Source of the DNA: a virus
Taxonomy: Duplodnaviria > Caudoviricetes
Strand: one strand, 5' to 3'
Length of the DNA stretch: 64,000 bases
Virus record (IMG/VR): IMGVR_UViG_3300037512_001928
Location: 43,218 to 107,217 of that record
Program-made: the position numbers and the translations under genes
Shown here: positions 1 through 64,000 of the stretch, piece by piece
Layout: every line of letters begins with the position of its first letter
Position numbering within the stretch: the stretch's first letter is position 1
The notes under the pieces: generated by a model
The model's database searches: none
What the model saw: only the letters and a program-made list of their open reading frames with translations
What the model was told of the DNA's origin: nothing

Positions 1-20
1 GTTGAGCTATGTCGGCAGAT

Positions 21-57
21 CAAAAACGGGGAGCAACACCTTGTTGCATCGCTCCCC
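21..57 (-). terminator. Rho-independent terminator for the leftward transcript
   Basis: GGGGAGC/GCTCCCC stem followed on the minus strand by GTTTTT. Confidence 0.6.
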
Positions 58-59
58 AT

Positions 60-455
60 TCGCTGTAATAATTCTCACCGGTACATCCGTAAGTTTTGGA
101 AAGGAACAGATATGATCGGAATAATTACTGCAGCACTTTTTCCTGATTCTGTAGAATTTCCACAACGCTCAGGACAAAGCGAACGGTGGACCCCGGGCAT
201 CTCACCCAGCCCATGGCGGTTTTTACTCCCGCTGGAGACCGGCAAAGACCTGCCGCGCTTCTATGGGCATCAGCAGACCCCGCCGGGGAGCGTGGTCGCT
301 AACCTCACTCCGTCGCCCGTTTGAGATCCGGACGCACGATCGCTGTTCAGGGCTACGCTGTGTGACAGGCACCGGGCGGCACTCCGGCTTGATCCGACTG
401 CGCTGTCGGATGGGACTTCGCGCTCCGCCTGATTCCCCGTCCTGTTTTTCACCCT
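60..455 (-). ncRNA. Structured non-coding RNA, possibly skipping-rope-like
   Basis: No credible CDS. Many hairpins on the minus strand (tccgacagcgcagtcgga; ggagtgaggttagcgaccacgctcc; ggcaggtctttgcc; cgctttgtcctgagcg). Resemblance to the skipping-rope motif is from memory only. Confidence 0.45.
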
Positions 456-457
456 TG

Positions 458-643
458 CAAGACACGTTTTAGCCACAAAGATTACGATTCTTCTGCATGA
501 TGGTTGCTGTGAGTGTCTTAAAAAGCCAGACGCATCTTAAAGAATTGCAGTCTTTTTCAGCATTTGCTGTCAGCGCCTGAGAGATTCAGCCAAGACGCAG
601 TTTGTTCTCTTAGCTCAGAAACAAAATCGCTGGATGCGTCTCT
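458..643 (-). ncRNA. Three tandem ~55-60 nt hairpin units with an ACAGCAA-type bulge
   Basis: Minus strand: AAGACAC-TCACAGCAA...GTGTCTTG; CAGGCGC-TGACAGCAA...GCGTCTGG; GAGACGC-ATCCAGCGA...GCGTCTTG. Confidence 0.55.
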
Positions 644-1139
644 TGCTGTTTTCATCGCGGAGGTGGCAGTCCGGTCGGCGCGATCGTCGCCGCCGTCAAT
701 CCACCGCATCCCTGAAAGATTTCACAACCTTGTTTTTCCCATGGAATGGGGCGTTGCGGGTTGGTCCCCGCAGTGTTCTTCCGTACGGGCGCTATTTTCT
801 TTTCGCCTTTTACACGCTCCGCCCATCCAAAGCACTGGGCAAACCGCTCTGTTCTTGGCTATCCGCGACTCTGTAAGCGCGTGAGGTTCTTCCGCGCAAA
901 CATACATCATCATATCTCGGCACAAAAGAATGAAGGAGGAAAGAAGGTCCATGCGTACAAAGATACTTCTTCGTTTTCATGTAAGTATGCTGTGTGTGCC
1001 GAAAATAGAATACTCATTTCAAAAAAAACGCGATGCATTGACCGTGCGCCATCGAAAGGAGCGAAAGGGCGCAGAAGAAACCTTACTTAAGAAAAACTGC
1101 TGTGAGCATCGCAAAGGGGGAAAGGAGGAAAATGACCAA

Positions 1140-1430
1140 TCAGGAAAGATTCCTGTTGTCCGCATAAACCCTGTTCTCCGCTTTCTCGTACGTGTCGAGG
1201 TACCACTCGCGTTTGTCCCCGTTGTATGTCAGCTCAAACAGGCGCTCGTCAGGATAGTTCGTAGCAAGAATATACTTCCAGTTCTGAAGCGACTTGCATT
1301 TCCAGACCACAAACACCGTATATGATTTCCGGAATTGATCCGGATCCGTTGCGGCGGAAGGAACATAGACGCGCTCATACATCCAGTCCCGCACAATGTT
1401 CTGTGCGATCTGATCCATGTTGTCCGCCAT
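1140..1430 (-). CDS. DUF6275-like phage protein
   Basis: Motif VFVVWKCKSLQNWKYILAT...ELTYNGDKREWYLDTYEK. Confidence 0.7.
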   Translation of the reverse strand: MADNMDQIAQNIVRDWMYERVYVPSAATDPDQFRKSYTVFVVWKCKSLQNWKYILATNYPDERLFELTYNGDKREWYLDTYEKAENRVYADNRNLS

Positions 1431-1692
1431 CGCTTAACCCTCCGTCCACGGAATGTCCGTTTCGTTGAATACATGCGTCCCGATCGGAAGCTGTTTCTCC
1501 CACCGGATCGCCCGGATCCTGTCATGCGCCACATTGGTACCGGAAATCTTAATCCATCGCCTGACAAACTGTACTGCGCGTTCCGCGTTTCTCGCCTGAA
1601 CGTACACGCACTTCTCAGCTTTCTGCTGAGTCCCGAGCAGTACGCAGTAGCAATAGATCTTTTTCTGCGCCATCTGATCACCACCCTCTAAT

Positions 1693-1724
1693 AATATATA
1701 GAACATTTCGGTGCAGAAAGTTGC
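1693..1724 (-). promoter_or_regulatory. Phage-specific promoter GCAAC-N14-TGTTCTATAT
   Basis: One of six copies, each at the head of a gene block. Confidence 0.7.
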
Positions 1725-1742
1725 ACGGAAATAAAAATTTTC

Positions 1743-2048
1743 TTATCCGTTCGGATTCTTATCGAGGATGACGATGTTTTCATTCCCGCTCTGGTAGACG
1801 GTTCCATCCGTTGTCTCCACAATCACCCAGTTGTCCGGGCGGCGCTCAACCCGGCTGACGTCCACAATCTCCGGCTCAAACGCAACGTTGATCACAGCCC
1901 AGCGGTCGTGATCCGGATATTCCTTTACATCATACATCGCGTGATGATAAACCAGCGTTCCCGCCGGAATCAGAAGCATCGCCGCCAGCAGGATAATAAA
2001 CGCCACAATCAGTTTCTTATTCTCCATATTTTTCTCCTTCGGATACAT
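1743..2048 (-). CDS. Hypothetical membrane-anchored protein
   Basis: N-terminal hydrophobic helix; part of a packed leftward operon. Confidence 0.6.
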   Translation of the reverse strand: MYPKEKNMENKKLIVAFIILLAAMLLIPAGTLVYHHAMYDVKEYPDHDRWAVINVAFEPEIVDVSRVERRPDNWVIVETTDGTVYQSGNENIVILDKNPNG

Positions 2049-2276
2049 ATATCGCTTTCCCTCCTTCGACCTTTGCGAAGTCTTCCATCAGGATGACCCG
2101 CGCCGCAGACAGGCAGTATACTTCGTCGCTCGTCATCAGCCGCCGCAGATTGCCTTTATGCTGTAATCCACGAAGACTATACCTTCCGCGCCCCGCATGA
2201 TAAATCTGCCACCATTCATACTCTGGCACTCTGGACTGATACCTCGTCCCAACTTCCGGCAGAAACCTGCGCGTTA

Positions 2277-2549
2277 TCATTCGCTTATCCCTTCTTCCTG
2301 CTCGTCTGCCCACGGGGTTTCCGTCATCTCGGCTTCGGTCGGCAGTCCGTCCCAGAGCCGGTAATAACGATTGTAAAATGCATGAACCCGTGAATAAGCC
2401 GCCCTCTCCACATCCGAATCAAGTTCGTCTATCTCCGGATCGTATTCATACGTATCGAGATGCAGATCAATCCTTCGCGGACCCTCAACCCAATATTTCT
2501 TCTCCGGGTCGATCTGGCACACTTCTTCCATCGTCAGTACTCTCGCCAT
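2277..2549 (-). CDS. Hypothetical phage protein
   Basis: RBS present; C-terminal RLWDGLPTEAEM..TPW resembles the end of 44276-44698. Confidence 0.6.
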   Translation of the reverse strand: MARVLTMEEVCQIDPEKKYWVEGPRRIDLHLDTYEYDPEIDELDSDVERAAYSRVHAFYNRYYRLWDGLPTEAEMTETPWADEQEEGISE

Positions 2550-2942
2550 ATTCTCCCTCCTTTATCGCCAGCGCAATCCGCCCCAGCACATCCACAGCGC
2601 AGGGGATCGCAATCCCGTTGCCGCACATCTTGTAAATCGCGGAGTCGCTTCCATTGACTCCATCACACCACCAGTCCGGCAGTCCCTGCAGCCTTAAACA
2701 CTCAATGGGTGTCAACCGCCGCACCACATACTTCCGCCGCGCTCTGGATGGCTGATCGTTATCGTGCAGAACAATCTGCTGGTCATGCATGCAGTTCAAA
2801 GCACCGGTTACCCCCCCCATTGACTGGTTAAGCTGTCCGTTGCCAACACACATAACAAGTCGTTGTTCGCATCCTGTCCGTTGAATCCCCTGCTCAGTCT
2901 CGCGGTCAGGCATCCAGTTTTCTCCGGATACAGCAGTTTCAT
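2485..2942 (-). CDS. C5 DNA methyltransferase C-terminal part (motifs IX-X), frameshifted
   Basis: RRLTPIECLRLQG and YKMCGNGIAIP. An RBS-preceded ATG at 2942 opens a 44-aa frame that stops just after a G8 tract; motifs IX-X lie in the -1 frame. Confidence 0.75.
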
Positions 2943-2956
2943 TCCTTACCTCCACG

Positions 2957-4033
2957 TCATCCCTCCTGAGACGCGCCGCTGGCACAGCAGATAATCGCGG
3001 TATAATCCGTGACCCGGTTCTGATGATCACCCGTCAGCGTAGGTACTACCTCCCCCTCGCCGTTCCCGCGACAGTCGTAGCAGACGGCATGTCGGTCAAT
3101 CGTATTCAAGGCAAACATCTGCCCGCTGTCCTTCCAGCCGCTGCCCCTGTGAGAAGGTCTTGCGCCGTTTCCTTCCAGCGCAATGCATGGATAGCACACG
3201 GCATGCTCGTGATTTGTCTGAAACGTGAACTGCGGATCGCCGTCACTGCCAACGCAGAATGTGGTTCTTCTATTGTCAGCTTTCCACCTTGTCTCAACCA
3301 TGGTATTTATTGAATAGCAAGGGCTACAGTTTCCTCCAGCGCCTCCCGAAGCATTGGCGGTAATTCTTTCCCACGCCTCTCTGCGCGGCGCAAAATCCCC
3401 AAACTCGCCCTCGCACTCAAGTAGTATTTCTCCGGCGCGTTCAGATCCAAAATCTGCGACAAGGTAGATTCTTTCGCGCCTCTGAGGCACTCCTGTATAT
3501 TGGGCATCGTACAGACGCCAGGCAAGACTCCAGCCGTTTCCCACGATATTCCCAATGGGTTTCCACTTTCCTTTCGGAGGTTCAGGTATAATGCATCCCC
3601 CCCCGCCGATGTCCGCGAACGCCTGGAGGACGGCGCGGAAGTCTTCTCCATGGTTACTGCTGAAAGCTCCCTTGACATTTTCCCAGACAGCAAATCGTGG
3701 ATACTGATTTGATGTTGCATCCCGCATCTCCTTAATAATTCTGATGGCTTCAAAGAACAGGCTTGATCTCTCTCCGGCGTGAATTCCTTTCTGATTTCCG
3801 GCAATGCTGAGATCCTGGCAGGGCGAACCAAATGTAATCACATCAACTGGCTTAACCGCTGCCCCATCAATCTCCCTCACATCGCCGAGCTGTTTGCAGT
3901 CCGGAAACCGCGCCGCCTCGACAGCAACAGGAAACTTCTCGATCTCACTGCACCAGACAGGAACCATCCCAACCAGCACCCCCGCCAGCTCAAACCCGCC
4001 GGATCCGCTGAACAGACTTCCCAACTTTATCAA
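2957..4033 (-). CDS. C5 cytosine DNA methyltransferase, motifs I-VIII plus TRD-like repeats
   Basis: LFSGSGG, GSPCQD, WENVKG, QRRERIY. Confidence 0.92.
   Translation of the reverse strand: MIKLGSLFSGSGGFELAGVLVGMVPVWCSEIEKFPVAVEAARFPDCKQLGDVREIDGAAVKPVDVITFGSPCQDLSIAGNQKGIHAGERSSLFFEAIRIIKEMRDATSNQYPRFAVWENVKGAFSSNHGEDFRAVLQAFADIGGGGCIIPEPPKGKWKPIGNIVGNGWSLAWRLYDAQYTGVPQRRERIYLVADFGSERAGEILLECEGEFGDFAPRREAWERITANASGGAGGNCSPCYSINTMVETRWKADNRRTTFCVGSDGDPQFTFQTNHEHAVCYPCIALEGNGARPSHRGSGWKDSGQMFALNTIDRHAVCYDCRGNGEGEVVPTLTGDHQNRVTDYTAIICCASGASQEG
3307..3720 (-). CDS. Alternative-frame ORF nested in the methyltransferase (EcoHK31I beta-like)
   Basis: Own RBS AAGGAG upstream of ATG 3720; STLSQIL..PEKYYLS..GILRRAERRGKELP..LREAL. 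Confidence 0.7.
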   Translation of the reverse strand: MQHQISIHDLLSGKMSRELSAVTMEKTSAPSSRRSRTSAGGDALYLNLRKESGNPLGISWETAGVLPGVCTMPNIQECLRGAKESTLSQILDLNAPEKYYLSARASLGILRRAERRGKELPPMLREALEETVALAIQ

Positions 4034-4539
4034 ACCGTATCCTCCTTATATCATGCCTGCAATATCCATGACGCACAGCACCAGATTCATGAGCCACCCA
4101 ATGCCAATCAGCATGGATCCAACCTTGAACGACCTTGATTTCATATCGACCATATCAAACAGGATAATCTGTAATCCAAGGAACATTAGACATGTCATAA
4201 CATTTATCCTTTGCATTTTGCCTTACACCTCCCAACAGCCTCGATCAGCTCATCCGTATTTACAAATACGAGCTGTTTCACCTGCTTTCCCTCGCTGTCG
4301 ACAATCTCTATACACACCTCTTTCGGAGCGCAGTCCTGATTGGTCACAATCAGCCCGCAGTCGTTCGTCGCAATAAACTCGGGATCACTGAACACACACT
4401 TGGTAAACATCTCATCTTCCTTTCTGGTTTGTGTATTCCATTTACAGTAGGTTTCTGTATTATACAGAGGTTCCTCAGTCAACCAGTCTTCCCCGTATAT
4501 CGGACATTTGTAATGGTATTTCAGATTTGTTGCCATGGC

Positions 4540-4842
4540 TCACTCCCAGCTATCGCATTTGCCGTCCTTCATGGTCAGATGTTTATCGCAGAAGTTTCGA
4601 TCCATCTCGGCGCAAACAAAATGGCGGCATGTATTACACGCCGCCGGACATTCCACAAGCTCGTAATCCCGGATCTCCTCCGGCGTCAGCTTCCTGTCGT
4701 ATAGAAGCCACGCCCACGCCGTGCGGTTAATCGCCGGAATCACGGTTTCGCCGTCGCACTCTTCCCACTCGATAAAGCCGCTCGGCTGACACCCCGGCCC
4801 CATCGGTCGCATGATCATGTAATAACCCCAGCGGTTACGCAT
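4540..4842 (-). CDS. DarA C-terminal-like domain protein (putative anti-restriction)
   Basis: YYMIMRPMGPGCQP...AWAWLLYDRKLTPEEIRDYEL. Confidence 0.55.
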   Translation of the reverse strand: MRNRWGYYMIMRPMGPGCQPSGFIEWEECDGETVIPAINRTAWAWLLYDRKLTPEEIRDYELVECPAACNTCRHFVCAEMDRNFCDKHLTMKDGKCDSWE

Positions 4843-5079
4843 TCTCCTGCTTCTCCTTCTCTTCCTCGGCTTTATGTTCCGCCTCGCCCTCTACGATCGA
4901 CTGCGACCACGCCGTCTCGTGAACAGCCCTGCCAAGCTCAATGAACTTCTCCATCAGCGAAACCATCCGCTTCTCCATCTGCCCGATCCGCCACCACGTC
5001 ATCCAGAAGCAGAAAATAACGATAATCTCCAGAATCAGCCCCATCGTTTCAGTCATCATGTGTAAATCCTCCTTATTTA

Positions 5080-6949
5080 TTATTCATAGTCCTTGTCAAG
5101 ATCAATCATCGCATTAAGCGTAGGAAGCACCATCTCGTCAAACGACTGTATCGTCAGCTGGTTCCACGCCAGCATCACATTGAGAAGCGCCGCCGCAATC
5201 TTCGACTGTTGTGATTCGGTCAGCTCGCCCAGCACAGCCCGTAGGTTCTTGATGCTTTTTTCGAGGAGGCGGCTCCCGTCCGCCTGACTTACATACCCGC
5301 GAAGCACCACCGGCGTATTGTTCAGCACATTCCTGACTTCGTCATAATGGTCGTGCTGAATCGCAGCGCCCTCAACGTCTCCGCGCCGGAGCAGATCGTT
5401 ACGTGACTGTTTTATCATTGAAGTCCTCCCATGGGCGTAGTATCGCTTCCGGATCCATCTTTGCCCCACACGCAGGGCAAACTTCCACCGGCGTCTTTGT
5501 CAGCGCCTGACATATACTGCACTGATATGCGAACGCAGCGTAGATCGGAGAATCAGTATTGCCCAGATTGCTGATCCACCACCCGACCCTTTCATTTTCA
5601 TCCATCGCCAATCAGTCTCCTTAGTTCGTCCTTTGCCGCCAGGATTCCGGCTTCATCCATCTCCCGGATCGCCGCCACCAGCATCCTGAACTCGTTGGTA
5701 ATGTTGATCCACTCACCCTTCGGTTCCTGCGTCATCTCCGCCTCCACGAATCTTCATAACCTCCGCCGTCGACATATGCTCCACCAGACGCTCGTACGTT
5801 TCAAGCATAAACCGGATCGCGGCGGGACCTCCGTAATCGCGGTAAAGCCGCCAGAACCCGGGAAGCTTTCGCAGAAAGTAAATCATCCTCTGCTCTCCTC
5901 CGTCTCCAGCGATTCCAGAAAATCCGCCAAGCGCGTATCCTGCCTCACTCTCTCCGCCGCAATCTGCGCGTCCGTCAGTCGGAATCCAAGCTTGCCCATC
6001 TTCTCCGCCGCAATGTCCGTCCCGAAGATGTTTGCCATAATCGAGAGAAGATGCGTATCGCTCAGGTGATACTGCTCCCGCCGGTTCAGCTTACCCATGA
6101 CCCAGCACCGCCCCAATCCGCACAGCGTACATGATGAAGCCCAACAGCACGATCGCGCTCATCGCCGCAACAAACCGCCCGTCCTTCCCGTACCGCACCG
6201 CCGCCACGAACAGCGCGACACACGCAGCCGCCAGCACGATGCATACCCACATGATCACCTCCAGCGTCATCCTCGAATCACCCATGAAAAGACTCATCAT
6301 CCGAAAATACCTCCTCCATGTCCCGTCAGAACCATCACCAGCAACGCCGCCATCATCAGATACATCGCGGAAATAAGGAACCCAAGCGCTCCGCCCTTCC
6401 GGTACCCAATCCCCTCCTTCCAGCACATCCACGAGATCCGCAGCCCGCAGGCCCCCGCCGCAACAAACAGCACCGACAGCACCCAGCACATCAGCTTCAT
6501 CACGATCTGCACAAACCCCAGCCAGCTCATCCGTTCCCTCCTTCGTCTTTCTTATGACCGAACTTATAATCCTTCGCTCATTTCAGATCATCCTCCAGCC
6601 CCGCATGCCGTTTCACATATCTCGCCACCATATCGCTGATCTCACCGCAAAGGTTATCCACGCACTTCTTCCCGGCATAGTTCAGCCCGCCGCACAATTC
6701 CTTAATCCGGTTCAGCCTCGCCGCCACCTCCTCGCTCAGTCTTACATCAAGATCCTCGTCGTACAAATTCAACCATCCTCTTTCTTCCTGTTTATTCAAT
6801 CCCGCCGCAGTCGGCGCGGAATGTAAATACCGGCAAGGTTGAGAAGATCTGCAACTCCTGCACCGCAGCTGTCTCCCTGATTCCCGCTGTCCTCCACCGG
6901 AGCCACCCCGTCCCGCCGCCTCGGCATCCGTCCCCGCCGAGACCATCAC
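5080..6949 (-). other. Cluster of short hypothetical genes, several membrane-spanning
   Basis: Overlapping short ORFs with GGAG RBSs; strongly G-rich coding strand. Confidence 0.6.
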
Positions 6950-7236
6950 CCGATGCTTGTCCCCATCATAATTCGCACATTCGATAAACGTCTTCCACAG
7001 CGTTCGCCATACAAACGCTTTTGCCCCGCAGAACGGACACGGCTTCAGTGATCGTCGCCCGCCTCGCTTCCTTATCCGTCATCCAAACTTTCGCCCCTTT
7101 CTTAAAATCAATTCTTTGGTCGCAAACCTCTATCTGTTGTGTAGCCGCGATGACCTCCGGCATCTCGGACGAATATTTCCCCATCCGAAAACCAGAAGTC
7201 AGAATTCTCTATAAAAATAGGCAGTCCGAAGGGTAT

Positions 7237-8664
7237 TTATGAAATGGTCACACCAGCCATCTTCTTTTCGCCGCCAGTCAGATATTTACCCACATCCAGC
7301 GGATCAATAATCTCGGTCAGAACCCGATAATAAAAATCGACCATATGATCCTTGACATCGTCGAGCTTGAACTCCACATATGGTTTAACAAACTCCACCG
7401 ATCCATAGCCACGATCACTCCTATCAAAAACATAAGCATTCGGCATCAGATGCGGTTCTCCGTCAACCTTCACCAGCCCACCCTTCTGCCTGATCGAAAT
7501 CACCTTTTTCTCCAGCAAGCCGCGCACAGCCTTTTGAGCCGTCAGGTGTGACATATCCATTGCCTCGCCCATCCGCTCATAACTCATACAGCATTTCCCG
7601 TAGCACAAACAATATACACATATAAGAAATGCAATCTTTCGCTCCGACTTTGTTTCGCCAAGCAAAACCTTCCTTATATCTAATGCCCCAATCCGCAACG
7701 CCCGGTGCAGCCACTCTGTTTTATCGCCGGTTTGCTTCTTTGCTTTCACCTTCACACCAAACTTCCGCACCACACTGCTCGCCATCGCCCGCGCATCCTT
7801 CTCAATTTCCTCTATCGGAGAATTGATCAACGCCGGATCCTGCCGCCCGACCCACGCCATCAGGTCGGCAAAAATCTCATCCTCATCCGCGCCCATACTC
7901 CGCAGGTACACCGACCTCCGCCGCATGCAGTTATGCCGTTCGCCAGGTTGCATAATTCGCGGCTCATGTGCCACCGAGTATTTCCGAACCTGGTATCGCT
8001 CCTTCTTCTTCCATTTCCCAACATTGAGCTTCGCTTTCTCGAAATCTTCCTGCCACGCTTTCTTGTTCAGCCCAATTACAATGTCTTCAAACTTCTCCCC
8101 CGGCATCCGCTTCACCTGATACACATACCCATCATCTTCAATCGCCGCCAGCGTCTCCCGGTCGAGATACCAGCATCTGTTCCCGGTTCGCAGATTCACC
8201 CCCAGCGGAATCTTAATCGCATTGTGCCGCAACGGAAAACATTCCATGCGATATTCCGCCACCTGCCTGTCCCGCCGCAGGTAATAGTACAAATTTTCCA
8301 CCAGCGACTTCTTTACCGGCTTATCAAAGAAAACATCAATATGAAAACCCTTGTATCCGGAAGTCGAAGGATAAAGATACTCGGCGGCAATCCCAATGCC
8401 CTCCAGCCGCCGCATCATGTCCGCCACCACCGCCGTATCCAGCGTGTCAATGTCCAGCGTCATAAATACCGTCCGGTTCTTCCGCCCATACACACTGAGC
8501 GTCCTCTTCCCGTCAAGATGGTCGAAGAGATTCTTAATCGTCAGCTCACCATCTACATGTCTGTACCCAACTTCGCCAGACTCAACCACATACATCTCGC
8601 GGTACTCGGATTTATTGAAACAGTATAGCGACATCAACTTCCTCGCAATATCGTATTGCTCCAC
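7237..8664 (-). CDS. AEP-superfamily primase / Rep-like protein with C-terminal helical and wHTH-like domains
   Basis: LDID (motif I), SGYKGFHIDVFF (motif II), AIKIPLG; HTH-like SYERMGEAMDMSHLTAQKAVRGL. Confidence 0.75.
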   Translation of the reverse strand: MEQYDIARKLMSLYCFNKSEYREMYVVESGEVGYRHVDGELTIKNLFDHLDGKRTLSVYGRKNRTVFMTLDIDTLDTAVVADMMRRLEGIGIAAEYLYPSTSGYKGFHIDVFFDKPVKKSLVENLYYYLRRDRQVAEYRMECFPLRHNAIKIPLGVNLRTGNRCWYLDRETLAAIEDDGYVYQVKRMPGEKFEDIVIGLNKKAWQEDFEKAKLNVGKWKKKERYQVRKYSVAHEPRIMQPGERHNCMRRRSVYLRSMGADEDEIFADLMAWVGRQDPALINSPIEEIEKDARAMASSVVRKFGVKVKAKKQTGDKTEWLHRALRIGALDIRKVLLGETKSERKIAFLICVYCLCYGKCCMSYERMGEAMDMSHLTAQKAVRGLLEKKVISIRQKGGLVKVDGEPHLMPNAYVFDRSDRGYGSVEFVKPYVEFKLDDVKDHMVDFYYRVLTEIIDPLDVGKYLTGGEKKMAGVTIS

Positions 8665-9063
8665 TCACTTCACCTCCTTTTTAAAAACTTTCATCATAGA
8701 TATGCATCTAAACGATATAATTAATTATAGTAGAGATACCTATAGATTGTAATCTATGTTGTGGCGGAAACCTTATATCCGTCAATGGCTCTGCGCGATT
8801 TTTCCACTCTTTCCTAAATAAAAGTGAGTTTGGAAGAGAGGGGCGGCGGCTATGCCAAAAATACGTCTTCTTCCTGACAAGAAGGGTTTCTCGCCTCCAC
8901 CAACTAGTATATAGAGAGAATGAGGTTGCGGCGGCGGATCCCTGCCCTGCCATGCCCAGGGTAATAAAAATTGGTATCAATGTTTTTGTTTAATGAATAA
9001 ATAAAGAGTATTATATATATAGGTAGGGGTCGCAATCGAGGTTGCGGCGGAAACCCATACATA

Positions 9064-9095
9064 ATATATAAGAACATTTTCATGGCGTTTGTTGC
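9064..9095 (-). promoter_or_regulatory. Phage-specific promoter for the leftward arm
   Basis: GCAAC-N14-TGTTCTTATAT. Confidence 0.65.
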
Positions 9096-9910
9096 GCGGC
9101 TGGCAAAATTTTCCGGGGGCGGCGGCGAAATATTAATGAAAGGAAAAGAAAAAGTCCTCGACATAAATTCGGGGCTGGCTGATTCCGGGCTTGAAGAGAC
9201 GGAAAAAATGCAACGCGCAAAGTTGCCGGGAGATGCCGGGATCTGGGGTTGGGATATATCCCCTATATGTCACTTATCCTGCGATGGCGAAAATGGGGGC
9301 GGCTGGCGGTTGGTGGGGACTGAGCGGGCGGGAGGGAGGTAGACGGGGCTTGATTTTTTATATCGAAGTTGGAAAGGGTTAGGGGTGGGTTGGTTTTGCC
9401 CCTGGACGATGGTCGAAACGTAAAACAGGGGGCATAATATTTGATTATGTATCCTGTTTCGTAAAAATAAGAATTGAGTATTTACAATGCTTTGCGGATT
9501 CAAAATGTAAATATACATATTTTGACAAGAATTTGTCAATGTCTCTGGAAGCCTTATATTACAACGGTTTCAGCGATTTTTATACACAACTATTAAATTT
9601 GATATAACTATTGATAAATTGCCAAAAAAGCGCAGATCTGTATACATCATTTTACATAGTACTTCGCCTGTTGATGTATACAGGCTTCGATCGATGCAAA
9701 AAGATATGTTTTTCCAACTTAAAACCTTTGATTTTACTTGTGTTTGAGATAAAAATAATATGTTTATACCATTGTCAAATATCGTCTGTTTTTGTGCTTT
9801 TTTGATCGAATTATGAAAAACAGCAAAAAATAATTTTTTCAATTCATAAAGCTTTATTTTTCAATAGGTTTAAGGCTTTTAAAATATGTTTATACAGCAA
9901 ACTGTATACA

Positions 9911-10174
9911 TGTGGATAACTATGTGGATAACATCATTTTTACCCTGTGGATAAGTGGTGTATACATGTGGATAAAGTTGGCTGACTTATCCACAAGTCA
10001 TATTGATTTATAAGGCTTGCAATATGTTTTTTCCTGTGGATTACTATGAAATTTTGGGAAAAAAGCCAAATTTTGGCAATTTTGTTACAAATCTGTTAAA
10101 TCTATTAAATTTTGGCTTGCGAAGCCTTATTTTTCAATGTAACACTTTTGTAATATTTGACAGCCTGTGGATAA
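9911..10174. promoter_or_regulatory. DnaA box cluster
   Basis: Perfect TTATCCACA/TGTGGATAA at 9911, 9923, 9946, 9967, 9987 and 10166; one mismatch at 10035. Confidence 0.85.
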
Positions 10175-10609
10175 CTTGCCTTTTTGGCTTGCAAGCCTTG
10201 TTTTATAAGGCTTTGAGCGTTTTTATATTTGATCAAAGGAATCGATTTTCCAAAACCTGTCAAGCTTTTTCTGCATTAACGTTAATGTGCCTGTATTTTC
10301 AAGGCTTCCAGAGCTTGTCAAGGCCCATTTCGCAAAAAAAAACCAAAAAAACCTAAAATTTAATATTTGACCGTTGTAAAATAAGGCTTTGCGGGTATTT
10401 ATTAATTTTTTTGTTACAATTATGTTACGAAGTGCCTGGAAGCCTTGTAAAATAAGGCTTTGCGGGCATTTTGGCAAAATCTGCCGAAAAAATCCCTTCC
10501 ATTATATGCGCGTAAAGCGTGTGCTTAAAACGTGTGATATACTTGAGGCGGTCCCCGTTATCAAAAAAACAAGTCCGGCAGGGGACGCCGGCAGGAAGGA
10601 AACAATCCC

Positions 10610-11233
10610 ATGAAAAAGATTCGCAAGATGAGCGGAGCAAATAAGCCCGCCCCCGCTCCCGCCCCCGTTGTGGTAAAGCCCGCCCCCGCTCCCGTTGACA
10701 AAGTTGCGGTACGTACGCTATACAGTCCTGCATTGTCAATCCCTACACAGGGAAGAAAGGAAGAGAAACCCATGGAAAAGACTGGAATCGAATTCATCTC
10801 AAACTATCCGCGGAAAAATGAGAGAGTGCTAATTTGGGATATCCGTGAATCGATCGTCAATAGTGATAAACACAAATTGTTTTCCCTTGTGAAAACATGG
10901 TATGTTATGGCAAAGAAGGATATCCCTTCCGATACAATCGTTGTCGCGATTGCGGGCTTGCTCTTGCGCATGGTGACAACTGGAAAAAATGCATCCGTAA
11001 AGAGTGAGAAGGTTGCTACCATGGACATTTTGGGTACAGGACGCGTAAAGGCGTGGTTATATACCATTGCCGACGGACGTTTTGAGAATATCGCAACGGC
11101 GGAAAATCGTCCGGAAGAAAAGCCCGTCAAGGCGCGCCGTTCCAATGTTTCCCGGAAAAAGGTATCCGAAATGACAAGGGACGAATATCTTGAACACATG
11201 GCGCGCCTGTATGATGAGAAGCATTCCGCCTAA
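10610..11233 (+). CDS. Hypothetical early protein with PAPAP low-complexity N-terminus
   Basis: RBS; extended -10 TGATATACT near 10535; alternative start at 10772. Confidence 0.6.
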   Translation: MKKIRKMSGANKPAPAPAPVVVKPAPAPVDKVAVRTLYSPALSIPTQGRKEEKPMEKTGIEFISNYPRKNERVLIWDIRESIVNSDKHKLFSLVKTWYVMAKKDIPSDTIVVAIAGLLLRMVTTGKNASVKSEKVATMDILGTGRVKAWLYTIADGRFENIATAENRPEEKPVKARRSNVSRKKVSEMTRDEYLEHMARLYDEKHSA

Positions 11234-11299
11234 TCCAAAAAGCGCCCGCATCGGGCGCGATATACAGATGGACGCCGTCTGTATATCATGCCCGATGAA

Positions 11300-11389
11300 C
11301 AAGATTCGATTCATTCGGCTTGTGGGCTTGTTCGCAAGATTCGATTCATTCGGCTTGTGGACGTGTCAAGATTCGATTCATTCGGCTTG
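11300..11389 (+). repeat. Three identical 23-bp hairpin repeats CAAGATTCGATTCATTCGGCTTG
   Basis: Copies at 11300, 11335 and 11367; spacers of 12 and 9 bp. Confidence 0.95.
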
Positions 11390-11399
11390 ACAATCGGTA

Positions 11400-12150
11400 T
11401 CCCTGCCCCGGAAAATTGCATAAGTAGTTTGATGCCCTAAAAACAGACGTTGCGGGCATTTGAGAACGGCGTGATTCGTACGGTTACAATCGCGACTCGT
11501 TTGAAAGCAACAACGTGAAAGCAAGTTATTGTTTCGCCCTGCTTGTTAGTAACGTTGTGACGAAAAGCAATGATTCCGGTTAGTTAGTACGGTTATAAAA
11601 ACCGTAACCGCTCACTTGTGAGAGAGCGCAAACGCAGGAATTGCGCATGAGCAAGTAGTGATTCATCAGTCACGGTAAAGAATTGATTTGACGGCGATTC
11701 CTTTATGGTGGTGTGGGCGCGGGCTAACATGATCCCGCTATGCAATGGGCGTTTGTCGAACGGTCTCATGATACCACATAATAACATGGCGCATGACTCA
11801 AATCTTGTGAGAGTCTCGTGTCGATCCTCCCCGCGTTTGCGTAAACTTGTGCAAGTTGCAAGCGTAGAAGAATCCGCGAACGGCAGTAGAACCTGCGACC
11901 TGAAAAGGTGGAAACGCGGTGCACACCCGAAAACGGGGGCAAAAAGGAACGGTACTGCATGCGATGCTGATATGCGATAGGCGTACGGTGCAGGGCGTTG
12001 TCCGGGGGGCTGAAGTGCGTACTATGTACGTAGATAGGCACACGCTAAAAGGCGAGCGGTGAAATATAAGTGTGCAAATTTGTGGCGCTACCGTTGAGCT
12101 GAAGAAGAAACGTGAACGTGCAAGCAGGATTCCGCGATTGGTTTATCGAA
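11400..12150 (+). ncRNA. Candidate large structured ncRNA (~750 nt)
   Basis: No RBS-supported ORF; nested long-range helices, GAAA tetraloops, AGUA loop-E-like motif. Confidence 0.65.
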
Positions 12151-12208
12151 CTTTCTATAACGGATTTTCTATAACAGAAAATCCAGATTAGGAAGGGAGA
12201 ATTCAGAT

Positions 12209-12454
12209 ATGGCAGAAAAAGCAAAACGGAGATCTGGGGACAGGCATAGTGCCGGATATCAGGCGGAATATCGCAAAGAGAATTACAAGTTTATGGGATT
12301 TTATTTGCGGAAAGATTCCGGTATGATTGAAGGATTACAAATTGTTGCCAAAGCCAGAAAAATCTCTGTGAGCGAATATATCCGTTGCGCTGTTGAAAAT
12401 CAATTGGCACTTGACGGATACATACCCGGAGAACCGTTTATTGCGGAAAATTAA
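12209..12454 (+). CDS. Ribbon-helix-helix DNA-binding protein
   Basis: FMGFYLRKD..IEGLQIVAKARKISVSEYIRCAVE. Confidence 0.6.
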   Translation: MAEKAKRRSGDRHSAGYQAEYRKENYKFMGFYLRKDSGMIEGLQIVAKARKISVSEYIRCAVENQLALDGYIPGEPFIAEN

Positions 12455-15400
12455 TCCGCAATTTTTTTATGGTGTGCTTTGCATACACCCAGTGGAGGAC
12501 GCGGAGCGGAATTTTCCCTCCGCGTTTTTAATTGGGTGCATGCCCAAATAATATATGGCGAAATGCCGGAAAGAGAGAAACAAAATGGAAAACAAGATCA
12601 CTATCACCCTGAACATGGCGGAAGCAAAGAAGGCTACAGTCAAATTCGTGGAACCCGTTGCGAACGAATACGTGCCGGAGAAGCTCGGAACCTTGTATTT
12701 GAACAAGGTCATTCTCGCCGAGAACAGCTACAACGGCAAGCCCATCACAATCGAAATCACGAAGGGCGCGGATCCGGACGGAATCGTATTCATGCCGGAA
12801 AAATGCACGAAGACAACTGTCAAATTCAATGAAAAGGTAGAAAACCAGTTCTGCCCCGCCGTGATCGGAGATCTCTACATCCCGAAGTACACCCTCGCGG
12901 AGCTTGCGTATGCCGGTGAACCCATCAGCCTGAACATCCTATTCGAGGACTAATGCGGAGGTGCAGAAAACAATGCCGGAGTTTTATATTCGCATTCGTG
13001 CGCATGGTGAGGTCGGAATTATTGGTGCGCAAAATGAGCGCGAAATGAATAATCTCATGCGGAATTTTACACATGATCCTGCTATTACAGAAATCACTAC
13101 CTATCGTAGAGCGGAAAATAACCCGGGAAAGTTTCATATCTGTCGGAAATAATCACAGAATCATGCGCGAATAATCCCGTTGCTCTCTGCTGATCCCTTG
13201 TAAATCCGGGGAGCGATGCGGAACGCACTAACTATTACAACTAAATCAATATGGAGGATCACGCAAATGCCTACAGGTCTTATCTTTGCACTGATCGCGA
13301 TCATCACTCCCATTGCGGGCATGATCGTTGACAATATCCGTTTCAACAAACGTATGCGGAAACTGGAGGCGGAACTTTCCGCCCTAACTCACTAATGCGG
13401 AGGAACGAGAATGAGAAAAGATCATGGTGCCACGGTCATTGTGACCAAACCTATCGGGGAAATTGGTTGCAATAATGGTAACGTTCTGACAATGGACGTT
13501 GTCTATAACCACAAGGTTGTCCGGAGTTTTACAAGCTGTGCTTGCGGACACGGCTGTGGCGGAACGGATGACTATGACAACCTCCAGATCGCGTTTAAGA
13601 ACTGGATCTGGGAAGAAGCCTAATAAGGAGGGATTATCATGAAACGTACAATGCGGAGATCTATTCGCAACGCGTTCGTATACGATGCGGACGTTGCGAT
13701 TGTGGAACTGGATGAGAGCTATCAGCCCCGTCATGCCGATGCAAACTGGATCATTGCGGAAATTGAGTCTGCGATTGGTACGCTCTGCGGACTGCTTGCT
13801 ATTACCGCTGAGAACATGGCGGAAATTGCCACGGCGATAGTAAAGAAGCACAAGAAGCCTGTGTGTGTGCCGGAAACCAAGCGCCCCATTGCAAGCATCC
13901 AGAAGATCGGCAAGTACAAACTCACGATTCCAATGTTTAATGCGGAATTTATCCCCGCACGATCCAGAGCGTTGGAACCTATCTGCACATTCGATTACAC
14001 CTTTTCGGGAGGCTACCGCGATGTGGCGTGACGAGTACGAGAGTCAATCCATGGCGGAAAAGGTAGCACTGTGGTGCGCGGTTCCGCTTACCCCTGTGGT
14101 CTTTTTCCTGTTGTGGTATCTAATCGGAGGATAACATGCCTGACAATGAAATGATCGCCGAGATCAAGATGCAGATCGAGAAACTCCGCCAGGAATTAAA
14201 GGCGGAAACCGACGGTGAGCGGAGAAGGGAAATCCTCGCGAACATCGCTGTGTTCCGCGAAGAACTGACCTATACCATTTGCGACCTGTTCGATTAAGAA
14301 GGAGGAAAAGAAAATGTTCAGTTGTGTTACAGAAGGGCAGCGTTTATACCTGTCCGCATGGGATTTTAATTCCTGCAGAGTGCTTGGCTCGTTGGCGGAA
14401 ATCGTCCGCAACAATGGCGGGAAAGTAAAGCCTGCCCCGACCATCATGGCGAATAACCGTACGTACGAACCGGACGCGGAGCCGGTGCCGATCTATGGTC
14501 ATGGTTACATCTCGTTTACGCTGGACGGAGACTACTACTACTTTCAAGTAGATAGTAATCCGTTCTTCGATCCGATGATCCTGAAAGCTCGGATCGATAA
14601 CGGGAAATATCGCGAAGTATATTTGGAAGCATTCAGCAGGGAATGGATCTATGATTGCATGTTCCAGATCGCAAATGATGCGGAGATCCGGGAGATTGCG
14701 GAGATTCTGTTCTCCCTGCTCATTAAACGGAAGTGCTGTGCACCTGTTCCGCCGGAAAAGCACAAGGTAAAGGTTGAGAATCTGTATGATAACGGATGGC
14801 ACTGGGAATATAAGTCGGAAAGTGTGAAGTACAGGAAAGTGGAGGTTTGAACGAGATGACAGGACTGCGGAGGTGGGTAGCGTGAACAAGAATGTTGTGA
14901 AGCGTGATGAACTTCTCTTCGGCGGATATGAGCAGGAAAAATACTGTGGCGGAATTCGGGACTTCGATTGCCTGCCGGAAACGATACAGGAACTTCTGGA
15001 TAAGGACTTTATTGATCCTGAGGGATGCCAGAATTGCTCCCCGTCTGTTAAGGAATTTATGGAGATTGCAAAGACCGAAGGAGTTGAAGCGGAGTTTGGC
15101 GGATACGCAGTCTCACCGCACAGGGAAGACTACCGGGTGACCATCACGGATATCACAGTCGAATTCGATGCAGCAAATACAGCCCTGTTGATTGAAATGA
15201 TTGGACACCTGCGGTATGCAGACGACTTCAGCATGGATTTGTGTGACGGAAAATGGCGGATTTACGCTTGGTGGGATTGAGGTGCAGAAGATGAATTCAT
15301 ACAAGGTTCGGCTCCGCTTTTATGACCGTATGCCAAAAACTGTATACCTGCAAGCGGAAAACAATGCGGAAGCTTTCAGCAAGGCGCACCGCTTCATCAC

Positions 15401-16644
15401 GCCAGAAAGCAATTGTTGCGAGATAATTCCGACAAGGATCAGCAAAAAGTATATGGCGGAAAATCATCTGGAATACACACCCGACAAGATTTTCCTGCCG
15501 GAAAGTACGGAGGGAATCTGATGAGTCAGAGAGTGTATTCTGTCGCTGATATTGAGAAACTGTGTTTCGATCTCTCCCGACATGGTTGGGAAGTCCACCA
15601 TATTGAAGAAGGGGTGCTCGGCTGCGGGCATATTATCCTTGTCGCGCCCGAAGGTTATTATCACGTTGAGATAAAAGAAGTCTATCTCAACTGTTGGAGT
15701 TCGGGTCACATCATTCGGAGACACGCGAAGTTATCGCGGAGAATGCGGAAACTTATCGGGGAGGGAGAATAATGTACGCGAAAACGTACAACGTTAGCTA
15801 CGATATATCAGAGCGTCCTTTTTCGGATGCTGATTTCACAACGCAGGGCTTGCGGGAATATCCGCAAGGTCAGGTGCGTATGGTGCTGACAGCACAGAAC
15901 ATCGCGTTATATATTCACCATCGATTTCCGCACGAAAAGATCAATGATCAAATTTGGAGCAAAATAAATAATTCGGAATTTGGTTTTGTGCAGATTGAAT
16001 TAAAAGCCCATCGCGGAGACAGGGCGATACATCGAGCTGTATCGTTTATGGAGGTGTGATTGATGAAGCCCAGAAAATGGAGGGTAACCTATGACGTGCA
16101 GGAAACAACCCTGTCATACGCGGGACCCAATTATCATGTGTCTCGAGAACAATATGTCGGAGAAATCGAAATGATCCCGACAGTTGGGAATGTCCGGAGG
16201 TATATCGAAGAGCAATTTCCGGATGACTCTGTGGATGAGACGTGGATGACGTTAAAAGAACAAATCTCTGACGGACTGGAGTACGGAATGTTCAGCGTGA
16301 GCCTGAAAGAACATCCCAACGACAATATGGACACGCGCAGTGTCGGATTTTTGGAGGTGTAAGAAAATGGATAGGCTTGTAATTTATAAGGCGATAGGGA
16401 ATCTGAAAGTGACGCCCGAATCAAATTACAATACCCGCATCCAGAATGCACGGAAAATCATGGATGCAAGTAACTTCGATAGTCCTACGGAAATCATTGC
16501 CTATTTCATCCAGTACGGATGGGCACAGAGCGAGAGCGAATTCATCGTGATCGAATAAACGCGAAAAAATTTTATCCTATTACCTTTGATCCGATAATAT
16601 TGCACTAAAGCTATAATCACAAAAAAAGATCGGAGGATAAGATC

Positions 16645-17499
16645 ATGGTCTTTGATGTTACAAAGTTCCTTGTTCCTGAGAGCAAGGCAAAAACAGAGCG
16701 TGGAGCGCTCATAATCCGGAACCACAACGCCAAAGTTATTGAGATCGGTCGGCGTATCGAAGCGGATGATAAGGAATGGCTGTGTAAAGCCGTTACCTTT
16801 ACGGAGCACAGCAAGAAGAGCAAGATGGCATTCAAGCACAGCATCAGCACGAGTGTTCGCCTGAATCCGTATTGTCAGGCTCGGCAGTGCATGAGGTGCC
16901 GTGCGGATGGCAAGGAACCGGTGTGCCCGTATTGCTTCGCAAACGCGATAAGCAATGCCCGCCCTACGGTGGACTATTCCACGACTCGCAATAGCGAGAT
17001 TCTATGGAACGTGGAAATTCCGTCAGATGTATGGCGGAAGGTGCGCGGAAAGGAAGTTATAAGTTGGCATGAACCGGACGCGAGAATTCAGAGCCTCGCG
17101 GACGTTGCCTGTGTTCGTGAGTGCCGTAACTATATCCACCTGACAAATGCATTTCCGGAAATGCGTTGGGTACCGTGGAGCAAAAATGACTGGTTCTGGT
17201 GGAATGCGTTTCAGCAGTTAGGAAAGCCTGAGAACATGAACTATATTCACAGTTCCCTGTTCTTGAATGAGATCGATGAAGGGCCGATCTGGATGCAGCC
17301 GTTCATAGATTACATCTTCACGGTCTTCACGGAGGAGTTTGCTCGACTCCATCCGGAGATCGTAATGAACTGCTGCACCCTGACAAATAAAGGACGGCAG
17401 TGCCGTCGGGATTGCAACGACTGTTATGTCAGGGGTAAGTGTCGTTACCGCAATGAACTTGTCCGGGGATATAAGGGAGGTGAGAAGACCCGGAAGTGA
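16645..17499 (+). CDS. Cys-rich Gp88-like protein
   Basis: NPYCQAR..C..VCPYCFA and C-terminal CRRDCNDCY. Confidence 0.45.
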   Translation: MVFDVTKFLVPESKAKTERGALIIRNHNAKVIEIGRRIEADDKEWLCKAVTFTEHSKKSKMAFKHSISTSVRLNPYCQARQCMRCRADGKEPVCPYCFANAISNARPTVDYSTTRNSEILWNVEIPSDVWRKVRGKEVISWHEPDARIQSLADVACVRECRNYIHLTNAFPEMRWVPWSKNDWFWWNAFQQLGKPENMNYIHSSLFLNEIDEGPIWMQPFIDYIFTVFTEEFARLHPEIVMNCCTLTNKGRQCRRDCNDCYVRGKCRYRNELVRGYKGGEKTRK

Positions 17500-17500
17500 C

Positions 17501-17532
17501 GCAACAGTTATATTAAAAACGTTCTATATATA
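17501..17532 (+). promoter_or_regulatory. Phage-specific promoter
   Basis: GCAAC-N14-CGTTCTATAT. Confidence 0.65.
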
Positions 17533-19126
17533 TACGAGGAGGGAAACAAAATGAAAAAATATAGTATCACAATCACAGAAAGCTCTGCTTGCACCTTTAC
17601 GGTGGAAGCGAACAGCGCGGAAGAGGCGCGGGAACTCTGGTTCAAAAACGGCGACCGTTATGAAGACATCATTAATCGTTGGCTTGAATGCGGATATTGT
17701 GGACGGGAAATTTCGCCTGCTACGGAAGTTGCCGGAGAGACCATGATTGATTTCTCCTATGACGAGATCAAATAAGGAGGATGCACATGGATATCAATCA
17801 GGCTGTCGCGGATCTGGAAGATGAAAACCAGATCCGCTTTCCGGACAGCAAAACCCGGGCAGAGTTTATCGAGGACTGTATCGCGGTGGAAAGGTGGAAA
17901 ACAGAAATGTATGACAGAGATCCTGCCTATCGTCCGGACTGGAGGATGATTATCCTCGATAACGCGAGATGGTATGGATATTCTATGGAGGAAGTATGAG
18001 GCTCATTGACCTGAACGATCAGAGGGTATACACAGTTGCTGACCTGCACCGCGACTGGAAAAAGCTCCGGGTAGCAGAGCCGGAGAATCACGCCGATAAT
18101 TTTCGGACAGAATTGTTGGAAATCATGATGGCAACGGTTAACTTCCGAAATGATCTTGAGATCATTGGTCTGACCCATCGAGAGGTTGATCACATGATCC
18201 TCAGATTGCGGAAATAAGGAGGAAACTCAAATGACAATCAAAAAAACGATCGAAGTTCAGATCGAAGTCGATACAGACGATAACAAATTCCATGTTGCAA
18301 CCATGGAACCCGAGACAAGTATATATACGGAATTTGGGTGGTTCGTTTGTACATCAGATGAGTCTTGCGAAGAGTTTAGACAAACAATTGGTAATGAACT
18401 TGAATCATGGGTGAGCAGTTGGCTCGAAATGTATTCCGAAGAAGATGAAGACTATAACGATCCAGAATCAGAATATAAAAACTTTGTAGCTTCAATGACG
18501 TACGGTGCGGAGATGGAACCGATAACAGTAGATGAAGCTACGTACAATATGGAGCAGTGGAAAACAGATGGAATGTGTATTCCCAAAGGATTAACCGCGG
18601 AAAAGTACGCAGAGATCTGGAATGCGTGGTACAGAAAAGGAGCAGAAAAATGATTGAAGTTTGGTGTAACTTCCACGGCTATTTGGAGCCGGAGAGAGGA
18701 TCAATCCATGGCTTCTGGAAAAGCCTGAAAGCATTCATGGATTATATGTGGGCGTATCGGGTCATAGATGACTTGGAAATACAGGTTGCGGATCCCATCA
18801 AATATGCGACATGGAGCCGCCAATTAATCAATGCGGAGGTGTGTTTATATGAAGAATGAGACAATGCCACTGTGCTTGGAGAGTGTCCGCGATATTATGC
18901 GGATTGCCCATCCGGACAAATATGTCAGATTGGAGTACATGGAAGAAACGGAGGAATCAGTCGCGAAGTGGAACGAATGGTATCGGAAATATCACAACAT
19001 CCGTCCCGGTCAGCAGAATATCTACATCTTTGACGAAGACGGTCTGTTATATAAAGTGGACGTTACATGGGATAGCACACTTACGGCGATCCACGAACTG
19101 ATGGAACTTATTGCGAGGAAATTCTA

Positions 19127-19654
19127 ATGAAGATGTACAAACAATTCCGGAAGGACAAGAGCGGAAACCTCCATCCGCTCTACGTCCTGTCCGATCAGAC
19201 AATCCCAATCGGAGTCTGGTTGAAAGCTGAGTCCGGAAAGCGGACAGAATCCGGCAAGGTTGTCAGCAAACTCGGCGGTCTCGCCTACCGCCCCGGATGG
19301 CATCTATCAGAAATCCCATACGCCCCACACATCGGGATCAAAGAGAATGGGAAAATCCGGTGGATGCATGACTCCACCGTGTGGGCACTATGCGAGGTTG
19401 ATGACACCCTCGATTATACACCCATTGCTCATGAATGCGGGATGAAGAATGGAAAGTTCAATTCGCGTAATGCTTATATGAGGACAATGCCAGAGGGAGG
19501 GTATTACTGGTATAATACCAACCCTTCATCGTTCGGTAATTGGATGATTGCCGACAAGATCCGCGTTGAGAAGGTGCTGACAGACGCGGAGGTCGAAGAA
19601 ATCTGTTGGACGCAGTTTGGAGTCCATAGTATGCCTCATCGGAGAACGGCATAA
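19127..19654 (+). CDS. Conserved phage hypothetical protein
   Basis: LHPLYV..IPIGVWLKAE..LAYRPGWHL; motif recalled from polyvalent proteins, unverified. Confidence 0.5.
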   Translation: MKMYKQFRKDKSGNLHPLYVLSDQTIPIGVWLKAESGKRTESGKVVSKLGGLAYRPGWHLSEIPYAPHIGIKENGKIRWMHDSTVWALCEVDDTLDYTPIAHECGMKNGKFNSRNAYMRTMPEGGYYWYNTNPSSFGNWMIADKIRVEKVLTDAEVEEICWTQFGVHSMPHRRTA

Positions 19655-22115
19655 GTATATAGGAGGAAACAATAATGGAAAATACGTGGAAGATTTTTAA
19701 AAGATCTATTCAGGCACCTGATGTAGTTAAGCACTTCCGTGTCGGACTCACTCGTGAAGAGGCGGAAGCTATTTGTGCCGAACACCATTACATATATCCC
19801 TCGTATGATGAATACTTATATGACTTGGAGATTTGGGAGGATGATGGAAATCATAAAGATCCGACATATAGGATCATTATGATCAACACCTCATGTGTGA
19901 CAGACCGGTATGTGTTAGAAACTGGCTTAGATGCAGACGATGCCGTCAATATGTGCAACACGAAAGGTTGGGTCTACTGGCCCGCCGGAGGATGGCGGTA
20001 TGAGATCCGGATCGAAATGGAGGATGAATAAGATGACGTACAAAATAGTGATGACTGCCGGACGTATACACCGTGATATGTATACCGGATTGACAGAAGA
20101 GGAAGCGACCGAAATATGCGAGGGCTACGGATGGGAGGTAGCTCCTGATGGCGGATTCGTCTGGGATCTTGAGATCGAGGAGGAGGACTAATGGATATCC
20201 GGAAAGAAGCGAGGCAGAGTATTGATTATGCCGTAAAATTGATGTACGGCACGGATAAAGATTCCGGAAACGATGCAGAAACCCGTGAAGCCAAAGCTTT
20301 TTACCAAGATTTAAAGTGGGTACAAGCAAGTACGACCTACGAAGAGTTTCTTGAACGCGGGCAGAAAGTCTATGATAAATGGATGGAAATAATTGCTCAT
20401 GATCCCGAATATTCAGATGGATATTTTCCATCATGGATCAATCCATGGGAAGAATTCAAATGGGCTTTCAAATCGGAAAAGGAGGGTTAATTCAGATGTA
20501 TACCGATATGGACATTACTGTGGGGCACATCATGAGTAACCCCAATTTTGACACAAATTGTGATATCGTAATCTTTGAAGATGATGGCGATATGGAGCCT
20601 GTGTTATATGAAAGCGACGGTCTTGATCACCAGAACAGCAATTATATCCCAGTCGATGTTCTTGCAATGACAATCACATACATCACAATCAGAAATAACA
20701 AGCTTGCGTTGGGGGTAAGATAAGGAGTGTGGAGGGTATCACAATGGCAAATAAGAAGTACCGCGTCAATGGTTCTGAACACTTTAATCTTTACTCCATG
20801 TACGAGAAACTAAAGTGTGAAGAAATTGATATGGAAGACGGAGTTATTCCCTACGATGAGAAACTTTTCGACCGGATCGAAGAAATCGAGAAGCTTATGG
20901 AATCTGCCCCTTATGTTGGAGCTATGGTTGACTGGCAAACACTCAAACGGATCCGTGAAATTAAGGAAGAACGGCAGAGGATCAGGTACGCAACATGTCT
21001 CGCAGCAGGGGACCCTGAACGCGAAGCAGCGCTTGCATTTGAAGTATGAAGGGAGAAAAGCAATGATCTATTTTGTAACCTTTGACATTCAGAAAGATTG
21101 CCAGATCAAAGAAATGGTTTTCCATTGCGATGCGAAGAACGCTAAGGAAGCCAAAGTAATCGCGAAAAAGTATTGGGAAGATCGGCATTACAAAAGTCAC
21201 CAGTTTCACATGTACGCCAAGAAGTCCGGGATACAGAATGTTGACTATCTTAGAGTCCGTACTTGGAAAGGAACGGAAATCAGAAAGTCTGCCGTCATGG
21301 ACCACGCTTACTGCACTAATATTAGTACATGGAGGATCGATGGGATCAACCAGTATGGGACAAAGAAGGGACTCTACTATAAGAGATAATCAGATGGAGC
21401 CGAGCCGGGCGGCTAATCCCGGCAGAAAGGTGGAAAAAGTAATGGAACGTAGAGAAATTTATGTAGGGTTTGGAGATACATTCCCGCCAGAAGATGGCTC
21501 TTGTGGTAAATGGAGTCGTGAAAAGGTCTTTGTTATTCCGCTGATTGACGGAATTTCCGACAACGTGTGGAAGCAGATATACAAGAAAACAAACGAATAC
21601 AAACCAATGTATGAAGAAGATGGATCTGCGGTTTTCTGCGATGATGAAAACTGGCAGATTGTTCGCAAGGTTGGCGGAAAGTGTGTCAAGATTGCCGATA
21701 TAGTTGCGTATATTTGATACAGACAGAAGTGACAAAGGAGGATTTACACGATGGCACAGTTTATTTTTGAAGGGCGAGGCAAGGGTCAGTTCAATGGTCA
21801 TGAACAGATCGCAATTCATAACATCAAACATGCTGTCAATTGGATTCTGGGAGGATATTACAATGAATATCAGGATGGAAACGATGAATACCTCCCAGAA
21901 AGCAAGGCAGCTCTTGTGGATGATATTTATTTCAGCTCAATGATGAATGGATACTCGAATGGGTGCGAGAGATTCGGGAAGGCTCCTAAAGAAATGCGCT
22001 TTGCAGGGGAAAAATTTTGCAGGGCATACATCAATTGGGCAATCGAACGTGATGGAGACTATAAAGAGCTTGCGCAGTATTTGAAGTGGTAACATATCAG
22101 AAGGGAGAACCAACC

Positions 22116-22529
22116 ATGAATCATCAGGAAGCCATTAAGTCACTCCCCTTCCCTGTTGTGTTTATCAACTGCAAGACGGAGCCATTCATCGACATGATCA
22201 TTTCCGGAGAGAAGGTTGCGGAAACCAGAAGCAGAGATACTCTACGCTCGTTGGTTGGAAAGACTGTGTATCTCGCAGAAACCGGACACGGCAAGCCCGT
22301 TGTCAAGTGTTCTGCGCAGATCACCAACTCGATTCCCTGTCGATGTAAGGCAGACTGGAAAATGTTCCGTAAGATGACGGGCATCCGTCCGAACAGTCAG
22401 TATGAATGGAAGCCTGAGACAAAGGTAAAATACCTGTATATGTTGGCAAGCATTACCCCGTGCAAGAGTTTTGTTCCGCCGGAAGGCACAAGGCACGGTC
22501 GGGTATACATGGATTATCAGAACATTTAA
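22116..22529 (+). CDS. ASCH/PUA-like domain protein
   Basis: PFIDMIISGEKVAETRS (GxKxxExR). Confidence 0.7.
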   Translation: MNHQEAIKSLPFPVVFINCKTEPFIDMIISGEKVAETRSRDTLRSLVGKTVYLAETGHGKPVVKCSAQITNSIPCRCKADWKMFRKMTGIRPNSQYEWKPETKVKYLYMLASITPCKSFVPPEGTRHGRVYMDYQNI

Positions 22530-23235
22530 AGGAGGAACACAAATATGAAAATTAAACATTGGATCTGGATGCTGAACGAGGAAAATTACCGCCGGGTCAG
22601 GAATGGTGAAAAGCTTGGATACTTTGGCTGTGTATATATCGGAAGTATCTGCGTTGAGTTTGTTTTCAATGCGGATATGGACGAGCCTCATGTGCTCATA
22701 TTCAACCTCGATGATCCGGAGTATGAGAACAATTATCAGGCACTGGATCTTTCCTTTCCTCTCCGTCGGTCTGTCGCTGGATTTATGAAGCAGCTTGAGA
22801 AGGAATTTGTCAAGCCATATAGCTACGTTCTGTCGGAGTTTATGGAAAAGAACACCTGGCATTATGTGCACACATATCGCCGTGTTAATCAGCCGGTCAC
22901 TGCAGAACACATGATCGTGTGTGATTCATTCAACTCCGCAGCCGATACAATCATGGTTGTCACCGCACTGCCGAATGTCGTGACGCTCGAACTGACGCAC
23001 CGCTCAGATGATCCGGATGATACTCCGGAAAAGATCAAAAAACAGATTTCGTTTAGCGATCCGAGTAACGTTGTCCCCTATTTCTCGATGTGTGTAGAAC
23101 AGACGCTCAGAGAAATTCAGGATTATCTTGACGGCAAAGAGGACTCGGCAACATTGGATAACTACGAGCGTGAATCGCTCTACGCATTTGAACATGTGCT
23201 TGATAAGGTCAGCGATGACAGGTTAGGAGGGAAAA

Positions 23236-23502
23236 ATTACGATTGATCTCCGTACAGCATTTGATGAAGTATCGGTCGACCTGCCGAAGGCCCCGCCGGA
23301 GTTTGGCGATGGAGATCTCTGGTACGATGGATCAGAAATCCTGTGCCGGACAGAAGAGGTTGCGGATCTGATTGCAAACATGATTGAAGATCTCACTGGC
23401 TGTTATGGCGATATTCATACCGGCTATTACAACCCGGAGGATGACGAGCATAGCAACGAGGTTGATGACCACACCGGTTGGTGGTATGTGGACTACGACT
23501 AA
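23236..23502 (+). CDS. Hypothetical acidic protein with probable ATT start
   Basis: AGGAGG-N5-ATT opens an 88-codon frame that fills the gap; absent from the ORF track. Confidence 0.55.
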   Translation: MTIDLRTAFDEVSVDLPKAPPEFGDGDLWYDGSEILCRTEEVADLIANMIEDLTGCYGDIHTGYYNPEDDEHSNEVDDHTGWWYVDYD

Positions 23503-24054
23503 GGAGGATAACATTATGGAAATCAAAAATCATGGCGCAGCCTATGTGATCTATGCCGACAAGGATCGATGTGTGTCGATCTCCCGCAAGGAAATGATGG
23601 AACTGATACGGTACTTCCGGGAAATGGAATGGAGGTGGAATTTCGACAAACTGATCGAAGATATTGGAGACAACTTCTGCTTCACACATCATACAACAGA
23701 CGAACTGATCGAACTGTGCATGGAGGAAACCCGGAAGCGTTGGGAACATTTCGATCTTGAGGGTCCTGAGTATGAAGACATTATGTGGGAAGTTGCCGAA
23801 GATGCCGGTATGACCGAAGACGAAGAGGAGGATGAATAATAATGATGGAAAACTTTGAGACGATGAATCGCACTCTTGAGAACGTTCTGTACTACCTTGG
23901 AGTAAATCACCTCGAGAGCTATAAAAATATTGACGGAATGACCGTCTGGGTTTATCCGAACACCGAAAAGGTTCGGCAGATTGTCGGTTGGTTCCGAGAA
24001 TCCATGGAAAACCATCAGTTTGGGAGGTGATTGGCAGAAAATTTTCGGAATCAT

Positions 24055-24086
24055 GCAACAATGACATGAAAATTGTTCTATATATT
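24055..24086 (+). promoter_or_regulatory. Phage-specific promoter
   Basis: GCAAC-N14-TGTTCTATAT. Confidence 0.7.
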
Positions 24087-25260
24087 GGCAGGAGGTGAAC
24101 CATGGGATGACCAAAGACAACTACGGCTGTTATACCGACCGAAAAGATGCCCGCCACTTTCCCCGTTACGACCAGATAGACAAAGAGGAGCTGATAGAAC
24201 GCTACTACATGGATATAAAGGAAGCAATTAAAGATTGCACCGAAGAATCCATCCGGGCGAGAGGAAAAATCAAGTATTCCATCTGGTGCTGGGTGCGGGA
24301 TGGCGTAGAAATCGTTGAAGCGGAGCGCGGGAACGGCGATCGCCTCCTGCCGAAGCGTCGAAACGGGCAGCAGGTTGTTCACATCGTAGATATCGGCAAT
24401 GCCGGGTTGTATCTGGATGATGCGGACACCCTGGACGATTACGATTTGGCAATCAATCATGAACAGTCGATCACGGAGTATATTGATTCGATCGACTGGG
24501 ACGAAAGGATGGAGGAAATTCTGGGGAATATCTACTTTGAGGGGGTTGATGACTGATGCATGGGATCTGTGTCTACCGGGATTTCATGATCGGACCGAGC
24601 GACATAAAGGATGCGAAGGGAAAGACGCTGTTCAGTATAGGAGGGTTGAAAGCACCGGATCAGGAACCGCTGTTGTATACGCAGAAAGCATGTATCGCCT
24701 ATGTCCGTGAAAAGGTTCCTTTTAAGCCGAGTATGAGGGTGGATCCGTATGGCGGTGTCCATCGGCACAGTGTCGAATGGCACAACCTGATCGAGGACAA
24801 GATCTGTAACGGGGAATACGACGATGACCGACCGGAATCGTGAGATGTGGAGGGATCTGTACCGGTTCTTCGATAAGGCAACGTCCACCAAACCAAATAC
24901 GCCAGAGTGGGAGGATCTGGGAGCGGAAAGCCATCGTATTTGGGATAAGTACAACCGGGCATGGTTCGTCCGGGAAGTGTTGGCACTCACACTCAGCTAT
25001 GCAATCCAACAGAAACTCAAAGGAGGAGAAAAAGATGGTTGATACTGTGATTTGTACGGCGGTAATGGTATTGCTTCTGGTCGTAGCTTTCTATGCCGGG
25101 TTCAGGGTCGCGGATTACTTCGCGAAACGCAGAGAGGAGGCTGTTGCCTATGCGCTGAAGAAGCAGTACGCCAGGCTGATGGCGGGGGTTGATGCTGATT
25201 CGAATGCGATGCCCTATGTCACCCCCGATCAGGAGATTCAGTAAAACAGGGGTCATAATA

Positions 25261-25289
25261 TTGACAGATAAAAAACAATGTGGTACAAT
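25261..25289 (+). promoter_or_regulatory. Sigma-A promoter
   Basis: TTGACA-N17-TACAAT with extended TG. Confidence 0.8.
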
Positions 25290-25316
25290 TGCCACGCATC
25301 GTTAAGGAGGATGCAC

Positions 25317-25493
25317 ATGAACGAGACTTTTGTCACCATGAACGCAAGACTGGAACAGTTCCTCTTCTACCACCGGATCCGGTTCCTTCAGTGCCGGAAG
25401 AACGAGGATATGATGACCGAGTGGGTGTATGAAAGGACGCCCAAGCTTGAACAGGTAGTCAAAGAGTACCGGGAGATCTGGGGAGCCAAGTAA
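25317..25493 (+). CDS. DUF5659-like small protein, paralog of 23842-24030
   Basis: Shared F.TMN..LE..L.Y...KN.D.MT.WVY..T.K pattern. Confidence 0.5.
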   Translation: MNETFVTMNARLEQFLFYHRIRFLQCRKNEDMMTEWVYERTPKLEQVVKEYREIWGAK

Positions 25494-25537
25494 CCCAGAT
25501 CCCTATCAGGAAGCAGGAGACAGAAAGGAGCACACTC

Positions 25538-26464
25538 ATGAACAAGTACCCGATGGTTGACTTCTACGGCGAGTCCCGCAGCGACACGGTTCTGGATTCT
25601 ACGGTCGGAACCACGGTCGAGATTCTGGAACGGATCTTCGATGCACTGACTGCCAACTACGGCGTTACGATCACAGCCCGGAGCATTGAGGGTCTGAACG
25701 GCGAGGTTCTGCAGCGCTGGGTGAACGGGTTTAAGAAAACCCATGCAGTAACGTCCGTCAACCTGTACATTTGCATTCTGAATCCGTTCCTGCGGTGGGC
25801 GCACACGATGACGTACGGCGATGGTGTGCCGTATCTCAAGGCGGAGCTTGGCGGAGTGCTGAAGACGATGAAGCTCCCGGATCCTGACAAGATTCCGGAG
25901 TGGGAACGTCCGAAGAGCAAGTACTATACGGAAGAAGAGGTCAGCACCCTGATGGATGTAAAGTACTCGCACAACAAGGTGCGGGACAAGGCGATCATCG
26001 CTCTGTTTCTCGGTTCCGGCATCCGTGTCAGCGAGCTGTGCAGTCTGACGCTTGGATCCATCCTTGACCGCCAGCGTGGGACGATTTACCTCCGCCGGAA
26101 GGGCGGTGTCTGGAAGGAAACGGAGGTTGCGGACTTCGCGTACGCCTACATCGATGAGTACCTGAAGACCCGCGACCTGAGCGATCACTCCGCTCCCCTC
26201 TTCCTGACCCGCGAAGGTCTGCCGTGTAACCGCAAGCAGATCTACAAGTCGCTGTCGCACATTCAGAAGCGGATGGACGTTGCGACTGGTCCCCATGCGC
26301 TACGCCATACGTTCGTGTCTGCCGCTGAAAAGGCGGGTGGCGGAGCTGTTGCCCGTGATCTCGCGAACCACAAGTCGATGACGATCACGAACCGGTACGA
26401 CCATTCCAACCGGGAACAGCGGATCGCGGCTGTGAACAGTCTTCCCTGGGCGATCAGCCGTTAA
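25538..26464 (+). CDS. Tyrosine recombinase 1 (XerC/D-like)
   Basis: GIRVSE, HALRH, LANH, NRY catalytic set. Confidence 0.9.
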   Translation: MNKYPMVDFYGESRSDTVLDSTVGTTVEILERIFDALTANYGVTITARSIEGLNGEVLQRWVNGFKKTHAVTSVNLYICILNPFLRWAHTMTYGDGVPYLKAELGGVLKTMKLPDPDKIPEWERPKSKYYTEEEVSTLMDVKYSHNKVRDKAIIALFLGSGIRVSELCSLTLGSILDRQRGTIYLRRKGGVWKETEVADFAYAYIDEYLKTRDLSDHSAPLFLTREGLPCNRKQIYKSLSHIQKRMDVATGPHALRHTFVSAAEKAGGGAVARDLANHKSMTITNRYDHSNREQRIAAVNSLPWAISR

Positions 26465-26562
26465 TCCCGACCTTGACAACTGAATAGCCAAACAAAAGCA
26501 CGATTATCACAAACACAGCAAGCGAAAGTCACACAAACTTTCCGCTTCTGTGTTTTTTATGT

Positions 26563-26593
26563 GCAACTTTTGGCGAAAAATGTTCTTTATATT
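26563..26593 (+). promoter_or_regulatory. Phage-specific promoter for the replication operon
   Basis: GCAAC-N13-TGTTCTTTAT, just after a terminator hairpin (26511-26558). Confidence 0.65.
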
Positions 26594-26632
26594 AATTGTA
26601 GGGTATTTTTAACTGACTATAAGGAGGTTCAG

Positions 26633-27640
26633 ATGGCTTTACAGATTAAAAAGGCAACCCGGAATGCTGTGTATGTCAAAATCGGTATGATGGGTATCTC
26701 CGGGAGCGGGAAAACTATGTCGGCGCTACTGATGGGCTACGGTTTGCTGAAAGCGGCGCATCCCAACCTGACGGACGAGCAGGTGTGGGAAAAAATCCTC
26801 GTCATTGACACGGAAAACGGCTCTGCAAGCCTGTATGCCGGGCTGACGGTCGGGTCTACGAGGATCGGCGAGTTCCTGACGATCGATGTGGAAGCTCCGT
26901 TCACGGTGGAGAAGTACATCGAGGCGATCAACGCCGCCGAAGCCAACGGTGTGGAGTTCCTGATTATCGATTCCATGTCCCATGCATGGCAGAGCGAGGG
27001 AGGGCTTCTCGACAAGCAGAACGCGGTGTCCCGGAGGATGAACGGGCAGACGTATCAGGCATGGCGTGAGATCACTCCACTGTACAATCAGCTGATCGAC
27101 AGGATTCTTCAGTGTAAGATGCATGTGGTCAGCACCTACCGTGGCAAAAAGGAATACGCACTGGAGGACGGGGACAACGGCAAGAAGAAGGTCACCGCGA
27201 AGGGGGTCGGCGCTCAGTTCCGCGAGGGCGCTGACTATGAGTCGACCGTCTACTTCGAGATTGCGCAGGATCATATGGCGTTTGCCAGTAAAGACCGTAC
27301 GCATCTCTTCGATGGGCAGTACTTCCTGATCAGCCCGGAAACCGGACGCCAGCTGTATGCGTGGCTCTCCTCTGCCGATCAGGCTCCGGCGCAGGTAGTC
27401 AAGGCTGTCGAGTCCGCGCCTGTCGTAGCTCCGGCTCCCGAACCGGACGAACCGAATGCAGAGCTTGCCAACGCGATTGCGATGGTGGATCGCATCATTA
27501 AGGAAAAGACCAAGGATATGACAGTCGAGGAAAAGGCGGAAGTTTCCAACCGGATCAAGGATATCTGCGGGAAGAAGAACTACAAGAATGTCACGGAGAT
27601 CGAGAAGCTCCGCGAACTGTACAAGGCTTTCGCGAATTAA
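26633..27640 (+). CDS. Sak4-like AAA ATPase (recombination)
   Basis: GISGSGKT, VIDTE, IIDSMSHAW; precedes ssb. Confidence 0.85.
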   Translation: MALQIKKATRNAVYVKIGMMGISGSGKTMSALLMGYGLLKAAHPNLTDEQVWEKILVIDTENGSASLYAGLTVGSTRIGEFLTIDVEAPFTVEKYIEAINAAEANGVEFLIIDSMSHAWQSEGGLLDKQNAVSRRMNGQTYQAWREITPLYNQLIDRILQCKMHVVSTYRGKKEYALEDGDNGKKKVTAKGVGAQFREGADYESTVYFEIAQDHMAFASKDRTHLFDGQYFLISPETGRQLYAWLSSADQAPAQVVKAVESAPVVAPAPEPDEPNAELANAIAMVDRIIKEKTKDMTVEEKAEVSNRIKDICGKKNYKNVTEIEKLRELYKAFAN

Positions 27641-27652
27641 GGAGGATGCTGG

Positions 27653-28168
27653 ATGATTAACAAACTGATGACGGTCGGACGTCTGGTGGCGGATCCGACC
27701 ATGACGAGCCGCCAGGACGGCTCCCAGATCTGCAAATTCCGTGTTGCTTCCAATAATAAGCACCGGAATGATGACAACACGTTCGGAACAAACTGGTACA
27801 ACTGCTCCGCATGGGGAAAGACCGGCGAGAATATCGCGAAGTTCTTCCATAAGGGAGACAAGATCGTGCTTGAAGGGGACCTGACCATCCGGGACTACAC
27901 GGACAAGAATGGTCAGCTCCGCACGAGCATTGACGTGGACGTCCGTGACTTCGAGTTTGCCAGTTCCAGCGGCGGCAATCAGCAGGGACAGGCTCAGGCT
28001 CCGGTCGTGCAGACTGCTCCGGCGGTGCAGTATCAGGCGGCTCCGGCTCAGGCTGCATACGCTCCGCCTCCTGCATCGGCAGCTTATGTACCGCAGACAC
28101 AGGTTGCTTACGCGCCTCCGGCTCCGATACAGTCCACTCCTCTGGGAGACGATGACGTGCCGTTCTAA
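27653..28168 (+). CDS. ssb: Single-stranded DNA-binding protein
   Basis: NKLMTVGRLVADP; acidic DDDVPF tail. Confidence 0.95.
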   Translation: MINKLMTVGRLVADPTMTSRQDGSQICKFRVASNNKHRNDDNTFGTNWYNCSAWGKTGENIAKFFHKGDKIVLEGDLTIRDYTDKNGQLRTSIDVDVRDFEFASSSGGNQQGQAQAPVVQTAPAVQYQAAPAQAAYAPPPASAAYVPQTQVAYAPPAPIQSTPLGDDDVPF

Positions 28169-28253
28169 TTAACTTCATATTCAGGAAAGCACACATTCAA
28201 AATTTACAGGAGACAAATGCTTTCCTCCGATAATTTACAAAGGAGGAAGCATC

Positions 28254-28883
28254 ATGACACTCACACCCGCAGAAGAAGGAAGACTCGTATCCCAGTACGC
28301 GGCTGAACTGCGCCGTATCTCGATGCCGCTGTACCGTACGTACCGGAACAAGTACGGAGTCGGCGTCACGTTCGACGATGTATATCAGGAAGTCCTGATC
28401 GAGTTCCTGTATCACATCCGGAACATCGAATCGGAGGATCAGATCTATCCCCTGCCCTATTTTAAGTTCAGGCTGGCGGTATGTCGTATCATCATGCGCA
28501 GTCTGCCCGTGACGGTACCGATCCGGACAACGGATTTCTCCAAACGCATCCGCGAGTACAGCACATGCTGTTCGATCGACGATATGATTGAGCGCGGGTA
28601 TGATTTCAGCGGCGGAATTGACAGAACGTACTCCGAAGTGAATGAGCGCGTGTCGTTTCAGAAGTTTCTGGACGAATGTTCGTACAATGATGCCAATATT
28701 CTGATTGCCTACAGGGATCTGGGCAATATGGCTGAAGTTGGCAAGCGTCTGAACATCAATAAGTCGACAGTGAGCCGTACAATCGAGCGTTTGAAGAAAA
28801 AATATCTCGCAGATTGCCGGAAAATGCAGAAAAACAGTATATCGAGGAGGAAAGAAGATGAATTTTATGGAAGCAATGGGTGA
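28254..28883 (+). CDS. Phage sigma-70-like factor
   Basis: FDDVYQE (region 2-like); region 4 HTH MAEVGKRLNINKSTVSRTIERLKKK. Confidence 0.65.
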   Translation: MTLTPAEEGRLVSQYAAELRRISMPLYRTYRNKYGVGVTFDDVYQEVLIEFLYHIRNIESEDQIYPLPYFKFRLAVCRIIMRSLPVTVPIRTTDFSKRIREYSTCCSIDDMIERGYDFSGGIDRTYSEVNERVSFQKFLDECSYNDANILIAYRDLGNMAEVGKRLNINKSTVSRTIERLKKKYLADCRKMQKNSISRRKEDEFYGSNG

Positions 28884-30384
28884 AGAGCTGGTTCGTGGCA
28901 AAAATAATGTTTCCGTCACGGAAAACGGCGCTGTGGGGTACCGTACGACCGGAAAAGCGCTGTTGGATCTGAATTATGCAGTGTCCAGCCTCCGGAATGC
29001 GCCGGAAGAAAAGATTATGACCATGTTTTCCAACGCCTGTGTAGAAAATCCGGACTTGGCGATGCTCTGGCTGTTCATGGCGAGAGATCCGCGGGGCGGC
29101 ATGGGTGAAAGGCGGCTTTTCCGCGTCTGTTTCGCCTATCTGATGCGGAATTTCCCGGAAAAGGCTGAAAAACTGGTTCCCCTGATCCCGGAATTCGGTC
29201 GCTGGGACGATGTGATTGACATGTACTTCGCCTGCAATGACGAGCAGCTGAAAAAGAGCATCTTCGCTGTGATTTTTGATCAGCTGAACGATGATACGAG
29301 CAACATGATTGCAAATAAGCCCATCAGCTGTCTCGCGAAGTGGCTCCCGTCTGAAAATACGTCCTCCATGAAGAGCCGGAATCAGGCGAGAGCGATAATC
29401 AAGACGATTCATACGAATCCGAGGCAGTATCGCAAGCTTCTCTCTGCGCTCCGTGGCTATATCGATGTTGTAGAGCGCAAAATGTCCGCCGGAAACTGGG
29501 ATAAGATCAGGTACAGCGCCGTTCCGTCCCGCGCCAACCTGATTTACAAGGATGCTTTCCTGAAGCATGACCGGGAACGGCGCGAAGAGTTCCTGGAATC
29601 GCTGAAATCCGGCGAAACCAAGATCAATGCGTCAACGCTGTACCCGCATGAGATCGTTGCAAAGTATACGAACGACTACAGGACTAGGCTGAAGCTTGAC
29701 GATACCCTTGAGGGACTTTGGAATCATCTGCCGGATGCGTTTAAGGACAATCCTGAGATCATGGTCGTTGCGGACGGCTCCGGATCCATGACATGGGCGC
29801 GTCTTGGTGAGCATACAACGCCTCTGCATGTGGCGAACGCGCTTGCGATTTACTTTGCCGAGCGTCTTGCCCCGCCGTATAAGAATCAGTATATCACCTT
29901 CTCCTCCTCCCCGCAGTTTGTCAGGTTCCCGGATGGTGCGACGCTGCGTGACAGGATCGCGATCGCGCTGGAACACTGCGAGTGCTCGAATACCAATCTC
30001 AAAAAGGTCTTCGATCTCGTTCTGGCTACGGCGAAGATGAACCATGCGAAGCAGGAAGACCTGCCAAAGACAATCCTCGTGATCTCTGATGGCGAGTTTG
30101 ACGAGATGAACGACCGTGCCCTGAATGAGAAGAGCTTCGATGTGATCCGCCGCGAATACAACAACGCCGGGTATCAGATTCCGAAGCTGGCTTTCTGGAA
30201 TGTGGCATCCCGTACGATGACGATTCCGGTGATTGAGAATCCGATGGGCGTATCGCTGATCTCCGGCTACTCCCCCACCGTCATCCGGATGGTGCTTTCT
30301 GGCAAGCTCGACCCCTACGAGGCGATGGTATCCATGCTGATGGAAGACAGGTATCGCCCCGTCCGCGAGGCGCTTGAATGCTGA
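28858..30384 (+). CDS. DUF2828 family protein (helical domain plus vWA; Ro60/TROVE-like architecture)
   Basis: TENGA, RDPRGGMGER, GRWDD, AKWLPSE, DGSGSM (MIDAS), ISDGEFD, FWNV. Confidence 0.85.
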   Translation: MNFMEAMGEELVRGKNNVSVTENGAVGYRTTGKALLDLNYAVSSLRNAPEEKIMTMFSNACVENPDLAMLWLFMARDPRGGMGERRLFRVCFAYLMRNFPEKAEKLVPLIPEFGRWDDVIDMYFACNDEQLKKSIFAVIFDQLNDDTSNMIANKPISCLAKWLPSENTSSMKSRNQARAIIKTIHTNPRQYRKLLSALRGYIDVVERKMSAGNWDKIRYSAVPSRANLIYKDAFLKHDRERREEFLESLKSGETKINASTLYPHEIVAKYTNDYRTRLKLDDTLEGLWNHLPDAFKDNPEIMVVADGSGSMTWARLGEHTTPLHVANALAIYFAERLAPPYKNQYITFSSSPQFVRFPDGATLRDRIAIALEHCECSNTNLKKVFDLVLATAKMNHAKQEDLPKTILVISDGEFDEMNDRALNEKSFDVIRREYNNAGYQIPKLAFWNVASRTMTIPVIENPMGVSLISGYSPTVIRMVLSGKLDPYEAMVSMLMEDRYRPVREALEC

Positions 30385-32246
30385 CCGATCAGGCAAGGGA
30401 TCTGATGCTTCAGTTTGCGGATGCGCATCTCGCTCCGTACAAACTGAAGTCAGGTTCCGGCGGTGAAAAGATTATCCCGCAGCTTTGTCCGTACTGTCAT
30501 GGCGGTTCCTCTGGCAAGGATACGAACACGTTCGCGCTCTCGATTGATAAGGGCGTGTTCGTATGCAAGCGCGGGTCGTGCGGGCGGCATGGTCGTTTTG
30601 AGACGCTGGCGAAGGAGATTGCCGGTGAAACGGTACATCTCCCGTCAGACGGCTCTCAGAAACGTTCGGCTCATATCGACGCTGAACCGAGCTATGTGCT
30701 CCCCGTTGTATCCACGCACCCGCCGACTCCGCAGATCTATGAGTACTTCCAGAAGCGCGGCATCTCGCAGGAAACGGTCGACTATTTTCGGATCGCCTCA
30801 TCCGATGACGGGATGATTGTATTTCCATTCTACGATCACAGCGTATTGACGTATGTCAAGTTCCGCCGTCCATGGAAGCCGACTCCGGAGGAGCTTCGCC
30901 TGAAGGGCAAGGAATGGCAGGTATCGAACACGAGGCAGATCCTGTTTAACCTTGACAGCATCGATTACTCCCAGCCCGTGTATCTGACGGAGGGAATGAT
31001 TGATGCGATGGCACTGTATCAGGTCGGGATCCATAATGTTGTGTCGGTGCCCAGCGGCTGTGATAACATGAACTGGATTCAGAACTGCTGGGACACGCTT
31101 GAAAAGATCAAACAGTTTATCCTTTTCGGCGATGCTGATGCGCCCGGGCAGCGCATGATTCAGGAGCTGACGAAGCGGCTCGGCGAGTATCGGTGCAAGG
31201 TGATCACTCAGTACCCGGATAACCCGAAGCAACCCGGTGTGAAATGCAAGGATGCCGATGAGATTCTGGTCAGGCTCGGCGAGTTTGAGCTTCTGGATAC
31301 GGTGGAATCTGCCGAGGATGTTGAGGTTAAAGGGCTGATTGATATCGGGGATATCGAACCCGTGGATACGACAACGCTCCCGAGGATTAGTACCAAAATT
31401 CCAAGGCTGGATGAGTGTATCGGCGGTCTGATGGAAGGCTCCGTCCTGCTGATCTCCGGGGCAAGCGGTCGGGGCAAGAGCACCTTTGCATCGCAGTTGC
31501 TCCTGTCCGCTGTTCAGGCGGGGCATATCTGCTGTGCATACTCAGGCGAACTGCCCAAGGAAAAGTTCTGTCTGTGGATGTATTATCAGGCGGCGGGTTA
31601 TCAGTACATCGGGCTGAAGTACGACAAATTCTACGGTCATGAAGTGCCTCATCTGGATGGTAAGATTTGTAAACGGATTCAGCAGTGGCTGAAGCACAAA
31701 GTGTATATCTATGATAACAAACTGCTCTGTGATAAAAGCCGTGCTGAATCAATTCTTGAATTGTTTACGGTAGCGGTCAAGAAGAATAATTGTTCTGTCT
31801 TCCTCTGCGACAACCTGATGACTGCCCTGAGCGATGACGATGAAGAGCTGAAAGCGCAGACAAGGTTTATCAATGAGCTGAAAAGCTTTGCCGAGAAGTA
31901 CAGTGTGACGGTATTGTGTGTGGCTCATCCCCGTAAGCTTCGTACAGGGGATAAGATTGGTCTCTGGGATGTGGCGGGGTCAGCGAATATTGTGAACATC
32001 GCTGATGCCGCGATTGTGATTGAGCGTCCAGATATTCGCGTGATCAAGTCGCGGGAAAACGGACGCGAAACGCTGATATCCTGTTGTTATGAACCGTGTG
32101 CCCGGCGAATCTATCAGGCTGATGTCGGGGACAAAAATAACTTTGGCTGGAATCGTGAAGGGGTTGAGAAACCGGCGGTGCTGGCTGACACTCTTCCCGA
32201 ATATCAGGTACAGCTTGGCGATAATAATGGCGCGGCTCCATTCTAA
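30378..32246 (+). CDS. Primase-helicase (T7 gp4/Twinkle type)
   Basis: CPYC zinc finger, TOPRIM TEGMID/DADAPG, Walker A GASGRGKS, VAHPRK. Confidence 0.9.
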   Translation: MLTDQARDLMLQFADAHLAPYKLKSGSGGEKIIPQLCPYCHGGSSGKDTNTFALSIDKGVFVCKRGSCGRHGRFETLAKEIAGETVHLPSDGSQKRSAHIDAEPSYVLPVVSTHPPTPQIYEYFQKRGISQETVDYFRIASSDDGMIVFPFYDHSVLTYVKFRRPWKPTPEELRLKGKEWQVSNTRQILFNLDSIDYSQPVYLTEGMIDAMALYQVGIHNVVSVPSGCDNMNWIQNCWDTLEKIKQFILFGDADAPGQRMIQELTKRLGEYRCKVITQYPDNPKQPGVKCKDADEILVRLGEFELLDTVESAEDVEVKGLIDIGDIEPVDTTTLPRISTKIPRLDECIGGLMEGSVLLISGASGRGKSTFASQLLLSAVQAGHICCAYSGELPKEKFCLWMYYQAAGYQYIGLKYDKFYGHEVPHLDGKICKRIQQWLKHKVYIYDNKLLCDKSRAESILELFTVAVKKNNCSVFLCDNLMTALSDDDEELKAQTRFINELKSFAEKYSVTVLCVAHPRKLRTGDKIGLWDVAGSANIVNIADAAIVIERPDIRVIKSRENGRETLISCCYEPCARRIYQADVGDKNNFGWNREGVEKPAVLADTLPEYQVQLGDNNGAAPF

Positions 32247-32266
32247 GCCGTAGAAAGGATTGAATT

Positions 32267-32956
32267 ATGCCGGATAAGAAATTGGATGAGATTCTGAAGT
32301 TCCTTGGCAGTATCCCCGGAGTCGAGATTGAGAGCGTGACTGAGATTCCTGCTCAGACAAAGCCCGCAGCGGCTTTTGATCCGAAGAAAATCCTCCGCAG
32401 TGAGATGACGAATCTGTCGTTCGATGATCTGAAAAAGGTCCCTGAAACGATCGACGTTCCGTTCAATGATCCCGTAGCCTATTCGGTTCCGCTGGTAGAC
32501 AGGGTGGTTTTCTCGGGTCCCGCGACTACGATCATCTGGTCGGACGGACAGAAGACTACGGTCAAGTGTTCCGAAGGTCAGGAGTACGATCGCTATGCCG
32601 GGTTCTGCGCCGCTGTCTGCAAGCGCCTGTTTGGCTCTACGCTTGAAGCGAAGAAGATTCTGGACAACCATGATACGCACGTACTTGCGGCGCGTCTTGA
32701 TAATATCAGGATCAAACGCCGTATCGCCGAGGAAGCCCGTCAGGCTCGTGCGCGTCTGAAGAAATCCCGCCTGAAGGAAATGTCCTATGCTGAATTCAGC
32801 AAGCAGGTAAACGAGCGGGTGATTGATGCGATGATTCAGCGGGCGGCGGATGAGAAGCTGAAGCTGATTGATGCCGATATGAATATCAAAGCTACGACTG
32901 ACGAGATCATGAAAGCGATGCAGGAAAAGGAGCAGAAGGATGTGCCGGATACCTGA
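32267..32956 (+). CDS. Conserved phage hypothetical protein
   Basis: GPATTIIWSDGQKTTVKC..YDRYAGF motif. Confidence 0.7.
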   Translation: MPDKKLDEILKFLGSIPGVEIESVTEIPAQTKPAAAFDPKKILRSEMTNLSFDDLKKVPETIDVPFNDPVAYSVPLVDRVVFSGPATTIIWSDGQKTTVKCSEGQEYDRYAGFCAAVCKRLFGSTLEAKKILDNHDTHVLAARLDNIRIKRRIAEEARQARARLKKSRLKEMSYAEFSKQVNERVIDAMIQRAADEKLKLIDADMNIKATTDEIMKAMQEKEQKDVPDT

Positions 32957-33749
32957 GGGATTTACATGGAGCTTCAGTCGGATCTCGACCTTTGATCAGT
33001 GTCCGATGAGTTTCAAGCTGATTTATCTGGACGAGGTGGATCAGCGCAATAATCCCTTTGCTGAGTATGGTACGCTGTGCCATTCCTGCCTTGAACATTA
33101 TATGAAGGGTAAAACGCCGGTCTTCGCGCTGGCTGAGGAATACGAAGAACGATATGATGAGGAGGTCACAGGGATGTGGCCTCCTTTCCCTGTCGGGCTT
33201 GGCGGCAAGTATTTTCAGCAGGGGCTTGATTTCTTTTCATCGTGGGAAGGAATCGATGAGGATAAGTACGAGATCGTCGACAGCGAAAAAGATTTTGTCG
33301 TGGATGTTGGCGGGTATCCTGTTGTGGGTGTGATCGATGCTGTTCTCCGTAACAAAGAAACGGGTAGGCTTGTCGTGTGGGACTGGAAGTCGAAGAGCAG
33401 TACACAGATGAAGAAGGATCTGAGCGAGTATATTCACCAGCTTTACATCTATGCGATGGGGTGCTACAAACTCTACGGCGAGTATCCTGAGAGTTTATCT
33501 TTTTATCTTTTCCGCGAAGATAAAATGGTAACCGAACACTTTTCCGAAGATGGTTTGCAGGAGACAAAGGACTGGATTGTATCGACCATCAAAAAGATTG
33601 AGGCATCGTCCGAGTATGTGGTTTCCCCTTCCGGGTATTTCTGTAAGTTTATCTGTTCCGTCTCTGATCACTGCGATGCGCTGGATGCGATTATCGCCGC
33701 CGAGCTTGAAAAGAAACGCCAGAAGGAGGCAATGCAGAATGGCTGTTGA
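32940..33749 (+). CDS. PD-(D/E)XK exonuclease (RecB/Cas4-like)
   Basis: SFSRI..CP, GVIDAV, DWKS, QLYIY, C-terminal Cys cluster. Confidence 0.85.
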   Translation: MCRIPEGFTWSFSRISTFDQCPMSFKLIYLDEVDQRNNPFAEYGTLCHSCLEHYMKGKTPVFALAEEYEERYDEEVTGMWPPFPVGLGGKYFQQGLDFFSSWEGIDEDKYEIVDSEKDFVVDVGGYPVVGVIDAVLRNKETGRLVVWDWKSKSSTQMKKDLSEYIHQLYIYAMGCYKLYGEYPESLSFYLFREDKMVTEHFSEDGLQETKDWIVSTIKKIEASSEYVVSPSGYFCKFICSVSDHCDALDAIIAAELEKKRQKEAMQNGC

Positions 33750-34439
33750 ACATCTGTTTGATCAGTTGTATTGTCAGGGTTACTTCGCCGCCGTCATGGA
33801 TGTAAAGAGGCTGATCAGCGGTGCGCGGTATGTGCTGAAGTTCAATCACAGGAAACTGACCGACAAGCGTCTGGATCGTCTGATTGATTTTTTGATTGCC
33901 CAGCATATCATTATCCGCGATGATCCATCCTGCAGTATCTCGTACGTTCCCGCCAAAGATCAGTGGTGCCTCTTCAATTTTGAGACTGGCAAGACGATTG
34001 CGAGTGAAGGCGATGGCTGATTTTAATATTCAGGAATATCAGGCGGGGTATACAAAGGCGCTGCTTGATGTGTATGAAATCTTTTCGCAGTATGACAGAC
34101 AGATGTCAAAGCTTCGGATCATCAGTGCTCCGGCGTCCGAGAAGATCCGTAAGATCATGGACGCCATGATTGCCGCCCGGTATGACTGTATGAAGTACGG
34201 CGTAAAGGATATGAATCTCGTGTTGACCAAGGATCATAAGTTCCGGCTGAAAAGGAAGGAGCCTGAAAAATGAAGGGCAAAGTAGTTGAAACCATCTTTA
34301 TTAACGATTCCGATGCGACTGTGGACAAGCTGATTGTCTGGCTGCAGAGTCTTCCGCCGAATACTCCGGTTCCTTCCGATATAACCTTCGCCTACAGCTA
34401 TGAGAAGGAAAAGTTCTTAGTGCTTTCACTGGAGGATTT

Positions 34440-35606
34440 ATGAAGAATTACTGCGTTTATCATTTACACAGTGATTTATCTCTTCTGGATTCCACCACCA
34501 ACTTTAAGGATTATGTCAACAAAGCGGTCGAGTCAGGGATGACCGCCATTGCCTCGACCGAGCATGGGCTTCCGCGATCGTGGGTTGAAAAGAAACTGTA
34601 CTGCGATGAGAAGGGGATCAAATTTATTCACGGTGTTGAGATCTACCTGACCGAGGCGTTGGAGCCAAAGGTTCGTGACAACTATCATACGATTCTGCTT
34701 GCGAAGAACATCGAAGGTGTGCATGAGCTGAACCGCCTGATTGAATTGTCTTCCCGTCCCGATCATATGTATTACAGCAACCGGCTTTCCTTTGATGAGT
34801 TCCTGGCGATATCGTCGAACATCATTAAGATCAGCGCGTGCCTTGCATCTCCGTTGCGTAGGCTCCCGCCGTATCATGAGCGCTTCCGCGAACTGCTGAA
34901 ACATTATGATTACCTCGAAGTTCAGCCGCACAGCAACGAGGAACAGGCTGATTACAATCGTAAGCTGATGCATTATTCAGATACGTTTGGAATCCCGCTG
35001 ATCGCCGGTACGGATACGCATTCGCTGAATCAGTACAAGGCTGAGTGCCGTGATATTCTGATGTGGCGCAAGGAGCAGTTCTATCCCGGCGAGGAAGGTT
35101 TTGACCTGACGTGGCATTCCTGCGATGAACTACTGCATGCGTTTCAGGTTCAGAATGCACTGCCTCCTGCGGTGTATCTTGAAGCGATCGAAAATACAAA
35201 CGTTATGGCTGATAGCGTCGATAATTTTGAGCTTAATAAAAGTATCAAGTATCCAATCCTTTACGGATCGCCGGAGAATGATACAAAGAAACTGCACGAA
35301 GTTGTATGGCGTAAGCTTGACGAAAAGCTTGAAACCGGGATTATTCCACGGGAGCAGGAACAGGGATTCCGCGATGCGATCAGTGAAGAATTCCGGGTCT
35401 TTGAAAAGATCGGTATGAGCGGGTTCATATTATGCATGCATGAACTTCTTTCATGGTGCCGTGATTCCGGGATGTATATCGGACCCGGACGCGGTTCTGT
35501 TGGCGGTTCCCGTGTCGCGTACGTTGCCGATATTATCGACATTAACCCTGAACAGTGGAACACAAACTTTGCAAGGTTTGCAAACGAGGACAGAAAAGAA
35601 ATAGGT
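34440..35606 (+). CDS. dnaE: DNA polymerase III alpha, exon 1 (389 codons)
   Basis: PHP motifs HLHSDLSLLD, TEHG, TDTH; GPGRGSVGGS. Confidence 0.92.
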
Positions 35607-36610
35607 CGAACGATGGCCTACGTTGGCTGAGAAGCCTCCGAAAAAATATCCATTGAATTGCTGGGACACCCTGAGAGCCGTCAAGCTACAACGTGCGGAT
35701 GAAAGACGCCGGAGCGTGAATGCCTGAGAATCTGACGGATTGGGCAATCAGCAGCGAAACTCCGAATAGGAGAACGTTCAACGACCATCCCTTTGGGAGT
35801 ACATCGCAAGCGCGATGGAAGTGGTGGACATCCTTCGGGATGAAGATATGGTCTGTGCTTTATGGAAACATAAAGGGTGAAAACCTGCCCGGGGTAGCGC
35901 CTGGTATGTGTGTGTAAATGGTAAGGAAGGAGGTGAGTAGTTATGGGTAAAGTGAAAGATTTGACCGGGATGAAGTTTGGAAGATGGACTGTCATTCACG
36001 AAGTTGGGCGTAATAAGTCTGGCGGTGCGACATGGTTGTGTCAGTGTGAATGCGGGACTATGCGTGTATTAGATGGACGGTCTTTACGTGAACATACGAG
36101 TAAATCCTGCGGTTGTTTAGTTAAAGACCCTTCATATGTACATTGTAAACCAAATCTTAAACATGGCGGGAGAAATGAGAGATTATACCAAGTATGGCGT
36201 GGTATGATTGATCGGTGCCACAATCAAAAGAACAAGTATTATCCGTGTTATGGTGCTCGTGGTATTACAGTATGTGATGAATGGCGATATGATTATGCTG
36301 TATTTCGTGAGTGGGCGATGAGTCATGGATATGATCCAAACGCTAAGAAATATGATTGTACTATTGATCGTATTGATAATGATAAAGGCTATTCTCCAGA
36401 GAATTGTGCATGGCATAATCAAGTTGAGCAGTGTAATAACCGATCAAACAATCATATCATAACCTTCAATGGTGAGTCACACACCATTTCTGAATGGGCA
36501 AGAATGGTTGGATTAAGCAAGGATACATTGCGACGTCGGATTGAAAATTATGGATGGACAATCGAAATGGCCCTGACTACTCCAAACACACACACTGCAT
36601 AACACTTCAG
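35607..36610 (+). mobile_element. Group I intron in dnaE
   Basis: P1 TAGGT/GCCTA with U.G pair; P AATTGCTGGGA; Q AATCAGCAG; R GTTCAACGACCAT; S AAGATATGGTCT; terminal G at 36610; removal restores EIG-DIDVD. Confidence 0.93.
35943..36602 (+). CDS. Intron-encoded HNH homing endonuclease
   Basis: DLTGMKFGRWTV, YGARGITVCDEW, TIDRIDNDKGYSPENC..EQCNN. Confidence 0.85.
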   Translation: MGKVKDLTGMKFGRWTVIHEVGRNKSGGATWLCQCECGTMRVLDGRSLREHTSKSCGCLVKDPSYVHCKPNLKHGGRNERLYQVWRGMIDRCHNQKNKYYPCYGARGITVCDEWRYDYAVFREWAMSHGYDPNAKKYDCTIDRIDNDKGYSPENCAWHNQVEQCNNRSNNHIITFNGESHTISEWARMVGLSKDTLRRRIENYGWTIEMALTTPNTHTA

Positions 36611-38539
36611 GACATCGACGTGGATGTAGTTGATTCTGATCGTCCTGCAATCTTTGAGCATATCGAATCAAAGTTCGGTAAACCTTATACGGGTCGTGTC
36701 GCGGCATATGGTACGATTCAGTCCCTGGCATTTATCGACGATGTGGGCGGCGGTCTTGCAAACAAATGGGAATGGGAGCACAACCCTGACAAGTTCAATG
36801 AATCCCGGCATATAAAAATCAAAGGCGATTATGATCCTGCGAATCCGTTTACGCTGAAGCGTATCGCTGAAATCAAAGCCGCATATAAACAGGATCAGGA
36901 TGCCGCCATGGCGCGTTATCCTGAGATCTTCCGGTATTATGACGGCTTGGTCGGTACAAGAGTATCGCAGTCGATTCATCCTGCCGGGATCGTCATCTCC
37001 CCTCTTGTCCTTGACGAAGAATATGGTGTGTTCAACAAAGACGGCGAACGCTGTTTGTTGTTGAATATGGACGAGCTTCACGAGGTTGGCGCTGCGAAGT
37101 TCGACTTTCTGATCCTGAAAACCGTAACGGTTATTCGCGATTGTTATGCGCTGATGGGTAAACAGCCGCCGAGAATGCATGAAGTCAACTGGGATGATCA
37201 AAAGGTTTGGGCTTCCATGGCGTCGGATGCGAATTCCATCTTCCAGTTTGAATCCGACTTTGCTGCTGAATCCATGAAGAAATTCAAGCCCAAGTCAATC
37301 TTTGATTTATCCATGGTGACTGCGGCATTGCGTCCATCTGGAACGTCATATCGTGATCAGCTGTTTGCACATATTCCGCATCATAATCCATCAACAATGA
37401 TTGACAAGTTGTTGAGCGATTCAAATGGATACCTTATTTACCAAGAGCAGATTATTGCTTTTTTACAACAAATCTGTGGATTGTCAGGTTCTGAATCGGA
37501 TTCGACCAGGCGCGGGATCGCAAGAAAGAGGCCTGAGATACTTGAGAAAATGTTACCGCGCATTCTTGATGGTTATTGTTCAAGAAGTGATAAATCTCGC
37601 GAGGTTGCAACAAAGGAATGTCAGGAGTTCCTTCAGATTATTGAGGATGCAAGCTCATACATGTTCGGGTACAATCACAGTATAAGCTACTGCCTCCTAT
37701 CCTATATGTGCGGTTATCTCCGTTACTACCATCCTCTCGAATGGATTGCCGCGTTCATGAAGAATGCCGCCAACGATGATGATATCAAAACGGGTAAACA
37801 GATGGCAAAGGATCGCGGGATCACATTCACGCGTCCTGTCTTTGGTCAGGATAACCGCACGTATTATATCGACCATCAGCATAAGTCCATCTCCGATTCG
37901 ATCTCCAGTATCAAAGGTGTCGGGCTGAAGGATGCAGAGGCAATTCTGAGGATCTACAATGATGGCAACTACAGTAACTTCATCGAAGTTCTCTATCAGA
38001 TGATCATGACTGAGAATGCGCTGAACCGGGCAGTCATCGAAACGCTGATCATGAGCGATTACTTCCGCGAGTTCGGATCCCGTGGTAAACTGATGCATCT
38101 CGCCAGCGAGGTTTTTGATGGCAAGAATCGCCTGACAAAAACGCTGAAGCCAGCCACGGTTTATGATCGCCTTGGTAAACTCTCGCTCGAAGAACAGCTG
38201 ACGCCGGAGTCCGATTTTACCGCGAAGGAAATTATCCAGTTTGAGATCTCCCACTACGGCGAACCGATCTCGGTTATTGCCACGGCAACCAACCAGTATG
38301 CCGTTCTGACGGTGGATACAAAGTATTCGCCGAAGATTGAGCTGTACAATCTGACCAAAGGTACTCGTGGTCTGATGAAAGTCCGCAAGCCGTATTTCAA
38401 TAAGAATCCGCTGGCTGTCGGGGATATGATTGCAATGATTCGCTGGCATCCTGATCAGGCGTACAGTTTCAAGGACGGTCAGCGTGTGGTCAAACCCGGC
38501 GTGAAGGATCTGTGGTTGGATGAGTATCGTATATTATAA
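36611..38539 (+). CDS. dnaE: DNA polymerase III alpha, exon 2
   Basis: DIDVD, HPAGIVI, KFDFL, FQFES, YQEQ, FGYNHS..Y; spliced product 1031 aa. Confidence 0.92.
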   Translation, partial: DIDVDVVDSDRPAIFEHIESKFGKPYTGRVAAYGTIQSLAFIDDVGGGLANKWEWEHNPDKFNESRHIKIKGDYDPANPFTLKRIAEIKAAYKQDQDAAMARYPEIFRYYDGLVGTRVSQSIHPAGIVISPLVLDEEYGVFNKDGERCLLLNMDELHEVGAAKFDFLILKTVTVIRDCYALMGKQPPRMHEVNWDDQKVWASMASDANSIFQFESDFAAESMKKFKPKSIFDLSMVTAALRPSGTSYRDQLFAHIPHHNPSTMIDKLLSDSNGYLIYQEQIIAFLQQICGLSGSESDSTRRGIARKRPEILEKMLPRILDGYCSRSDKSREVATKECQEFLQIIEDASSYMFGYNHSISYCLLSYMCGYLRYYHPLEWIAAFMKNAANDDDIKTGKQMAKDRGITFTRPVFGQDNRTYYIDHQHKSISDSISSIKGVGLKDAEAILRIYNDGNYSNFIEVLYQMIMTENALNRAVIETLIMSDYFREFGSRGKLMHLASEVFDGKNRLTKTLKPATVYDRLGKLSLEEQLTPESDFTAKEIIQFEISHYGEPISVIATATNQYAVLTVDTKYSPKIELYNLTKGTRGLMKVRKPYFNKNPLAVGDMIAMIRWHPDQAYSFKDGQRVVKPGVKDLWLDEYRIL

Positions 38540-39410
38540 GAGGTGTATATATGATCAAAGTACTTGATGGCGAAATGGAATTTGAGCCGCTTGACCCGGA
38601 TGATATGCCGCGATTCCTGAATAGTATTGCCTGTGATTACTTCGCGGATCAGCCGGAAATTAAATGGAAGCTTGCTCAGTGTTCGTTCTGGATCCATATG
38701 ATCAACGAGATACGCAAGATGAATCGCTGAAAATATATTAACCGCACATGCGGACCATAGGAGCCGCCTTGTTACAGATGTTTGCCAGCACCCCGGGACA
38801 AGGTTGAAGAACGTGACCTGCGCTGAGGTGCACATTCCGAGGTTATAAGAATGGCAGAGATGGCAACTGTCAGCCTGAATTAGCAGGAATGATCAAGGCT
38901 GAAAGGAGTATAAATATGTGGCATAAATGTAAATGTTGTCGCTGTGGGAAATATAAGTATTGTCATGTCAAATCTTTGGAATCGCGTGTTCTTTGGAAAT
39001 GTGATGAATGTGAAATCCTGACTGTTATCTTTACAAAGGAGTCTACGGCAGATGAGTAATCAACATATTCTGATTGACATAAACGAGGCTTCAACTGTTG
39101 TGATGAACTTTATCGGGACAGAAAAATATCACGATATTCTCTCTGCTATAGAGGATAATGCGGCTGCGGGTTTCAGTGCCGGGCTGTCATTTGCGCTTTG
39201 CCTGGCGATGGCATACTGTAAAACATTTCTGTATCATGTCGAAGAAGAAAAGTCCTGATTGCAGTTCCTGCCCGAACTATTATCTGATCTGGTGGAGCGG
39301 TGGGAAACACAGATGTAAACTTAAACCTGTATACATACTTGACAGGTTTACAAAACGAAGACCAAAGTGGTGCCCGTTACGGGACAATGATTAATCGAGG
39401 AGATGTATAC

Positions 39411-39614
39411 ATGGATTTCGGATATGTATGGCCCGCTCTTCGTTCCGGGCGTAAGGTTCGTCTTGAAGGCTGGCTTGGTTATTGGGCTTGGGAAAATAAT
39501 ACAATCATGATGCATTGTGCGAACGGTGATGTGATTGATATTCGCAATACGAATGATGTCACATATACGTTCAGTAACATTGCGTTGGATCGCTGGGAGA
39601 TTGTTGAGGATTGA
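39411..39614 (+). CDS. DUF2829/Tad2-like putative anti-defence protein
   Basis: MDFG...LRSGRKVRLEGW...WEIVE. Confidence 0.5.
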   Translation: MDFGYVWPALRSGRKVRLEGWLGYWAWENNTIMMHCANGDVIDIRNTNDVTYTFSNIALDRWEIVED

Positions 39615-41103
39615 TCTATGGATGATATCAAACTCTACGCAGTCCTGTTCGGTATATGTATCGGATGGCTGATCTGGTTATCTTTGGATGTGTACGATCT
39701 TCATGAAGAGATCAAAAAGCTGAAGAGGCGGTAACTCAATATGAGTGATGATTTTATAGTAATGTTTGCTATGGTTACAGGATCAATCATTGCTTTGGTA
39801 ACAATACTGCCAATGGTGATTGTACACCTTTAACACAGAAAGGATGATTGTATGAATCAACCACATATTCTTGTTGATATGAATGAAGCATCGTCTGTTG
39901 TAATGAAATTTATCGGAACTGATAAGTTTGATGAAGTCGTGTCAGCAGTAGAAAACAACGCAAAAGCAGGATTCACAGCAGGATTATCATTTGCTTTATG
40001 TTTGATTATGGCTGAAGCAAAAACATATCTCTATCACGTTGACAAACAGAAAGCAGAAGACACTTAAAGTGACCAATTAAGGAGAAACAGTATGAACGTA
40101 ATGTACGAACCGAAGAAAGTAACAGCTGTTTTACGAGTTGTTGTTACTGGTGAATTTTATGACGATGAAGCTTCTGAAGAAACACTTCGATATTGTGTAG
40201 AACAATACCTTGGAGATGCTGGATTTGATGTCGATGTATCTGTGTTAAGGTGACCGTTTGTGACGGAGGTGCGAAATGAAAAAATGCTGTGAATGCTGCG
40301 TCTGGGCGATAGATGAGAATGGCCTGCTTTTATGCGTATCATCCCCGAAAACCTTGCTTCATATTGTCAAGCACAAGAGCGGTTGGAAGAAGCGAAAACA
40401 TTAAAAAGTCCAGAGTTGGTTAAAATTTATACCGCGATAGTCAATAGGCTTTCAATACAGTTAAAAGCGTGAAACTTCGCAATATAAGCGGATTGTAGTG
40501 ACTTAAAGGAATTTTAACGCAGGATCTTGATCCGGCTTAAAGTAACCAATTACATAGGAGGAAAGTATGGATAAGATATTTGGATTTGAAAAGGCTGAAG
40601 ATATAGCCAAATATATAACAGAGCACGCCAGAGAAAATAATCTGCGCATTACTTTGACTGTAGAACCTGGGAGATATGAGGTGAGCGTAGAGCCGTGGGA
40701 AAATGTCGTTATGTACTGCCCATATCATCAAAAAGAGATTAAAGATTGCAAATAATTCGATGACGCTTTTAGTAAGGTGATGCCGAATGAATGAAAATCT
40801 TGAAAATCGTTTCATAAATTTGAAGGATGAAGCATTGAAGATAAATTGCTCCGATAATGAAACGGAGCATAGCGGATTGCATTGTATTGTATGCAATAAA
40901 AAATGTTATGATTTAATTTGTGATGAATGTAAACGAGCAATCAAATGGGCAAGATTACAAATGTATAAAGTTCAAAGAATTATAGTTAAAAATAATTAGA
41001 TAACAATTAGCAGTAACTAAATTCACAATAGGAGCATTTATGGAAGTGTCTGGATGATCTGGGTTAGCTGTGTAAAATGATGTAATAAAGCAGGAAAGGT
41101 AGG

Positions 41104-43210
41104 ATGACGATGCCTGACAGGGAGAAGGTTATCAAAGCACTTGAGTGCAGGAAAAACGCAGACAAGCGGTGCGAAAATCCATGCGAAGAAACAGGGATGT
41201 GCCATTACGCAACGGCAGTTCGTGACATAAACGGTGAAATTTATAGACCGTTTATCTGCGACAGGGAAAGAATCTGTACCGATGTCCTTGACCTGCTGAA
41301 AGAGCAGGAAGCGGTAAAACCTGTAAAACAGATAGAGCAAACTGAGTGGACAGTATGCGGTAATTGCCGTAATCACATTATCTCAAAATGGATATTCTGT
41401 CCGTATTGTGGAAGGTCGGTGAAGTGGGAATGAATAACGAAGAATGGTGCAAGAAGAATTGCCCATATAGTACGGATTGTGCTTGTGATGGAGTTTGTAA
41501 TTTCGTTTTATTTTTGCTGAAAGAACAGGAAGCGGTTGAACCTGATATTGATTCAGAAGGAACATGTACTTGCGGGAACTGCGGTGAAACAGTTGGATAC
41601 TATCCCGTTGGATGTAATACTCCGCAAAAATTATGCAAGTTTTGCCAAAATTGCGGAAAGGAGGTGAAGTGGAAATGCTGACAATTAGAAAAATAAAATA
41701 TAACTATAATACAGAATGCAATTCATGCGGAAAGGTAAGAAAACAGTATTACGAGATTTGCTATGGAATTCCTGTCCATGACTTTCCCTGGCAACCATAC
41801 TCTACTCTTCCGCTTTGCAGAACATGCCTTAGAAGATTGAGTGGAAGTATCGAAAAAAAATTATCGGTTTCAGACAGGCGGTGAAGTGGGATGGTTGAAA
41901 ATAAGTTCCCTGATGATTGCCCCGAAAATTGCCCGTATTTTCATAACGTTGGCTTATCTGATGAAGATCAATACTTCTTTTGCGACTTAATAGGAGTAGA
42001 AATACATGGATATACAGACCACTGTTTTTGTCCGATAAAAACAGTGGTAATATAGGTGGTGAAGTGGTATGCCTGACAGGGAAGCATTAGAACTTGTACA
42101 AAAATGTTTAGATGACTGGCCTTATGCGGCTACGAGAGTCGTGGACATTATGACCCGGCTTGAAAAGGTAAAGGAACTGCTGAAAGAGCAGGACAAAAGC
42201 CGTCTTGAAATAGCACATGAAATGGTAACAGGCTCGATTCTGATGTGTCAAGGCAAAGAAATAGTACGGTGCAAGGATTGCAAGCATAGACCGAAATTGT
42301 TAGTAACAGACATAGAAGATATGGAAAGCGGTTTTGATTTGCAGTTCCCGGACTATAAATGTCATTGCAGAAATGATGGTGATGGTTGGTACTCATGGTA
42401 TCCGCCAGACGATTGGTTCTGTGCTGACGGGGAACGCAAATGATTTAAAGGTCACCTTAACCGAATCGGGGGTGACTATGTGGACAGGGAGAAGGTTATC
42501 AGAGGGCTTGAGGAACTGTGCAAATACCTGTTTCATGAGTATGAAATATGCTATCACGGAGATCAAGAAGACATTTATAACAGGTTTTTGATTGCCGATA
42601 ATGCCCTTGCCCTGCTGAAAGAGCAGGAAGCGAAGACCGGAGCGTGGCAATGGAAGATTCATGGGAAACCGGAAAGCGGAGGCACGCTTGGAGAAGCGGT
42701 CTGCGATCAGTGCGGGGAATCAACGTATGCGACGGCAGTTAAGGGCACTTTAAATTATTGCCCGAACTGCGGAGCAAAGATGACGGACAGGCGGTGAAGT
42801 GGGAATGAAAGACCCGTATGAAGAGGTATGGAAGAATATCATAGAGTCATTCAACGCACAATCAAAGGCGATTTTATGGATTGCTGAACGGACTCTATCT
42901 GCGAAGGATTTTAAGGAGTTTGTAGATGAGTTCGCAAAAAAGCCAAAAGACGATCATGACGAACTGCTTGATTTTATACGCAAGAAAGGTTGGTGAAGTG
43001 GGAATGAGTTGGAGTATTCCATCAAAAGAAGAAGCTGAAGAGTATACTCGATCTTATCTTGCCGCACAGGAAGCCTATTACGAAGAACACATGGATGATT
43101 GTTGTGAGACATGCGATTTTTACGAATGCGGCAAATGCTATTTGGACATTGGCGAGCTTGTCGAAAAAGACTACAGTTGCAAATTCTATAGAAGGCAGTG
43201 AAATGAAATG
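41104..43210 (+). repeat. Mosaic gene cluster with repeated junction boxes
   Basis: GGTGAAGTGG..ATG x6, (C/T)TGCTGAAAGA(G/A)CAGGA x4, GACAGGGA start box x3. Confidence 0.85.
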
Positions 43211-44092
43211 AATGACAAGGAAATCATGGAGGATTATTACATGAAAAGCGTAGAAGAAGTCATTGAAGGTGAATCTAATGGATCAAGATTTAGCAGAAAA
43301 GATATATTGGATACTGATTGAAGAAGGACAGCACAATTTAAAATTTTCGCTTGGCAGTATAATCACAAATACACCGGATGAAGTAAGGAATATTATTCAA
43401 AAACACATCAAGGAACTAACTCAAAGTGACTAATAACCGTTTACCAAAGGTATATGGGGCTATGACATTAAAGGAATTATGGTGGGGGGGGGATACTGTG
43501 ACAACTTGGAAAGATGTGCGTGAAACGTTGGAAAAGTTGAAACAAGCGGTTGAAGAAATGCGGAAAGCAAGCAAAGCACTTTTGGAAGAAGTAAATAAAC
43601 CGTGGATAGTACGATAAATTAGTGTTAACGGAGGATGGCAGAATGACTGTGAAAGAACTAAAGGAAAAACTCGAAAATGTTCAAGATGATGCTAAAGTAA
43701 TGCTTATCGATATGGATAGTATTTGGCAGTCTGGGCGATATGACGTTGAAGATATTTGTATCGAAAACGAAGGGAAAACAGTATTGATCATGTAATTTAT
43801 TGTGATCTTTTGTTAGTGAAGGTCAGAATACACCGGCAACACATTTGCTCGTTTATTGTGGCAACAAGAATCACATGATGTTAGCTATCACAATATTTAT
43901 GAATGATTGTGCTTTCAAAGTTTAGATTAGCCAATAAGATAATTAAAAAAACGGACTAGGCTAAATATATTAAAATTATTGATTTTTAATGAATTACTGA
44001 AATTTAGCTATGGACAAATAAGAGAAAGTAGGTTATAGTGTGAAAGTCGGTTAGCCATTGATTTATTGGCGTAAATCCAGGAGGTTAATGAG

Positions 44093-44194
44093 ATGAGCCA
44101 GCCTGTAAATATACAATCAATTTCCATACGGAATTTCAAATCCCTCTTTGATGTCACGATCGAACCTGGGAATGTTAATGTGATCAAGAAATAA
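44093..44194 (+). pseudogene. 5' fragment of an ABC/AAA (OLD/SMC-like) ATPase gene
   Basis: IQSISIRNFKSLFDVTIEPGNVNVI, ending just before the expected Walker A. Confidence 0.7.
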
Positions 44195-44860
44195 AATGAC
44201 GCATTAAGTTAGAAGGAAAAGGAAGAAAACCACGGGCAACAGAATCAAAGAAAATGCGACCATGCGAGGTGAAACATGGAAAGAGAATGGAGCGTTGAAG
44301 AAGTCATTGAAGCACTTCAGACATGGGAAGAACCGTTCTATTCAGAATCAGAAACAAAGTGGCTAATGGAAAAAGCGGCTGAACTGTTGAAAGAGTATGA
44401 ACCACATGTTCTGTCATGGGAAGAAATGGTTGAAGCAGGAAAGAATCATGAAGCGGTATGGGTTGAAGAATATCCAAACACCGGAAGGAGAAACAGGTGG
44501 GCGATTGCCATTGAAGGAGTAGAGCCACCAGAACATGGGTATAATTATCCGGGTGGGGTGGCATTCAATGCCGTTGATGCCGATGATGATATTTTCGATG
44601 GTGATTTATATTGGTTTGATGGTGTTCTGAGTTGGAGGGCGTGGAATAAAAAGCCTACAGAAATGCAGATGAGGGCTGTGAAATGGGAGCAAAAGTGACC
44701 TATTTGAAAAATAATCTTACGACTATCTTTTAAAATCATGATGAACACCCTAAAAAACCATACTATGTCTTGTGTGCGATCTTTTGACCATCTTTTGTTT
44801 TTCTCCGATTTGCTGAGTATGGAGCAGCAGAAAGTGACCGTTAACGAAGGAGGTGATTGT

Positions 44861-45046
44861 ATGGCAAACATACTTCGGGAATGTTGTGGAACAAGACCAA
44901 ATGTCATAGTAGTAACGTATCTCGGAACCACATATGAGATGTTTGTTATCGAATGTCCAAAGTGTGGGATGAAAACGCAACCATATCGTAGACTTGACCG
45001 GGCATATAGTGAATGGAATCATCCTGAAGATGTGCATTTGAATTAA
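44861..45046 (+). CDS. Lar-like zinc-ribbon protein
   Basis: CCG..P...IECPKCG...AYSEWN. Confidence 0.45.
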   Translation: MANILRECCGTRPNVIVVTYLGTTYEMFVIECPKCGMKTQPYRRLDRAYSEWNHPEDVHLN

Positions 45047-46491
45047 TGTGACCATTAACGACCTAAATGCAAACGCTTGGAAATGCCGAATAACTCAATA
45101 ATTGGAGTGATTTAACGCATGAACAGATGGAAAGAATTGAAACCTGGTGACCCTGTGTTTGTAAGGAATGAGGTTAGACCGTACAGGGTTAAGTGCAGGG
45201 ATGAACGATTTATTATCTGCACAAAACCATTCAATCCGCAGCGAACCGTAATGTATTTTATCGTTGACCTTGAAAGGCATGTCAGAGGTACAGACAATAT
45301 GGTTTTCTGCTCCGGGTATGAAACACAGGAACAATGCGAAGAACGTCTGAAGGAACTACAAGAGGGTCTGATTGAGGTTTCGTATCGCAATTATGTCCCA
45401 TTAGACTAAAGTGACCAAGGAGTTATTATGACGAAAGAAGAAATCCTGAAAGAGATAAAAGAATATCTTGATGATGCGGATAAGGCTATTAGTGAAAATG
45501 AAGAGTATATCAGAGGATGGAAGTCTGCAATGCTTGTTGCGTTGGAGCTTGTCAGTAAATTAAAGTGACCATAAAAGGAGAAAACGAAAATGTACAACAG
45601 CGGGATCAATGAAGACATTCGGTATCGCGTGATTCTCTATAATGAACATGGTGAAATCATAGAAGATACAATGGTTATAGGGCAAGACAATGCCTATAAT
45701 TATGGAGAAAAACGAGCAATAGAGCTTGGAATGCGAAAAACAGATTTCAATGTAAAAGTTGATTAAATGTGACCAAGGAGAAATATAAAATGACAGTTAA
45801 AGAATTGATTCAAGAGCTTGAGAAATATCCGCAAGATTACACCGTCAAGGTGACGAGAGATGGAATCGCTGGAGATATTTATCCGGAAGATATTCACTAC
45901 GGATTGGACGAGAAAGAAAAAGAACTTGTACTTTAATGTGACCATTATCACGGGTGGCGGAATAGGTAAACGCAACTCTGTGGCAAAGAGTTTGATTATA
46001 CAAAGGTATGGAGGAAGCCGGGTACAGCGGATGAAAAGGATATATCTTCATAATGCAAACGAACCGCACAACACATGCTGTGACAACTGTATCTTCGCCC
46101 AGCCGACCAATATAGACGGGCTGATCATCTGTATGCTGGATGGATATTCGAAAGACGCAGATATGTCGTGCCATCATTTTGACGCATTGGATTAAGAATG
46201 ACAGATAATATGTTGTCCAATATTTACGTTTTCCGGCTTTTTAGATAACATATTATCCGTCGAAGGAGTTCTGTAATGATTAATGAAGTTGTATACTGTG
46301 CCGTCAACGATCGCGATGAAGTACAGTGGGTTCAGGGATCCAGCTCGAAGACGCGCTACTTTCGCACAGACCGATACCTGAAAAAGGCTGTCAGATATCA
46401 TAACACATTTCACGGCGATGATTACTGGCATATCGCGAAGTGTAACCTGGTCGAAGACGTCTACTACGAGGAATAAAATTTTTGTTTGAAC

Positions 46492-46523
46492 GCAACAAGA
46501 CTGTCAAAAATGTTCTATATATA
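46492..46523 (+). promoter_or_regulatory. Phage-specific promoter
   Basis: GCAAC-N14-TGTTCTATAT. Confidence 0.7.
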
Positions 46524-46786
46524 TTAGTAGGAGAATTTTATAAGGAGGTGATATTGATGAGTAATTCTTCGTCAGATCAGCATGAGAATCATGCCGCATC
46601 AACCACTGTCGGTATCGGCGGTCTGCTTGGCGTAGCGTTTGTTGTGCTCAGGCTCTGCGGTGTAATTAACTGGTCATGGTGGTGGGTGCTTGCGCCGTTC
46701 TGGATTCCTGTGGCTTTCTCGTTGCTGATTGTTATCTTTGCGTTGGTTCTGTCCGGCAAGTATGGCCCGGAGAAAGGAGGTTGGTG

Positions 46787-47899
46787 ATGCGTCAGCTCGC
46801 ATCTATACAGCGCATTACTGATATCCGCCCAATCGAGGGTAAGGATCGGATTGTGCAGTGCCATGTTAACGGCTGGAATGTGATCATCAAGAAGGATGAA
46901 TTCAACGAGGGTGATCTTGGCGTTTACGTTGAAATTGATTCCCAGCTTCCGGAAAAGCCTGAGTTTGAATTCCTGCGTCCAAAGAAGTTCAGGATCAAAA
47001 CAATGAAAATGTCCGGAGTCCTCAGCGAAGGTATTGTCTTTCCGCTGTCGATTCTTCCGGTGCGTGAGAAACCCTATGAGCTTGGCGAGGATGTTACCGG
47101 ACTGATGGGCGTTACCAAGTATGATCCGCAGGAAGAAGAGGACTGGTGGAAAAAGCTTCAGCAGGAACCTCGCAGGAAATCCTTCTGGGAAAAACTTCCG
47201 CTGATGCGGTTCAAATGGTATCGCGCCATTGTCAAATCCAAATCACGCAAGGGCGGTTTCCCATCGTTTATACCCAAGAGCGACGAAACGAGAATACAAA
47301 ATTGTCCATGGGTATTGCAGGATAAAAACACCAGATGGCTTGCCAGCGAAAAGGTCGACGGCTGTAGCGCCACGTATCTTCTCCTTCGCAAGCGCCGCTT
47401 TCTCCTTCCCGACCGATTCGAGTTCATGGTCTGTTCCAGAAATTGCCGCCTCGCCCGCGATGATTCACATTACTGGAAGATCGCCGACAAGTACGAGATC
47501 GAGAAGAAGCTTCGCAGCCTGATTGGCAAGCAGGACTGGATCGCCGTTCAGGGCGAAATCATTGGTCCGAAAATTCAGAAGAACAAGTATAAGCTGACCG
47601 ACTACGATTTCTATGTGTTCAATCTCCTGAATCCTTCCCAGTGTAAGGACGGAAAAACATGGTATCGCCATCCGTCGCTTTATGCCGCTCGTCTGCTCTC
47701 TGAATTCGGGATCAAGTTTGTGCCGATCCTTGATACAGGAATTACGCTTCCGGATACCGTTGATGAAGTTCTTGCGATAGCGCACGGTCAGTCCCAGCTG
47801 GGCGGTACGCTTCGAGAAGGAATCGTCTTCCGGTCGATGGATGGACAGCAGTCGTTCAAGGCTGTGGATCCCGAGTTTCTGATTCATTACAACATCTGA
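46787..47899 (+). CDS. ATP-dependent RNA ligase (DRB0094/Rnl2-like family)
   Basis: RQLASIQRI..I.PI, EIDS, KSDETRIQN, EKVDG, QGEIIG, REGIVF, FKA. Confidence 0.88.
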   Translation: MRQLASIQRITDIRPIEGKDRIVQCHVNGWNVIIKKDEFNEGDLGVYVEIDSQLPEKPEFEFLRPKKFRIKTMKMSGVLSEGIVFPLSILPVREKPYELGEDVTGLMGVTKYDPQEEEDWWKKLQQEPRRKSFWEKLPLMRFKWYRAIVKSKSRKGGFPSFIPKSDETRIQNCPWVLQDKNTRWLASEKVDGCSATYLLLRKRRFLLPDRFEFMVCSRNCRLARDDSHYWKIADKYEIEKKLRSLIGKQDWIAVQGEIIGPKIQKNKYKLTDYDFYVFNLLNPSQCKDGKTWYRHPSLYAARLLSEFGIKFVPILDTGITLPDTVDEVLAIAHGQSQLGGTLREGIVFRSMDGQQSFKAVDPEFLIHYNI

Positions 47900-48013
47900 G
47901 GTGATGCTGATTGGGTGACTATCAGTAGGCTTTTGTTGTGTGCCTGTTCGTGATCTTGGTGATTATAGGCATTGAGCGTCACGGACCTACTCCAAGAATT
48001 TAAGAGGTAAAAT

Positions 48014-48355
48014 ATGATCTATCAAAAACCGTTGTTTAAAAACATCGGGTTCCATCACATTGTACAGATTAACCGGGTGGTGGCGGTAATCCCTCCGGGG
48101 ACGAAATCGGCGGTGAATTATCTGCGCCGTGCCCGTGCCGCCAACCTGTTTATTGACGCTTCGATGGGGCACAAGTTTAGGGCAATTCTCATTCTCGATG
48201 ACGGTCGCGTAGTGGCGTCCGGGATCTCCGTCAGCACACTGCTCCGGCGTTTCTCCGATGAGTACGATGCCAACTTCGCTGACCAGCGTACAGTCGAGGA
48301 AGAGATGGAGGATATTATCCTCGAAGCTCAGGAAAATCTACAGGATGAGGATTGA
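48014..48355 (+). CDS. DUF370/RemA-like protein
   Basis: NIGF..IV..NRVVAVI.P..IDAS.G.KFRAILILDDG.VV.S.IS..TL..RF. Confidence 0.7.
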   Translation: MIYQKPLFKNIGFHHIVQINRVVAVIPPGTKSAVNYLRRARAANLFIDASMGHKFRAILILDDGRVVASGISVSTLLRRFSDEYDANFADQRTVEEEMEDIILEAQENLQDED

Positions 48356-48603
48356 TGCCTATGATTGTGGTGTATACAAGCAGTACGTGCCCGAAGTGTG
48401 CAGTGCTCAAGAAAAAGCTCGCCAGTAAAAATCTTGAGTACGATGAATGCACGGACACTGCAAAAATGCAAAGCATGGGGATTCAGTCTCTCCCCATGCT
48501 TGATTTCGGCGATGGTAGCTTGCTTACTTTTAAAGAGGCTGTTGAGTATATTGACGGAAGGAAAATGCATGGATATTCAGCTGAAATTATCCAAGGACTT
48601 TGA
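48355..48603 (+). CDS. Glutaredoxin/NrdH-like protein
   Basis: VYTSSTCPKC. Confidence 0.8.
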   Translation: MPMIVVYTSSTCPKCAVLKKKLASKNLEYDECTDTAKMQSMGIQSLPMLDFGDGSLLTFKEAVEYIDGRKMHGYSAEIIQGL

Positions 48604-50509
48604 AAGATGTCTGGATGATTTGAAGAAGAAATATGGCGAGGACTTTGAATATATCAATGGTCTTCATCCAAGCCAGCTTGACTTCTCCGAATTTATCGAC
48701 AATCTTGTTGGCAAGGATACGCTTGCCGATGTAAGCATTGATCCAAACGCCAACGCGAATAATCGTGATATCCGTAGCTTTATCACCGAAAAGGGAAAAA
48801 GCGAGGATAAGCTGTTTGGGTTAAATAAAATCTTTACCGAAATTAAAAAGATGTGGGGCTTACGTACTGCGAAAGCATGGCTTGAACAGGAATTCAGCCG
48901 TGGCTTTTATCTTAATGACAGTACGACTGCAAGTTATTTCCCCTACTGCTGGGCAAATGACTTTACGCGTCTTGCAACTGAGGGATTATTTTTCCTCAAA
49001 AATTACAACAGTCAGCCGCCAAAGCATTTGACTACCTACTTTGATGATGTAATCGAGTTTGTTTCGTTCTTATCAAACCGGCAGTCTGGCGCAGTCGGTA
49101 TGCCGAATGTTTTGATATGGGCGTGGTATTTCTGGAAGAAGGATGTTGAGGGCGGTTATTACATGAAAGATCCTGAGTACTATCTCAGGCAGCAGTTTCA
49201 GAAGTTTATCTTTAGGCTCAATCAACCCTTCCTCCGTATTGATCAAAGTTCTTTCACGAACGTTTCAATTTTTGATCGTCAATATCTTGAATCGTTGTTT
49301 GGCGGCATTGAATTCCCAGATGGTACCTTTGCGATTGATAATATTGAAGAGCTGATCACGACCCAAAAAGTTTTTATGGACGTGGTAAGTGAAACGCGTG
49401 AAACATGTATGTTTACTTATCCGGTTTTAACATACTCGCTGTTGTATAAAGATGGAAAGTTCGTTGACGAAGAGTTTGCCCGCTGGTGTTCTGATCACAA
49501 TATCAAATGGTCTGATTCCAACTTCTTTGTCAGCGATAATGTAGGAGTCCTCTCAAACTGCTGCAGACTCTTGTCTGATACGTCAAAGCTCGATGCGTTT
49601 ATCAATTCAATCGGCGGTACTGCACTGTCGGTTGGATCGTGTCGTGTGAGTACGATCAACCTTGCGCGAATTGCGTATGAAAGCCGGAACGATGAAGGGC
49701 AGTTTGACAAGAAGAAGTACCTCAAGATTCTTCGCCAGCGTGTATTACTTGACTGTAAAGCACTGGCGTCAATGCGTCATATCATCAGGCGAAATATTGA
49801 AAAGGGTCTGTTGCCCAATTATCAGGATGGCGCTGTTGAGCTGGATAAACAATACTGTACAATCGGAATACTTGGTCTGTACGAAGTGATGGATCTGTTC
49901 GGGCTGATTGATACAGATGAGCTTGGATGTAAATCGTATTCGGATGAGGCCGTAGAGTTTACCTACCTGATTCTGGATCTGATTAACGAAGTCAAGGATT
50001 CATTTGAATGTGACTTTTCGTTTAACATTGAAGCGATTCCGGCTGAAACATGTGCGGGCGTGATTTGTCAGGCAGACAATCTTCTGTTCGAGCAGGATAA
50101 ATATTTCATCTATTCAAACCAGTGGATTCCGCTGATGGAGAAATGTACACTTCAGGAAAAGTGTCGTTTGGGGTCATTGTTTGATAAAAAGTGTGGAGGT
50201 GGATGCATCGCCCATATCAATATTGAAAACAGATTCCCGAATGAAGAGACTGCTTGGAATATGCTGAACTATGTTGCTTCTCAGGGTGTGATCTATTTTG
50301 CGTTTACCACAAAGATCAGCGTATGCAAGGATCGTCATGCGTTTATCGGCGAGGTGTATTGCCCGATCTGCGGACAGCCTGTCGCGGATACATATTCCCG
50401 CGTAGTTGGATTCTACGTACCCGTAAGCAGTTATCAGAAAATTCGTAAGAAAGAATTTGACAAGCGTAAATGGATGAATGTATTGCTGAATGATGGAGTA
50501 ATGCAGTAA
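48569..50509 (+). CDS. nrdD: Anaerobic ribonucleoside-triphosphate reductase
   Basis: QSGAVG, SNCCRL, PAE, CPICG, glycyl-radical motif SRVVGFY. Confidence 0.92.
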   Translation: MDIQLKLSKDFERCLDDLKKKYGEDFEYINGLHPSQLDFSEFIDNLVGKDTLADVSIDPNANANNRDIRSFITEKGKSEDKLFGLNKIFTEIKKMWGLRTAKAWLEQEFSRGFYLNDSTTASYFPYCWANDFTRLATEGLFFLKNYNSQPPKHLTTYFDDVIEFVSFLSNRQSGAVGMPNVLIWAWYFWKKDVEGGYYMKDPEYYLRQQFQKFIFRLNQPFLRIDQSSFTNVSIFDRQYLESLFGGIEFPDGTFAIDNIEELITTQKVFMDVVSETRETCMFTYPVLTYSLLYKDGKFVDEEFARWCSDHNIKWSDSNFFVSDNVGVLSNCCRLLSDTSKLDAFINSIGGTALSVGSCRVSTINLARIAYESRNDEGQFDKKKYLKILRQRVLLDCKALASMRHIIRRNIEKGLLPNYQDGAVELDKQYCTIGILGLYEVMDLFGLIDTDELGCKSYSDEAVEFTYLILDLINEVKDSFECDFSFNIEAIPAETCAGVICQADNLLFEQDKYFIYSNQWIPLMEKCTLQEKCRLGSLFDKKCGGGCIAHINIENRFPNEETAWNMLNYVASQGVIYFAFTTKISVCKDRHAFIGEVYCPICGQPVADTYSRVVGFYVPVSSYQKIRKKEFDKRKWMNVLLNDGVMQ

Positions 50510-51054
50510 TGGTAATCAAAGGAATTACGGACGAGGATTTTATTAACTATAAAGTCCCGTCCATGTTTATTGCAACTGCGCATTGTTCATTCAAATGCGA
50601 CAAAGAGTATGGTTTACAGATATGTCAGAACGGTATGTTGGCGCAACTGCCGGATATTGCGATTTCACTTCCGGAACTGTTTAAGCGTTATACCGGTAAT
50701 CCAATTACAAAGGCTGTGGTGTTTGGTGGGCTTGAACCGTTTGATGATTTTGCTGAGTTACTGAAGTTCGTTTACTTTTTCAGAAATGGCGGTTGGGATG
50801 ATGATATTGTAATCTATACAGGGTATACCAAGGAAGAACTGGAAAATGCTGTATGGGATGCTTATTTGGTTGACCATGTCGGGCTTGAAAAGTACTGGAA
50901 TTCAAGCCCGCTTAATTGTATAAGCGCGTTGCAGCATTTCCCAAATATCGTCATCAAATTTGGTCGTTATATTCCGGATCAGACACCGCATTATGATCCA
51001 GTCCTTGGCATATGTCTTGCCAGTGATAATCAGTATGCAGAAAGGATAAGTTAA
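50509..51054 (+). CDS. nrdG: Anaerobic RNR activase (radical SAM)
   Basis: CSFKC..C, GGLEPF, IYTGY, ASDNQ. Confidence 0.85.
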   Translation: MVIKGITDEDFINYKVPSMFIATAHCSFKCDKEYGLQICQNGMLAQLPDIAISLPELFKRYTGNPITKAVVFGGLEPFDDFAELLKFVYFFRNGGWDDDIVIYTGYTKEELENAVWDAYLVDHVGLEKYWNSSPLNCISALQHFPNIVIKFGRYIPDQTPHYDPVLGICLASDNQYAERIS

Positions 51055-51509
51055 TGCAATCAAAGGTAATGATAAATCCTGATAAAGAAATCGCGGATGA
51101 CATTCGCCGCCGCATCGATGAGAATGACGGCTACTGTCCGTGCCGTATTGATAAAACACCGGATACCATCTGCCCGTGCAAAGAGTTCCGCGAAACACAG
51201 GAATGCATCTGCGGTCTGTATGTCAAGTCCGCTGAAGAAGAACCCGAAGAAAAGGAGATCACGCTGGAAGAACAGAACGTAATTCTGAAGATTCCGAAGA
51301 ATGCGGTGCGCATAACGATCGGCGTACAGATCATCCAACCGAACGGCGCTGTGATAAATGTGCATAAAATGCTGATGCCGGATGACATTCGTCAGGCTCG
51401 CACGGATTTTCTGGAGAATGTGGAAGACGGCGATGATTATGATACGCATTATGTGCTGACTGAAAAAGGGCGAGAGTATCTCGATCAGCTTCAGCGGGAG
51501 GGTAAATGA
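51054..51509 (+). CDS. Ferredoxin-thioredoxin reductase catalytic-like domain fused to an unknown domain
   Basis: GYCPC..ICPC..CICGLY. Confidence 0.75.
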   Translation: MQSKVMINPDKEIADDIRRRIDENDGYCPCRIDKTPDTICPCKEFRETQECICGLYVKSAEEEPEEKEITLEEQNVILKIPKNAVRITIGVQIIQPNGAVINVHKMLMPDDIRQARTDFLENVEDGDDYDTHYVLTEKGREYLDQLQREGK

Positions 51510-51874
51510 AAAAGTATTTCGTTTACGCCGATAACGCGTCCGGCAAAAGCATCCAGATCAAGAAATGCAAACATGAGTACGAAGCCATGAGCTTTGCGAC
51601 CGACATCAAAAATCTCGCCGAGTATGGCTGTATGACGGTTATAATGAAAACCGATGACGGCGATTATGTCTGGGACGCTCTGTCCGACGTATGGAATAAG
51701 GAGACAACATGAACGGGCATTATGTATGCATGGATTGCTGTTACACATTCCGGTATCCAATACACGCAGCAGAGGACGATGGTCTGGATTCGCCGCCATA
51801 TCGCTACAGTTATTTATGCCCGAACTGCTATTCCGATGATATTGAATTTGAGGAGGATTACGATGAGTTCGTAG

Positions 51875-52402
51875 ATGATGACACATGATATCGCAGAGTT
51901 TGAACGCGTATCGCTGGATCAGTATATCCGCGATACGCTCCTGTTTGAATCCTATGATGATGTCGGCACGGAAGCGCTGAAGGAATCCATCAAGGAGGAA
52001 TGGCTGAATATCAAACTGCCGGTCAGAGCCACCCTTGGCGCGGCGGGATATGATTTCTACCTTCCGCATGATGTATGCCTGACGGAGCATCCGGTGACGA
52101 TCTATACAGGAATATGTTGTTCGATTCAGCCGGGATGGGCGCTGTTCCTCATGCCACGGTCGGGGCTTGGCTTTAAGTACGGCGTACGCCTGAGTAATAG
52201 TTTAGGTCTCATCGACGAGGATTACTATCACGCCGCAAACGAAGGACATATCGCCGCGAAGATTTATGCCGGTGATAAGCCCGTCTCCCTGCAAGCCGGG
52301 GATCGTTTCATGCAGGGCGTATTCCTCCCCTACGGTACGGCAAGCAATGGCAATCTCGGCGGCGTCCGTATCGGCGGCACGGGATCCACAGGGCTGGGGT
52401 GA
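51875..52402 (+). CDS. dut: Trimeric dUTPase
   Basis: AAGYDF, PRSGLG, GLIDEDY, RIGGTGSTG. Confidence 0.92.
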   Translation: MMTHDIAEFERVSLDQYIRDTLLFESYDDVGTEALKESIKEEWLNIKLPVRATLGAAGYDFYLPHDVCLTEHPVTIYTGICCSIQPGWALFLMPRSGLGFKYGVRLSNSLGLIDEDYYHAANEGHIAAKIYAGDKPVSLQAGDRFMQGVFLPYGTASNGNLGGVRIGGTGSTGLG

Positions 52403-52406
52403 ATAT

Positions 52407-52967
52407 ATGGCTTCAAATGAATATATCCAGCTCTTCGCCTGCGATCTGTCGATGAACCGCCCGGGTTTCGCCGTGCTCGAATGTGACATTGCCACCCGCA
52501 AGGTCAGGGTGCTGTACAAGAGCAACGTCAACAACAAGATCGCCAAACCGAAAACCCATGCCCGGAAATTGGTGGATATTGCGAATGAGATCAAAAAGAT
52601 CCTGATACAGTATCCATGCGCCTATCCGGTGCAGGAAGACGCGCTTGGCATGATGACGCTGATCGGCGGCAAGAATATGTACTCGGCAAAAACCATTCAG
52701 GTGCTTGCGCGGGTTGTGGGTCTGAGCGAATATCTCGCGATGGATCTCCTCCATACCGAGTTCGACCGCATTCATCCAAAGAACGTGAAGAAGCTCGTGA
52801 CCGGCAATTCTTCTGCCGAGAAGGAAGATGTAGCGAAAGCGCTGACGCAGTTTGTCGGTGATCTGGATTACGAGTGCGATGACGAGTCCGATGCCGTGGC
52901 AGTCGGCATTGCATGGCTGATCGAGAACAACTTTATAGATGATCCCTATGCTGAAAAACCTCTATAA
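52407..52967 (+). CDS. RuvC-like Holliday junction resolvase
   Basis: DLSMNRPG, VKKLVTG, DDESDAVAV. Confidence 0.85.
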   Translation: MASNEYIQLFACDLSMNRPGFAVLECDIATRKVRVLYKSNVNNKIAKPKTHARKLVDIANEIKKILIQYPCAYPVQEDALGMMTLIGGKNMYSAKTIQVLARVVGLSEYLAMDLLHTEFDRIHPKNVKKLVTGNSSAEKEDVAKALTQFVGDLDYECDDESDAVAVGIAWLIENNFIDDPYAEKPL

Positions 52968-54205
52968 AAATAGGCAACAAAACGACCTCTGTTTTCGGAT
53001 GGATAAATACTCATCCGAAATCGCAGAGGTCGTTTTGTTCTATATCCTCATAGAGCGGAAGGAGGAAAACATGGATTCTGTGATAAGGAAATCCGTTCCG
53101 CTGGACGAGCAGGAAACGAGCATCTCCATTGTGCCTGATGATGATCAGGCGATTGTCTATTCCTCGGTGCCGACCACTGTCCGGCGGCTGTACAAATATG
53201 CCGAAGAACATCCGGACGAATGTAAGATCACGAACGATGACGGTTACGGCTGTGTATGTTCCATGCCGGTGGACTGGATCAGGTATCAGCCGCGCAAGAA
53301 ACGCGAGATGACTGAGGAACAAAAGGCTGTTGCGGCGGCAAGGCTTCGCAGTGCAAGAGAGGCGAAGAAGAATCAATGACCCGTGAAGAGATGATTAATT
53401 CTTTCTCTACTGCTCCCGGGCGATGTAAGTTTGACTGCATGTATTCCAAGACATGCTGTAACGGTGCGTTCTGTGTCCTGAAGGAGGCGGCGCTGATTCT
53501 CGCCGCCGACGCCAACCGAAGGCTTGAACTGGACGAACGCATCGATCACTGGAAGAACGTGTGTCAGTATCAGAACGATTATATCAAAAGGCTCGAACAG
53601 CGGTGCTATGCTTATTACGATATGATCCATCTGTATAATGGCGGCGTGATCAACAAGCTGTGGATTCCGCCTCGCCGCAAAGCCGCGATGAGAACGTATC
53701 GCCTGAGACAGCAGAGAAAGCTTGAAGAGCGCAGGGTTCAGCGGGAAAAAGAAAAGACGCTGAAGAAGCTGCGTATTGCCGAGGAGATGGACGGCGATCC
53801 CCGGTATGAATATAAGCCGATCCGATCCAAATACAGTACCAAGGAGATAATTATCTGATGAGAGATCCGAATCGTATTCGCCCGTTTCTGAACCGGCTTG
53901 CTGAAATCTGGGAGCTGGTTCCGGACTGGCGGTTTGGTCAGCTTATGTGTAACGTTCTCGGCGGGGTCGAGCGCGATCCGTTCTTTATTGAGGACGATGA
54001 GATGATTGAACAAATTGAAGTGCAGTTCAATAAGGGAGTGAAGAAAGATGGCGAGTAAGAAGAAACATGCCCAGCGTAGTCAGAAGACATATAAGTATCG
54101 GATGAGCGCGGCGCGTCACTTCCTGCGCGGTTCCCTGCCGTATGAAATCCGGAAACTGCTGATTGGCAGGTTTAAACGCCCTGTCGAGACGGAGGTATCC
54201 TTTGA

Positions 54206-54850
54206 ATGAAGATTCAAACGCTGAATGTTGCCGGAATTCGCGAGGCGATGATGGCGATGAGAAACCCGAAGAAATCCCGCGCCAAAAATGATACTACTCA
54301 GGATGGCATACTTGGCACCAACGATCGTACGCTGACGCTGACGCTTCAGAAAGCGGGACCTGAACATGCCAAACATCTTCGCATGATTATAGTGTGGGTC
54401 GATATAACCGCGCCGTTCTACTGGTGGAAGCAGTTCGACACATACCGCGCCGGTGTTGAGAAGCTTGCAGAATCGACCATGCATACGATTACCAGGGATG
54501 AATTCGTTAATGCGAACTTCGAGTATGACAATAATCTGATGTCGGGTCAGGCTGCGACAGCCGCCGCCGCCGCGATGAACAGTCTGCGCGGTTATTACCT
54601 CGCAGAGACAGATCCGAAGAAGAAGCAGGAAATCTGGCGCGTGATTGTTCAGAACCTGCCTGAGAGTTATTTGCAGATGCGTACGGTCATGGTTTCCTAC
54701 GCCGCGCTCCGCAATATGATCCATCAGCGTATCGGTCATAAACTTCCGGAGTGGAGACAATTCATTGCATGGTGCAGAACACTCCCGGAAGCTGATACGC
54801 TGTTGTTTAATAACGAGGAATTAAATGCTGAGGAGGTTTCGCCCGAATGA
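54206..54850 (+). CDS. ThyX-like protein
   Basis: H.KHLR, APFYWWKQFDTY, LPESYLQ.R, QRIGHKLPEW. Confidence 0.65.
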   Translation: MKIQTLNVAGIREAMMAMRNPKKSRAKNDTTQDGILGTNDRTLTLTLQKAGPEHAKHLRMIIVWVDITAPFYWWKQFDTYRAGVEKLAESTMHTITRDEFVNANFEYDNNLMSGQAATAAAAAMNSLRGYYLAETDPKKKQEIWRVIVQNLPESYLQMRTVMVSYAALRNMIHQRIGHKLPEWRQFIAWCRTLPEADTLLFNNEELNAEEVSPE

Positions 54851-55137
54851 GTAACGCAGTAGACCATCCGTCCCATTATGCGGACAAACGTATTGAAGTC
54901 ATCGACTATCTCAGCGACACGCTGACGCTTGACGAGTATGTCGGGTTCTGTATCGGCAATGTCCTGAAGTACGTTTCCCGCTGGCGCAAGAAGGGCGGTG
55001 TTGAAGACCTGAAGAAAGCGCAGGTTTATCTCCAGTGGGCAATTGAGGCTGCTCCGGCAGTCTTCCCGCAACCGGATAACGGCTATGTGATCAATGACGT
55101 GAATATTTCCTGTACTGCGTTTGCAAAGGAGAATTAA
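54847..55137 (+). CDS. DUF3310 family protein
   Basis: VDHPSHY..IEVID..GNVLKY..R..KGGVEDLKKA. Confidence 0.85.
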   Translation: MSNAVDHPSHYADKRIEVIDYLSDTLTLDEYVGFCIGNVLKYVSRWRKKGGVEDLKKAQVYLQWAIEAAPAVFPQPDNGYVINDVNISCTAFAKEN

Positions 55138-55138
55138 T

Positions 55139-55660
55139 ATGATAAAGGAAGAACGCATTGCAATCTATAAGACCTACGAGGACAAGTTTTACGATGCGAT
55201 CCCGGCATCCTTTCTTGACAGGCTTGGTTTCTTCGATGCTCCTGCAAGCCGCCATTACCACGGCGCATATCCCGGCGGGCTGTTCGATCATTCGCTGGCA
55301 GTCTGCGAGAGGCTGATCAGGCTGACAAAGGATAACCATCTGGTCTGGCGCAGTACCCGCAGTCCGTTCGTGGTTGGCATGTATCACGATCTTTGCAAGT
55401 GCGATCTCTATGTCATGAAGGACAACGGCGAGTACGACTTCAACCCCAACCTCACCCTGAAGGAGCACGGCGCGAAGTCAGTCATGATCCTTGCACAGTA
55501 TATGCAGTTGACCGAGGAAGAAGTTCTCTGTATCCGATACCACATGGGTGCCTATGAGAAAGAAGAGTGGGCTGAATTTGATCATGCGATCCGGGCATAC
55601 CAGACCGTCCTCTGGACTCATACTGCTGACATGTTGGCATCAAAAACGGATGGTGTGTAA
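55139..55660 (+). CDS. HD-domain phosphohydrolase
   Basis: APAS..YH...GGL.DHS, YHDLCK, HMG, ADM. Confidence 0.85.
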   Translation: MIKEERIAIYKTYEDKFYDAIPASFLDRLGFFDAPASRHYHGAYPGGLFDHSLAVCERLIRLTKDNHLVWRSTRSPFVVGMYHDLCKCDLYVMKDNGEYDFNPNLTLKEHGAKSVMILAQYMQLTEEEVLCIRYHMGAYEKEEWAEFDHAIRAYQTVLWTHTADMLASKTDGV

Positions 55661-56210
55661 TGTATAAGACTGTAAAGGACGGCAAGCTGATCGACATCGA
55701 TTCGCCGAAGGAGCTGGTGGAGCGCGTCCAGAATGCTCTTGAATATTACCATTACCAGATGGCGGTTGCCAAGCAGATCGCAAGACAAAAGAAAGACATT
55801 GTCATAAAGCAGACCAGGAACGAATGGAAGGAAGAAAACGCCAGTCTCCGGCGTCAGCTCGGTCTCAGCGTAGTCTCCCTCAGTTCCGACAAGGAGCTGA
55901 ATGCCTATAAGATTTTCTGCAGTAAACATATGGCATGCCGCAAGACCAAGATAGACGGCGGCAAGGTGCCGTACATCGTCCAGAACCATACCGGGGTCGG
56001 AACGATCACTCATGTCTGCTGTCAGGTCTGCGGCGCATCCGAAGATATTACCGATACCAGCGTATGGTAAGGTCTGATCCGGCTTGGAATATTTCGCGGT
56101 ATTCCCAGCCGGATCTTCTTTCTGGTTACGTAAGATAAATATTACAATATTCTTTACGAATTCGTAACAAACATTTAAGAACATAAAAAATACAAAAAGG
56201 GGGTTATAAA

Positions 56211-56240
56211 TTGACACGGAGACCATCGTCGACCTATACT
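56211..56240 (+). promoter_or_regulatory. Sigma-A promoter of the integrase
   Basis: TTGACA-N18-TATACT. Confidence 0.7.
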
Positions 56241-56336
56241 GTTTATGATCCGGGCGGCGGCATCTCCACCGGGTCACTGCACCTTGAAAAGAATATACCG
56301 CGAGGCTCCAAAGACACAACACAAGGAGGAGCCATC

Positions 56337-57281
56337 ATGGATAAGAATATTCTCTTTCAACCCTACGTAACGCTCTGGCTGGACTTGTTCAAGAAGAACG
56401 AAGTCAAACCTGCAACCTACCTCAGGCTCGTTCAGTCCGGTGAATCCCTTGGAAAATACCAGATTGGCGGGGAGAAAGTCACAGAGCTGTCCGCGCTTGA
56501 CGTACAGTTCTACATCAACCAGCTTGCAGAGGAAGGGTATAGCTTCAGCACCATCAAGAAACAGCTTGAGCTTGTCAAAGCTTCGCTGCGCAAGGCGGTA
56601 GCGCTGAAGCTGATCCCTGAGAATCCGGCAGACGAAATTGGGATGCCGAACAAGAATAAGCTCAAAAAGAAGCCGAAGGAAGTCTTGGCATACAACGAGG
56701 CGGAGCAGGACAGGATCCGCCAGTACGTTGCCGAACATCCTGAGGATCGTGCTTTGCTCTGTGTTCTCTTCATGATCGAAACCGGATTAAGGTCTGGCGA
56801 AGTATTAGCGCTCCGGTGGCAGGACGTAGATACCGAAGCGCATAAATGCAATGTTCATGCAACCGTTGCGAATCCGCACCAGCCGTCCAAATCCTTTGTA
56901 CAGGACTCACCGAAGACAGACGCGAGTATCCGCACGATCCCGCTGAATCCCAAGGCAACCATGATCCTGAAGAATCTGAAAAGGAAAGCAACCAATGAGT
57001 TTGTATTCGGTCAAGCTGGGCAGGGATACAACAAATGCGGGCGTCTTGAGTATCCTGCATTGATCCGGGCAATCCGGTCGATGTGCGCGAAGCTCAGGAT
57101 CCCCTATCGCGGCGCTCATGTCTTCCGTCATACCTTTGCAACCAACTGCTACTACAAAGGCGTGGACGTAAAGATCCTGGCGAAACTTCTCGGGCACAGC
57201 GATGTGAAGGTAACTTACAACACCTACATCAATCTGTACGGGGACGGCTTCGATGACATGTACGCAGCCGTTTGTTTGTAA
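56337..57281 (+). CDS. int: Phage integrase (tyrosine recombinase 2)
   Basis: TGLRSGE, HVFRHTFAT, LGH, Y; adjacent to a tRNA fragment. Confidence 0.92.
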   Translation: MDKNILFQPYVTLWLDLFKKNEVKPATYLRLVQSGESLGKYQIGGEKVTELSALDVQFYINQLAEEGYSFSTIKKQLELVKASLRKAVALKLIPENPADEIGMPNKNKLKKKPKEVLAYNEAEQDRIRQYVAEHPEDRALLCVLFMIETGLRSGEVLALRWQDVDTEAHKCNVHATVANPHQPSKSFVQDSPKTDASIRTIPLNPKATMILKNLKRKATNEFVFGQAGQGYNKCGRLEYPALIRAIRSMCAKLRIPYRGAHVFRHTFATNCYYKGVDVKILAKLLGHSDVKVTYNTYINLYGDGFDDMYAAVCL

Positions 57282-57373
57282 GGCTTGTATAAATATGCAT
57301 AAAGGTCTTGCAAATATGCACATAAAAAATCAAGCGCCCCAAAGTGGCTGGAACGCTTGATCCATAAGGGTTC

Positions 57374-57421
57374 TGGAGGTGCCATCCAGATTCGAACTGG
57401 AGAATAAAGGTTTTGCAGACC
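57374..57421 (-). other. attP core equal to the 3' half of tRNA-Cys(GCA), including CCA
   Basis: GGTCTGCAAAACCTTTATTCTCCAGTTCGAATCTGGATGGCACCTCCA; the 5' half is absent. Confidence 0.88.
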
Positions 57422-57609
57422 ACTTACAAAATATTCAGCCTCGCGGTATATTTATTCAAGGCTTATTTTTCAAGGCTTCCAGGTCACGATGTTCTTCTCA
57501 AGTGCTTCCGCCGGAAACATTTGCGAAGGTCATCGGGAAGGAGAAAGCACATACGATGACTAAAAAAAATTTTTTTTAGCCTAAATTAAATTAGGAAGAG
57601 GTGATTTTT

Positions 57610-58347
57610 ATCGCGACTTCTAAAACAAGGAAGGCTTCGTCCACAAAAACATAGACCAAGGAAGACGCGCCGCTGACGCTGGAGAACCACATCTTCTACG
57701 GCATTGAGCTTGACGAGGATCAGAAGCGGCTCCGGGACGCCATCTGGTCTCGTGAAATCGACGCCGTCATCTGCGAAGCCTGTGCCGGTTCCGGCAAGAC
57801 TACCATCGCGCTTGGCACGGCGATCATGCTCGTGGAGTACGGCTTCTATTCCGGCATCATCTATCAGGTAGCTGGCGGCGTATATGAATCCCGTCAGGGT
57901 CTGCTCCCCGGGACGCTTCAGCAGAAGTCCCAGCCGCTGTTCGCTCCGCTGTATCAGGCAGTCGCACGGCTCGGCTATGATCCGGATCGCCTGATCGCCT
58001 CCGAGGACAATATGACTGCTATAAAGGAAGGGACGGCATTTATCACCGCTCAGTCCAACTCCTACATTCGCGGCACCTCCTTCGGCGAACATGACAGCCC
58101 GGTCATCGTCATCCTTGACGAGGCGCAGAACTATACGCTGAACGATATCCGCACCGCTGTCACACGCGTTAACGAGGGATCGAAGCTGATCGTACTTGGT
58201 CAGCAGAAGCAGTGCGACTTGAAGTACGCGCAGGATTCCGGTCTCCCGAGACTGGTCGAGGTTTTCCGGCATCCCGACTGGTGCAGGATTTGCACCCTGT
58301 CTCATAACTACCGTGGGCGAATCTCCACCCTTGGCGATGAACTATAA
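57610..58347 (+). CDS. phoH: PhoH-like ATPase with in-frame TAG at 57652
   Basis: Walker A ACAGSGKT upstream of the first ATG; YIRGTSF, ILDEAQN, TRV, QCD. Confidence 0.85.
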
Positions 58348-58368
58348 GATGAAAGGATACCAATTATT

Positions 58369-58992
58369 ATGGCGATGATTGAAATTACTCCGATTGCTGA
58401 AGAACTCTGCAAAGAAATGTCTCCCCTGCCCTCCTCCGATGAAGTCAGCCTGTGGGCGCTGGAGAAGGATCGCAAAATATATATTGACTATGATATCGAC
58501 GATACGCTGTCTCAGGCACACCGCCTGATCATGCGCTGGAATATCGAGGACAAGGGTCTTCCCATCGGCGAGCGCAAACCGATCTGGATCTACGTCATGT
58601 CCTACGGCGGCGATCTCGACTACATGTGGATGCTGATCGACGTCATCATGCTGTCCTCTACTCCAATCTATACCGTCAATATTAATGAAGCCGGATCCGC
58701 CGCTGGGCTGATCTTCCTCGCCGGACATCGGCGGTATATGATGCCTCGTTCCAAGCTGGTTATTCACGAAGGTTCCGCGCAGCTCTCCGGCGATGCGGTC
58801 AAGGTTATGGATCAGTCCGAGTCCTATAAGAAACAGCTCAAGCAGATGAAGGACTTTATTCTGGAACGCACAACCATCCCGAAGCAACAGCTGATGCGTA
58901 AGCGAAACAACGACTGGGAGCTGGATGCGACATACTGTTTGGAACATAATGCATGTGATAAGATTGTGACAGACATCGAGGAGATCATCTGA
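58369..58992 (+). CDS. ClpP-like protease
   Basis: SYGG, AGSAAGLIFLAG, IHEGS. Confidence 0.85.
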   Translation: MAMIEITPIAEELCKEMSPLPSSDEVSLWALEKDRKIYIDYDIDDTLSQAHRLIMRWNIEDKGLPIGERKPIWIYVMSYGGDLDYMWMLIDVIMLSSTPIYTVNINEAGSAAGLIFLAGHRRYMMPRSKLVIHEGSAQLSGDAVKVMDQSESYKKQLKQMKDFILERTTIPKQQLMRKRNNDWELDATYCLEHNACDKIVTDIEEII

Positions 58993-59341
58993 TGCCGATG
59001 CTGAAGGATTATCTGAAGTACATCCTGCCGTGGTGCTCGAAAGAGCTGAAACCAATCATGAGAGATTATCTCAAGGCATACTACCGCGAAGATCTTTCCA
59101 GCAACGAAACCGTATCGTCAACATGGGTCATCGAGGAAGATGATGCAGAGGAGCAGATGATCCAAGAGGATCTCGCGGATCTGCTTTACGAGTGCATGCG
59201 GCATAAGTATTACTTCGGAAATTATACCAAAACCATTACTCAGGCGAATAACGGTACGCCGAATCCGGAGAAGTCCTACAATGTCATGACAATCGAGATT
59301 CCGATCAGGCATTCTGTAGAATACCCATAAAATGTATGTTT

Positions 59342-59406
59342 TGGGGGTATAAAAAAAGAGGGCGTTACGATAGCTTATAACTACCGTAACGCCCGTTATT
59401 TTTTTT
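59342..59406. terminator. Bidirectional terminator between the convergent arms
   Basis: GGGCGTTACG/CGTAACGCCC stem flanked by A- and T-tracts. Confidence 0.85.
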
Positions 59407-59713
59407 ACCCATCTTCCAGCAGTTTCTTCATTTCAAAGACTGCGCTTTCGATCGCGATATTGACTTCCTGTAGATCAATATCATATCCCTTGTCTTTCAG
59501 GTACTGTTTGACATAGGCTTTCTTTTCCTGCCCCATGCCGCCCTCAGGCCACAGCTGTTCCGCCGCGAGGACGCCAGCCTTAGCCCACTTCAGCAGATTG
59601 TTGTACTGCTGTTCGGTAATCTTGGATTTGATCAGCGGGATTACAAACCCCGTGATGATAAATCCAAGCAGTGTCACAACTGCCTTGATAATATCCGTAA
59701 GGTCAATTGTCAT
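59405..59713 (-). CDS. Holin, LL-H family
   Basis: One TM helix, V.AAEQL..G.GQEKK, IESAV. Confidence 0.8.
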   Translation of the reverse strand: MTIDLTDIIKAVVTLLGFIITGFVIPLIKSKITEQQYNNLLKWAKAGVLAAEQLWPEGGMGQEKKAYVKQYLKDKGYDIDLQEVNIAIESAVFEMKKLLEDG

Positions 59714-60039
59714 CCGTTCGACGCCTCCTTGTTATCTTGATCGTCTTCCTTATCTTCATTTCCGGTCAGGCTGTCCATAATCTTCTGCCTCTCACCGCTC
59801 TTTGCGTTGAAGTAGTTGATGGCAACCTTCTCGGTTGCGCTGTTGACGGTGTAGCTGATAACCACGCACATCGCGGCATCGTCCACGCCGTTGGTCAGCG
59901 CCGCCAGCCCTGCCGTAATATCGGGGCGCAGGATCGCAACCACCAGCGTCAGGATCCGGTACGCCGCCCAGAAGATAAGTACCCATTTGCTCAGTCTCTT
60001 GCTGAACTGTTCATAAGCCGCCGTCTTCTTTGTTGCCAT
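59710..60039 (-). CDS. Two-TM membrane protein in the lysis module
   Basis: EQFSK followed by two hydrophobic helices. Confidence 0.65.
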   Translation of the reverse strand: MATKKTAAYEQFSKRLSKWVLIFWAAYRILTLVVAILRPDITAGLAALTNGVDDAAMCVVISYTVNSATEKVAINYFNAKSGERQKIMDSLTGNEDKEDDQDNKEASNG

Positions 60040-60057
60040 CCGCGCCGCCTCCTGCCG

Positions 60058-60546
60058 TTACGCCAGGAAATGATGCGTACCGTTGCCGTGTACGCATTCA
60101 TCGCCGCATTTGAGAATGTACTGATATGCCAGATCAAACCGCCCGTTGCGGATGTTGTATTTCTCAATATACTTCTGATACTGGTCATTCAGATCTACGA
60201 TGTGATCGTATTCTTCTTCGGTATGCTCTCGCCCCTGCCGTAATGAGTTTGCGAAATCGAGAATGGTTGTCCGGATAAAATTCACATCGTTCATATCGAT
60301 GACTTCCATCTGTTTTTCATTCTCGATCTTGACTTGATCCAGCTCGGTTTTCAGCCCGTCTACATCGTTGGTCAGTCTGTCGATCCTGACGGTAACATCG
60401 CTGTTAAGCTGTCTGCCGATAAACCGCAGAATCCTCGTAAACGGTCGAAGTTTGAATTTTGGGATTTCAAAGATCATCCCAAGCATAAACGCACAGAAAG
60501 CCCAGTGCCCTACGCACCAGTCAAAGAAATTATGCAGTGTATCCAA
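60058..60546 (-). CDS. Holin-like membrane/coiled-coil protein
   Basis: N-terminal TM helix, coiled coil, IL.FAN..HTEEEY..Y..Y..NG. Confidence 0.6.
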   Translation of the reverse strand: MDTLHNFFDWCVGHWAFCAFMLGMIFEIPKFKLRPFTRILRFIGRQLNSDVTVRIDRLTNDVDGLKTELDQVKIENEKQMEVIDMNDVNFIRTTILDFANSLRQGREHTEEEYDHIVDLNDQYQKYIEKYNIRNGRFDLAYQYILKCGDECVHGNGTHHFLA

Positions 60547-60585
60547 TGTTGCACCACCCTTCCGCCCTTATTCAGTATCATCCCA

Positions 60586-61416
60586 TTATCCGCGAAGCCC
60601 GAGCAGATCGCCGAGGGTGTCGTAGACGCGTTCCAGCTCGGCGCGACTGACCGTGATCAACTCGCTTTCGCCGGAGCCGGAGCTGACGGGGGTGGAGTCT
60701 CCGGTGTCGTTTACGTTGTGTACAAACGTGGACAGTACGTAGCCGGTGATCCCGTTGTGGATGACACGGCTCCATTCCGTCCCCATCTCGAGCAGGGTGA
60801 CTTCCGCTCCCTGAGGAATCTCGTCCAGCTTGGTGGAGCTGATACTGCGGTTTGCCCGCAGGTTGATGGGCAGTCTTTCATTTCCGCCTCTCAGAATAAC
60901 CATTAGTTTCACCTCGTCTTTGGTCGATGCAGAAGTATTTCCTGCATCGCCATAATCAATATCTTTCAGCATCCCGCCGTGGCTCCACTTGCCGAGCTTG
61001 GTATCCCGTGCAATTGGGCCCGGGCTGGTGCAGTGCGTAATAATAAGAGGGTTCAGGTTTGTTACAACGCCGACATGATAGTAATCGTTCAGGTCTCCGT
61101 TGTAACGTTTACCGCCCTCCTGATACTTCTCCGGCAGACTGTACGATCTCTCGCCGGGTACCATATGCTTGTATACAACTTCGCCGAGGAATAACGCCTT
61201 AACGTTTGGGATCTTATCGAAGGATGTCATCTCGCTCCGGGCAGCGTAGTTACTTCCATGGATCCCAGCCCACTTTCCTCCGGCAAGCCGTTTTGCTCCG
61301 ATGATCAGCCCAATACAATCGCATTGACCTTCGCTCCCGTCTCCGGGCTGATGATACTCTTTAATGCGCGATACGTTCTGCTCGACTCCGTCCAGAAATC
61401 TTTCAAGAGAGATCAT
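60586..61416 (-). CDS. Endolysin (NlpC/P60-CHAP-like) with SH3 domain
   Basis: CDCIGLI, HVGVV, HCT; INLR..WSRV..GITGYV. Confidence 0.8.
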   Translation of the reverse strand: MISLERFLDGVEQNVSRIKEYHQPGDGSEGQCDCIGLIIGAKRLAGGKWAGIHGSNYAARSEMTSFDKIPNVKALFLGEVVYKHMVPGERSYSLPEKYQEGGKRYNGDLNDYYHVGVVTNLNPLIITHCTSPGPIARDTKLGKWSHGGMLKDIDYGDAGNTSASTKDEVKLMVILRGGNERLPINLRANRSISSTKLDEIPQGAEVTLLEMGTEWSRVIHNGITGYVLSTFVHNVNDTGDSTPVSSGSGESELITVSRAELERVYDTLGDLLGLRG

Positions 61417-61631
61417 GTTACATCACCTCGGTAGATTCAATTATAAAATCCTGTCAAAGATTTTTGTGAAAAAACAGTAGATTTTGTACCAAAAATATGA
61501 TATAATCCGTAACTGAAAAGGCGTCGCGGGTACCAGCCGCAACGCCTTGGCGGAAGATGTGAGTCAGGCACACCATCCGGTAAGTGATTTTATCACATCC
61601 TTTCGCCGAAATCAAGAAAGGATGTGTTTTT

Positions 61632-62627
61632 ATGTCGTACGAAATCAAGATGTCCTTCCTGAAGGATCTGGAGCGCAGCCTGTCCGACAAGATCACCGTC
61701 AGCGCTTTGACTGATGTGATGTCTTCTGCTTCCGACATCCTTGAACATTACGAATTCTCAAGGATGCTCCGCATTGAAGACTCTTTCAGTCTGGATCTGT
61801 TGGATACTTGGCTTACTGCTATGAAGGTGGAAGGTCGAAGCCCAAAGACAATCCAGGCGTATTCCTACCTGATTAACCGTCTCCTCAATGATCTTCGTGT
61901 TCCGATCCGGAGTATTACGGTCTATCATCTTCGTAACTGGCTTACGAAAGAGAAGGCTCGCGGAATCTCTGACTGTACATTGAAAGGCAATCGCGAGGTC
62001 TTCAGTTCCATGTTTGGGTGGCTCTGGAGGGAAGGTCTGATCGAAAAGAACCCTGTCGCCAATATCGGCGCCATCAAAGTGCAGAAGAAGATCCGCGAAC
62101 CTTACGCGGATGTTGAACTTGAAAACCTGAAAAAAGCATGCGGACGTTCCAAGCTTCCGGATCGTGATATCGCCATTATCACCTTCCTGCTTGCTACAGG
62201 CTGTCGCGTCAGCGAGATGACGCAACTCAACCGGAATGATATCAATTTCATTGCTAAAGAAGTCACGGTTCTTGGAAAAGGAAATAAAGAGCGTGTTGTA
62301 TACTTCGATGGTGTTACGTCCATGTACCTCAAACGCTATCTGGATTCAAGACGCGATCTCTGTCCGGCGCTGTTCGCGAATTACCGTCTTGAACGCCTGA
62401 CTCAGAATGGTGTCCGGGCAATGCTGAACCGGATAGCACTGAACGCCGGTGTTGATCACGTCCATCCGCACAAGTTCCGCAGAACGCTGGCTACAATGCT
62501 GATCGCTCATGGCATGCCGATTCAGGAAGTCGCTGCGATCTTGGGCCACGAAAAACTGGACACGACCATGAAGTACGTTGTCTTGGACAAGACTCAGGTG
62601 AAAAACTCTTACATGAAATTCGCCTGA
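61632..62627 (+). CDS. Tyrosine recombinase 3 (XerD-like, N-terminal SAM-like domain)
   Basis: EGRSPKTI..Y, TGCRVSE, GKGNKER, HPHKFRRT, LGH, TTMKY; extended -10 TGATATAAT at 61498. Confidence 0.92.
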   Translation: MSYEIKMSFLKDLERSLSDKITVSALTDVMSSASDILEHYEFSRMLRIEDSFSLDLLDTWLTAMKVEGRSPKTIQAYSYLINRLLNDLRVPIRSITVYHLRNWLTKEKARGISDCTLKGNREVFSSMFGWLWREGLIEKNPVANIGAIKVQKKIREPYADVELENLKKACGRSKLPDRDIAIITFLLATGCRVSEMTQLNRNDINFIAKEVTVLGKGNKERVVYFDGVTSMYLKRYLDSRRDLCPALFANYRLERLTQNGVRAMLNRIALNAGVDHVHPHKFRRTLATMLIAHGMPIQEVAAILGHEKLDTTMKYVVLDKTQVKNSYMKFA

Positions 62628-62730
62628 CAGAAGTCTGTACAGCACCATGACAAACAGCCACTTGAAAAAACCAAGTGGCTGTTTCTTTTGCTGTTTTTTT
62701 TTACTGGTTAGTCTGTTCAAACCGTGTGGT

Positions 62731-62746
62731 TTAATGGTCACTTTAA
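62731..62746 (-). other. Perfect recombination-site candidate TTAA-AGTGACCA-TTAA
   Basis: Consensus of the 40-46 kb junction motif, about 100 bp downstream of recombinase 3. Confidence 0.7.
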
Positions 62747-62747
62747 G

Positions 62748-62867
62748 TTACAGGTTTTCTTCTCCAATCCGCTTTATTAAGCGTTTTCTGGCACGTTTCC
62801 ACCGCGCTTTTTTGTGAGTTTTGCGACCACGGAAATTGAGCTGATATCCCAACATATTAATTGTCAT
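62748..62867 (-). CDS. 39-aa basic peptide ending next to the recombination site
   Basis: AAGGAG RBS; MTINMLGYQLNFRGRKTHKKARWKRARKRLIKRIGEENL. Confidence 0.5.
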   Translation of the reverse strand: MTINMLGYQLNFRGRKTHKKARWKRARKRLIKRIGEENL

Positions 62868-63048
62868 ATCGTTCTCCTTTAATCCCGGAGCAGTAGCGCT
62901 CCTGCCTACGATGCCGGGTCACCGGATAGCTCTCGCATGGCGTATCAGCACGTCCACCGCTTATTTATAGACGTTGTTGGCGTTCGTCTTATGACTCCTT
63001 TTAAACAACAATATCCCCGTGCCCGTCTTCTGTGACTTCTGTTACTCT

Positions 63049-64000
63049 TTAAGTGCTTCCATCTATCAAACAGATTCTTCCATCTGCAAAGAAATCAGTA
63101 TATACCGCAGGATTGAAATAACCTTTCCAGAAAACCATAGCTTTGCCCAACTGATCAACCATTGGACGGGCAACCCTGACCCCGTTTGTCCGGTCTGAGG
63201 ATGCGACATCGGTTGTTTTTGTTGCCGTGTGCGTCTGCGAATCATAACTGTAAATAGCGAGATAATCAGACCCTTCGTATCCTCTTGCAACAGCTATCCG
63301 GTCTGTTCCGATCCATGCAACGCCAAGCTGTGCATGAGAACCGGATGCGAGCAGGTCATTTCCTGCGCTTGCAATATTGTAGGGGCCTCCATTGTCGTAC
63401 ACCTTATATGTCGCAACGCTGTTCGCTGTGTACTCAAATTCGCTGAAAAGGAATTTCACATCGCCGACATCGGTTTTTGCACCGTTGTAAAGCCGGAGCC
63501 TGTTTCCGGACGCAGGAGAAACAGCTATTGGAATATCGTTAAAATCTATTGATGTGGTTCCAATCAGCGTAGTATCATCGGTTTTGTATACTCTCATCGT
63601 GTCAAGATGCAGATACGATGCCCGGATATCAGTCTCCGAAAACGCCGGATTGCTATAGCACAGCATCAGAAGCGTTCCCGGAGTATTCGTTTCCGTCAAC
63701 TGGATATAATACTGCACATCGGCAACCACAAGGGCTGTTTCTTCGCTCCATGTCTGCCCCATATCCTCGCTGATCTTATACGCCCACCTGAAATCATATC
63801 CTGTCGGATTGATGCGCTCCCGTGTGAACATATACAGGTTTCCGTCATATTCAAAAATCTGAACATAGCTGACGTTGTAATCAAAGGCTGTAACAATGGC
63901 ATCATTAAACCTGTCTATTGACTCCTGCTCCGTGGATATCCTGACAAACACGTTCTTTCCGTCCGAATGCCCTTCTGTGTAAGCGCACAGGATTTTCCCG
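63049..64000 (-). CDS. BNR/Asp-box beta-propeller protein, 5' truncated (possible tail or receptor-binding part)
   Basis: Asp-box SEDMGQTWS; frame open to the window edge; upstream of the lysis genes. Confidence 0.6.
   Translation of the reverse strand, partial: GKILCAYTEGHSDGKNVFVRISTEQESIDRFNDAIVTAFDYNVSYVQIFEYDGNLYMFTRERINPTGYDFRWAYKISEDMGQTWSEETALVVADVQYYIQLTETNTPGTLLMLCYSNPAFSETDIRASYLHLDTMRVYKTDDTTLIGTTSIDFNDIPIAVSPASGNRLRLYNGAKTDVGDVKFLFSEFEYTANSVATYKVYDNGGPYNIASAGNDLLASGSHAQLGVAWIGTDRIAVARGYEGSDYLAIYSYDSQTHTATKTTDVASSDRTNGVRVARPMVDQLGKAMVFWKGYFNPAVYTDFFADGRICLIDGST

Follow-up and report, generated by a model that had tools for sequence, protein, structure and literature searches.

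To our knowledge, few of the large RNAs encoded by phages have a known function. The HK022 put RNA is about 70 nt long and forms two stem-loops with no enclosing helix, and the P4 CI and P1/P7 c4 RNAs (Rfam C4) are immunity RNAs processed from the leader of an early operon. RNA-based control of early transcription is represented by very few examples, namely put, EAR and conAn2 (PMC8191782). The last of these occurs in Gram-positive conjugative plasmids as regions of 260-600 bp with strong sequence divergence between elements; it has been reported to act only in cis, and its essential features are a 16-bp GC-rich tract and a stem-loop called SL1 (PMC8191782). ROOL and GOLLD are phage-borne structured non-coding RNAs with many helices and GNRA loops, whose function was unknown when they were first found (PMC12286853).

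The locus considered here lies in the window, meaning the whole 64,000-nt stretch of DNA that was analysed, which makes up the final 64 kb of a phage record from IMG/VR that measures 107,217 bp and has an estimated completeness of 94%. The gene content of this phage includes an AEP primase, a DnaE split by a group I intron, a primase-helicase, an anaerobic ribonucleotide reductase, an RNA ligase, a DUF2828/vWA protein and tyrosine recombinases. At about 8.7 kb the genes switch strand, from minus on the left to plus on the right, and the cumulative GC-skew minimum is found at 8814. Near the head of the rightward gene arm, 2.4-3.4 kb from the GC-skew minimum, the strand switch and the AEP primase gene, there is a gene-free gap of 975 nt (11234-12208, no strand assigned), which under a crude gene model ranks third by length in the 107-kb genome. 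The gap separates gene X (10610-11233, + strand, in the rightward arm), which encodes a conserved 207-aa orphan and lies directly upstream, from the first gene after the gap (12209-12454, + strand), whose 81-aa product was assigned to the ribbon-helix-helix (RHH) type by a Pfam RHH_1 match with E=0.001, just below the cut-off. The initial annotation had read positions 11400-12150 as an RNA of about 750 nt, possibly of a new class. Comparison with relatives reduced this visually ornate 750-nt fold to about 215 nt: there is a conserved structured RNA within those coordinates, but its size is ~215 nt (11795-12010, hereafter domain 1), or perhaps up to ~415 nt should it extend as far as the RHH start codon. 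Comparative sequence analysis makes it very probable that the 3' part of the gap is a conserved structured RNA of the + strand, and the best reading of the element is that of a new, narrowly distributed structured RNA belonging to no catalogued family.

The absence of genes was borne out over the full gap. Codon log-odds trained on the long ORFs of the genome are negative in all six frames and positive in both flanking genes, a near-identical 54-kb ENA contig carries no gene calls in the gap, and ARAGORN found no tRNA in 10500-13000. Alternative genetic codes (4, TAG=Q, TAA=Q) were rejected, none of them opening a convincing frame. A small protein gene missed by annotation, such as one on the minus strand across domain 1, would account for the stop-free minus-strand stretches of 76-142 codons that span the domain in every lineage, for the recurrence of the peptide-like block VHRVSTFSG...SRIL, and for the single occurrence of TTA, CTA or TCA on the + strand of domain 1 where 6.8 are expected. 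However, the recurring peptide is nothing but the conserved nucleotide core in translation, the reading frame from the G-run block to the motif block is not maintained between the window and the relative L013, and the indels (1, 2, 19, 25, 29 and 37 nt) are mostly not multiples of 3. Moreover, substitutions show no 3-periodicity (0.48-0.58 per codon position, with no third-position excess), codon log-odds are negative, no start codon or RBS is conserved, and the gene callers of three sources are silent here. No protein-coding signal is conserved in any frame and the open minus-strand frames are not coding; we regard a small gene as extremely improbable. At 11796-12021, all three minus-strand frames are stop-free in every lineage, which may stem from avoidance of pyrimidine-UA steps in the RNA.

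A blastn comparison of the gap with phages in GenBank and plasmids in PLSDB found no relatives. Locus searches with single proteins or alignments in IMG/VR, JGI metagenomes and GTDB genomes gave only one useful contig, of 1.3 kb, and two exact-pattern scans had no match at all; the exact-pattern matches L009 and L010 (GTDB) and L016 (IMG/VR, inside a 601-aa ORF) were dismissed as chance, scoring 12-17 bits with the covariance model R1 and missing helix P2 (see below). The 122-aa protein whose gene follows the RHH gene served as the query of a profile search, and the relatives were reached through the contigs of the members of its protein cluster. In this way the comparison came to cover four lineages, with two truncated contigs. 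The sources of the contigs are the runs SRR29188438, SRR29188450, SRR27755830 and SRR30829481 and the ENA assemblies ERZ27256849, ERZ27291695 and ERZ27291697. L012 has a gap of 816 nt and shares its lineage with the fragments L003 and L004; L013, L014 and L015 form one lineage with gaps of 902-904 nt; and a third relative, L008, is a contig that begins 60 nt before the conserved core.

The order of gene X, gap, RHH gene and a gene of 122-128 aa is common to L012, L013, L014 and L015, the gap keeping its genomic place and a length of 816-975 nt across the window lineage and these relatives. The homologues of gene X encode 157-207 aa, are always placed directly before the gap and share 33-37% protein identity between lineages. 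RHH homologues are present in all relatives with 41-83% identity to that of the window (83% for L012, 41% for L013 or L008). In the distant relatives L006, L007 and L011, a gene of 260-326 aa precedes an RHH-like gene of 62-65 aa and the element is absent. The possibility that the gap holds a decayed gene was rejected, because the 260-326-aa proteins of these three contigs give no tblastn match to it; they also lack any match to protein X. Before that gene, positions 1-621 of L006 and 1-1095 of L011 are uncalled and dissimilar to the window gap, and contain open minus-strand frames of 160-207 codons. Four independent metagenome contigs from related phages (L002, L003, L004 and L008) break within or beside the non-coding region, which may be due to low coverage or to strain variation or repeats halting the assembly.

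Nucleotide conservation differs along the gap. The variable 5' half (11400-11785, no strand assigned), which the initial annotation had included in the RNA, aligns at random level, with a global identity to relatives of 47-53% versus 46-52% in shuffled controls, blocks shared with L012 and L013 never exceeding 8-12-mers and no excess folding, so that its membership in the RNA is unsupported. Domain 1, on the other hand, is conserved at 59-66% identity, comparable to the DNA of the flanking genes (56-68%; the RHH gene DNA of the window is 81% identical to that of L012). The window and L013 share a 257-nt match with 69% identity (E 8e-28), though their flanking proteins are 33-41% identical. A core at ~11864-11924 gave BLAST matches of 58-64 nt, 81-84% identical, to L008 and L012, and the similarity to L008 holds although the adjacent RHH protein is only 41% identical. 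This core is recovered by covariance model R1 with 65.4 bits in L012, 82.5 bits in L013-L015 and 89.1 bits in L008. The following domain 2 (12011-12161, + strand) is moderately conserved, with 52-59% identity to relatives.

The fold of domain 1 was obtained with RNAalifold on a plain MAFFT alignment and on an anchor-curated alignment, both of which recovered the same helices, all listed here for the + strand. The domain starts with hairpin H0 (11795-11815), whose 5-bp stem GACUC/GAGUC closes a conserved 11-nt loop, AAAUCUUGUGA. This loop is kept on stems that change from lineage to lineage (GGUGUC/GACACC in L013, GGUAUC/GAUACC in L015 and CCCC/GGGG in L012), and three of the five H0 pairs are compensatory. 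The domain is closed by the long-range helix Pa, in which 11826-11833 pairs with a G-run at 12003-12009, about 170 nt apart; all its cells are paired (100%), and compensatory or G.U changes were recognized by eye in L012 and L008. Pb (11834-11840 with 11858-11864) is also 100% paired, with three compensatory pairs on alignment A7 and four on the curated alignment, and encloses a small hairpin, AACUU-GUGC-AAGUU. In L012, L013 and L008, the Pb-enclosed hairpin carries the loop GAUAUGCGAUAA on three unrelated stems, five of its six pairs being compensatory.

Further downstream lies a three-way-junction core (11874-11919) composed of P1 (11874-11878/11915-11919), P2 (11881-11886/11893-11897, with a bulged G11882) and P3 (11898-11901/11906-11909, capped by a GAAA tetraloop). 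All 56 cells of the core are paired, against 27-42% in slid controls, and it displays two G.U pairs in L012 and four compensatory pairs out of 14, a number reached in 5 of 500 shuffles. At 11969-11980 a conserved motif, GAUAUGCGAUAG, shows 0-2 changes in every lineage at the same position; it is single-copy in the window and has an extra copy upstream of the core in L012, L013 and L008. The leftward arm yielded no further copy of the core, nor any of the fixed motifs. Some H0-like sequence was observed outside the domain: positions 11615 and 11804 both carry CTTGTGAGAG, a partial copy of the H0 region in the variable 5' half (11607-11650 versus 11786-11815), and ATTGCGCATGA at 11640 resembles ATGGCGCATGA at 11786, which hints at an old local duplication.

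The base pairs of domain 1 covary. On A7, pairing holds in 90.6% of 287 cells, with changes on both sides in 22 of the 63 pairs, while shuffles gave 9.4 +/- 2.1 compensatory pairs (0 of 500 reaching 22) and slid controls 32-50% paired cells with 0-8 compensatory pairs, a contrast that is inflated by the derivation of the structures from the same alignments of four lineages used for counting. In a column-shuffle test, domain 1 had 19 compensatory pairs versus 6.8 +/- 2.3, and its consensus energy had a z of -7.2. Domain 2 includes a helix formed by 12049-12058 and 12088-12098 and has a consensus folding z of -3.3 (12011-12208 tested), its 7 compensatory pairs not being above the 6.9 found in shuffles. 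Compensatory change thus exceeds the controls in domain 1, and single-sequence stability does not: the minimum free energy of 11400-12150 is -237.7 kcal/mol on the + strand versus -236.6 +/- 7.3 in shuffles (z -0.16) and has a z of -0.53 on the minus strand, and 120-nt sliding windows within it range from z +1.25 to -1.9 (+) and from +1.75 to -2.1 (-). The z for 11880-12208 is -2.08, and the only strong local structure of the region (z -3 to -5.6) is at 11200-11350, outside 11400-12150.

The initial annotation had preferred the + strand, and this preference is supported by an excess of G.U over A.C cells (41 versus 13), by the fact that L012 retains P1 solely via two G.U pairs, by the GNRA (GAAA) loop, and by a consensus energy of -111 on the + strand versus -96 on the reverse complement. 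Its by-eye fold fared less well, being no better than shuffles as a whole. Every one of the complementary words that it listed does occur at the coordinate given, but the long-range architecture drawn from them is mostly not conserved among relatives. ACCT-GAAA-AGGT (11898-11909) is real and covaries, being P3. GCAGTA at 11883 had been paired with TACTGC at 11953, yet its GCAG instead pairs with CTGC at 11893-11896 in the covarying P2, and 11953 belongs to a window-specific insertion. The hairpin CCCG-AAAA-CGGG (11926-11937, + strand) is an insertion of the window only, contained in an 18-nt segment missing from L012, L013, L015 and L008. GAATCC/GGATTC can still pair in relatives via G.U, but overlaps and competes with P1. 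Neither TCGAT/ATCGA nor AACG/CGTT is conserved; GTGGTGT/ATACCAC and TACGGTT/AACCGTA are present as words, but in the unalignable 5' half (11588-11780).

The same data bear on the possibility that the conserved region works as DNA, through protein-binding sites (operators, activator, partition or replication sites) or as a folded single-stranded DNA initiation site near an origin. Such a role would fit the distance of the gap from the GC-skew minimum, the strand switch and the AEP primase gene, the two or three lineage-specific direct repeats of ~35 nt at the start of the gap, and a palindrome before the RHH gene whose sequence tracks the RHH type. Against it, Pa, with its distant strands, and Pb covary, and the nested three-way junction is kept by compensation, which operators do not predict; the + strand G.U pairs would be A.C on the other strand, and a GNRA loop is an RNA feature. 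The long-range covariation and the G.U pairs make a DNA-level element less likely, and we consider it improbable, as we do the related idea that the palindromes reflect dimeric binding instead of RNA pairing.

The relation of the element to known families was examined with cmscan and the 4227 covariance models of Rfam 15, applied to the window at gathering score, to 11100-12400 at E<=10 and to four related loci at E<=1. ROOL and GOLLD had no covariance-model match in the window, the gap or the four related loci, and group I and group II introns, OLE, HEARO, riboswitches and ribozymes had none in the gap. The best E-values in the gap (1.5-8.9) were those of unrelated sRNAs located outside the structured domain. 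The novelty claimed in the initial annotation holds in the sense that no Rfam family is matched, and in that sense alone. The sole Rfam match in the window, distant from the gap, is the group I intron at 35597-35875 (RF00028, 82.6 bits), which separates the two halves of the DnaE gene. Of these, 34440-35630 holds the PHP domain and the first part of the NTPase domain, and 36554-38539 the remainder of the NTPase domain together with the finger and HhH domains.

The element resembles ROOL and GOLLD in the traits listed at the outset, including a function not known when first found, and differs from them in that its conserved part measures ~215 nt (<= ~415 nt) and sits directly upstream of a gene without an intervening terminator. 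ROOL and GOLLD are well above either of these sizes. The element is not a 750-nt giant of their kind, since the well-supported structure extends for ~215 nt and at most for ~415 nt to the RHH start.

What follows domain 1 suggests a connection with the downstream genes. A perfect 9-bp hairpin or palindrome, GGAUUUUCU-AUAAC-AGAAAAUCC (12162-12184, + strand), is placed 24 nt before the RHH start codon. Perfect hairpins of 9-10 bp occur in every lineage, 11-24 nt before this codon, with a sequence that tracks the RHH type: CGAAAAUUCU-AUAAC-AGAAUUUUCG in L012 and L003, CUUUCAUGAU-UGAAAG-AUCAUGAAAG in L013 and CUUUCAAGAU-GCA-AUCUUGAAAG in L008. No U-run follows the hairpin at 12162-12184, and consensus scans, which can miss atypical promoters and terminators, detected no terminator-like site on the + strand between 11400 and 12208, nor any terminator between the structure and the RHH gene in L012 and L013. 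Straight after the RHH gene there are two intrinsic-terminator-like hairpins with T-runs (12440-12523, + strand); a terminator at this place was also predicted by the scan in L013, and similar T-run hairpins were seen by eye in L003 and L008. Beyond this pair, the following 20 kb has few predicted terminators on the + strand.

Upstream of H0, a weak sigma-70-like promoter candidate on the + strand (11753-11782; TTGTCG, 18 nt, CATAAT) ends 12 nt before the hairpin. In L013 the alignment places TTGCCG, 17 nt and TGTAAT at the same distance from H0, a sequence that fails the -10 rule of the scan, and L012 has only a poor match at this position; no site passed the consensus promoter scan of L012 and L013, and promoter-like sites are not enriched. 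In sum, the scans did not detect the combination of an own promoter with an own terminator or 3' end that would mark a discrete RNA gene.

These features make a role in cis the likeliest one, in a model where domain 1, transcribed from a 5' end presumably near 11789, would be part of a long 5' leader of the RHH gene and of the rightward early gene array. Through an effect on elongation, termination or translation, the leader would control transcription or translation into the RHH gene and past the terminator pair that follows it, in a manner resembling the RNA-based antitermination or leader control of HK022 put, EAR and conAn2. The arguments for a cis leader are the lack of a terminator before the RHH gene, the hairpin near the RBS, the strong terminators after the RHH gene in the window and in L013, and the weak promoter-like site before H0 in two lineages. 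The mechanism of cis control, taken separately, is a possibility that we rate slightly short of even, and we are evenly divided on the combined proposal that a conserved + strand structured RNA acts as a cis leader of the RHH and early genes. The pre-RBS palindrome could be read in two ways, as an RNA hairpin at the ribosome-binding site or as an RHH operator. Because its sequence tracks the RHH type it may be a DNA operator, and the operator reading would imply a promoter downstream of the structured domain, leaving the latter uncoupled from the RHH gene.

A serious alternative to the cis leader is a free-standing RNA acting in trans, either made alone or cut from a leader, which would either have a binding partner in the phage or the host or undergo self-assembly like ROOL and GOLLD, and which could extend 5' into the variable region. 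The covariation of domain 1 is explained equally well in this way, and the fixed-sequence loops (that of H0, and GAUAUGCGAUAG in its one or two copies) resemble recognition sites. These loops are the same whichever RHH type follows, with only 41% identity between types, and would therefore serve something other than RHH; in addition, all lineages retain a gap of 0.8-1.0 kb. Yet there is no terminator or U-run ahead of the RHH gene to mark a 3' end, conservation does not extend to the 5' 390 nt, and the conserved ~215 nt, with no Rfam match, fall well below the size of ROOL and GOLLD. We consider a free-standing RNA rather unlikely, though deserving attention. The cis leader is at least as likely as a ROOL/GOLLD-like free-standing RNA, because no terminator intervenes between the structure and the downstream gene.

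Returning to the cis leader and its described counterparts, conAn is the closest architectural parallel, the likeness being one of layout: in both, a small protein gene precedes a large intergenic RNA region and then a long one-directional operon (PMC8191782). Protein X had no detectable similarity to anything in plasmid and phage collections, Pfam or PHROGs, so that homology to ConAn1 would be conjectural; its structure model is of low confidence (pLDDT 52.7), too low for a fold search. The element would share with HK022 put and EAR the character of a cis-acting folded nascent RNA that heads early phage transcription with a terminator downstream (PMC9378689, PMC8191782), and the side-by-side P2 and P3 of domain 1 recall the two stem-loops of put. 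In contrast to put, the junction is embedded in a domain of at least 215 nt. It is also present in one copy, with none for the leftward arm, and strong Shine-Dalgarno sites make a Gram-positive host probable; sequence similarity to put and EAR is not expected. The P4 CI and P1/P7 c4 RNAs are comparable as structured RNAs from the leader of an early or immunity operon of a phage, with short fixed loops that might pair with repeated targets, but the element has no Rfam C4 match. A search for complementary targets of its fixed motifs gave none that was convincing and conserved across lineages.

More speculatively, the domain might be the core of a new class of phage RNA regulators, either a processive antiterminator (RNA-only or protein-assisted) or a trans-acting RNA, with the 207-aa orphan as partner, an idea that we hold only tentatively. 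If the antiterminator reading were true, polymerase would be committed to the whole rightward early arm; the few + strand terminators of the next 20 kb would leave little for processive antitermination to act on. If the trans-acting reading were true, the fixed loops AAAUCUUGUGA and GAUAUGCGAUAG would capture a host or phage factor. With its compact covarying junction, fixed loops, fixed place heading the early arm and adjacent conserved orphan protein, the element is a tractable candidate for a new RNA of the leader or antitermination kind, carried by phages whose hosts are anaerobic and probably Gram-positive.

A few short sequences of the region recur. CTTGTG, enriched in the gap (5 copies), and the loop word GCTTTGCAT show no enrichment across the genome or at the heads of other genes. 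The latter caps a hairpin, GGTGT-GCTTTGCAT-ACACC, that is conserved just after the first RHH terminator (window 12469-12491, L003 ~500-520, L008 ~535-556). A similar loop, AAGCTTTGCATGCC, is found in a 32-nt block identical between L012 (4487-4518) and L013 (6233-6264), which sits in the otherwise unalignable 5' halves of their gaps and has no copy in the window gap.

The start of the gap has features of its own. Just after gene X each lineage has its own set of two or three direct repeats with a period of ~35 nt (window 11300-11398, L012 ~4310-4380, L013 ~6085-6160). Their sequences differ by lineage and look distantly related, as in GATTCATTCGGCTTGTGGGC versus CGCTTTATGCGGTGGGC, and the last repeat of the window ends in TTGACA. 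A DNA-binding protein specific to each lineage, perhaps protein X, could recognize them as iteron- or operator-like sites. In the window the 35-nt repeats seemed promising partners for base pairing with the H0 region, an idea that was rejected, as the best duplex targets differ by lineage and the energies are unremarkable. The stop codon of gene X is followed by two hairpins that overlap by 10 nt (window 11242-11297) and are also found in L012 and L013, the stem sequences of both differing by lineage. The first is GC-rich (GCGCCCG/CGGGCGC in the window) and the second is a palindrome with 23-nt arms built on ATACAG...CTGTAT; together they are the sole strongly stable local structure of the region, with z reaching -5.6. 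An A-run that precedes the first hairpin, a feature of the window alone, makes this hairpin a minus-strand terminator.

What the first reader, a model, noticed from the sequence alone, without database searches (positions are those of the whole stretch)
39830..45950. Integron-like gene-cassette array marked by tyrosine-recombinase-type sites, with a perfect site beside a XerD-like recombinase
Seen: a 16-bp element (TTAA arm, 8-bp asymmetric spacer with core GTGACC, TTAA arm) recurs at gene junctions of this low-GC block. Copies: 40064 TTAA-AGTGACCA-ATTA; 40245 TTAA-GGTGACCG-TTTG; 40537 TTAA-AGTAACCA-ATTA; 42445 TTAA-AGGTCACC-TTAA (inverted); 43421 TCAA-AGTGACTA-ATAA; 44690 CAAA-AGTGACCT-ATTT; 44829 AGAA-AGTGACCG-TTAA; 45043 TTAA-TGTGACCA-TTAA; 45406 CTAA-AGTGACCA-AGGA; 45560 TTAA-AGTGACCA-TAAA; 45764 TAAA-TGTGACCA-AGGA; 45933 TTAA-TGTGACCA-TTAT. 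The upstream gene's stop codon usually lies inside the site and an RBS often follows, so many intervals hold one apparently promoterless gene (40092-40253, 44861-45046, 45119-45409, 45428-45568, 45590-45766, 45790-45936). The only copy I saw outside the array is a perfect one at 62731-62746, just past recombinase 61632-62627. Known: inverted arms around a 6-8 bp asymmetric overlap is the loxP/dif/att-core architecture. Inference: recombinase 3 inserts, excises and reorders single-gene cassettes using short dsDNA sites rather than attC hairpins. It is not needed for lysogeny because int/attP lie elsewhere.
Basis: partly seen in the sequence, partly recalled or inferred. Interest (0 to 1): 0.92.

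Follow-up and report, generated by a model that had tools for sequence, protein, structure and literature searches.

The report
Repeated junction site between phage mini-genes
A 12-16 base sequence (TTAA-AGTGACCA-TTAA) marks the ends of about a dozen tiny accessory genes in a 107-kb cattle-gut phage. Other gut phages carry the same single genes cut out exactly at these ends, so it looks like a joint for swapping whole genes, but the enzyme responsible is not shown.

Summary
TTAAAGTGACCA(WTWA) occurs 13 times in window 40064-45948. Twelve copies are on the + strand and co-oriented with the genes; one is palindromic. One more copy lies at 62731(-). Nothing else in the 107-kb virus record comes close.

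Each copy overlaps or abuts the stop codon of a small gene, and an RBS usually follows.

The small-gene block 38551-46787 is absent from the three nearest relatives retrieved, where dnaE abuts the RNA-ligase gene.

Single genes of the block recur at 79-96% nucleotide identity in unrelated rumen phage contigs. The identity runs only from the leader or start codon to the stop codon.

The 8-nt centre is array-specific. Other arrays use ATAACAC, GGCAAY... or AATGA after the same TTAA, so it does not travel with the gene as an attC does.

A foreign ATPase gene is truncated exactly at a look-alike site.

The sites do not fold and are not promoters or terminators.

My split of the odds:
- Short-homology "linker" recombination, PeSL-like: about 0.4.
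- Site-specific exchange by the XerD/Rin-like recombinase 61584-62627: about 0.3. Three homologue loci carry similar sites beside the gene, but 77 of 80 do not.
- Regulatory site: about 0.15.

It is not an integron. The scan has noted similar junction arrays in other phages.

The parts
38551..46787 (+). Block of about 34 small co-oriented ORFs (30-140 aa) inserted between dnaE (C-terminal part 36554-38539) and the RNA-ligase gene (46787-47899)
   Evidence: ORFs. In relatives L015, L016 and L019, dnaE is followed within 0-70 nt by the ligase gene. GC is 36-45% against about 50% outside.
40064..40079 (+). Site TTAA-AGTGACCA-ATTA. TAA is the stop of ORF 39852-40067; the RBS and ATG 40092 follow. 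The variant closes all three frames.
   Evidence: 24.0 bits. 95% identity to L163/L165 and 88% to L167 ends at 40069.
40245..40260 (+). Site TTAA-GGTGACCG-TTTG. The TGA inside the core stops ORF 40092-40253.
   Evidence: 16.9 bits.
40537..40552 (+). Site TTAA-AGTAACCA-ATTA, followed by the RBS and ORF 40567-40755
   Evidence: 21.1 bits. A Logan contig's similarity to the next gene starts at 40555 (record 26).
42445..42460 (-). Palindromic variant TTAAGGTGACCTTTAA (AAGGTCACCTT), 1 nt after the stop of ORF 42069-42443
   Evidence: 19.4 bits; not used to build the matrix.
43421..43436 (+). Site TCAA-AGTGACTA-ATAA. The stop of ORF 43263-43433 lies just after the core.
   Evidence: 19.1 bits. Contigs of two runs stop matching at 43425 and 43430 (records 23 and 27).
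44093..44194 (+). 33-codon remnant of an AAA-ATPase gene. It is cut just before the Walker A motif at the look-alike site TTAA-TGTGATCA-AGAA (44175-44190).
   Evidence: Full-length relatives in rumen Clostridia MAGs read ...GNVNVFIGANGSGKT. The site scores 16.7 bits.
44690..44705 (+). Site CAAA-AGTGACCT-ATTT. The TGA in the core stops ORF 44276-44698. It is followed by a 139-nt ORF-less interval that runs to the next site.
   Evidence: 15.7 bits.
44829..44844 (+). Site AGAA-AGTGACCG-TTAA, then the RBS and ORF 44861-45046 (weak Lar-like match)
   Evidence: 17.5 bits. 93-96% identity to L169-L171 starts at 44839-44848, just after the core. Lar-like match.
45043..45058 (+). Site TTAA-TGTGACCA-TTAA. 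TAA is the stop of ORF 44861-45046.
   Evidence: 23.3 bits. Identity to L169-L172 ends exactly at 45046. Logan contigs end at 45046 and 45052.
45406..45421 (+). Site CTAA-AGTGACCA-AGGA. TAA is the stop of ORF 45119-45409, and the RBS overlaps the right end.
   Evidence: 19.3 bits. The homologue of ORF 45119-45409 in L024/L044 is flanked on both sides by the same motif, and it is the only gene the two records share.
45560..45575 (+). Site TTAA-AGTGACCA-TAAA. The TGA in the core stops ORF 45428-45568.
   Evidence: 21.9 bits.
45764..45779 (+). Site TAAA-TGTGACCA-AGGA. TAA is the stop of ORF 45590-45766.
   Evidence: 18.2 bits. A Logan contig matches up to 45775 and then runs on with unlike sequence (record 16).
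45933..45948 (+). Site TTAA-TGTGACCA-TTAT. TAA is the stop of ORF 45790-45936.
   Evidence: 21.4 bits.
62731..62746 (-). Best-scoring copy, TTAA-AGTGACCA-TTAA on the minus strand, 3 nt after the stop of the 39-codon minus-strand ORF 62868-62749
   Evidence: 24.6 bits.
62652..62684 (.). G+C-rich hairpin with T/A runs on both sides: a bidirectional terminator between the recombinase gene and the site
   Evidence: Read from the sequence.
61584..62627 (+). XerD-like tyrosine recombinase ('recombinase 3'), candidate enzyme. It is one of three tyrosine recombinases in the record.
   Evidence: PF00589 at 3.5e-34 plus SAM-like N-terminal domains. phrog_1 integrase. Three PF00589 genes.

Best explanation
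The motif is a portable intercistronic linker that also acts as a DNA recombination joint.

How it works:
- It ends whatever ORF runs into it, through TAA in one frame and TGA in a second. The AATTAA variant also closes the third frame.
- It is followed by the leader and RBS of the next gene.
- The same 12-16 nt recur at a dozen junctions of one co-transcribed block, and in other phages of the same 'linker family' (L024, L028, L188).
- Short-homology recombination between copies, probably by the phage's own recombination functions, can therefore delete, duplicate, reorder or import whole genes without breaking reading frames.
- Occasionally a look-alike sequence in foreign DNA is used instead.

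This is the logic of the PeSL cassettes of T4-type phages, carried out by a much shorter stop/RBS element.

Shown: the repeat, its position, its array-specificity and the gene-precise breakpoints. Inferred: that the exchanges run through homology between copies, and which proteins carry them out.
For: 1. The whole block is an insertion relative to the nearest relatives retrieved.

2. Five different genes of the block occur elsewhere as single units. In each case the similarity is confined to leader-to-stop or ATG-to-stop.
- ORF 39852: 95% and 88% nt, 39828/39833 to 40069.
- ORF 44861: 93-96% nt, 44839-44848 to 45046.
- ORF 45590: 79% nt, 45590-45766.
- ORF 45119: the only gene shared with contig G001, where it is flanked by the same motif on both sides.
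- Several more in Logan contigs of four other studies.

3. Junctions of the same block that lack the motif have equally sharp breakpoints (39828, 40757/40759, 43618). Left breakpoints wander by up to 10 nt. This fits homology or microhomology plus selection better than one fixed crossover point.

4. The block holds several other junction families that are shared with other phages.
- GGTGAAGTGGGAATG occurs six times.
- CTTTAACACAGAAAGG and GATGACGCTTT are also shared.
- Short blocks are 100% identical across phages.

5. ORFs enter the motif in two different frames, one interval between two sites has no ORF, and an ATPase gene is cut at a 10-of-11 look-alike. These are marks of DNA joining rather than of a translation signal in fixed register.

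6. Between the window and L024 the flanked gene has drifted to 82% nt identity and the leaders are unrelated, yet the motif is intact.

7. Precedent: PeSL-mediated indels, replacements and mini-circles in T4-type phages (PMC2839356, PMC4122927).

8. The phage encodes its own replication and recombination genes upstream, including a PD-(D/E)XK nuclease homologue; the Pfam call is on the syntenic gene of the relatives.
Against: - 12-16 nt with mismatches is very short for homologous exchange. PeSLs are several times longer.
- Homology within the motif cannot explain how the same gene sits between GTGACC cores in this phage and between ATAACAC cores in L169-L171, with borders at the TTAA on either side. 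Only 4-5 nt are then shared.
- It does not explain why the best copy, and the two copies in L188, lie directly beside a recombinase gene of one family.
- No recombinant molecule was observed. The joints listed all lie in the zinc-ribbon paralogue region.
Confidence: 0.4

Rival explanations
1. Site-specific cassette exchange. The XerD/Rin-like tyrosine recombinase 61584-62627 recognises the short asymmetric site A(A/T)GTGACC(A) with its TAA-rich flanks. It excises, inserts or reorders single genes between directly repeated copies. The 8-nt centre acts as an array-specific spacer, so only like sites recombine.
For: - The highest-scoring copy lies 104 nt past the recombinase gene.
- L188 was fetched by recombinase homology alone (40% identity, the closest of the five recombinases compared). 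It repeats the layout with the same core: late gene with stop TAA|AGTGACCG, RBS, 41-codon ORF, stop TGA inside AATGTGACCAATTA, terminator, convergent recombinase gene.
- L171 (31% identity) has TTAA-TTAACACT-TTAA, the homologue of ORF 44861, TTAA-ATAACACT-TTAA and a terminator next to its recombinase gene.
- L203 (37% identity) has 16 copies of TTAA-ATTCCAGA-ATAA in both orientations around the recombinase gene. Each is followed in frame by a startless 70-140-residue segment, which is the architecture of a Rin-type shufflon.
- Published precedent: the phage tyrosine invertase Rin is armless and XerD-like, and uses an 11-bp asymmetric repeat (PMC6109161).
- The ATPase gene is cut at a secondary site.
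- The sites are too short for ordinary homologous exchange.
Against: - 77 of 80 loci of the recombinase family show no repeated site. The closest homologues (43-49% identity) have none within 5 kb.
- The adjacency may only reflect the usual place of accessory genes, between the last late gene and the integrase.
- Contigs with sites (G001, G002, G006-G008) have no homologue of this recombinase, though all are fragments.
- The core does not move with the gene, and it differs between arrays that share a gene at 95% identity. Conservative exchange through an identical spacer cannot produce this.
- Breakpoints at motif-less junctions are just as sharp.
- The main array is 16 kb from the recombinase gene.
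- The flanks are not conserved in L188.
Confidence: 0.3
2. Regulatory site. The motif is an asymmetric operator or RNA recognition site at gene ends, like the stoperators of Cluster A mycobacteriophages or a processing or translational-operator site. It is read by a lineage-specific phage protein, and the cassette-like boundaries arise only from selection for intact genes.
For: - All copies are co-oriented with transcription and tied to the 3' end of a gene, even where no gene follows (44690 and 62731).
- The core is lineage-specific, as expected for a co-evolving protein.
- A perfect palindrome of the same half-site (ATGTGACCAAWTTGGTCACAT) sits just upstream of an RBS in L221, L230 and L238, like a repressor operator.
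- The motif is conserved between the window and L024 while the leaders diverged.
Against: - The motif is confined to two sub-blocks (40064-40552 and 44690-45948) plus one outlier, not spread over an expression class.
- Its distance to the next start codon varies from 11 to 65 nt.
- ORFs end in it in different frames.
- A truncated foreign gene ends at a look-alike, and an ORF-less interval lies between two sites. These speak for DNA joining.
- There is no common fold and no Rfam match.
- No candidate binding protein is shared by the records that carry the motif.
Confidence: 0.15
3. Target-duplicating insertion. Core-less cassettes with TTAA at both ends are inserted into the 8-nt core by staggered cuts. 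Each insertion copies the core, in the way CRISPR repeats or transposon target duplications arise. This would explain why cores are array-specific.
For: - In four arrays the same gene is flanked on both sides by the array's own core. Identity starts at (G)TTAAC... and ends at ...TTAA.
- TTAA-N8-TTAA recurs in two independent families.
Against: - No transposase or Cas1-like gene was seen.
- 4-nt ends are too short to be recognised.
- Left borders vary by about 10 nt between contexts.
- At 39826 two genes abut at a single TTTAA without a core.
Confidence: 0.07

Closest known systems
PeSL (promoter-early stem-loop) cassettes in the hyperplastic regions of T4-type phages (Arbiol et al. 2010, PMC2839356; Comeau et al. 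2014, PMC4122927)
   Same: A short conserved sequence repeated between small non-essential genes of a variable block. Insertions, deletions and replacements between phages have their ends at the repeat. Exchange between neighbouring copies is proposed, and in T4-type phages shown, to release mini-circles.
   Different: PeSLs are a sigma-70-type promoter plus a terminator hairpin, and they are much longer. The present motif is 12-16 nt, has no promoter, does not fold and is a stop/RBS joint within an operon. Its centre differs between arrays that share genes.
Rin shufflon of Bifidobacterium prophages (tyrosine invertase Rin, 11-bp asymmetric rix sites; Mavrich et al. 2018, PMC6109161), and the R64 Rci/sfx shufflon (from my own knowledge)
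   Same: An armless XerD-like phage tyrosine recombinase works with a short asymmetric repeat placed at the start of each exchangeable segment. Locus L203, whose recombinase is 37% identical to 61584-62627, has this architecture with a TTAA-N8-ATAA site.
   Different: In the window the units are complete genes with their own RBS and start codon. All array sites are direct repeats. The recombinase gene is 16 kb away, and no inversion is seen.
Integron cassette arrays (IntI, attI, attC), including attC arrays without an integrase
   Same: A row of promoterless single-gene units, with the stop codon often inside the site. The repeats are homogeneous within one array, as in chromosomal super-integrons (from my own knowledge).
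   Different: The sites are 16 bp of duplex DNA without the attC hairpin. The site's centre does not travel with its gene. The recombinase is not adjacent, not divergent, and not shown to be IntI-like.
Stoperators of Cluster A mycobacteriophages and start-associated sequences of Cluster K (from my own knowledge of the Hatfull laboratory's work; not read here)
   Same: An asymmetric site of about 13 bp, one orientation relative to transcription, at or over stop codons in short intergenic gaps.
   Different: Stoperators are spread over the whole genome and are bound by the immunity repressor. Here the copies are confined to about 6 kb, and they mark recombination breakpoints.
Heterospecific lox/FRT sites and pdif modules of Acinetobacter plasmids (XerC/XerD)
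   Same: Modules are bounded by short Xer-type sites.
   Different: Those sites have 11-13-bp arms. Here only TTAA is shared, the right arm is often missing, and genes are shared across arrays with unlike centres.

Membership tests
Integron (IntI/attI/attC) | attC sites are 57-141-nt imperfect palindromes that fold as hairpins in single-stranded DNA | tested here: not met
   70-nt windows around ten sites were folded as DNA. Eight have z-scores between -0.75 and +0.73, and there is no common structure. The conserved part is 12-16 nt.
Integron (IntI/attI/attC) | Each cassette carries its own site when it moves | tested here: not met
   The gene of ORF 44861 is flanked by GTGACC cores here and by ATAACAC cores in L169-L171. 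ORF 39852 is followed by three different sequences after TTAAAG.
Integron (IntI/attI/attC) | An integrase gene adjacent to and divergent from the array, with attI and a cassette promoter | tested here: not met
   The nearest tyrosine recombinase genes are at 56211-57281 and 61584-62627, 10-16 kb downstream and on the same strand as the array. The IntI-specific insertion was not examined.
Integron (IntI/attI/attC) | Promoterless single-ORF cassettes in one orientation | tested here: met
   ORFs. There is no excess of promoter-like or terminator-like sites (28 found against 23 expected; 3 against 5).
lox/FRT/dif-type core site | Two inverted recombinase-binding arms of 11-13 bp around a 6-8-bp overlap region | tested here: not met
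   Only TTAA is symmetric. TTAA sits at +12 in 4 of 14 copies here and in 7 of 14 copies of the ATAACAC family. The conserved part is the asymmetric centre.
Rin/Rci-type shufflon | Short asymmetric sites in both orientations, each heading a startless alternative 3' gene segment, next to a tyrosine invertase gene | tested here: not met
   In the window, all array sites are direct and are followed by an RBS and ATG. The feature is met in the related locus L203.
Rin/Rci-type shufflon | A recombinase of the armless XerD-like type | tested here: inconclusive
   The 347-aa protein has a SAM-like core-binding domain and a catalytic domain. Residues 1-70 are unassigned.
PeSL cassettes | A composite of a strong sigma-70 promoter and a terminator stem-loop | tested here: not met
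PeSL cassettes | Repeats lie between small accessory genes of a variable block, and indel or replacement end-points between phages coincide with them | tested here: met
Stoperators (Cluster A mycobacteriophages) | Asymmetric sites co-oriented with transcription at stop codons | tested here: met
Stoperators (Cluster A mycobacteriophages) | Dozens of copies spread over the whole genome, bound by the immunity repressor | tested here: not met
   The copies are confined to 40064-45948 plus one at 62731. Binding cannot be tested with these tools.

The most novel reading that the evidence does not exclude
Rumen phages carry a cassette system in which a Rin/XerD-like tyrosine recombinase moves complete, promoterless single genes between 16-bp TTAA-N8-TTAA duplex sites. 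The 8-bp centre is specific to each array, like an address. The same recombinase family also drives tail-fibre shufflons (L203). This would be a second kind of gene-cassette platform, without hairpins, alongside integrons.
Probability: 0.28. Interest if true: 0.85.

Novelty: new variant of a known kind. Interest (0 to 1): 0.62.

Why it matters
Small accessory genes of phages, which often act in host takeover or against host defences, turn over very fast, and how they are exchanged gene by gene is poorly understood. Here the unit of exchange can be read directly: leader, ORF and stop. The joints carry a short array-specific sequence. If the joints are recombinase sites, this is a compact natural cassette-exchange system with programmable centres. 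If they are short-homology linkers, they extend the PeSL principle from T4-type phages to uncultured gut phages, with a far smaller element. Either way the motif gives a handle for finding and delimiting accessory-gene arrays in metagenomic phage genomes.

Tried and rejected
Searches that gave nothing useful:
- blastn of the array against GenBank phages: no match.
- Exact 16-mer scan of IMG/VR: 14 single-copy hits, at chance level.
- The search for related loci for the RNA ligase and for ORF 44276: nothing.
- The exact ligase protein is not on record.
- Whole-contig scans of G002-G005 for the motif: at control level.
- Search for the donor of the ATPase fragment in GTDB genomes: only the protein family was found, with 75% nt identity over 57 nt, so the capture breakpoint could not be confirmed at DNA level.
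- The 33-aa query was too short for the two protein tools.

Sequencing runs:
- No RNA holder was listed.
- Contigs of four runs were laid on the stretch. The 15 joints shown all lie in the zinc-ribbon paralogue region 41100-42800, and 108 more were not shown. No statement can be made on circles or deletions at GTGACC sites.

Ideas considered and dropped:
- Tandem duplication as the origin of the repeat. The flanked proteins are unrelated except for the pair 39052/39852.
- A -10-like promoter. The core abuts the RBS at 45406 and 45764.
- A conserved mini-ORF starting at the GTG of the core. Lengths and frames are inconsistent.
- A slippery heptamer. The base before TTAAAG varies.
- Pairing with the 3' end of 16S rRNA. 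It holds only for the GTGACC family and sits on the wrong side of the SD.
- An antisense small RNA. No complementary copy was found in a transcribed orientation.
- In-frame tandem stops (TAA-N9-TAA). These are present in three families, but ORFs use different frames.
- IS200/IS605-type insertion next to TTTAA(C). There are no subterminal hairpins and no TnpA.

General association of the recombinase family with repeated TTAA-N8 words: 12 of 80 loci against 27 of 118 control loci, so no enrichment.

Full report
**What the DNA is.** The window is bases 43218-107217 of a single 107,217-bp virus record, classed as linear and about 94% complete. The sequence is held by bovine-gut metagenome runs. 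It encodes:
- a split DnaE-type polymerase (34440-35630 and 36554-38539);
- a primase-helicase;
- a DUF2828/vWA protein;
- an RNA ligase (46787-47899);
- NrdD;
- three tyrosine recombinases.

Many uncultured phages share the ligase at 55-73% identity.

**The observation.**
- A[AT]GTGACC occurs 8 times on the + strand of 40000-46000, against 0.23 expected (P about 2e-10). It occurs 3 times on both strands of the other 101 kb.
- A weight matrix separates 14 sites (15.7-24.6 bits) from the next best score in the record, 12.4. Two of the 14 (42445 and 44175) were not used to build it.
- The conserved part is TTAA(A/T)GTGACC(A). A second TTAA sits at +12 in four copies.
- All copies follow the direction of the genes.
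- The stop codon of the upstream ORF is the TAA of the left arm in five cases and the TGA inside the core in three.
- The distance to the next ATG varies from 11 to 65 nt. Two copies (44690 and 62731) have no gene behind them.
- The flanked proteins are unrelated to each other, so the repeat is not a by-product of tandem gene duplication.
- The region shows no excess of promoter- or terminator-like sites, no common fold at the sites and no Rfam match.

**The block is an insertion, and its genes are mobile as single units.** In three relatives (ligase 67-73% identical), dnaE is followed within 0-70 nt by the ligase gene, so the 8.2-kb small-gene block is absent there. Single genes of the block recur elsewhere:

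| Gene | Where it recurs | Identity | Extent of the match |
|---|---|---|---|
| ORF 39852-40067 | L163/L165 and L167 | 95% and 88% nt | 39828/39833 to 40069 |
| ORF 44861-45046 | L169-L171 | 93-96% nt | 44839-44848 to 45046 |
| ORF 45590-45766 | L259/L260 | 79% nt | ATG to stop only |
| ORF 45119-45409 | 9.6-kb contig G001 | 82% nt | the only gene shared; flanked there by the same motif on both sides |

Contigs of four other studies that hold near-identical pieces stop matching at 40069, 43425, 43430, 45046, 45052 and 45775, all at or in a site. They also stop at junctions without the motif: 39828, 40757/40759 and 43618.

**The centre is array-specific.** Where the same gene sits in another array, the sequence after its TTAA stop is different:
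- ATAACAC in L168-L172. This family has 2-5 co-oriented copies per contig against 0-1 for the control, and TTAA at +12 in 7 of 14 sites.
- GGCRAY..ATGACGCT in L025, L043 and L167.
- AATGA in L163.

The GTGACC centre is shared only with L024, L028 and L188. The centre therefore belongs to the array and not to the gene, which is the opposite of an attC.

**Marks of DNA joining.**
- The 33-codon ORF 44093-44194 is the N-terminus of an AAA ATPase family found in rumen Clostridia genomes. It is cut two codons after GNVNVI, just before the Walker A motif.
- The codons for V-N-V-I form TTAATGTGATC, which scores 16.7 bits as a site.
I confirmed the truncation and the look-alike site, but found no near-identical donor.
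- An ORF-less 139-nt interval lies between the sites at 44690 and 44829.
- ORFs run into the motif in two frames.

**The recombinase.**
- ORF 61584-62627 is a 347-aa XerD-like tyrosine recombinase.
- The copy at 62731 is on the opposite strand. It follows a 39-codon ORF and is separated from the recombinase gene by a bidirectional terminator.
- I fetched 80 loci of this recombinase family (32-49% identity). As a group they are not enriched in repeated TTAA-N8 words (12 of 80, against 27 of 118 control loci). The closest homologues have no GTGACC site within 5 kb.

Three loci stand out:
- **L188** (40% identity) repeats the window's layout with the same core. The order is late gene, site, 41-codon ORF, site, terminator, convergent recombinase gene.
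- **L171** (31% identity) has the homologue of ORF 44861 between two ATAACAC sites, next to a terminator, an RHH gene and the recombinase gene.
- **L203** (37% identity) has 16 copies of TTAA-ATTCCAGA-ATAA, four on one strand upstream and twelve on the other strand downstream of the recombinase gene. Each is followed in frame by a startless segment beginning NSRI.

The L203 layout is that of the published Rin shufflon, in which a phage tyrosine invertase uses an 11-bp asymmetric site (PMC6109161). A recombinase of this family acting on a 16-bp site of this shape is therefore plausible. However, the adjacency in L188, L171 and the window may equally reflect the usual place of accessory genes, between the last late gene and the integrase.

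**Weighing the explanations.** The evidence that the motif is a DNA joint where whole genes are exchanged is good; I put it at about 0.7 over all DNA-level mechanisms. Which mechanism applies is open.

I rank short-homology linker recombination first (0.4), for three reasons:
- Motif-less junctions and at least three other junction families in the same block behave alike.
- The breakpoints wander by a few bases.
- T4-type PeSLs give a documented precedent.

Recombinase-mediated exchange follows at 0.3. A regulatory site comes next at 0.15; its best support is the palindromic operator-like form of the same half-site in L221, L230 and L238. A target-duplicating insertion gets 0.07. None of these explains neatly how one gene comes to lie between unlike centres in different arrays.

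**Relation to known systems.** This is not an integron, a lox/dif-type site, a PeSL or a shufflon by their defining features (see the membership table). It works most like PeSL-mediated modular shuffling.

The scan has noted comparable junction arrays in other phages. I did not test any of these notes:
- e1-5660767 and e1-5698613: stop/start linkers.
- e1-5758281 and e1-5777685: TGAAA-N6-TTTCA palindromes.

**Verdict.** This is a real and unusually clear example of gene-by-gene modular exchange at a short array-specific junction.

Noticed in passing
window 41104-43201 (junctions near 41421, 41664, 41868, 42056, 42783, 42985): A tandem family of Cys-rich zinc-ribbon mini-proteins joined by a second junction motif, GGTGAAGTGGGAATG. 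Short blocks (MPDREKVIK, LLKEQEA, DWFCADGE and the junction) are 100% identical at DNA level to L023, L025, L026 and L043, while the sequence between them differs. This region has by far the highest depth and nearly all the joints in other rumen runs. It looks like a recombining mosaic gene family.
   Followed up: partly
L203:3316-9910 (IMGVR_UViG_3300012007_000008, 174,862-bp contig): Sixteen copies of TTAA-ATTCCAGA-ATAA in both orientations surround a tyrosine recombinase gene (4896-5951). Each heads a startless 70-140-residue segment beginning NSRI. This is probably a very large Rin-type shufflon for a tail or receptor-binding protein.
   Followed up: partly
window 34440-38539: The DnaE polymerase gene is split into two ORFs (34440-35630 and 36554-38539) with a 219-codon ORF (35943-36602) between them. 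Relative L019 has an HNH_3 endonuclease gene at that place, and L015 has one intact 1034-aa gene.
   Followed up: no
L167, L025, L043; partial copy at window 40752-40775: A longer junction family, TTAA-AGGCRAYNATGACGCT-(T/A)TAA, recurs between small genes of other rumen phages. L163 has GTTAAAGAATGA. Plain TAA+AGGAGG overlaps are common in L015 and L167.
   Followed up: partly
L221:665, L230:1613-1639, L238:666: A perfect palindrome, ATGTGACCAAWTTGGTCACAT, lies just upstream of an RBS about 4 kb from a recombinase gene of the same family. It looks like an operator and has the same half-site as the window's motif.
   Followed up: no
window 39052-39258 and 39852-40067: Two paralogous 68/71-aa genes (63% identical) lie within the block. 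The family is widespread in rumen contigs (32 clusters).
   Followed up: partly
window 39826-39853: The leader CTTTAACACAGAAAGGATGATT before ORF 39852 recurs before a different gene in L025 and L026. Here the stop of the upstream ORF is the TTTAA of that leader, so two units abut without any core between them.
   Followed up: partly
window 25538-26464, 56211-57281, 61584-62627: One phage record has three mutually distant tyrosine recombinase genes. Relative G004 has four.
   Followed up: no

What the first reader, a model, noticed from the sequence alone, without database searches (positions are those of the whole stretch)
43797..44207. Footprint of foreign DNA capture: an ATPase gene cut exactly at a site-like sequence
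Seen: an AT-rich ~380-bp segment is bounded by the direct repeat TGTGATC in site context (43797 TTAT-TGTGATCT-TTTG; 44175 TTAA-TGTGATCA-AGAA). It carries non-coding DNA, an RBS and MSQPVNIQSISIRNFKSLFDVTIEPGNVNVI, whose V-N-V-I codons themselves form the right-hand site; the ORF ends two codons later. Known: I.I.NFKS....I.....NV(L/I)IG.NG.GK is the N-terminus of ABC/OLD/SMC-type ATPases, and tyrosine recombination requires identical overlaps and duplicates them on insertion. Inference: the recombinase excised non-phage DNA at fortuitous pseudo-sites and inserted it here, so the system may sample random DNA. 44701-44832, flanked by AGTGACC, may be a second such fragment. ATGACGC at 40760 and 44196 may bound a larger nested insertion.
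Basis: partly seen in the sequence, partly recalled or inferred. Interest (0 to 1): 0.8.

Follow-up and report, generated by a model that had tools for sequence, protein, structure and literature searches.

The report
Host defence-gene stub in phage
A 107-kb rumen-type phage carries a dead stub (promoter plus first 31 codons) of a bacterial anti-phage defence ATPase gene, cut off where the phage's own gene-junction motif begins; this is a clear scar of foreign-DNA capture but not proof of a dedicated capture machine.

Summary
The 33-codon ORF at 44093-44194 is the N-terminus of an AAA_15 ABC-type ATPase. Its full-length relatives (26/31 identical in the best one) are PDC-M31A, gene A of a two-gene candidate defence system of rumen and gut Clostridia. 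Homology also covers the bacterial promoter/leader (from about 43880) and ends at 44181-44186 in all 43 alignments, inside TGTGATC(A). The rest of the ATPase and PDC-M31B are absent from the phage.

The breakpoint lies on a sequence matching 9 of 10 bases of the phage's junction motif core, AAWGTGACCA (11 of 12 of its longest form). Eight of those bases (TTAATGTG) are the ATPase's own Asn-Val-Asn-Val codons. In related phage contigs, mosaic module boundaries fall at the same motif.

The rest of the reading is not supported:
- The left TGTGATC is a weak motif match. The left edge cannot be placed more precisely than 43796-43880.
- No empty site or full-length version was found.
- The motif has no dyad symmetry, so it does not resemble a tyrosine-recombinase core.
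- ATGACGC and TGTGATC occur at chance frequency.

Best reading: a remnant left by short-homology recombination at a phage boundary sequence. This scan has noted boundary motifs in other phages before.

The parts
43796..43879 (+). Left flank of unknown origin, between the stop codon of the 50-aa phage gene (TAA 43793-43795) and the first detectable bacterial homology. It contains the left TGTGATC (43801-43807).
   Evidence: No match to bacterial loci, relatives or the rest of the phage. The left copy matches the motif core AAWGTGACCA in 7/10 positions.
43880..44092 (+). Promoter/leader of a PDC-M31 operon. It has TTAGCYA boxes at 43881, 43927, 44004 and 44051, an inverted GGCTAA at 43959-43964, a -35 TGGACA at 44011-44016, a -10 TATAGT at 44034-44039 and an RBS GGAGG at 44080-44084.
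   Evidence: Collinear homology to the regions upstream of the bacterial genes, from -213/-166/-134 to the start codon. The boxes and the -35/-10 positions are conserved in alignment A1. Promoter scan scores 10/12.
44093..44194 (+). 33-codon ORF. Codons 1-31 (44093-44185) are the N-terminus of a PDC-M31A / AAA_15 ATPase. Codons 32-33 and the stop are junction sequence.
44175..44186 (+). Breakpoint. TTAATGTGATCA matches the longest form of the junction motif, TTAATGTGACCA, in 11/12 positions. TTAATGTG is native ATPase coding sequence (Val-Asn-Val codons).
   Evidence: All 43 alignments end at 44181-44186. Homologues read GTTAATGTG-TTT/CTG-ATT-GG. Motif consensus.
44187..44275 (+). Phage-side spacer. 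It looks like a decayed gene junction, with a second motif-like TAAAATGACGCATTAA at 44192-44207 and a 3-codon ATGACGCATTAA. It is followed by the RBS and start of the 140-aa gene at 44276.
   Evidence: 44176-44201 aligns to the junctions at 45764 (4/500 shuffles reach the score) and 45406 (9/500). No match to bacterial loci.
44691..44839 (+). Two true motif copies (AAAGTGACC at 44691-44699 and 44830-44838) around 130 nt of non-coding DNA.
   Evidence: No homology, no Rfam match and no fold signal (z=0.23).

Best explanation
The 480-bp gap between two small early genes of this phage contains a non-functional remnant of bacterial (or mobile-element) DNA. The remnant comprises the promoter/operator leader and the first 31 codons of a PDC-M31A gene. 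PDC-M31A is the AAA_15 ABC-type ATPase of a two-gene candidate anti-phage defence system that is patchily present in rumen and gut Lachnospiraceae and other Clostridia.

Shown:
- The identity of the remnant.
- That the remainder of the system is missing from the phage.
- That homology ends within GTGATC(A) at 44181-44186.

Inferred:
- The join, or the deletion that removed the rest of the system, formed by short-homology recombination. The partners were the ATPase's own TTAATGTG(A) (its Asn-Val-Asn-Val codons) and a copy of the phage junction motif (T)AAWGTGACCA.
- That motif sits between stop codon and RBS of many early genes. In related phages it marks where gene modules are exchanged.
- No dedicated site-specific enzyme is required. 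A microhomology join or annealing by the phage's Sak4-like recombinase would be enough.
- The order of events is open: either the whole operon was captured and then deleted, or an already truncated piece was captured.
- The 33-aa peptide lacks the P-loop and is most likely inert.
- The conserved sigma-70-type promoter points into the downstream phage genes with no terminator in between, so it may now serve them.
For: - Identity: P0030 and L022:5001-6188 match PDC-M31A at E about 1e-150 over the full length; the next bacterial gene is PDC-M31B, E=8e-93.
- Homology to the leader.
- Rest of the system absent from the 107-kb phage.
- Sharp common end of homology at 44181-44186.
- TAAWGTG occurs only 0.42 times per 2.25-kb PDC-M31 locus, so a random break would seldom land on one.
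- The sequence after the break resembles other phage junctions.
- The motif clusters: 8 of 13 plus-strand [AT]GTGACC copies in the genome lie within 40068-45937.
- Consensus and position relative to the RBS.
- In relatives, 93-94% identical modules stop at the motif.
- Distant relatives pack the 140-aa gene's homologue 4-12 nt after the gene before it.
- Three independent assemblies keep the same 480-nt gap, so this is not a misassembly.
- The phage encodes a Sak4-type AAA_24 protein. Phage single-strand annealing proteins, Sak4 among them, recombine short and diverged sequences (PMC5499656).
Against: - The nearest donor DNA (the contig encoding P0030) could not be read. The donor's exact sequence at the break, and the left edge of the insert, are therefore unknown.
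- Only one such scar was found, so a preference for the motif rests on this case plus four module boundaries in relatives.
- The two flanking copies share the unusual T (GTGATC, not GTGACC). Chance gives that exact word in the left 95 nt only 0.8% of the time, which a site-specific insertion model would explain more naturally.
- Promoter activity and lack of function of the peptide are not tested.
Confidence: 0.55

Rival explanations
1. A phage tyrosine recombinase recognises the junction motif, excised a circle of non-phage DNA at two fortuitous pseudo-sites (TGTGATC) and inserted it at a phage site. That duplicated the overlap, so the early region would be an integron-like array able to sample foreign DNA.
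For: - The break lies on a motif-like sequence.
- Both flanks carry the same variant, GTGATC, and the exact word is rare by chance (0.8%).
- The reconstructed empty site resembles the junction at 45764.
- Module boundaries in relatives lie at the 3' edge of GTGAC.
- All motif copies point the same way.
- Two tyrosine recombinases are encoded, and a perfect TTAAAGTGACCATTAA lies about 100 nt downstream of one of them.
Against: - The motif has no dyad symmetry, and only an 11-nt asymmetric core is conserved.
- The junctions are 18-27 nt with no attC-like hairpin.
- The left copy matches the core in only 7/10 positions, and the left edge of homology is unresolved.
- The recombinase genes are about 17-18 kb from the array.
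- No empty site was found.
Confidence: 0.12
2. The stub is kept because it is useful. One possibility is that it counters the host's PDC-M31 system, by titrating a regulator on the TTAGCYA boxes or through a dominant-negative N-terminal peptide. Another is that the captured promoter now drives the downstream early genes.
For: - The promoter hexamers, TTAGCYA boxes, RBS and reading frame are all intact and aligned with the bacterial versions.
- The stub has the same orientation as the phage genes, with no terminator before 44276.
- Three assemblies keep a gap of the same length.
Against: - The three assemblies are near-identical, so they say nothing about selection.
- A 31-residue piece without the P-loop is unlikely to fold.
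- No other phage with such a stub was found.
- Similar dead stubs occur in bacterial genomes as plain decay.
Confidence: 0.1
3. The break has nothing to do with the junction motif. A random illegitimate join or deletion happened to fall on Asn-Val-Asn-Val codons that resemble the motif.
For: - There is only one case.
- The ATPase contributes TTAATGTG through its own conserved coding sequence.
- GTGATC is not the motif's GTGACC.
Against: - A random break would land within a few bases of a TAAWGTG word in well under 1% of positions.
- The sequence after the break matches other junctions (4/500 and 9/500 shuffles).
- Module boundaries in relatives fall at the motif.
Confidence: 0.15

Closest known systems
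PDC-M31 (PADLOC 'phage defence candidate' system; gene A is an AAA_15/AAA_21 ABC-type ATPase, gene B has no known fold)
   Same: The stub and its leader are homologous to gene A and its promoter region. The best full-length relative is 26/31 identical, and full-length relatives match the PDC-M31A model end to end.
   Different: Only 31 codons remain. There is no Walker A, no remainder of gene A and no gene B anywhere in the phage. I found no paper on PDC-M31, and its defence role is a database prediction.
Boundary or 'linker' sequences at mosaic joints of phage genomes, and the PeSL cassettes of T4-type phages (Arbiol et al. 2010, PMC2839356; Comeau et al. 2014, PMC4122927)
   Same: A short conserved sequence recurs between small non-essential early genes. 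Insertions, deletions and replacements between relatives have their ends at it.
   Different: PeSLs are a strong promoter plus a terminator stem-loop. This motif is an 11-nt core with no hairpin or promoter, lying between stop codon and RBS. Here one partner was non-phage DNA that offered only 8-9 nt of identity.
Integron gene cassettes and attC sites
   Same: An array of small genes in one orientation, separated by a recurring element, with a foreign fragment bounded on at least one side by that element.
   Different: There is no attC-type imperfect palindrome, no adjacent IntI-type integrase with attI and Pc, and no demonstrated excision or insertion.
Morons (independent promoter-gene-terminator units inserted between phage genes)
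   Same: Foreign, AT-rich DNA with its own sigma-70-type promoter sits between two phage genes.
   Different: The gene is truncated to 31 codons and no terminator is present.

Membership tests
PDC-M31A / Pfam AAA_15 ATPase | N-terminal strand motif (I.I.NFKS...V.F.PG.NV.IG) at the very start of the protein | tested here: met
   Residues 7-31 match profile positions 2-26 of PDC-M31A, E=3.4e-5. 26/31 identical to P0030. E=1.1e-11 in the search of the phage's own genome.
PDC-M31A / Pfam AAA_15 ATPase | Walker A (GxNGSGKS/T) and the rest of the ABC ATPase fold, about 390-410 aa | tested here: not met
   The ORF stops 2 codons after the break. No other match to P0030 in the 107-kb genome. It is a fragment, not a member protein.
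PDC-M31 system | Gene B directly downstream of gene A | tested here: not met
   The bacterial locus L022 has PDC-M31B (E=8e-93). Nothing in the phage at E<=10.
Tyrosine-recombinase core site (Xer/Cre/integron type) | Two inverted recombinase-binding arms around a 6-8-bp overlap | tested here: not met
   In 16 copies only (T)AAWGTGACCA is conserved. The positions to its right are variable.
Tyrosine-recombinase core site (Xer/Cre/integron type) | Recombination at the site by a cognate recombinase | not testable with these tools
   Two Phage_integrase genes exist.
Integron cassette array | attC hairpins and an adjacent IntI with attI and Pc | tested here: not met
   The junctions are 18-27 nt with no hairpin. 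The recombinase genes are about 17-18 kb away.
Phage mosaic boundary sequences | A short conserved sequence at gene junctions where homology between related phages starts or stops | tested here: met
   Homology between the window and L089/L090/L091 stops at 43618 and starts at 43432, both at motif copies. Two module edges between L089 and L090 also lie at the motif.
PeSL regulatory cassette | Early promoter plus terminator stem-loop | tested here: not met
   The motif has no promoter-like or hairpin part.

The most novel reading that the evidence does not exclude
The (T)AAWGTGACCA junctions are the working sites of a phage-encoded cassette-exchange system, using one of the two tyrosine recombinases or an unknown enzyme that cuts at the 3' edge of GTGAC. 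That system can also act on look-alike sequences in host DNA. On this reading the PDC-M31A stub would be the first caught instance of a phage 'integron' sampling a host defence locus.
Probability: 0.12. Interest if true: 0.85.

Novelty: new member of a known kind. Interest (0 to 1): 0.45.

Why it matters
The scar gives a base-pair-resolved example of how a phage of uncultured rumen Clostridia took in host or mobile-element DNA. The crossover sits on the phage's own inter-gene boundary motif, which supports that motif as a preferred exchange point for the accessory early genes. The captured DNA comes from a candidate anti-phage defence operon, so phage and defence island have exchanged DNA directly, and the stub hints at the phage's host range. 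The comparison also exposes a conserved box array upstream of PDC-M31 operons that may be their operator. If the site-specific reading were right, it would be a new kind of gene-capture device in phages. The present evidence favours the ordinary mechanism.

Tried and rejected
- Pfam, NCBIfam and PDB sequence searches with the 33-aa peptide found nothing.
- blastn of 43000-45500 against the phage collection gave no match. tblastn of the peptide gave one weak hit.
- The 140-aa neighbour has no relatives in IMG/VR. It has only 72%-identical partial ones in JGI metagenomes, with different flanks.
- Relatives found through the RNA ligase (L002-L009) do not share the small-gene region.
- The viral contig L012, which carries a full-length PDC-M31A, is unrelated to this phage.
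- Exact-pattern scans of IMG/VR for the left flank, the predicted empty site and the actual junction all gave 0.
- DNA of the three near-identical contigs and of the P0030 contig was not available.
- Rfam found no family in 43000-46500, and there are no tRNAs.
- RNA folds of 43796-44092 (z=-0.85) and 44699-44835 (z=0.23) are unremarkable.
- A frameshift, an intron or a split gene is rejected, because no further ATPase sequence exists in the phage.
- Misassembly is rejected, because three other assemblies have the same gene spacing.
- ATGACGC as the bounds of a 'nested insertion' is rejected, because the word occurs at chance frequency.

Full report
**Setting.** The window is bases 43218-107217 of a 107,217-bp IMG/VR virus record judged about 94% complete. 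The region 38.9-46.5 kb is a run of small plus-strand genes, and it is more AT-rich than the neighbouring genes beyond about 46.5 kb. The finding lies in a 480-bp gap between a 50-aa gene (43643-43795) and a 140-aa gene (44276-44698).

**The observation.**
- The sequence reads as described.
- The 33-codon ORF (44093-44194) has a GGAGG 9 nt upstream of its start.
- It also has a promoter-like TGGACA-17-TATAGT at 44011-44039.
- Pfam, NCBIfam and PDB sequence searches are blind to so short a peptide.
- PADLOC models of eight ABC/OLD-type ATPases all align residues 5-31 to their own first 26-30 positions. The best is PDC-M31A at E=3.4e-5.
- An exhaustive phmmer search of 1.84 billion representatives returned five ATPase N-termini, 61-73% identical over residues 1-31. 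They continue with IGANGSGK, the Walker A motif.
- Using one of these to reach full-length proteins gave a large family of 392-412-aa AAA_15 ATPases. The member P0030 is 26/31 identical to the phage peptide.

**What the donor family is.**
- P0030 and the Lachnospiraceae homologue L022:5001-6188 match PADLOC's PDC-M31A from end to end (E about 1e-150).
- The gene that follows in L022 is PDC-M31B (E=8e-93).
- Fifty-seven loci in rumen and gut Clostridia carry the ATPase. They are mostly Lachnospiraceae, Butyrivibrio and Anaerovoracaceae, with one Flexilinea-labelled MAG contig.
- In a sample of 401 genomes of the family of L022, 11 have it. That patchiness is typical of defence genes.
- I found no paper on PDC-M31, so its defence role remains a database prediction.

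**Extent of the foreign block.**
- Nucleotide homology between the phage and the bacterial loci is collinear.
- It starts 134-213 nt upstream of the start codon (43880-43959, depending on the locus) and ends at 44181 (27 loci), 44182 (11) or 44186 (5).
- Alignment A1 shows that the phage copy keeps the bacterial -35 and -10 positions and the RBS.
- It also keeps a set of TTAGCYA/GGCTAA boxes that recur upstream of the bacterial genes.
- Beyond about -200 the bacterial loci no longer resemble one another. The left edge of the insert can therefore only be placed between 43796 and 43880.
- After the break the phage reads ATC AAG AAA TAA, where the homologues read TTT/CTG ATT GGN GCN AAT GG.
- The rest of the ATPase and PDC-M31B are absent from the whole phage.
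- This rules out a frameshift, an intron or a split gene.
- Three other assemblies that encode identical flanking proteins have the same 480-nt spacing. The structure is therefore not an assembly artefact, though their DNA could not be read.

**The 'site'.**
Eight of the 13 plus-strand [AT]GTGACC words in the genome lie in 40068-45937.
- Sixteen copies from the window and two related contigs give the consensus (T)AAWGTGACCA. All lie on the coding strand.
- It usually overlaps a stop codon. In 12 of 16 copies an RBS follows 8-19 nt on and a start codon 18-28 nt on.
- The supposed right TTAA arm is not conserved, so the element has no dyad symmetry.
- The right-hand sequence of the finding (AATGTGATCA) matches the core in 9/10 positions. 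The left-hand one (ATTGTGATCT) matches in only 7/10, which is common by chance.
- The eight bases TTAATGTG are the ATPase's own codons (GTT AAT GTG), as in several bacterial homologues.
- The bases after the break (ATCAAGAAATAAAATGACG) align with the junctions at 45764 and 45406. Only 4 and 9 of 500 shuffles reach those scores.
- The join therefore looks like a crossover within 8-9 nt shared by the ATPase gene and a phage junction.
- TAAWGTG occurs only 0.42 times per 2.25-kb PDC-M31 locus. A random break would seldom fall on one.

**Support from relatives.**
- Contigs L089, L090 and L091-L093 carry a piece 93-94% identical to the 3' part of the 63-aa gene (43432/43492-43618) in otherwise unrelated surroundings.
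- Identity stops just after the stop codon, exactly where L089 and L090 have AAAGTGAC and the window has a degenerate version.
- It begins in L091 directly after the window's AAAGTGACT.
- L089 and L090 share two modules. One edge of each lies at the motif: the left edge of the first and the right edge of the second.
- L089 and L090 each have four further copies at gene junctions.
- The motif therefore marks exchange points in this phage group. It behaves like the boundary sequences of mosaic phages and the PeSL cassettes of T4-type phages (PMC2839356, PMC4122927), though it has neither a promoter nor a hairpin.
- More distant relatives lack the motif. They pack the 140-aa gene's homologue 4-12 nt after the preceding gene.

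**Mechanism.** The evidence shows a scar of foreign DNA whose 3' end is at a junction motif. It does not show how the join was made.
- Against a tyrosine recombinase:
  - The motif has no symmetry.
  - There is no attC-like structure.
  - The two integrase-family genes (25538-26464 and 61584-62627) are about 17-18 kb away.
  - The left site is weak.
- In its favour:
  - Both flanks share the unusual GTGATC. The exact word appears in the left 95 nt in only 0.8% of shuffles, but any 7-mer shared with the break region appears in 11.5%, and the segment holds 17 repeated 7-mers.
  - A perfect TTAAAGTGACCATTAA lies on the minus strand about 100 nt downstream of the XerD-like gene.
  - The module edges seen all lie at the 3' side of GTGAC.
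- The ordinary alternative:
  - The phage also encodes a Sak4-type AAA_24 protein.
  - Phage single-strand annealing recombinases, Sak4 among them, recombine short and diverged sequences (PMC5499656).
- I therefore favour short-homology recombination at a boundary sequence (0.55) over dedicated site-specific capture (0.12).

**Other claims.**
- TGTGATC (15 seen against 13.4 expected) and ATGACGC (8 on the plus strand and 10 on the minus) occur at chance frequency.
- The ATGACGC at 44196 does lie in a sequence (TAAAATGACGCATTAA) that resembles the motif. A similar ATGACGCTTT...TAAGGTGA junction occurs at 40757 and in L089, so it may be a second junction type rather than the bound of a nested insertion.
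- The 130 nt between the two true motif copies at 44691 and 44830 match nothing and do not fold better than shuffles. They may be an emptied slot, but there is no evidence that they are foreign.

**Function.**
- A 31-residue N-terminal piece without the P-loop is unlikely to act.
- Similar dead stubs of this gene occur in bacterial contigs.
- The intact promoter points into the phage genes with no terminator in between, so it may have been co-opted.
- A decoy role against PDC-M31 cannot be excluded and has no support.

**Verdict.**
- The thing is a well-resolved horizontal-transfer scar at a phage boundary motif.
- It is a new member of a known kind.
- Earlier notes of this scan describe the same motif array in this genome (e1-5844811, e1-5844802) and comparable boundary motifs in other phages (e1-3443191, e1-427149, e1-3778123).

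Noticed in passing
window 40064-45948; L089 3480-4632; L090 77-1526: The junction motif has the consensus (T)AAWGTGACCA on the coding strand, usually 8-19 nt before an RBS. It is shared by related phage contigs from other samples. Its strand bias and fixed place before the RBS would also fit an RNA-level role, such as a processing or translational operator site.
   Followed up: partly
window 43432-43618; L089 3996-4121; L090 809-935; L091 3087-3271: A 126-187-bp module (the 3' part of a 63-aa gene) is 93-94% identical in five contigs whose flanks are unrelated. Identity starts or stops at motif copies.
   Followed up: yes
window 43881-44057; L022 about 4800-5000 and other bacterial loci (alignment A1): A conserved array of TTAGCYA/GGCTAA boxes lies around the promoter of PDC-M31 operons in many Clostridia. 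It is a candidate operator for an unknown regulator.
   Followed up: partly
window 62731-62748 (minus strand), downstream of 61584-62627: A perfect TTAAAGTGACCATTAA lies about 100 nt after the XerD-like tyrosine recombinase gene and its terminator-like hairpin, near the end of the record. It could be part of attP or a regulatory site.
   Followed up: partly
window 40757-40783; 44192-44207; L089 3868-3895: A second recurring junction sequence (ATGACGC-TTT..TAAGGTGA) lies between a stop codon and the next start. The copy at 44192 is degenerate.
   Followed up: no
window 26561-27640: An AAA_24 (Sak4-type) protein, a likely single-strand annealing recombinase, lies next to the second tyrosine recombinase (25538-26464).
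   Followed up: no
L094 27-173; L095 4001-5212: Bacterial contigs hold decayed PDC-M31A-like genes. One is a 48-aa stub followed by unrelated genes. The other is a gene split 43 aa + 346 aa in a defence island with GmrSD and an EcoRI-type methylase.
   Followed up: no
window 43643-43795, 45790-45936, 45428-45568: Several small early genes are paralogues that start MTVKEL or MTKEEI. The early array has therefore grown partly by duplication together with its junctions.
   Followed up: no
window 43796-43804 and 43852-43860: A 9-nt direct repeat, TTTATTGTG, lies inside the unassigned left flank. It overlaps the start of the left TGTGATC copy by 4 nt.
   Followed up: no
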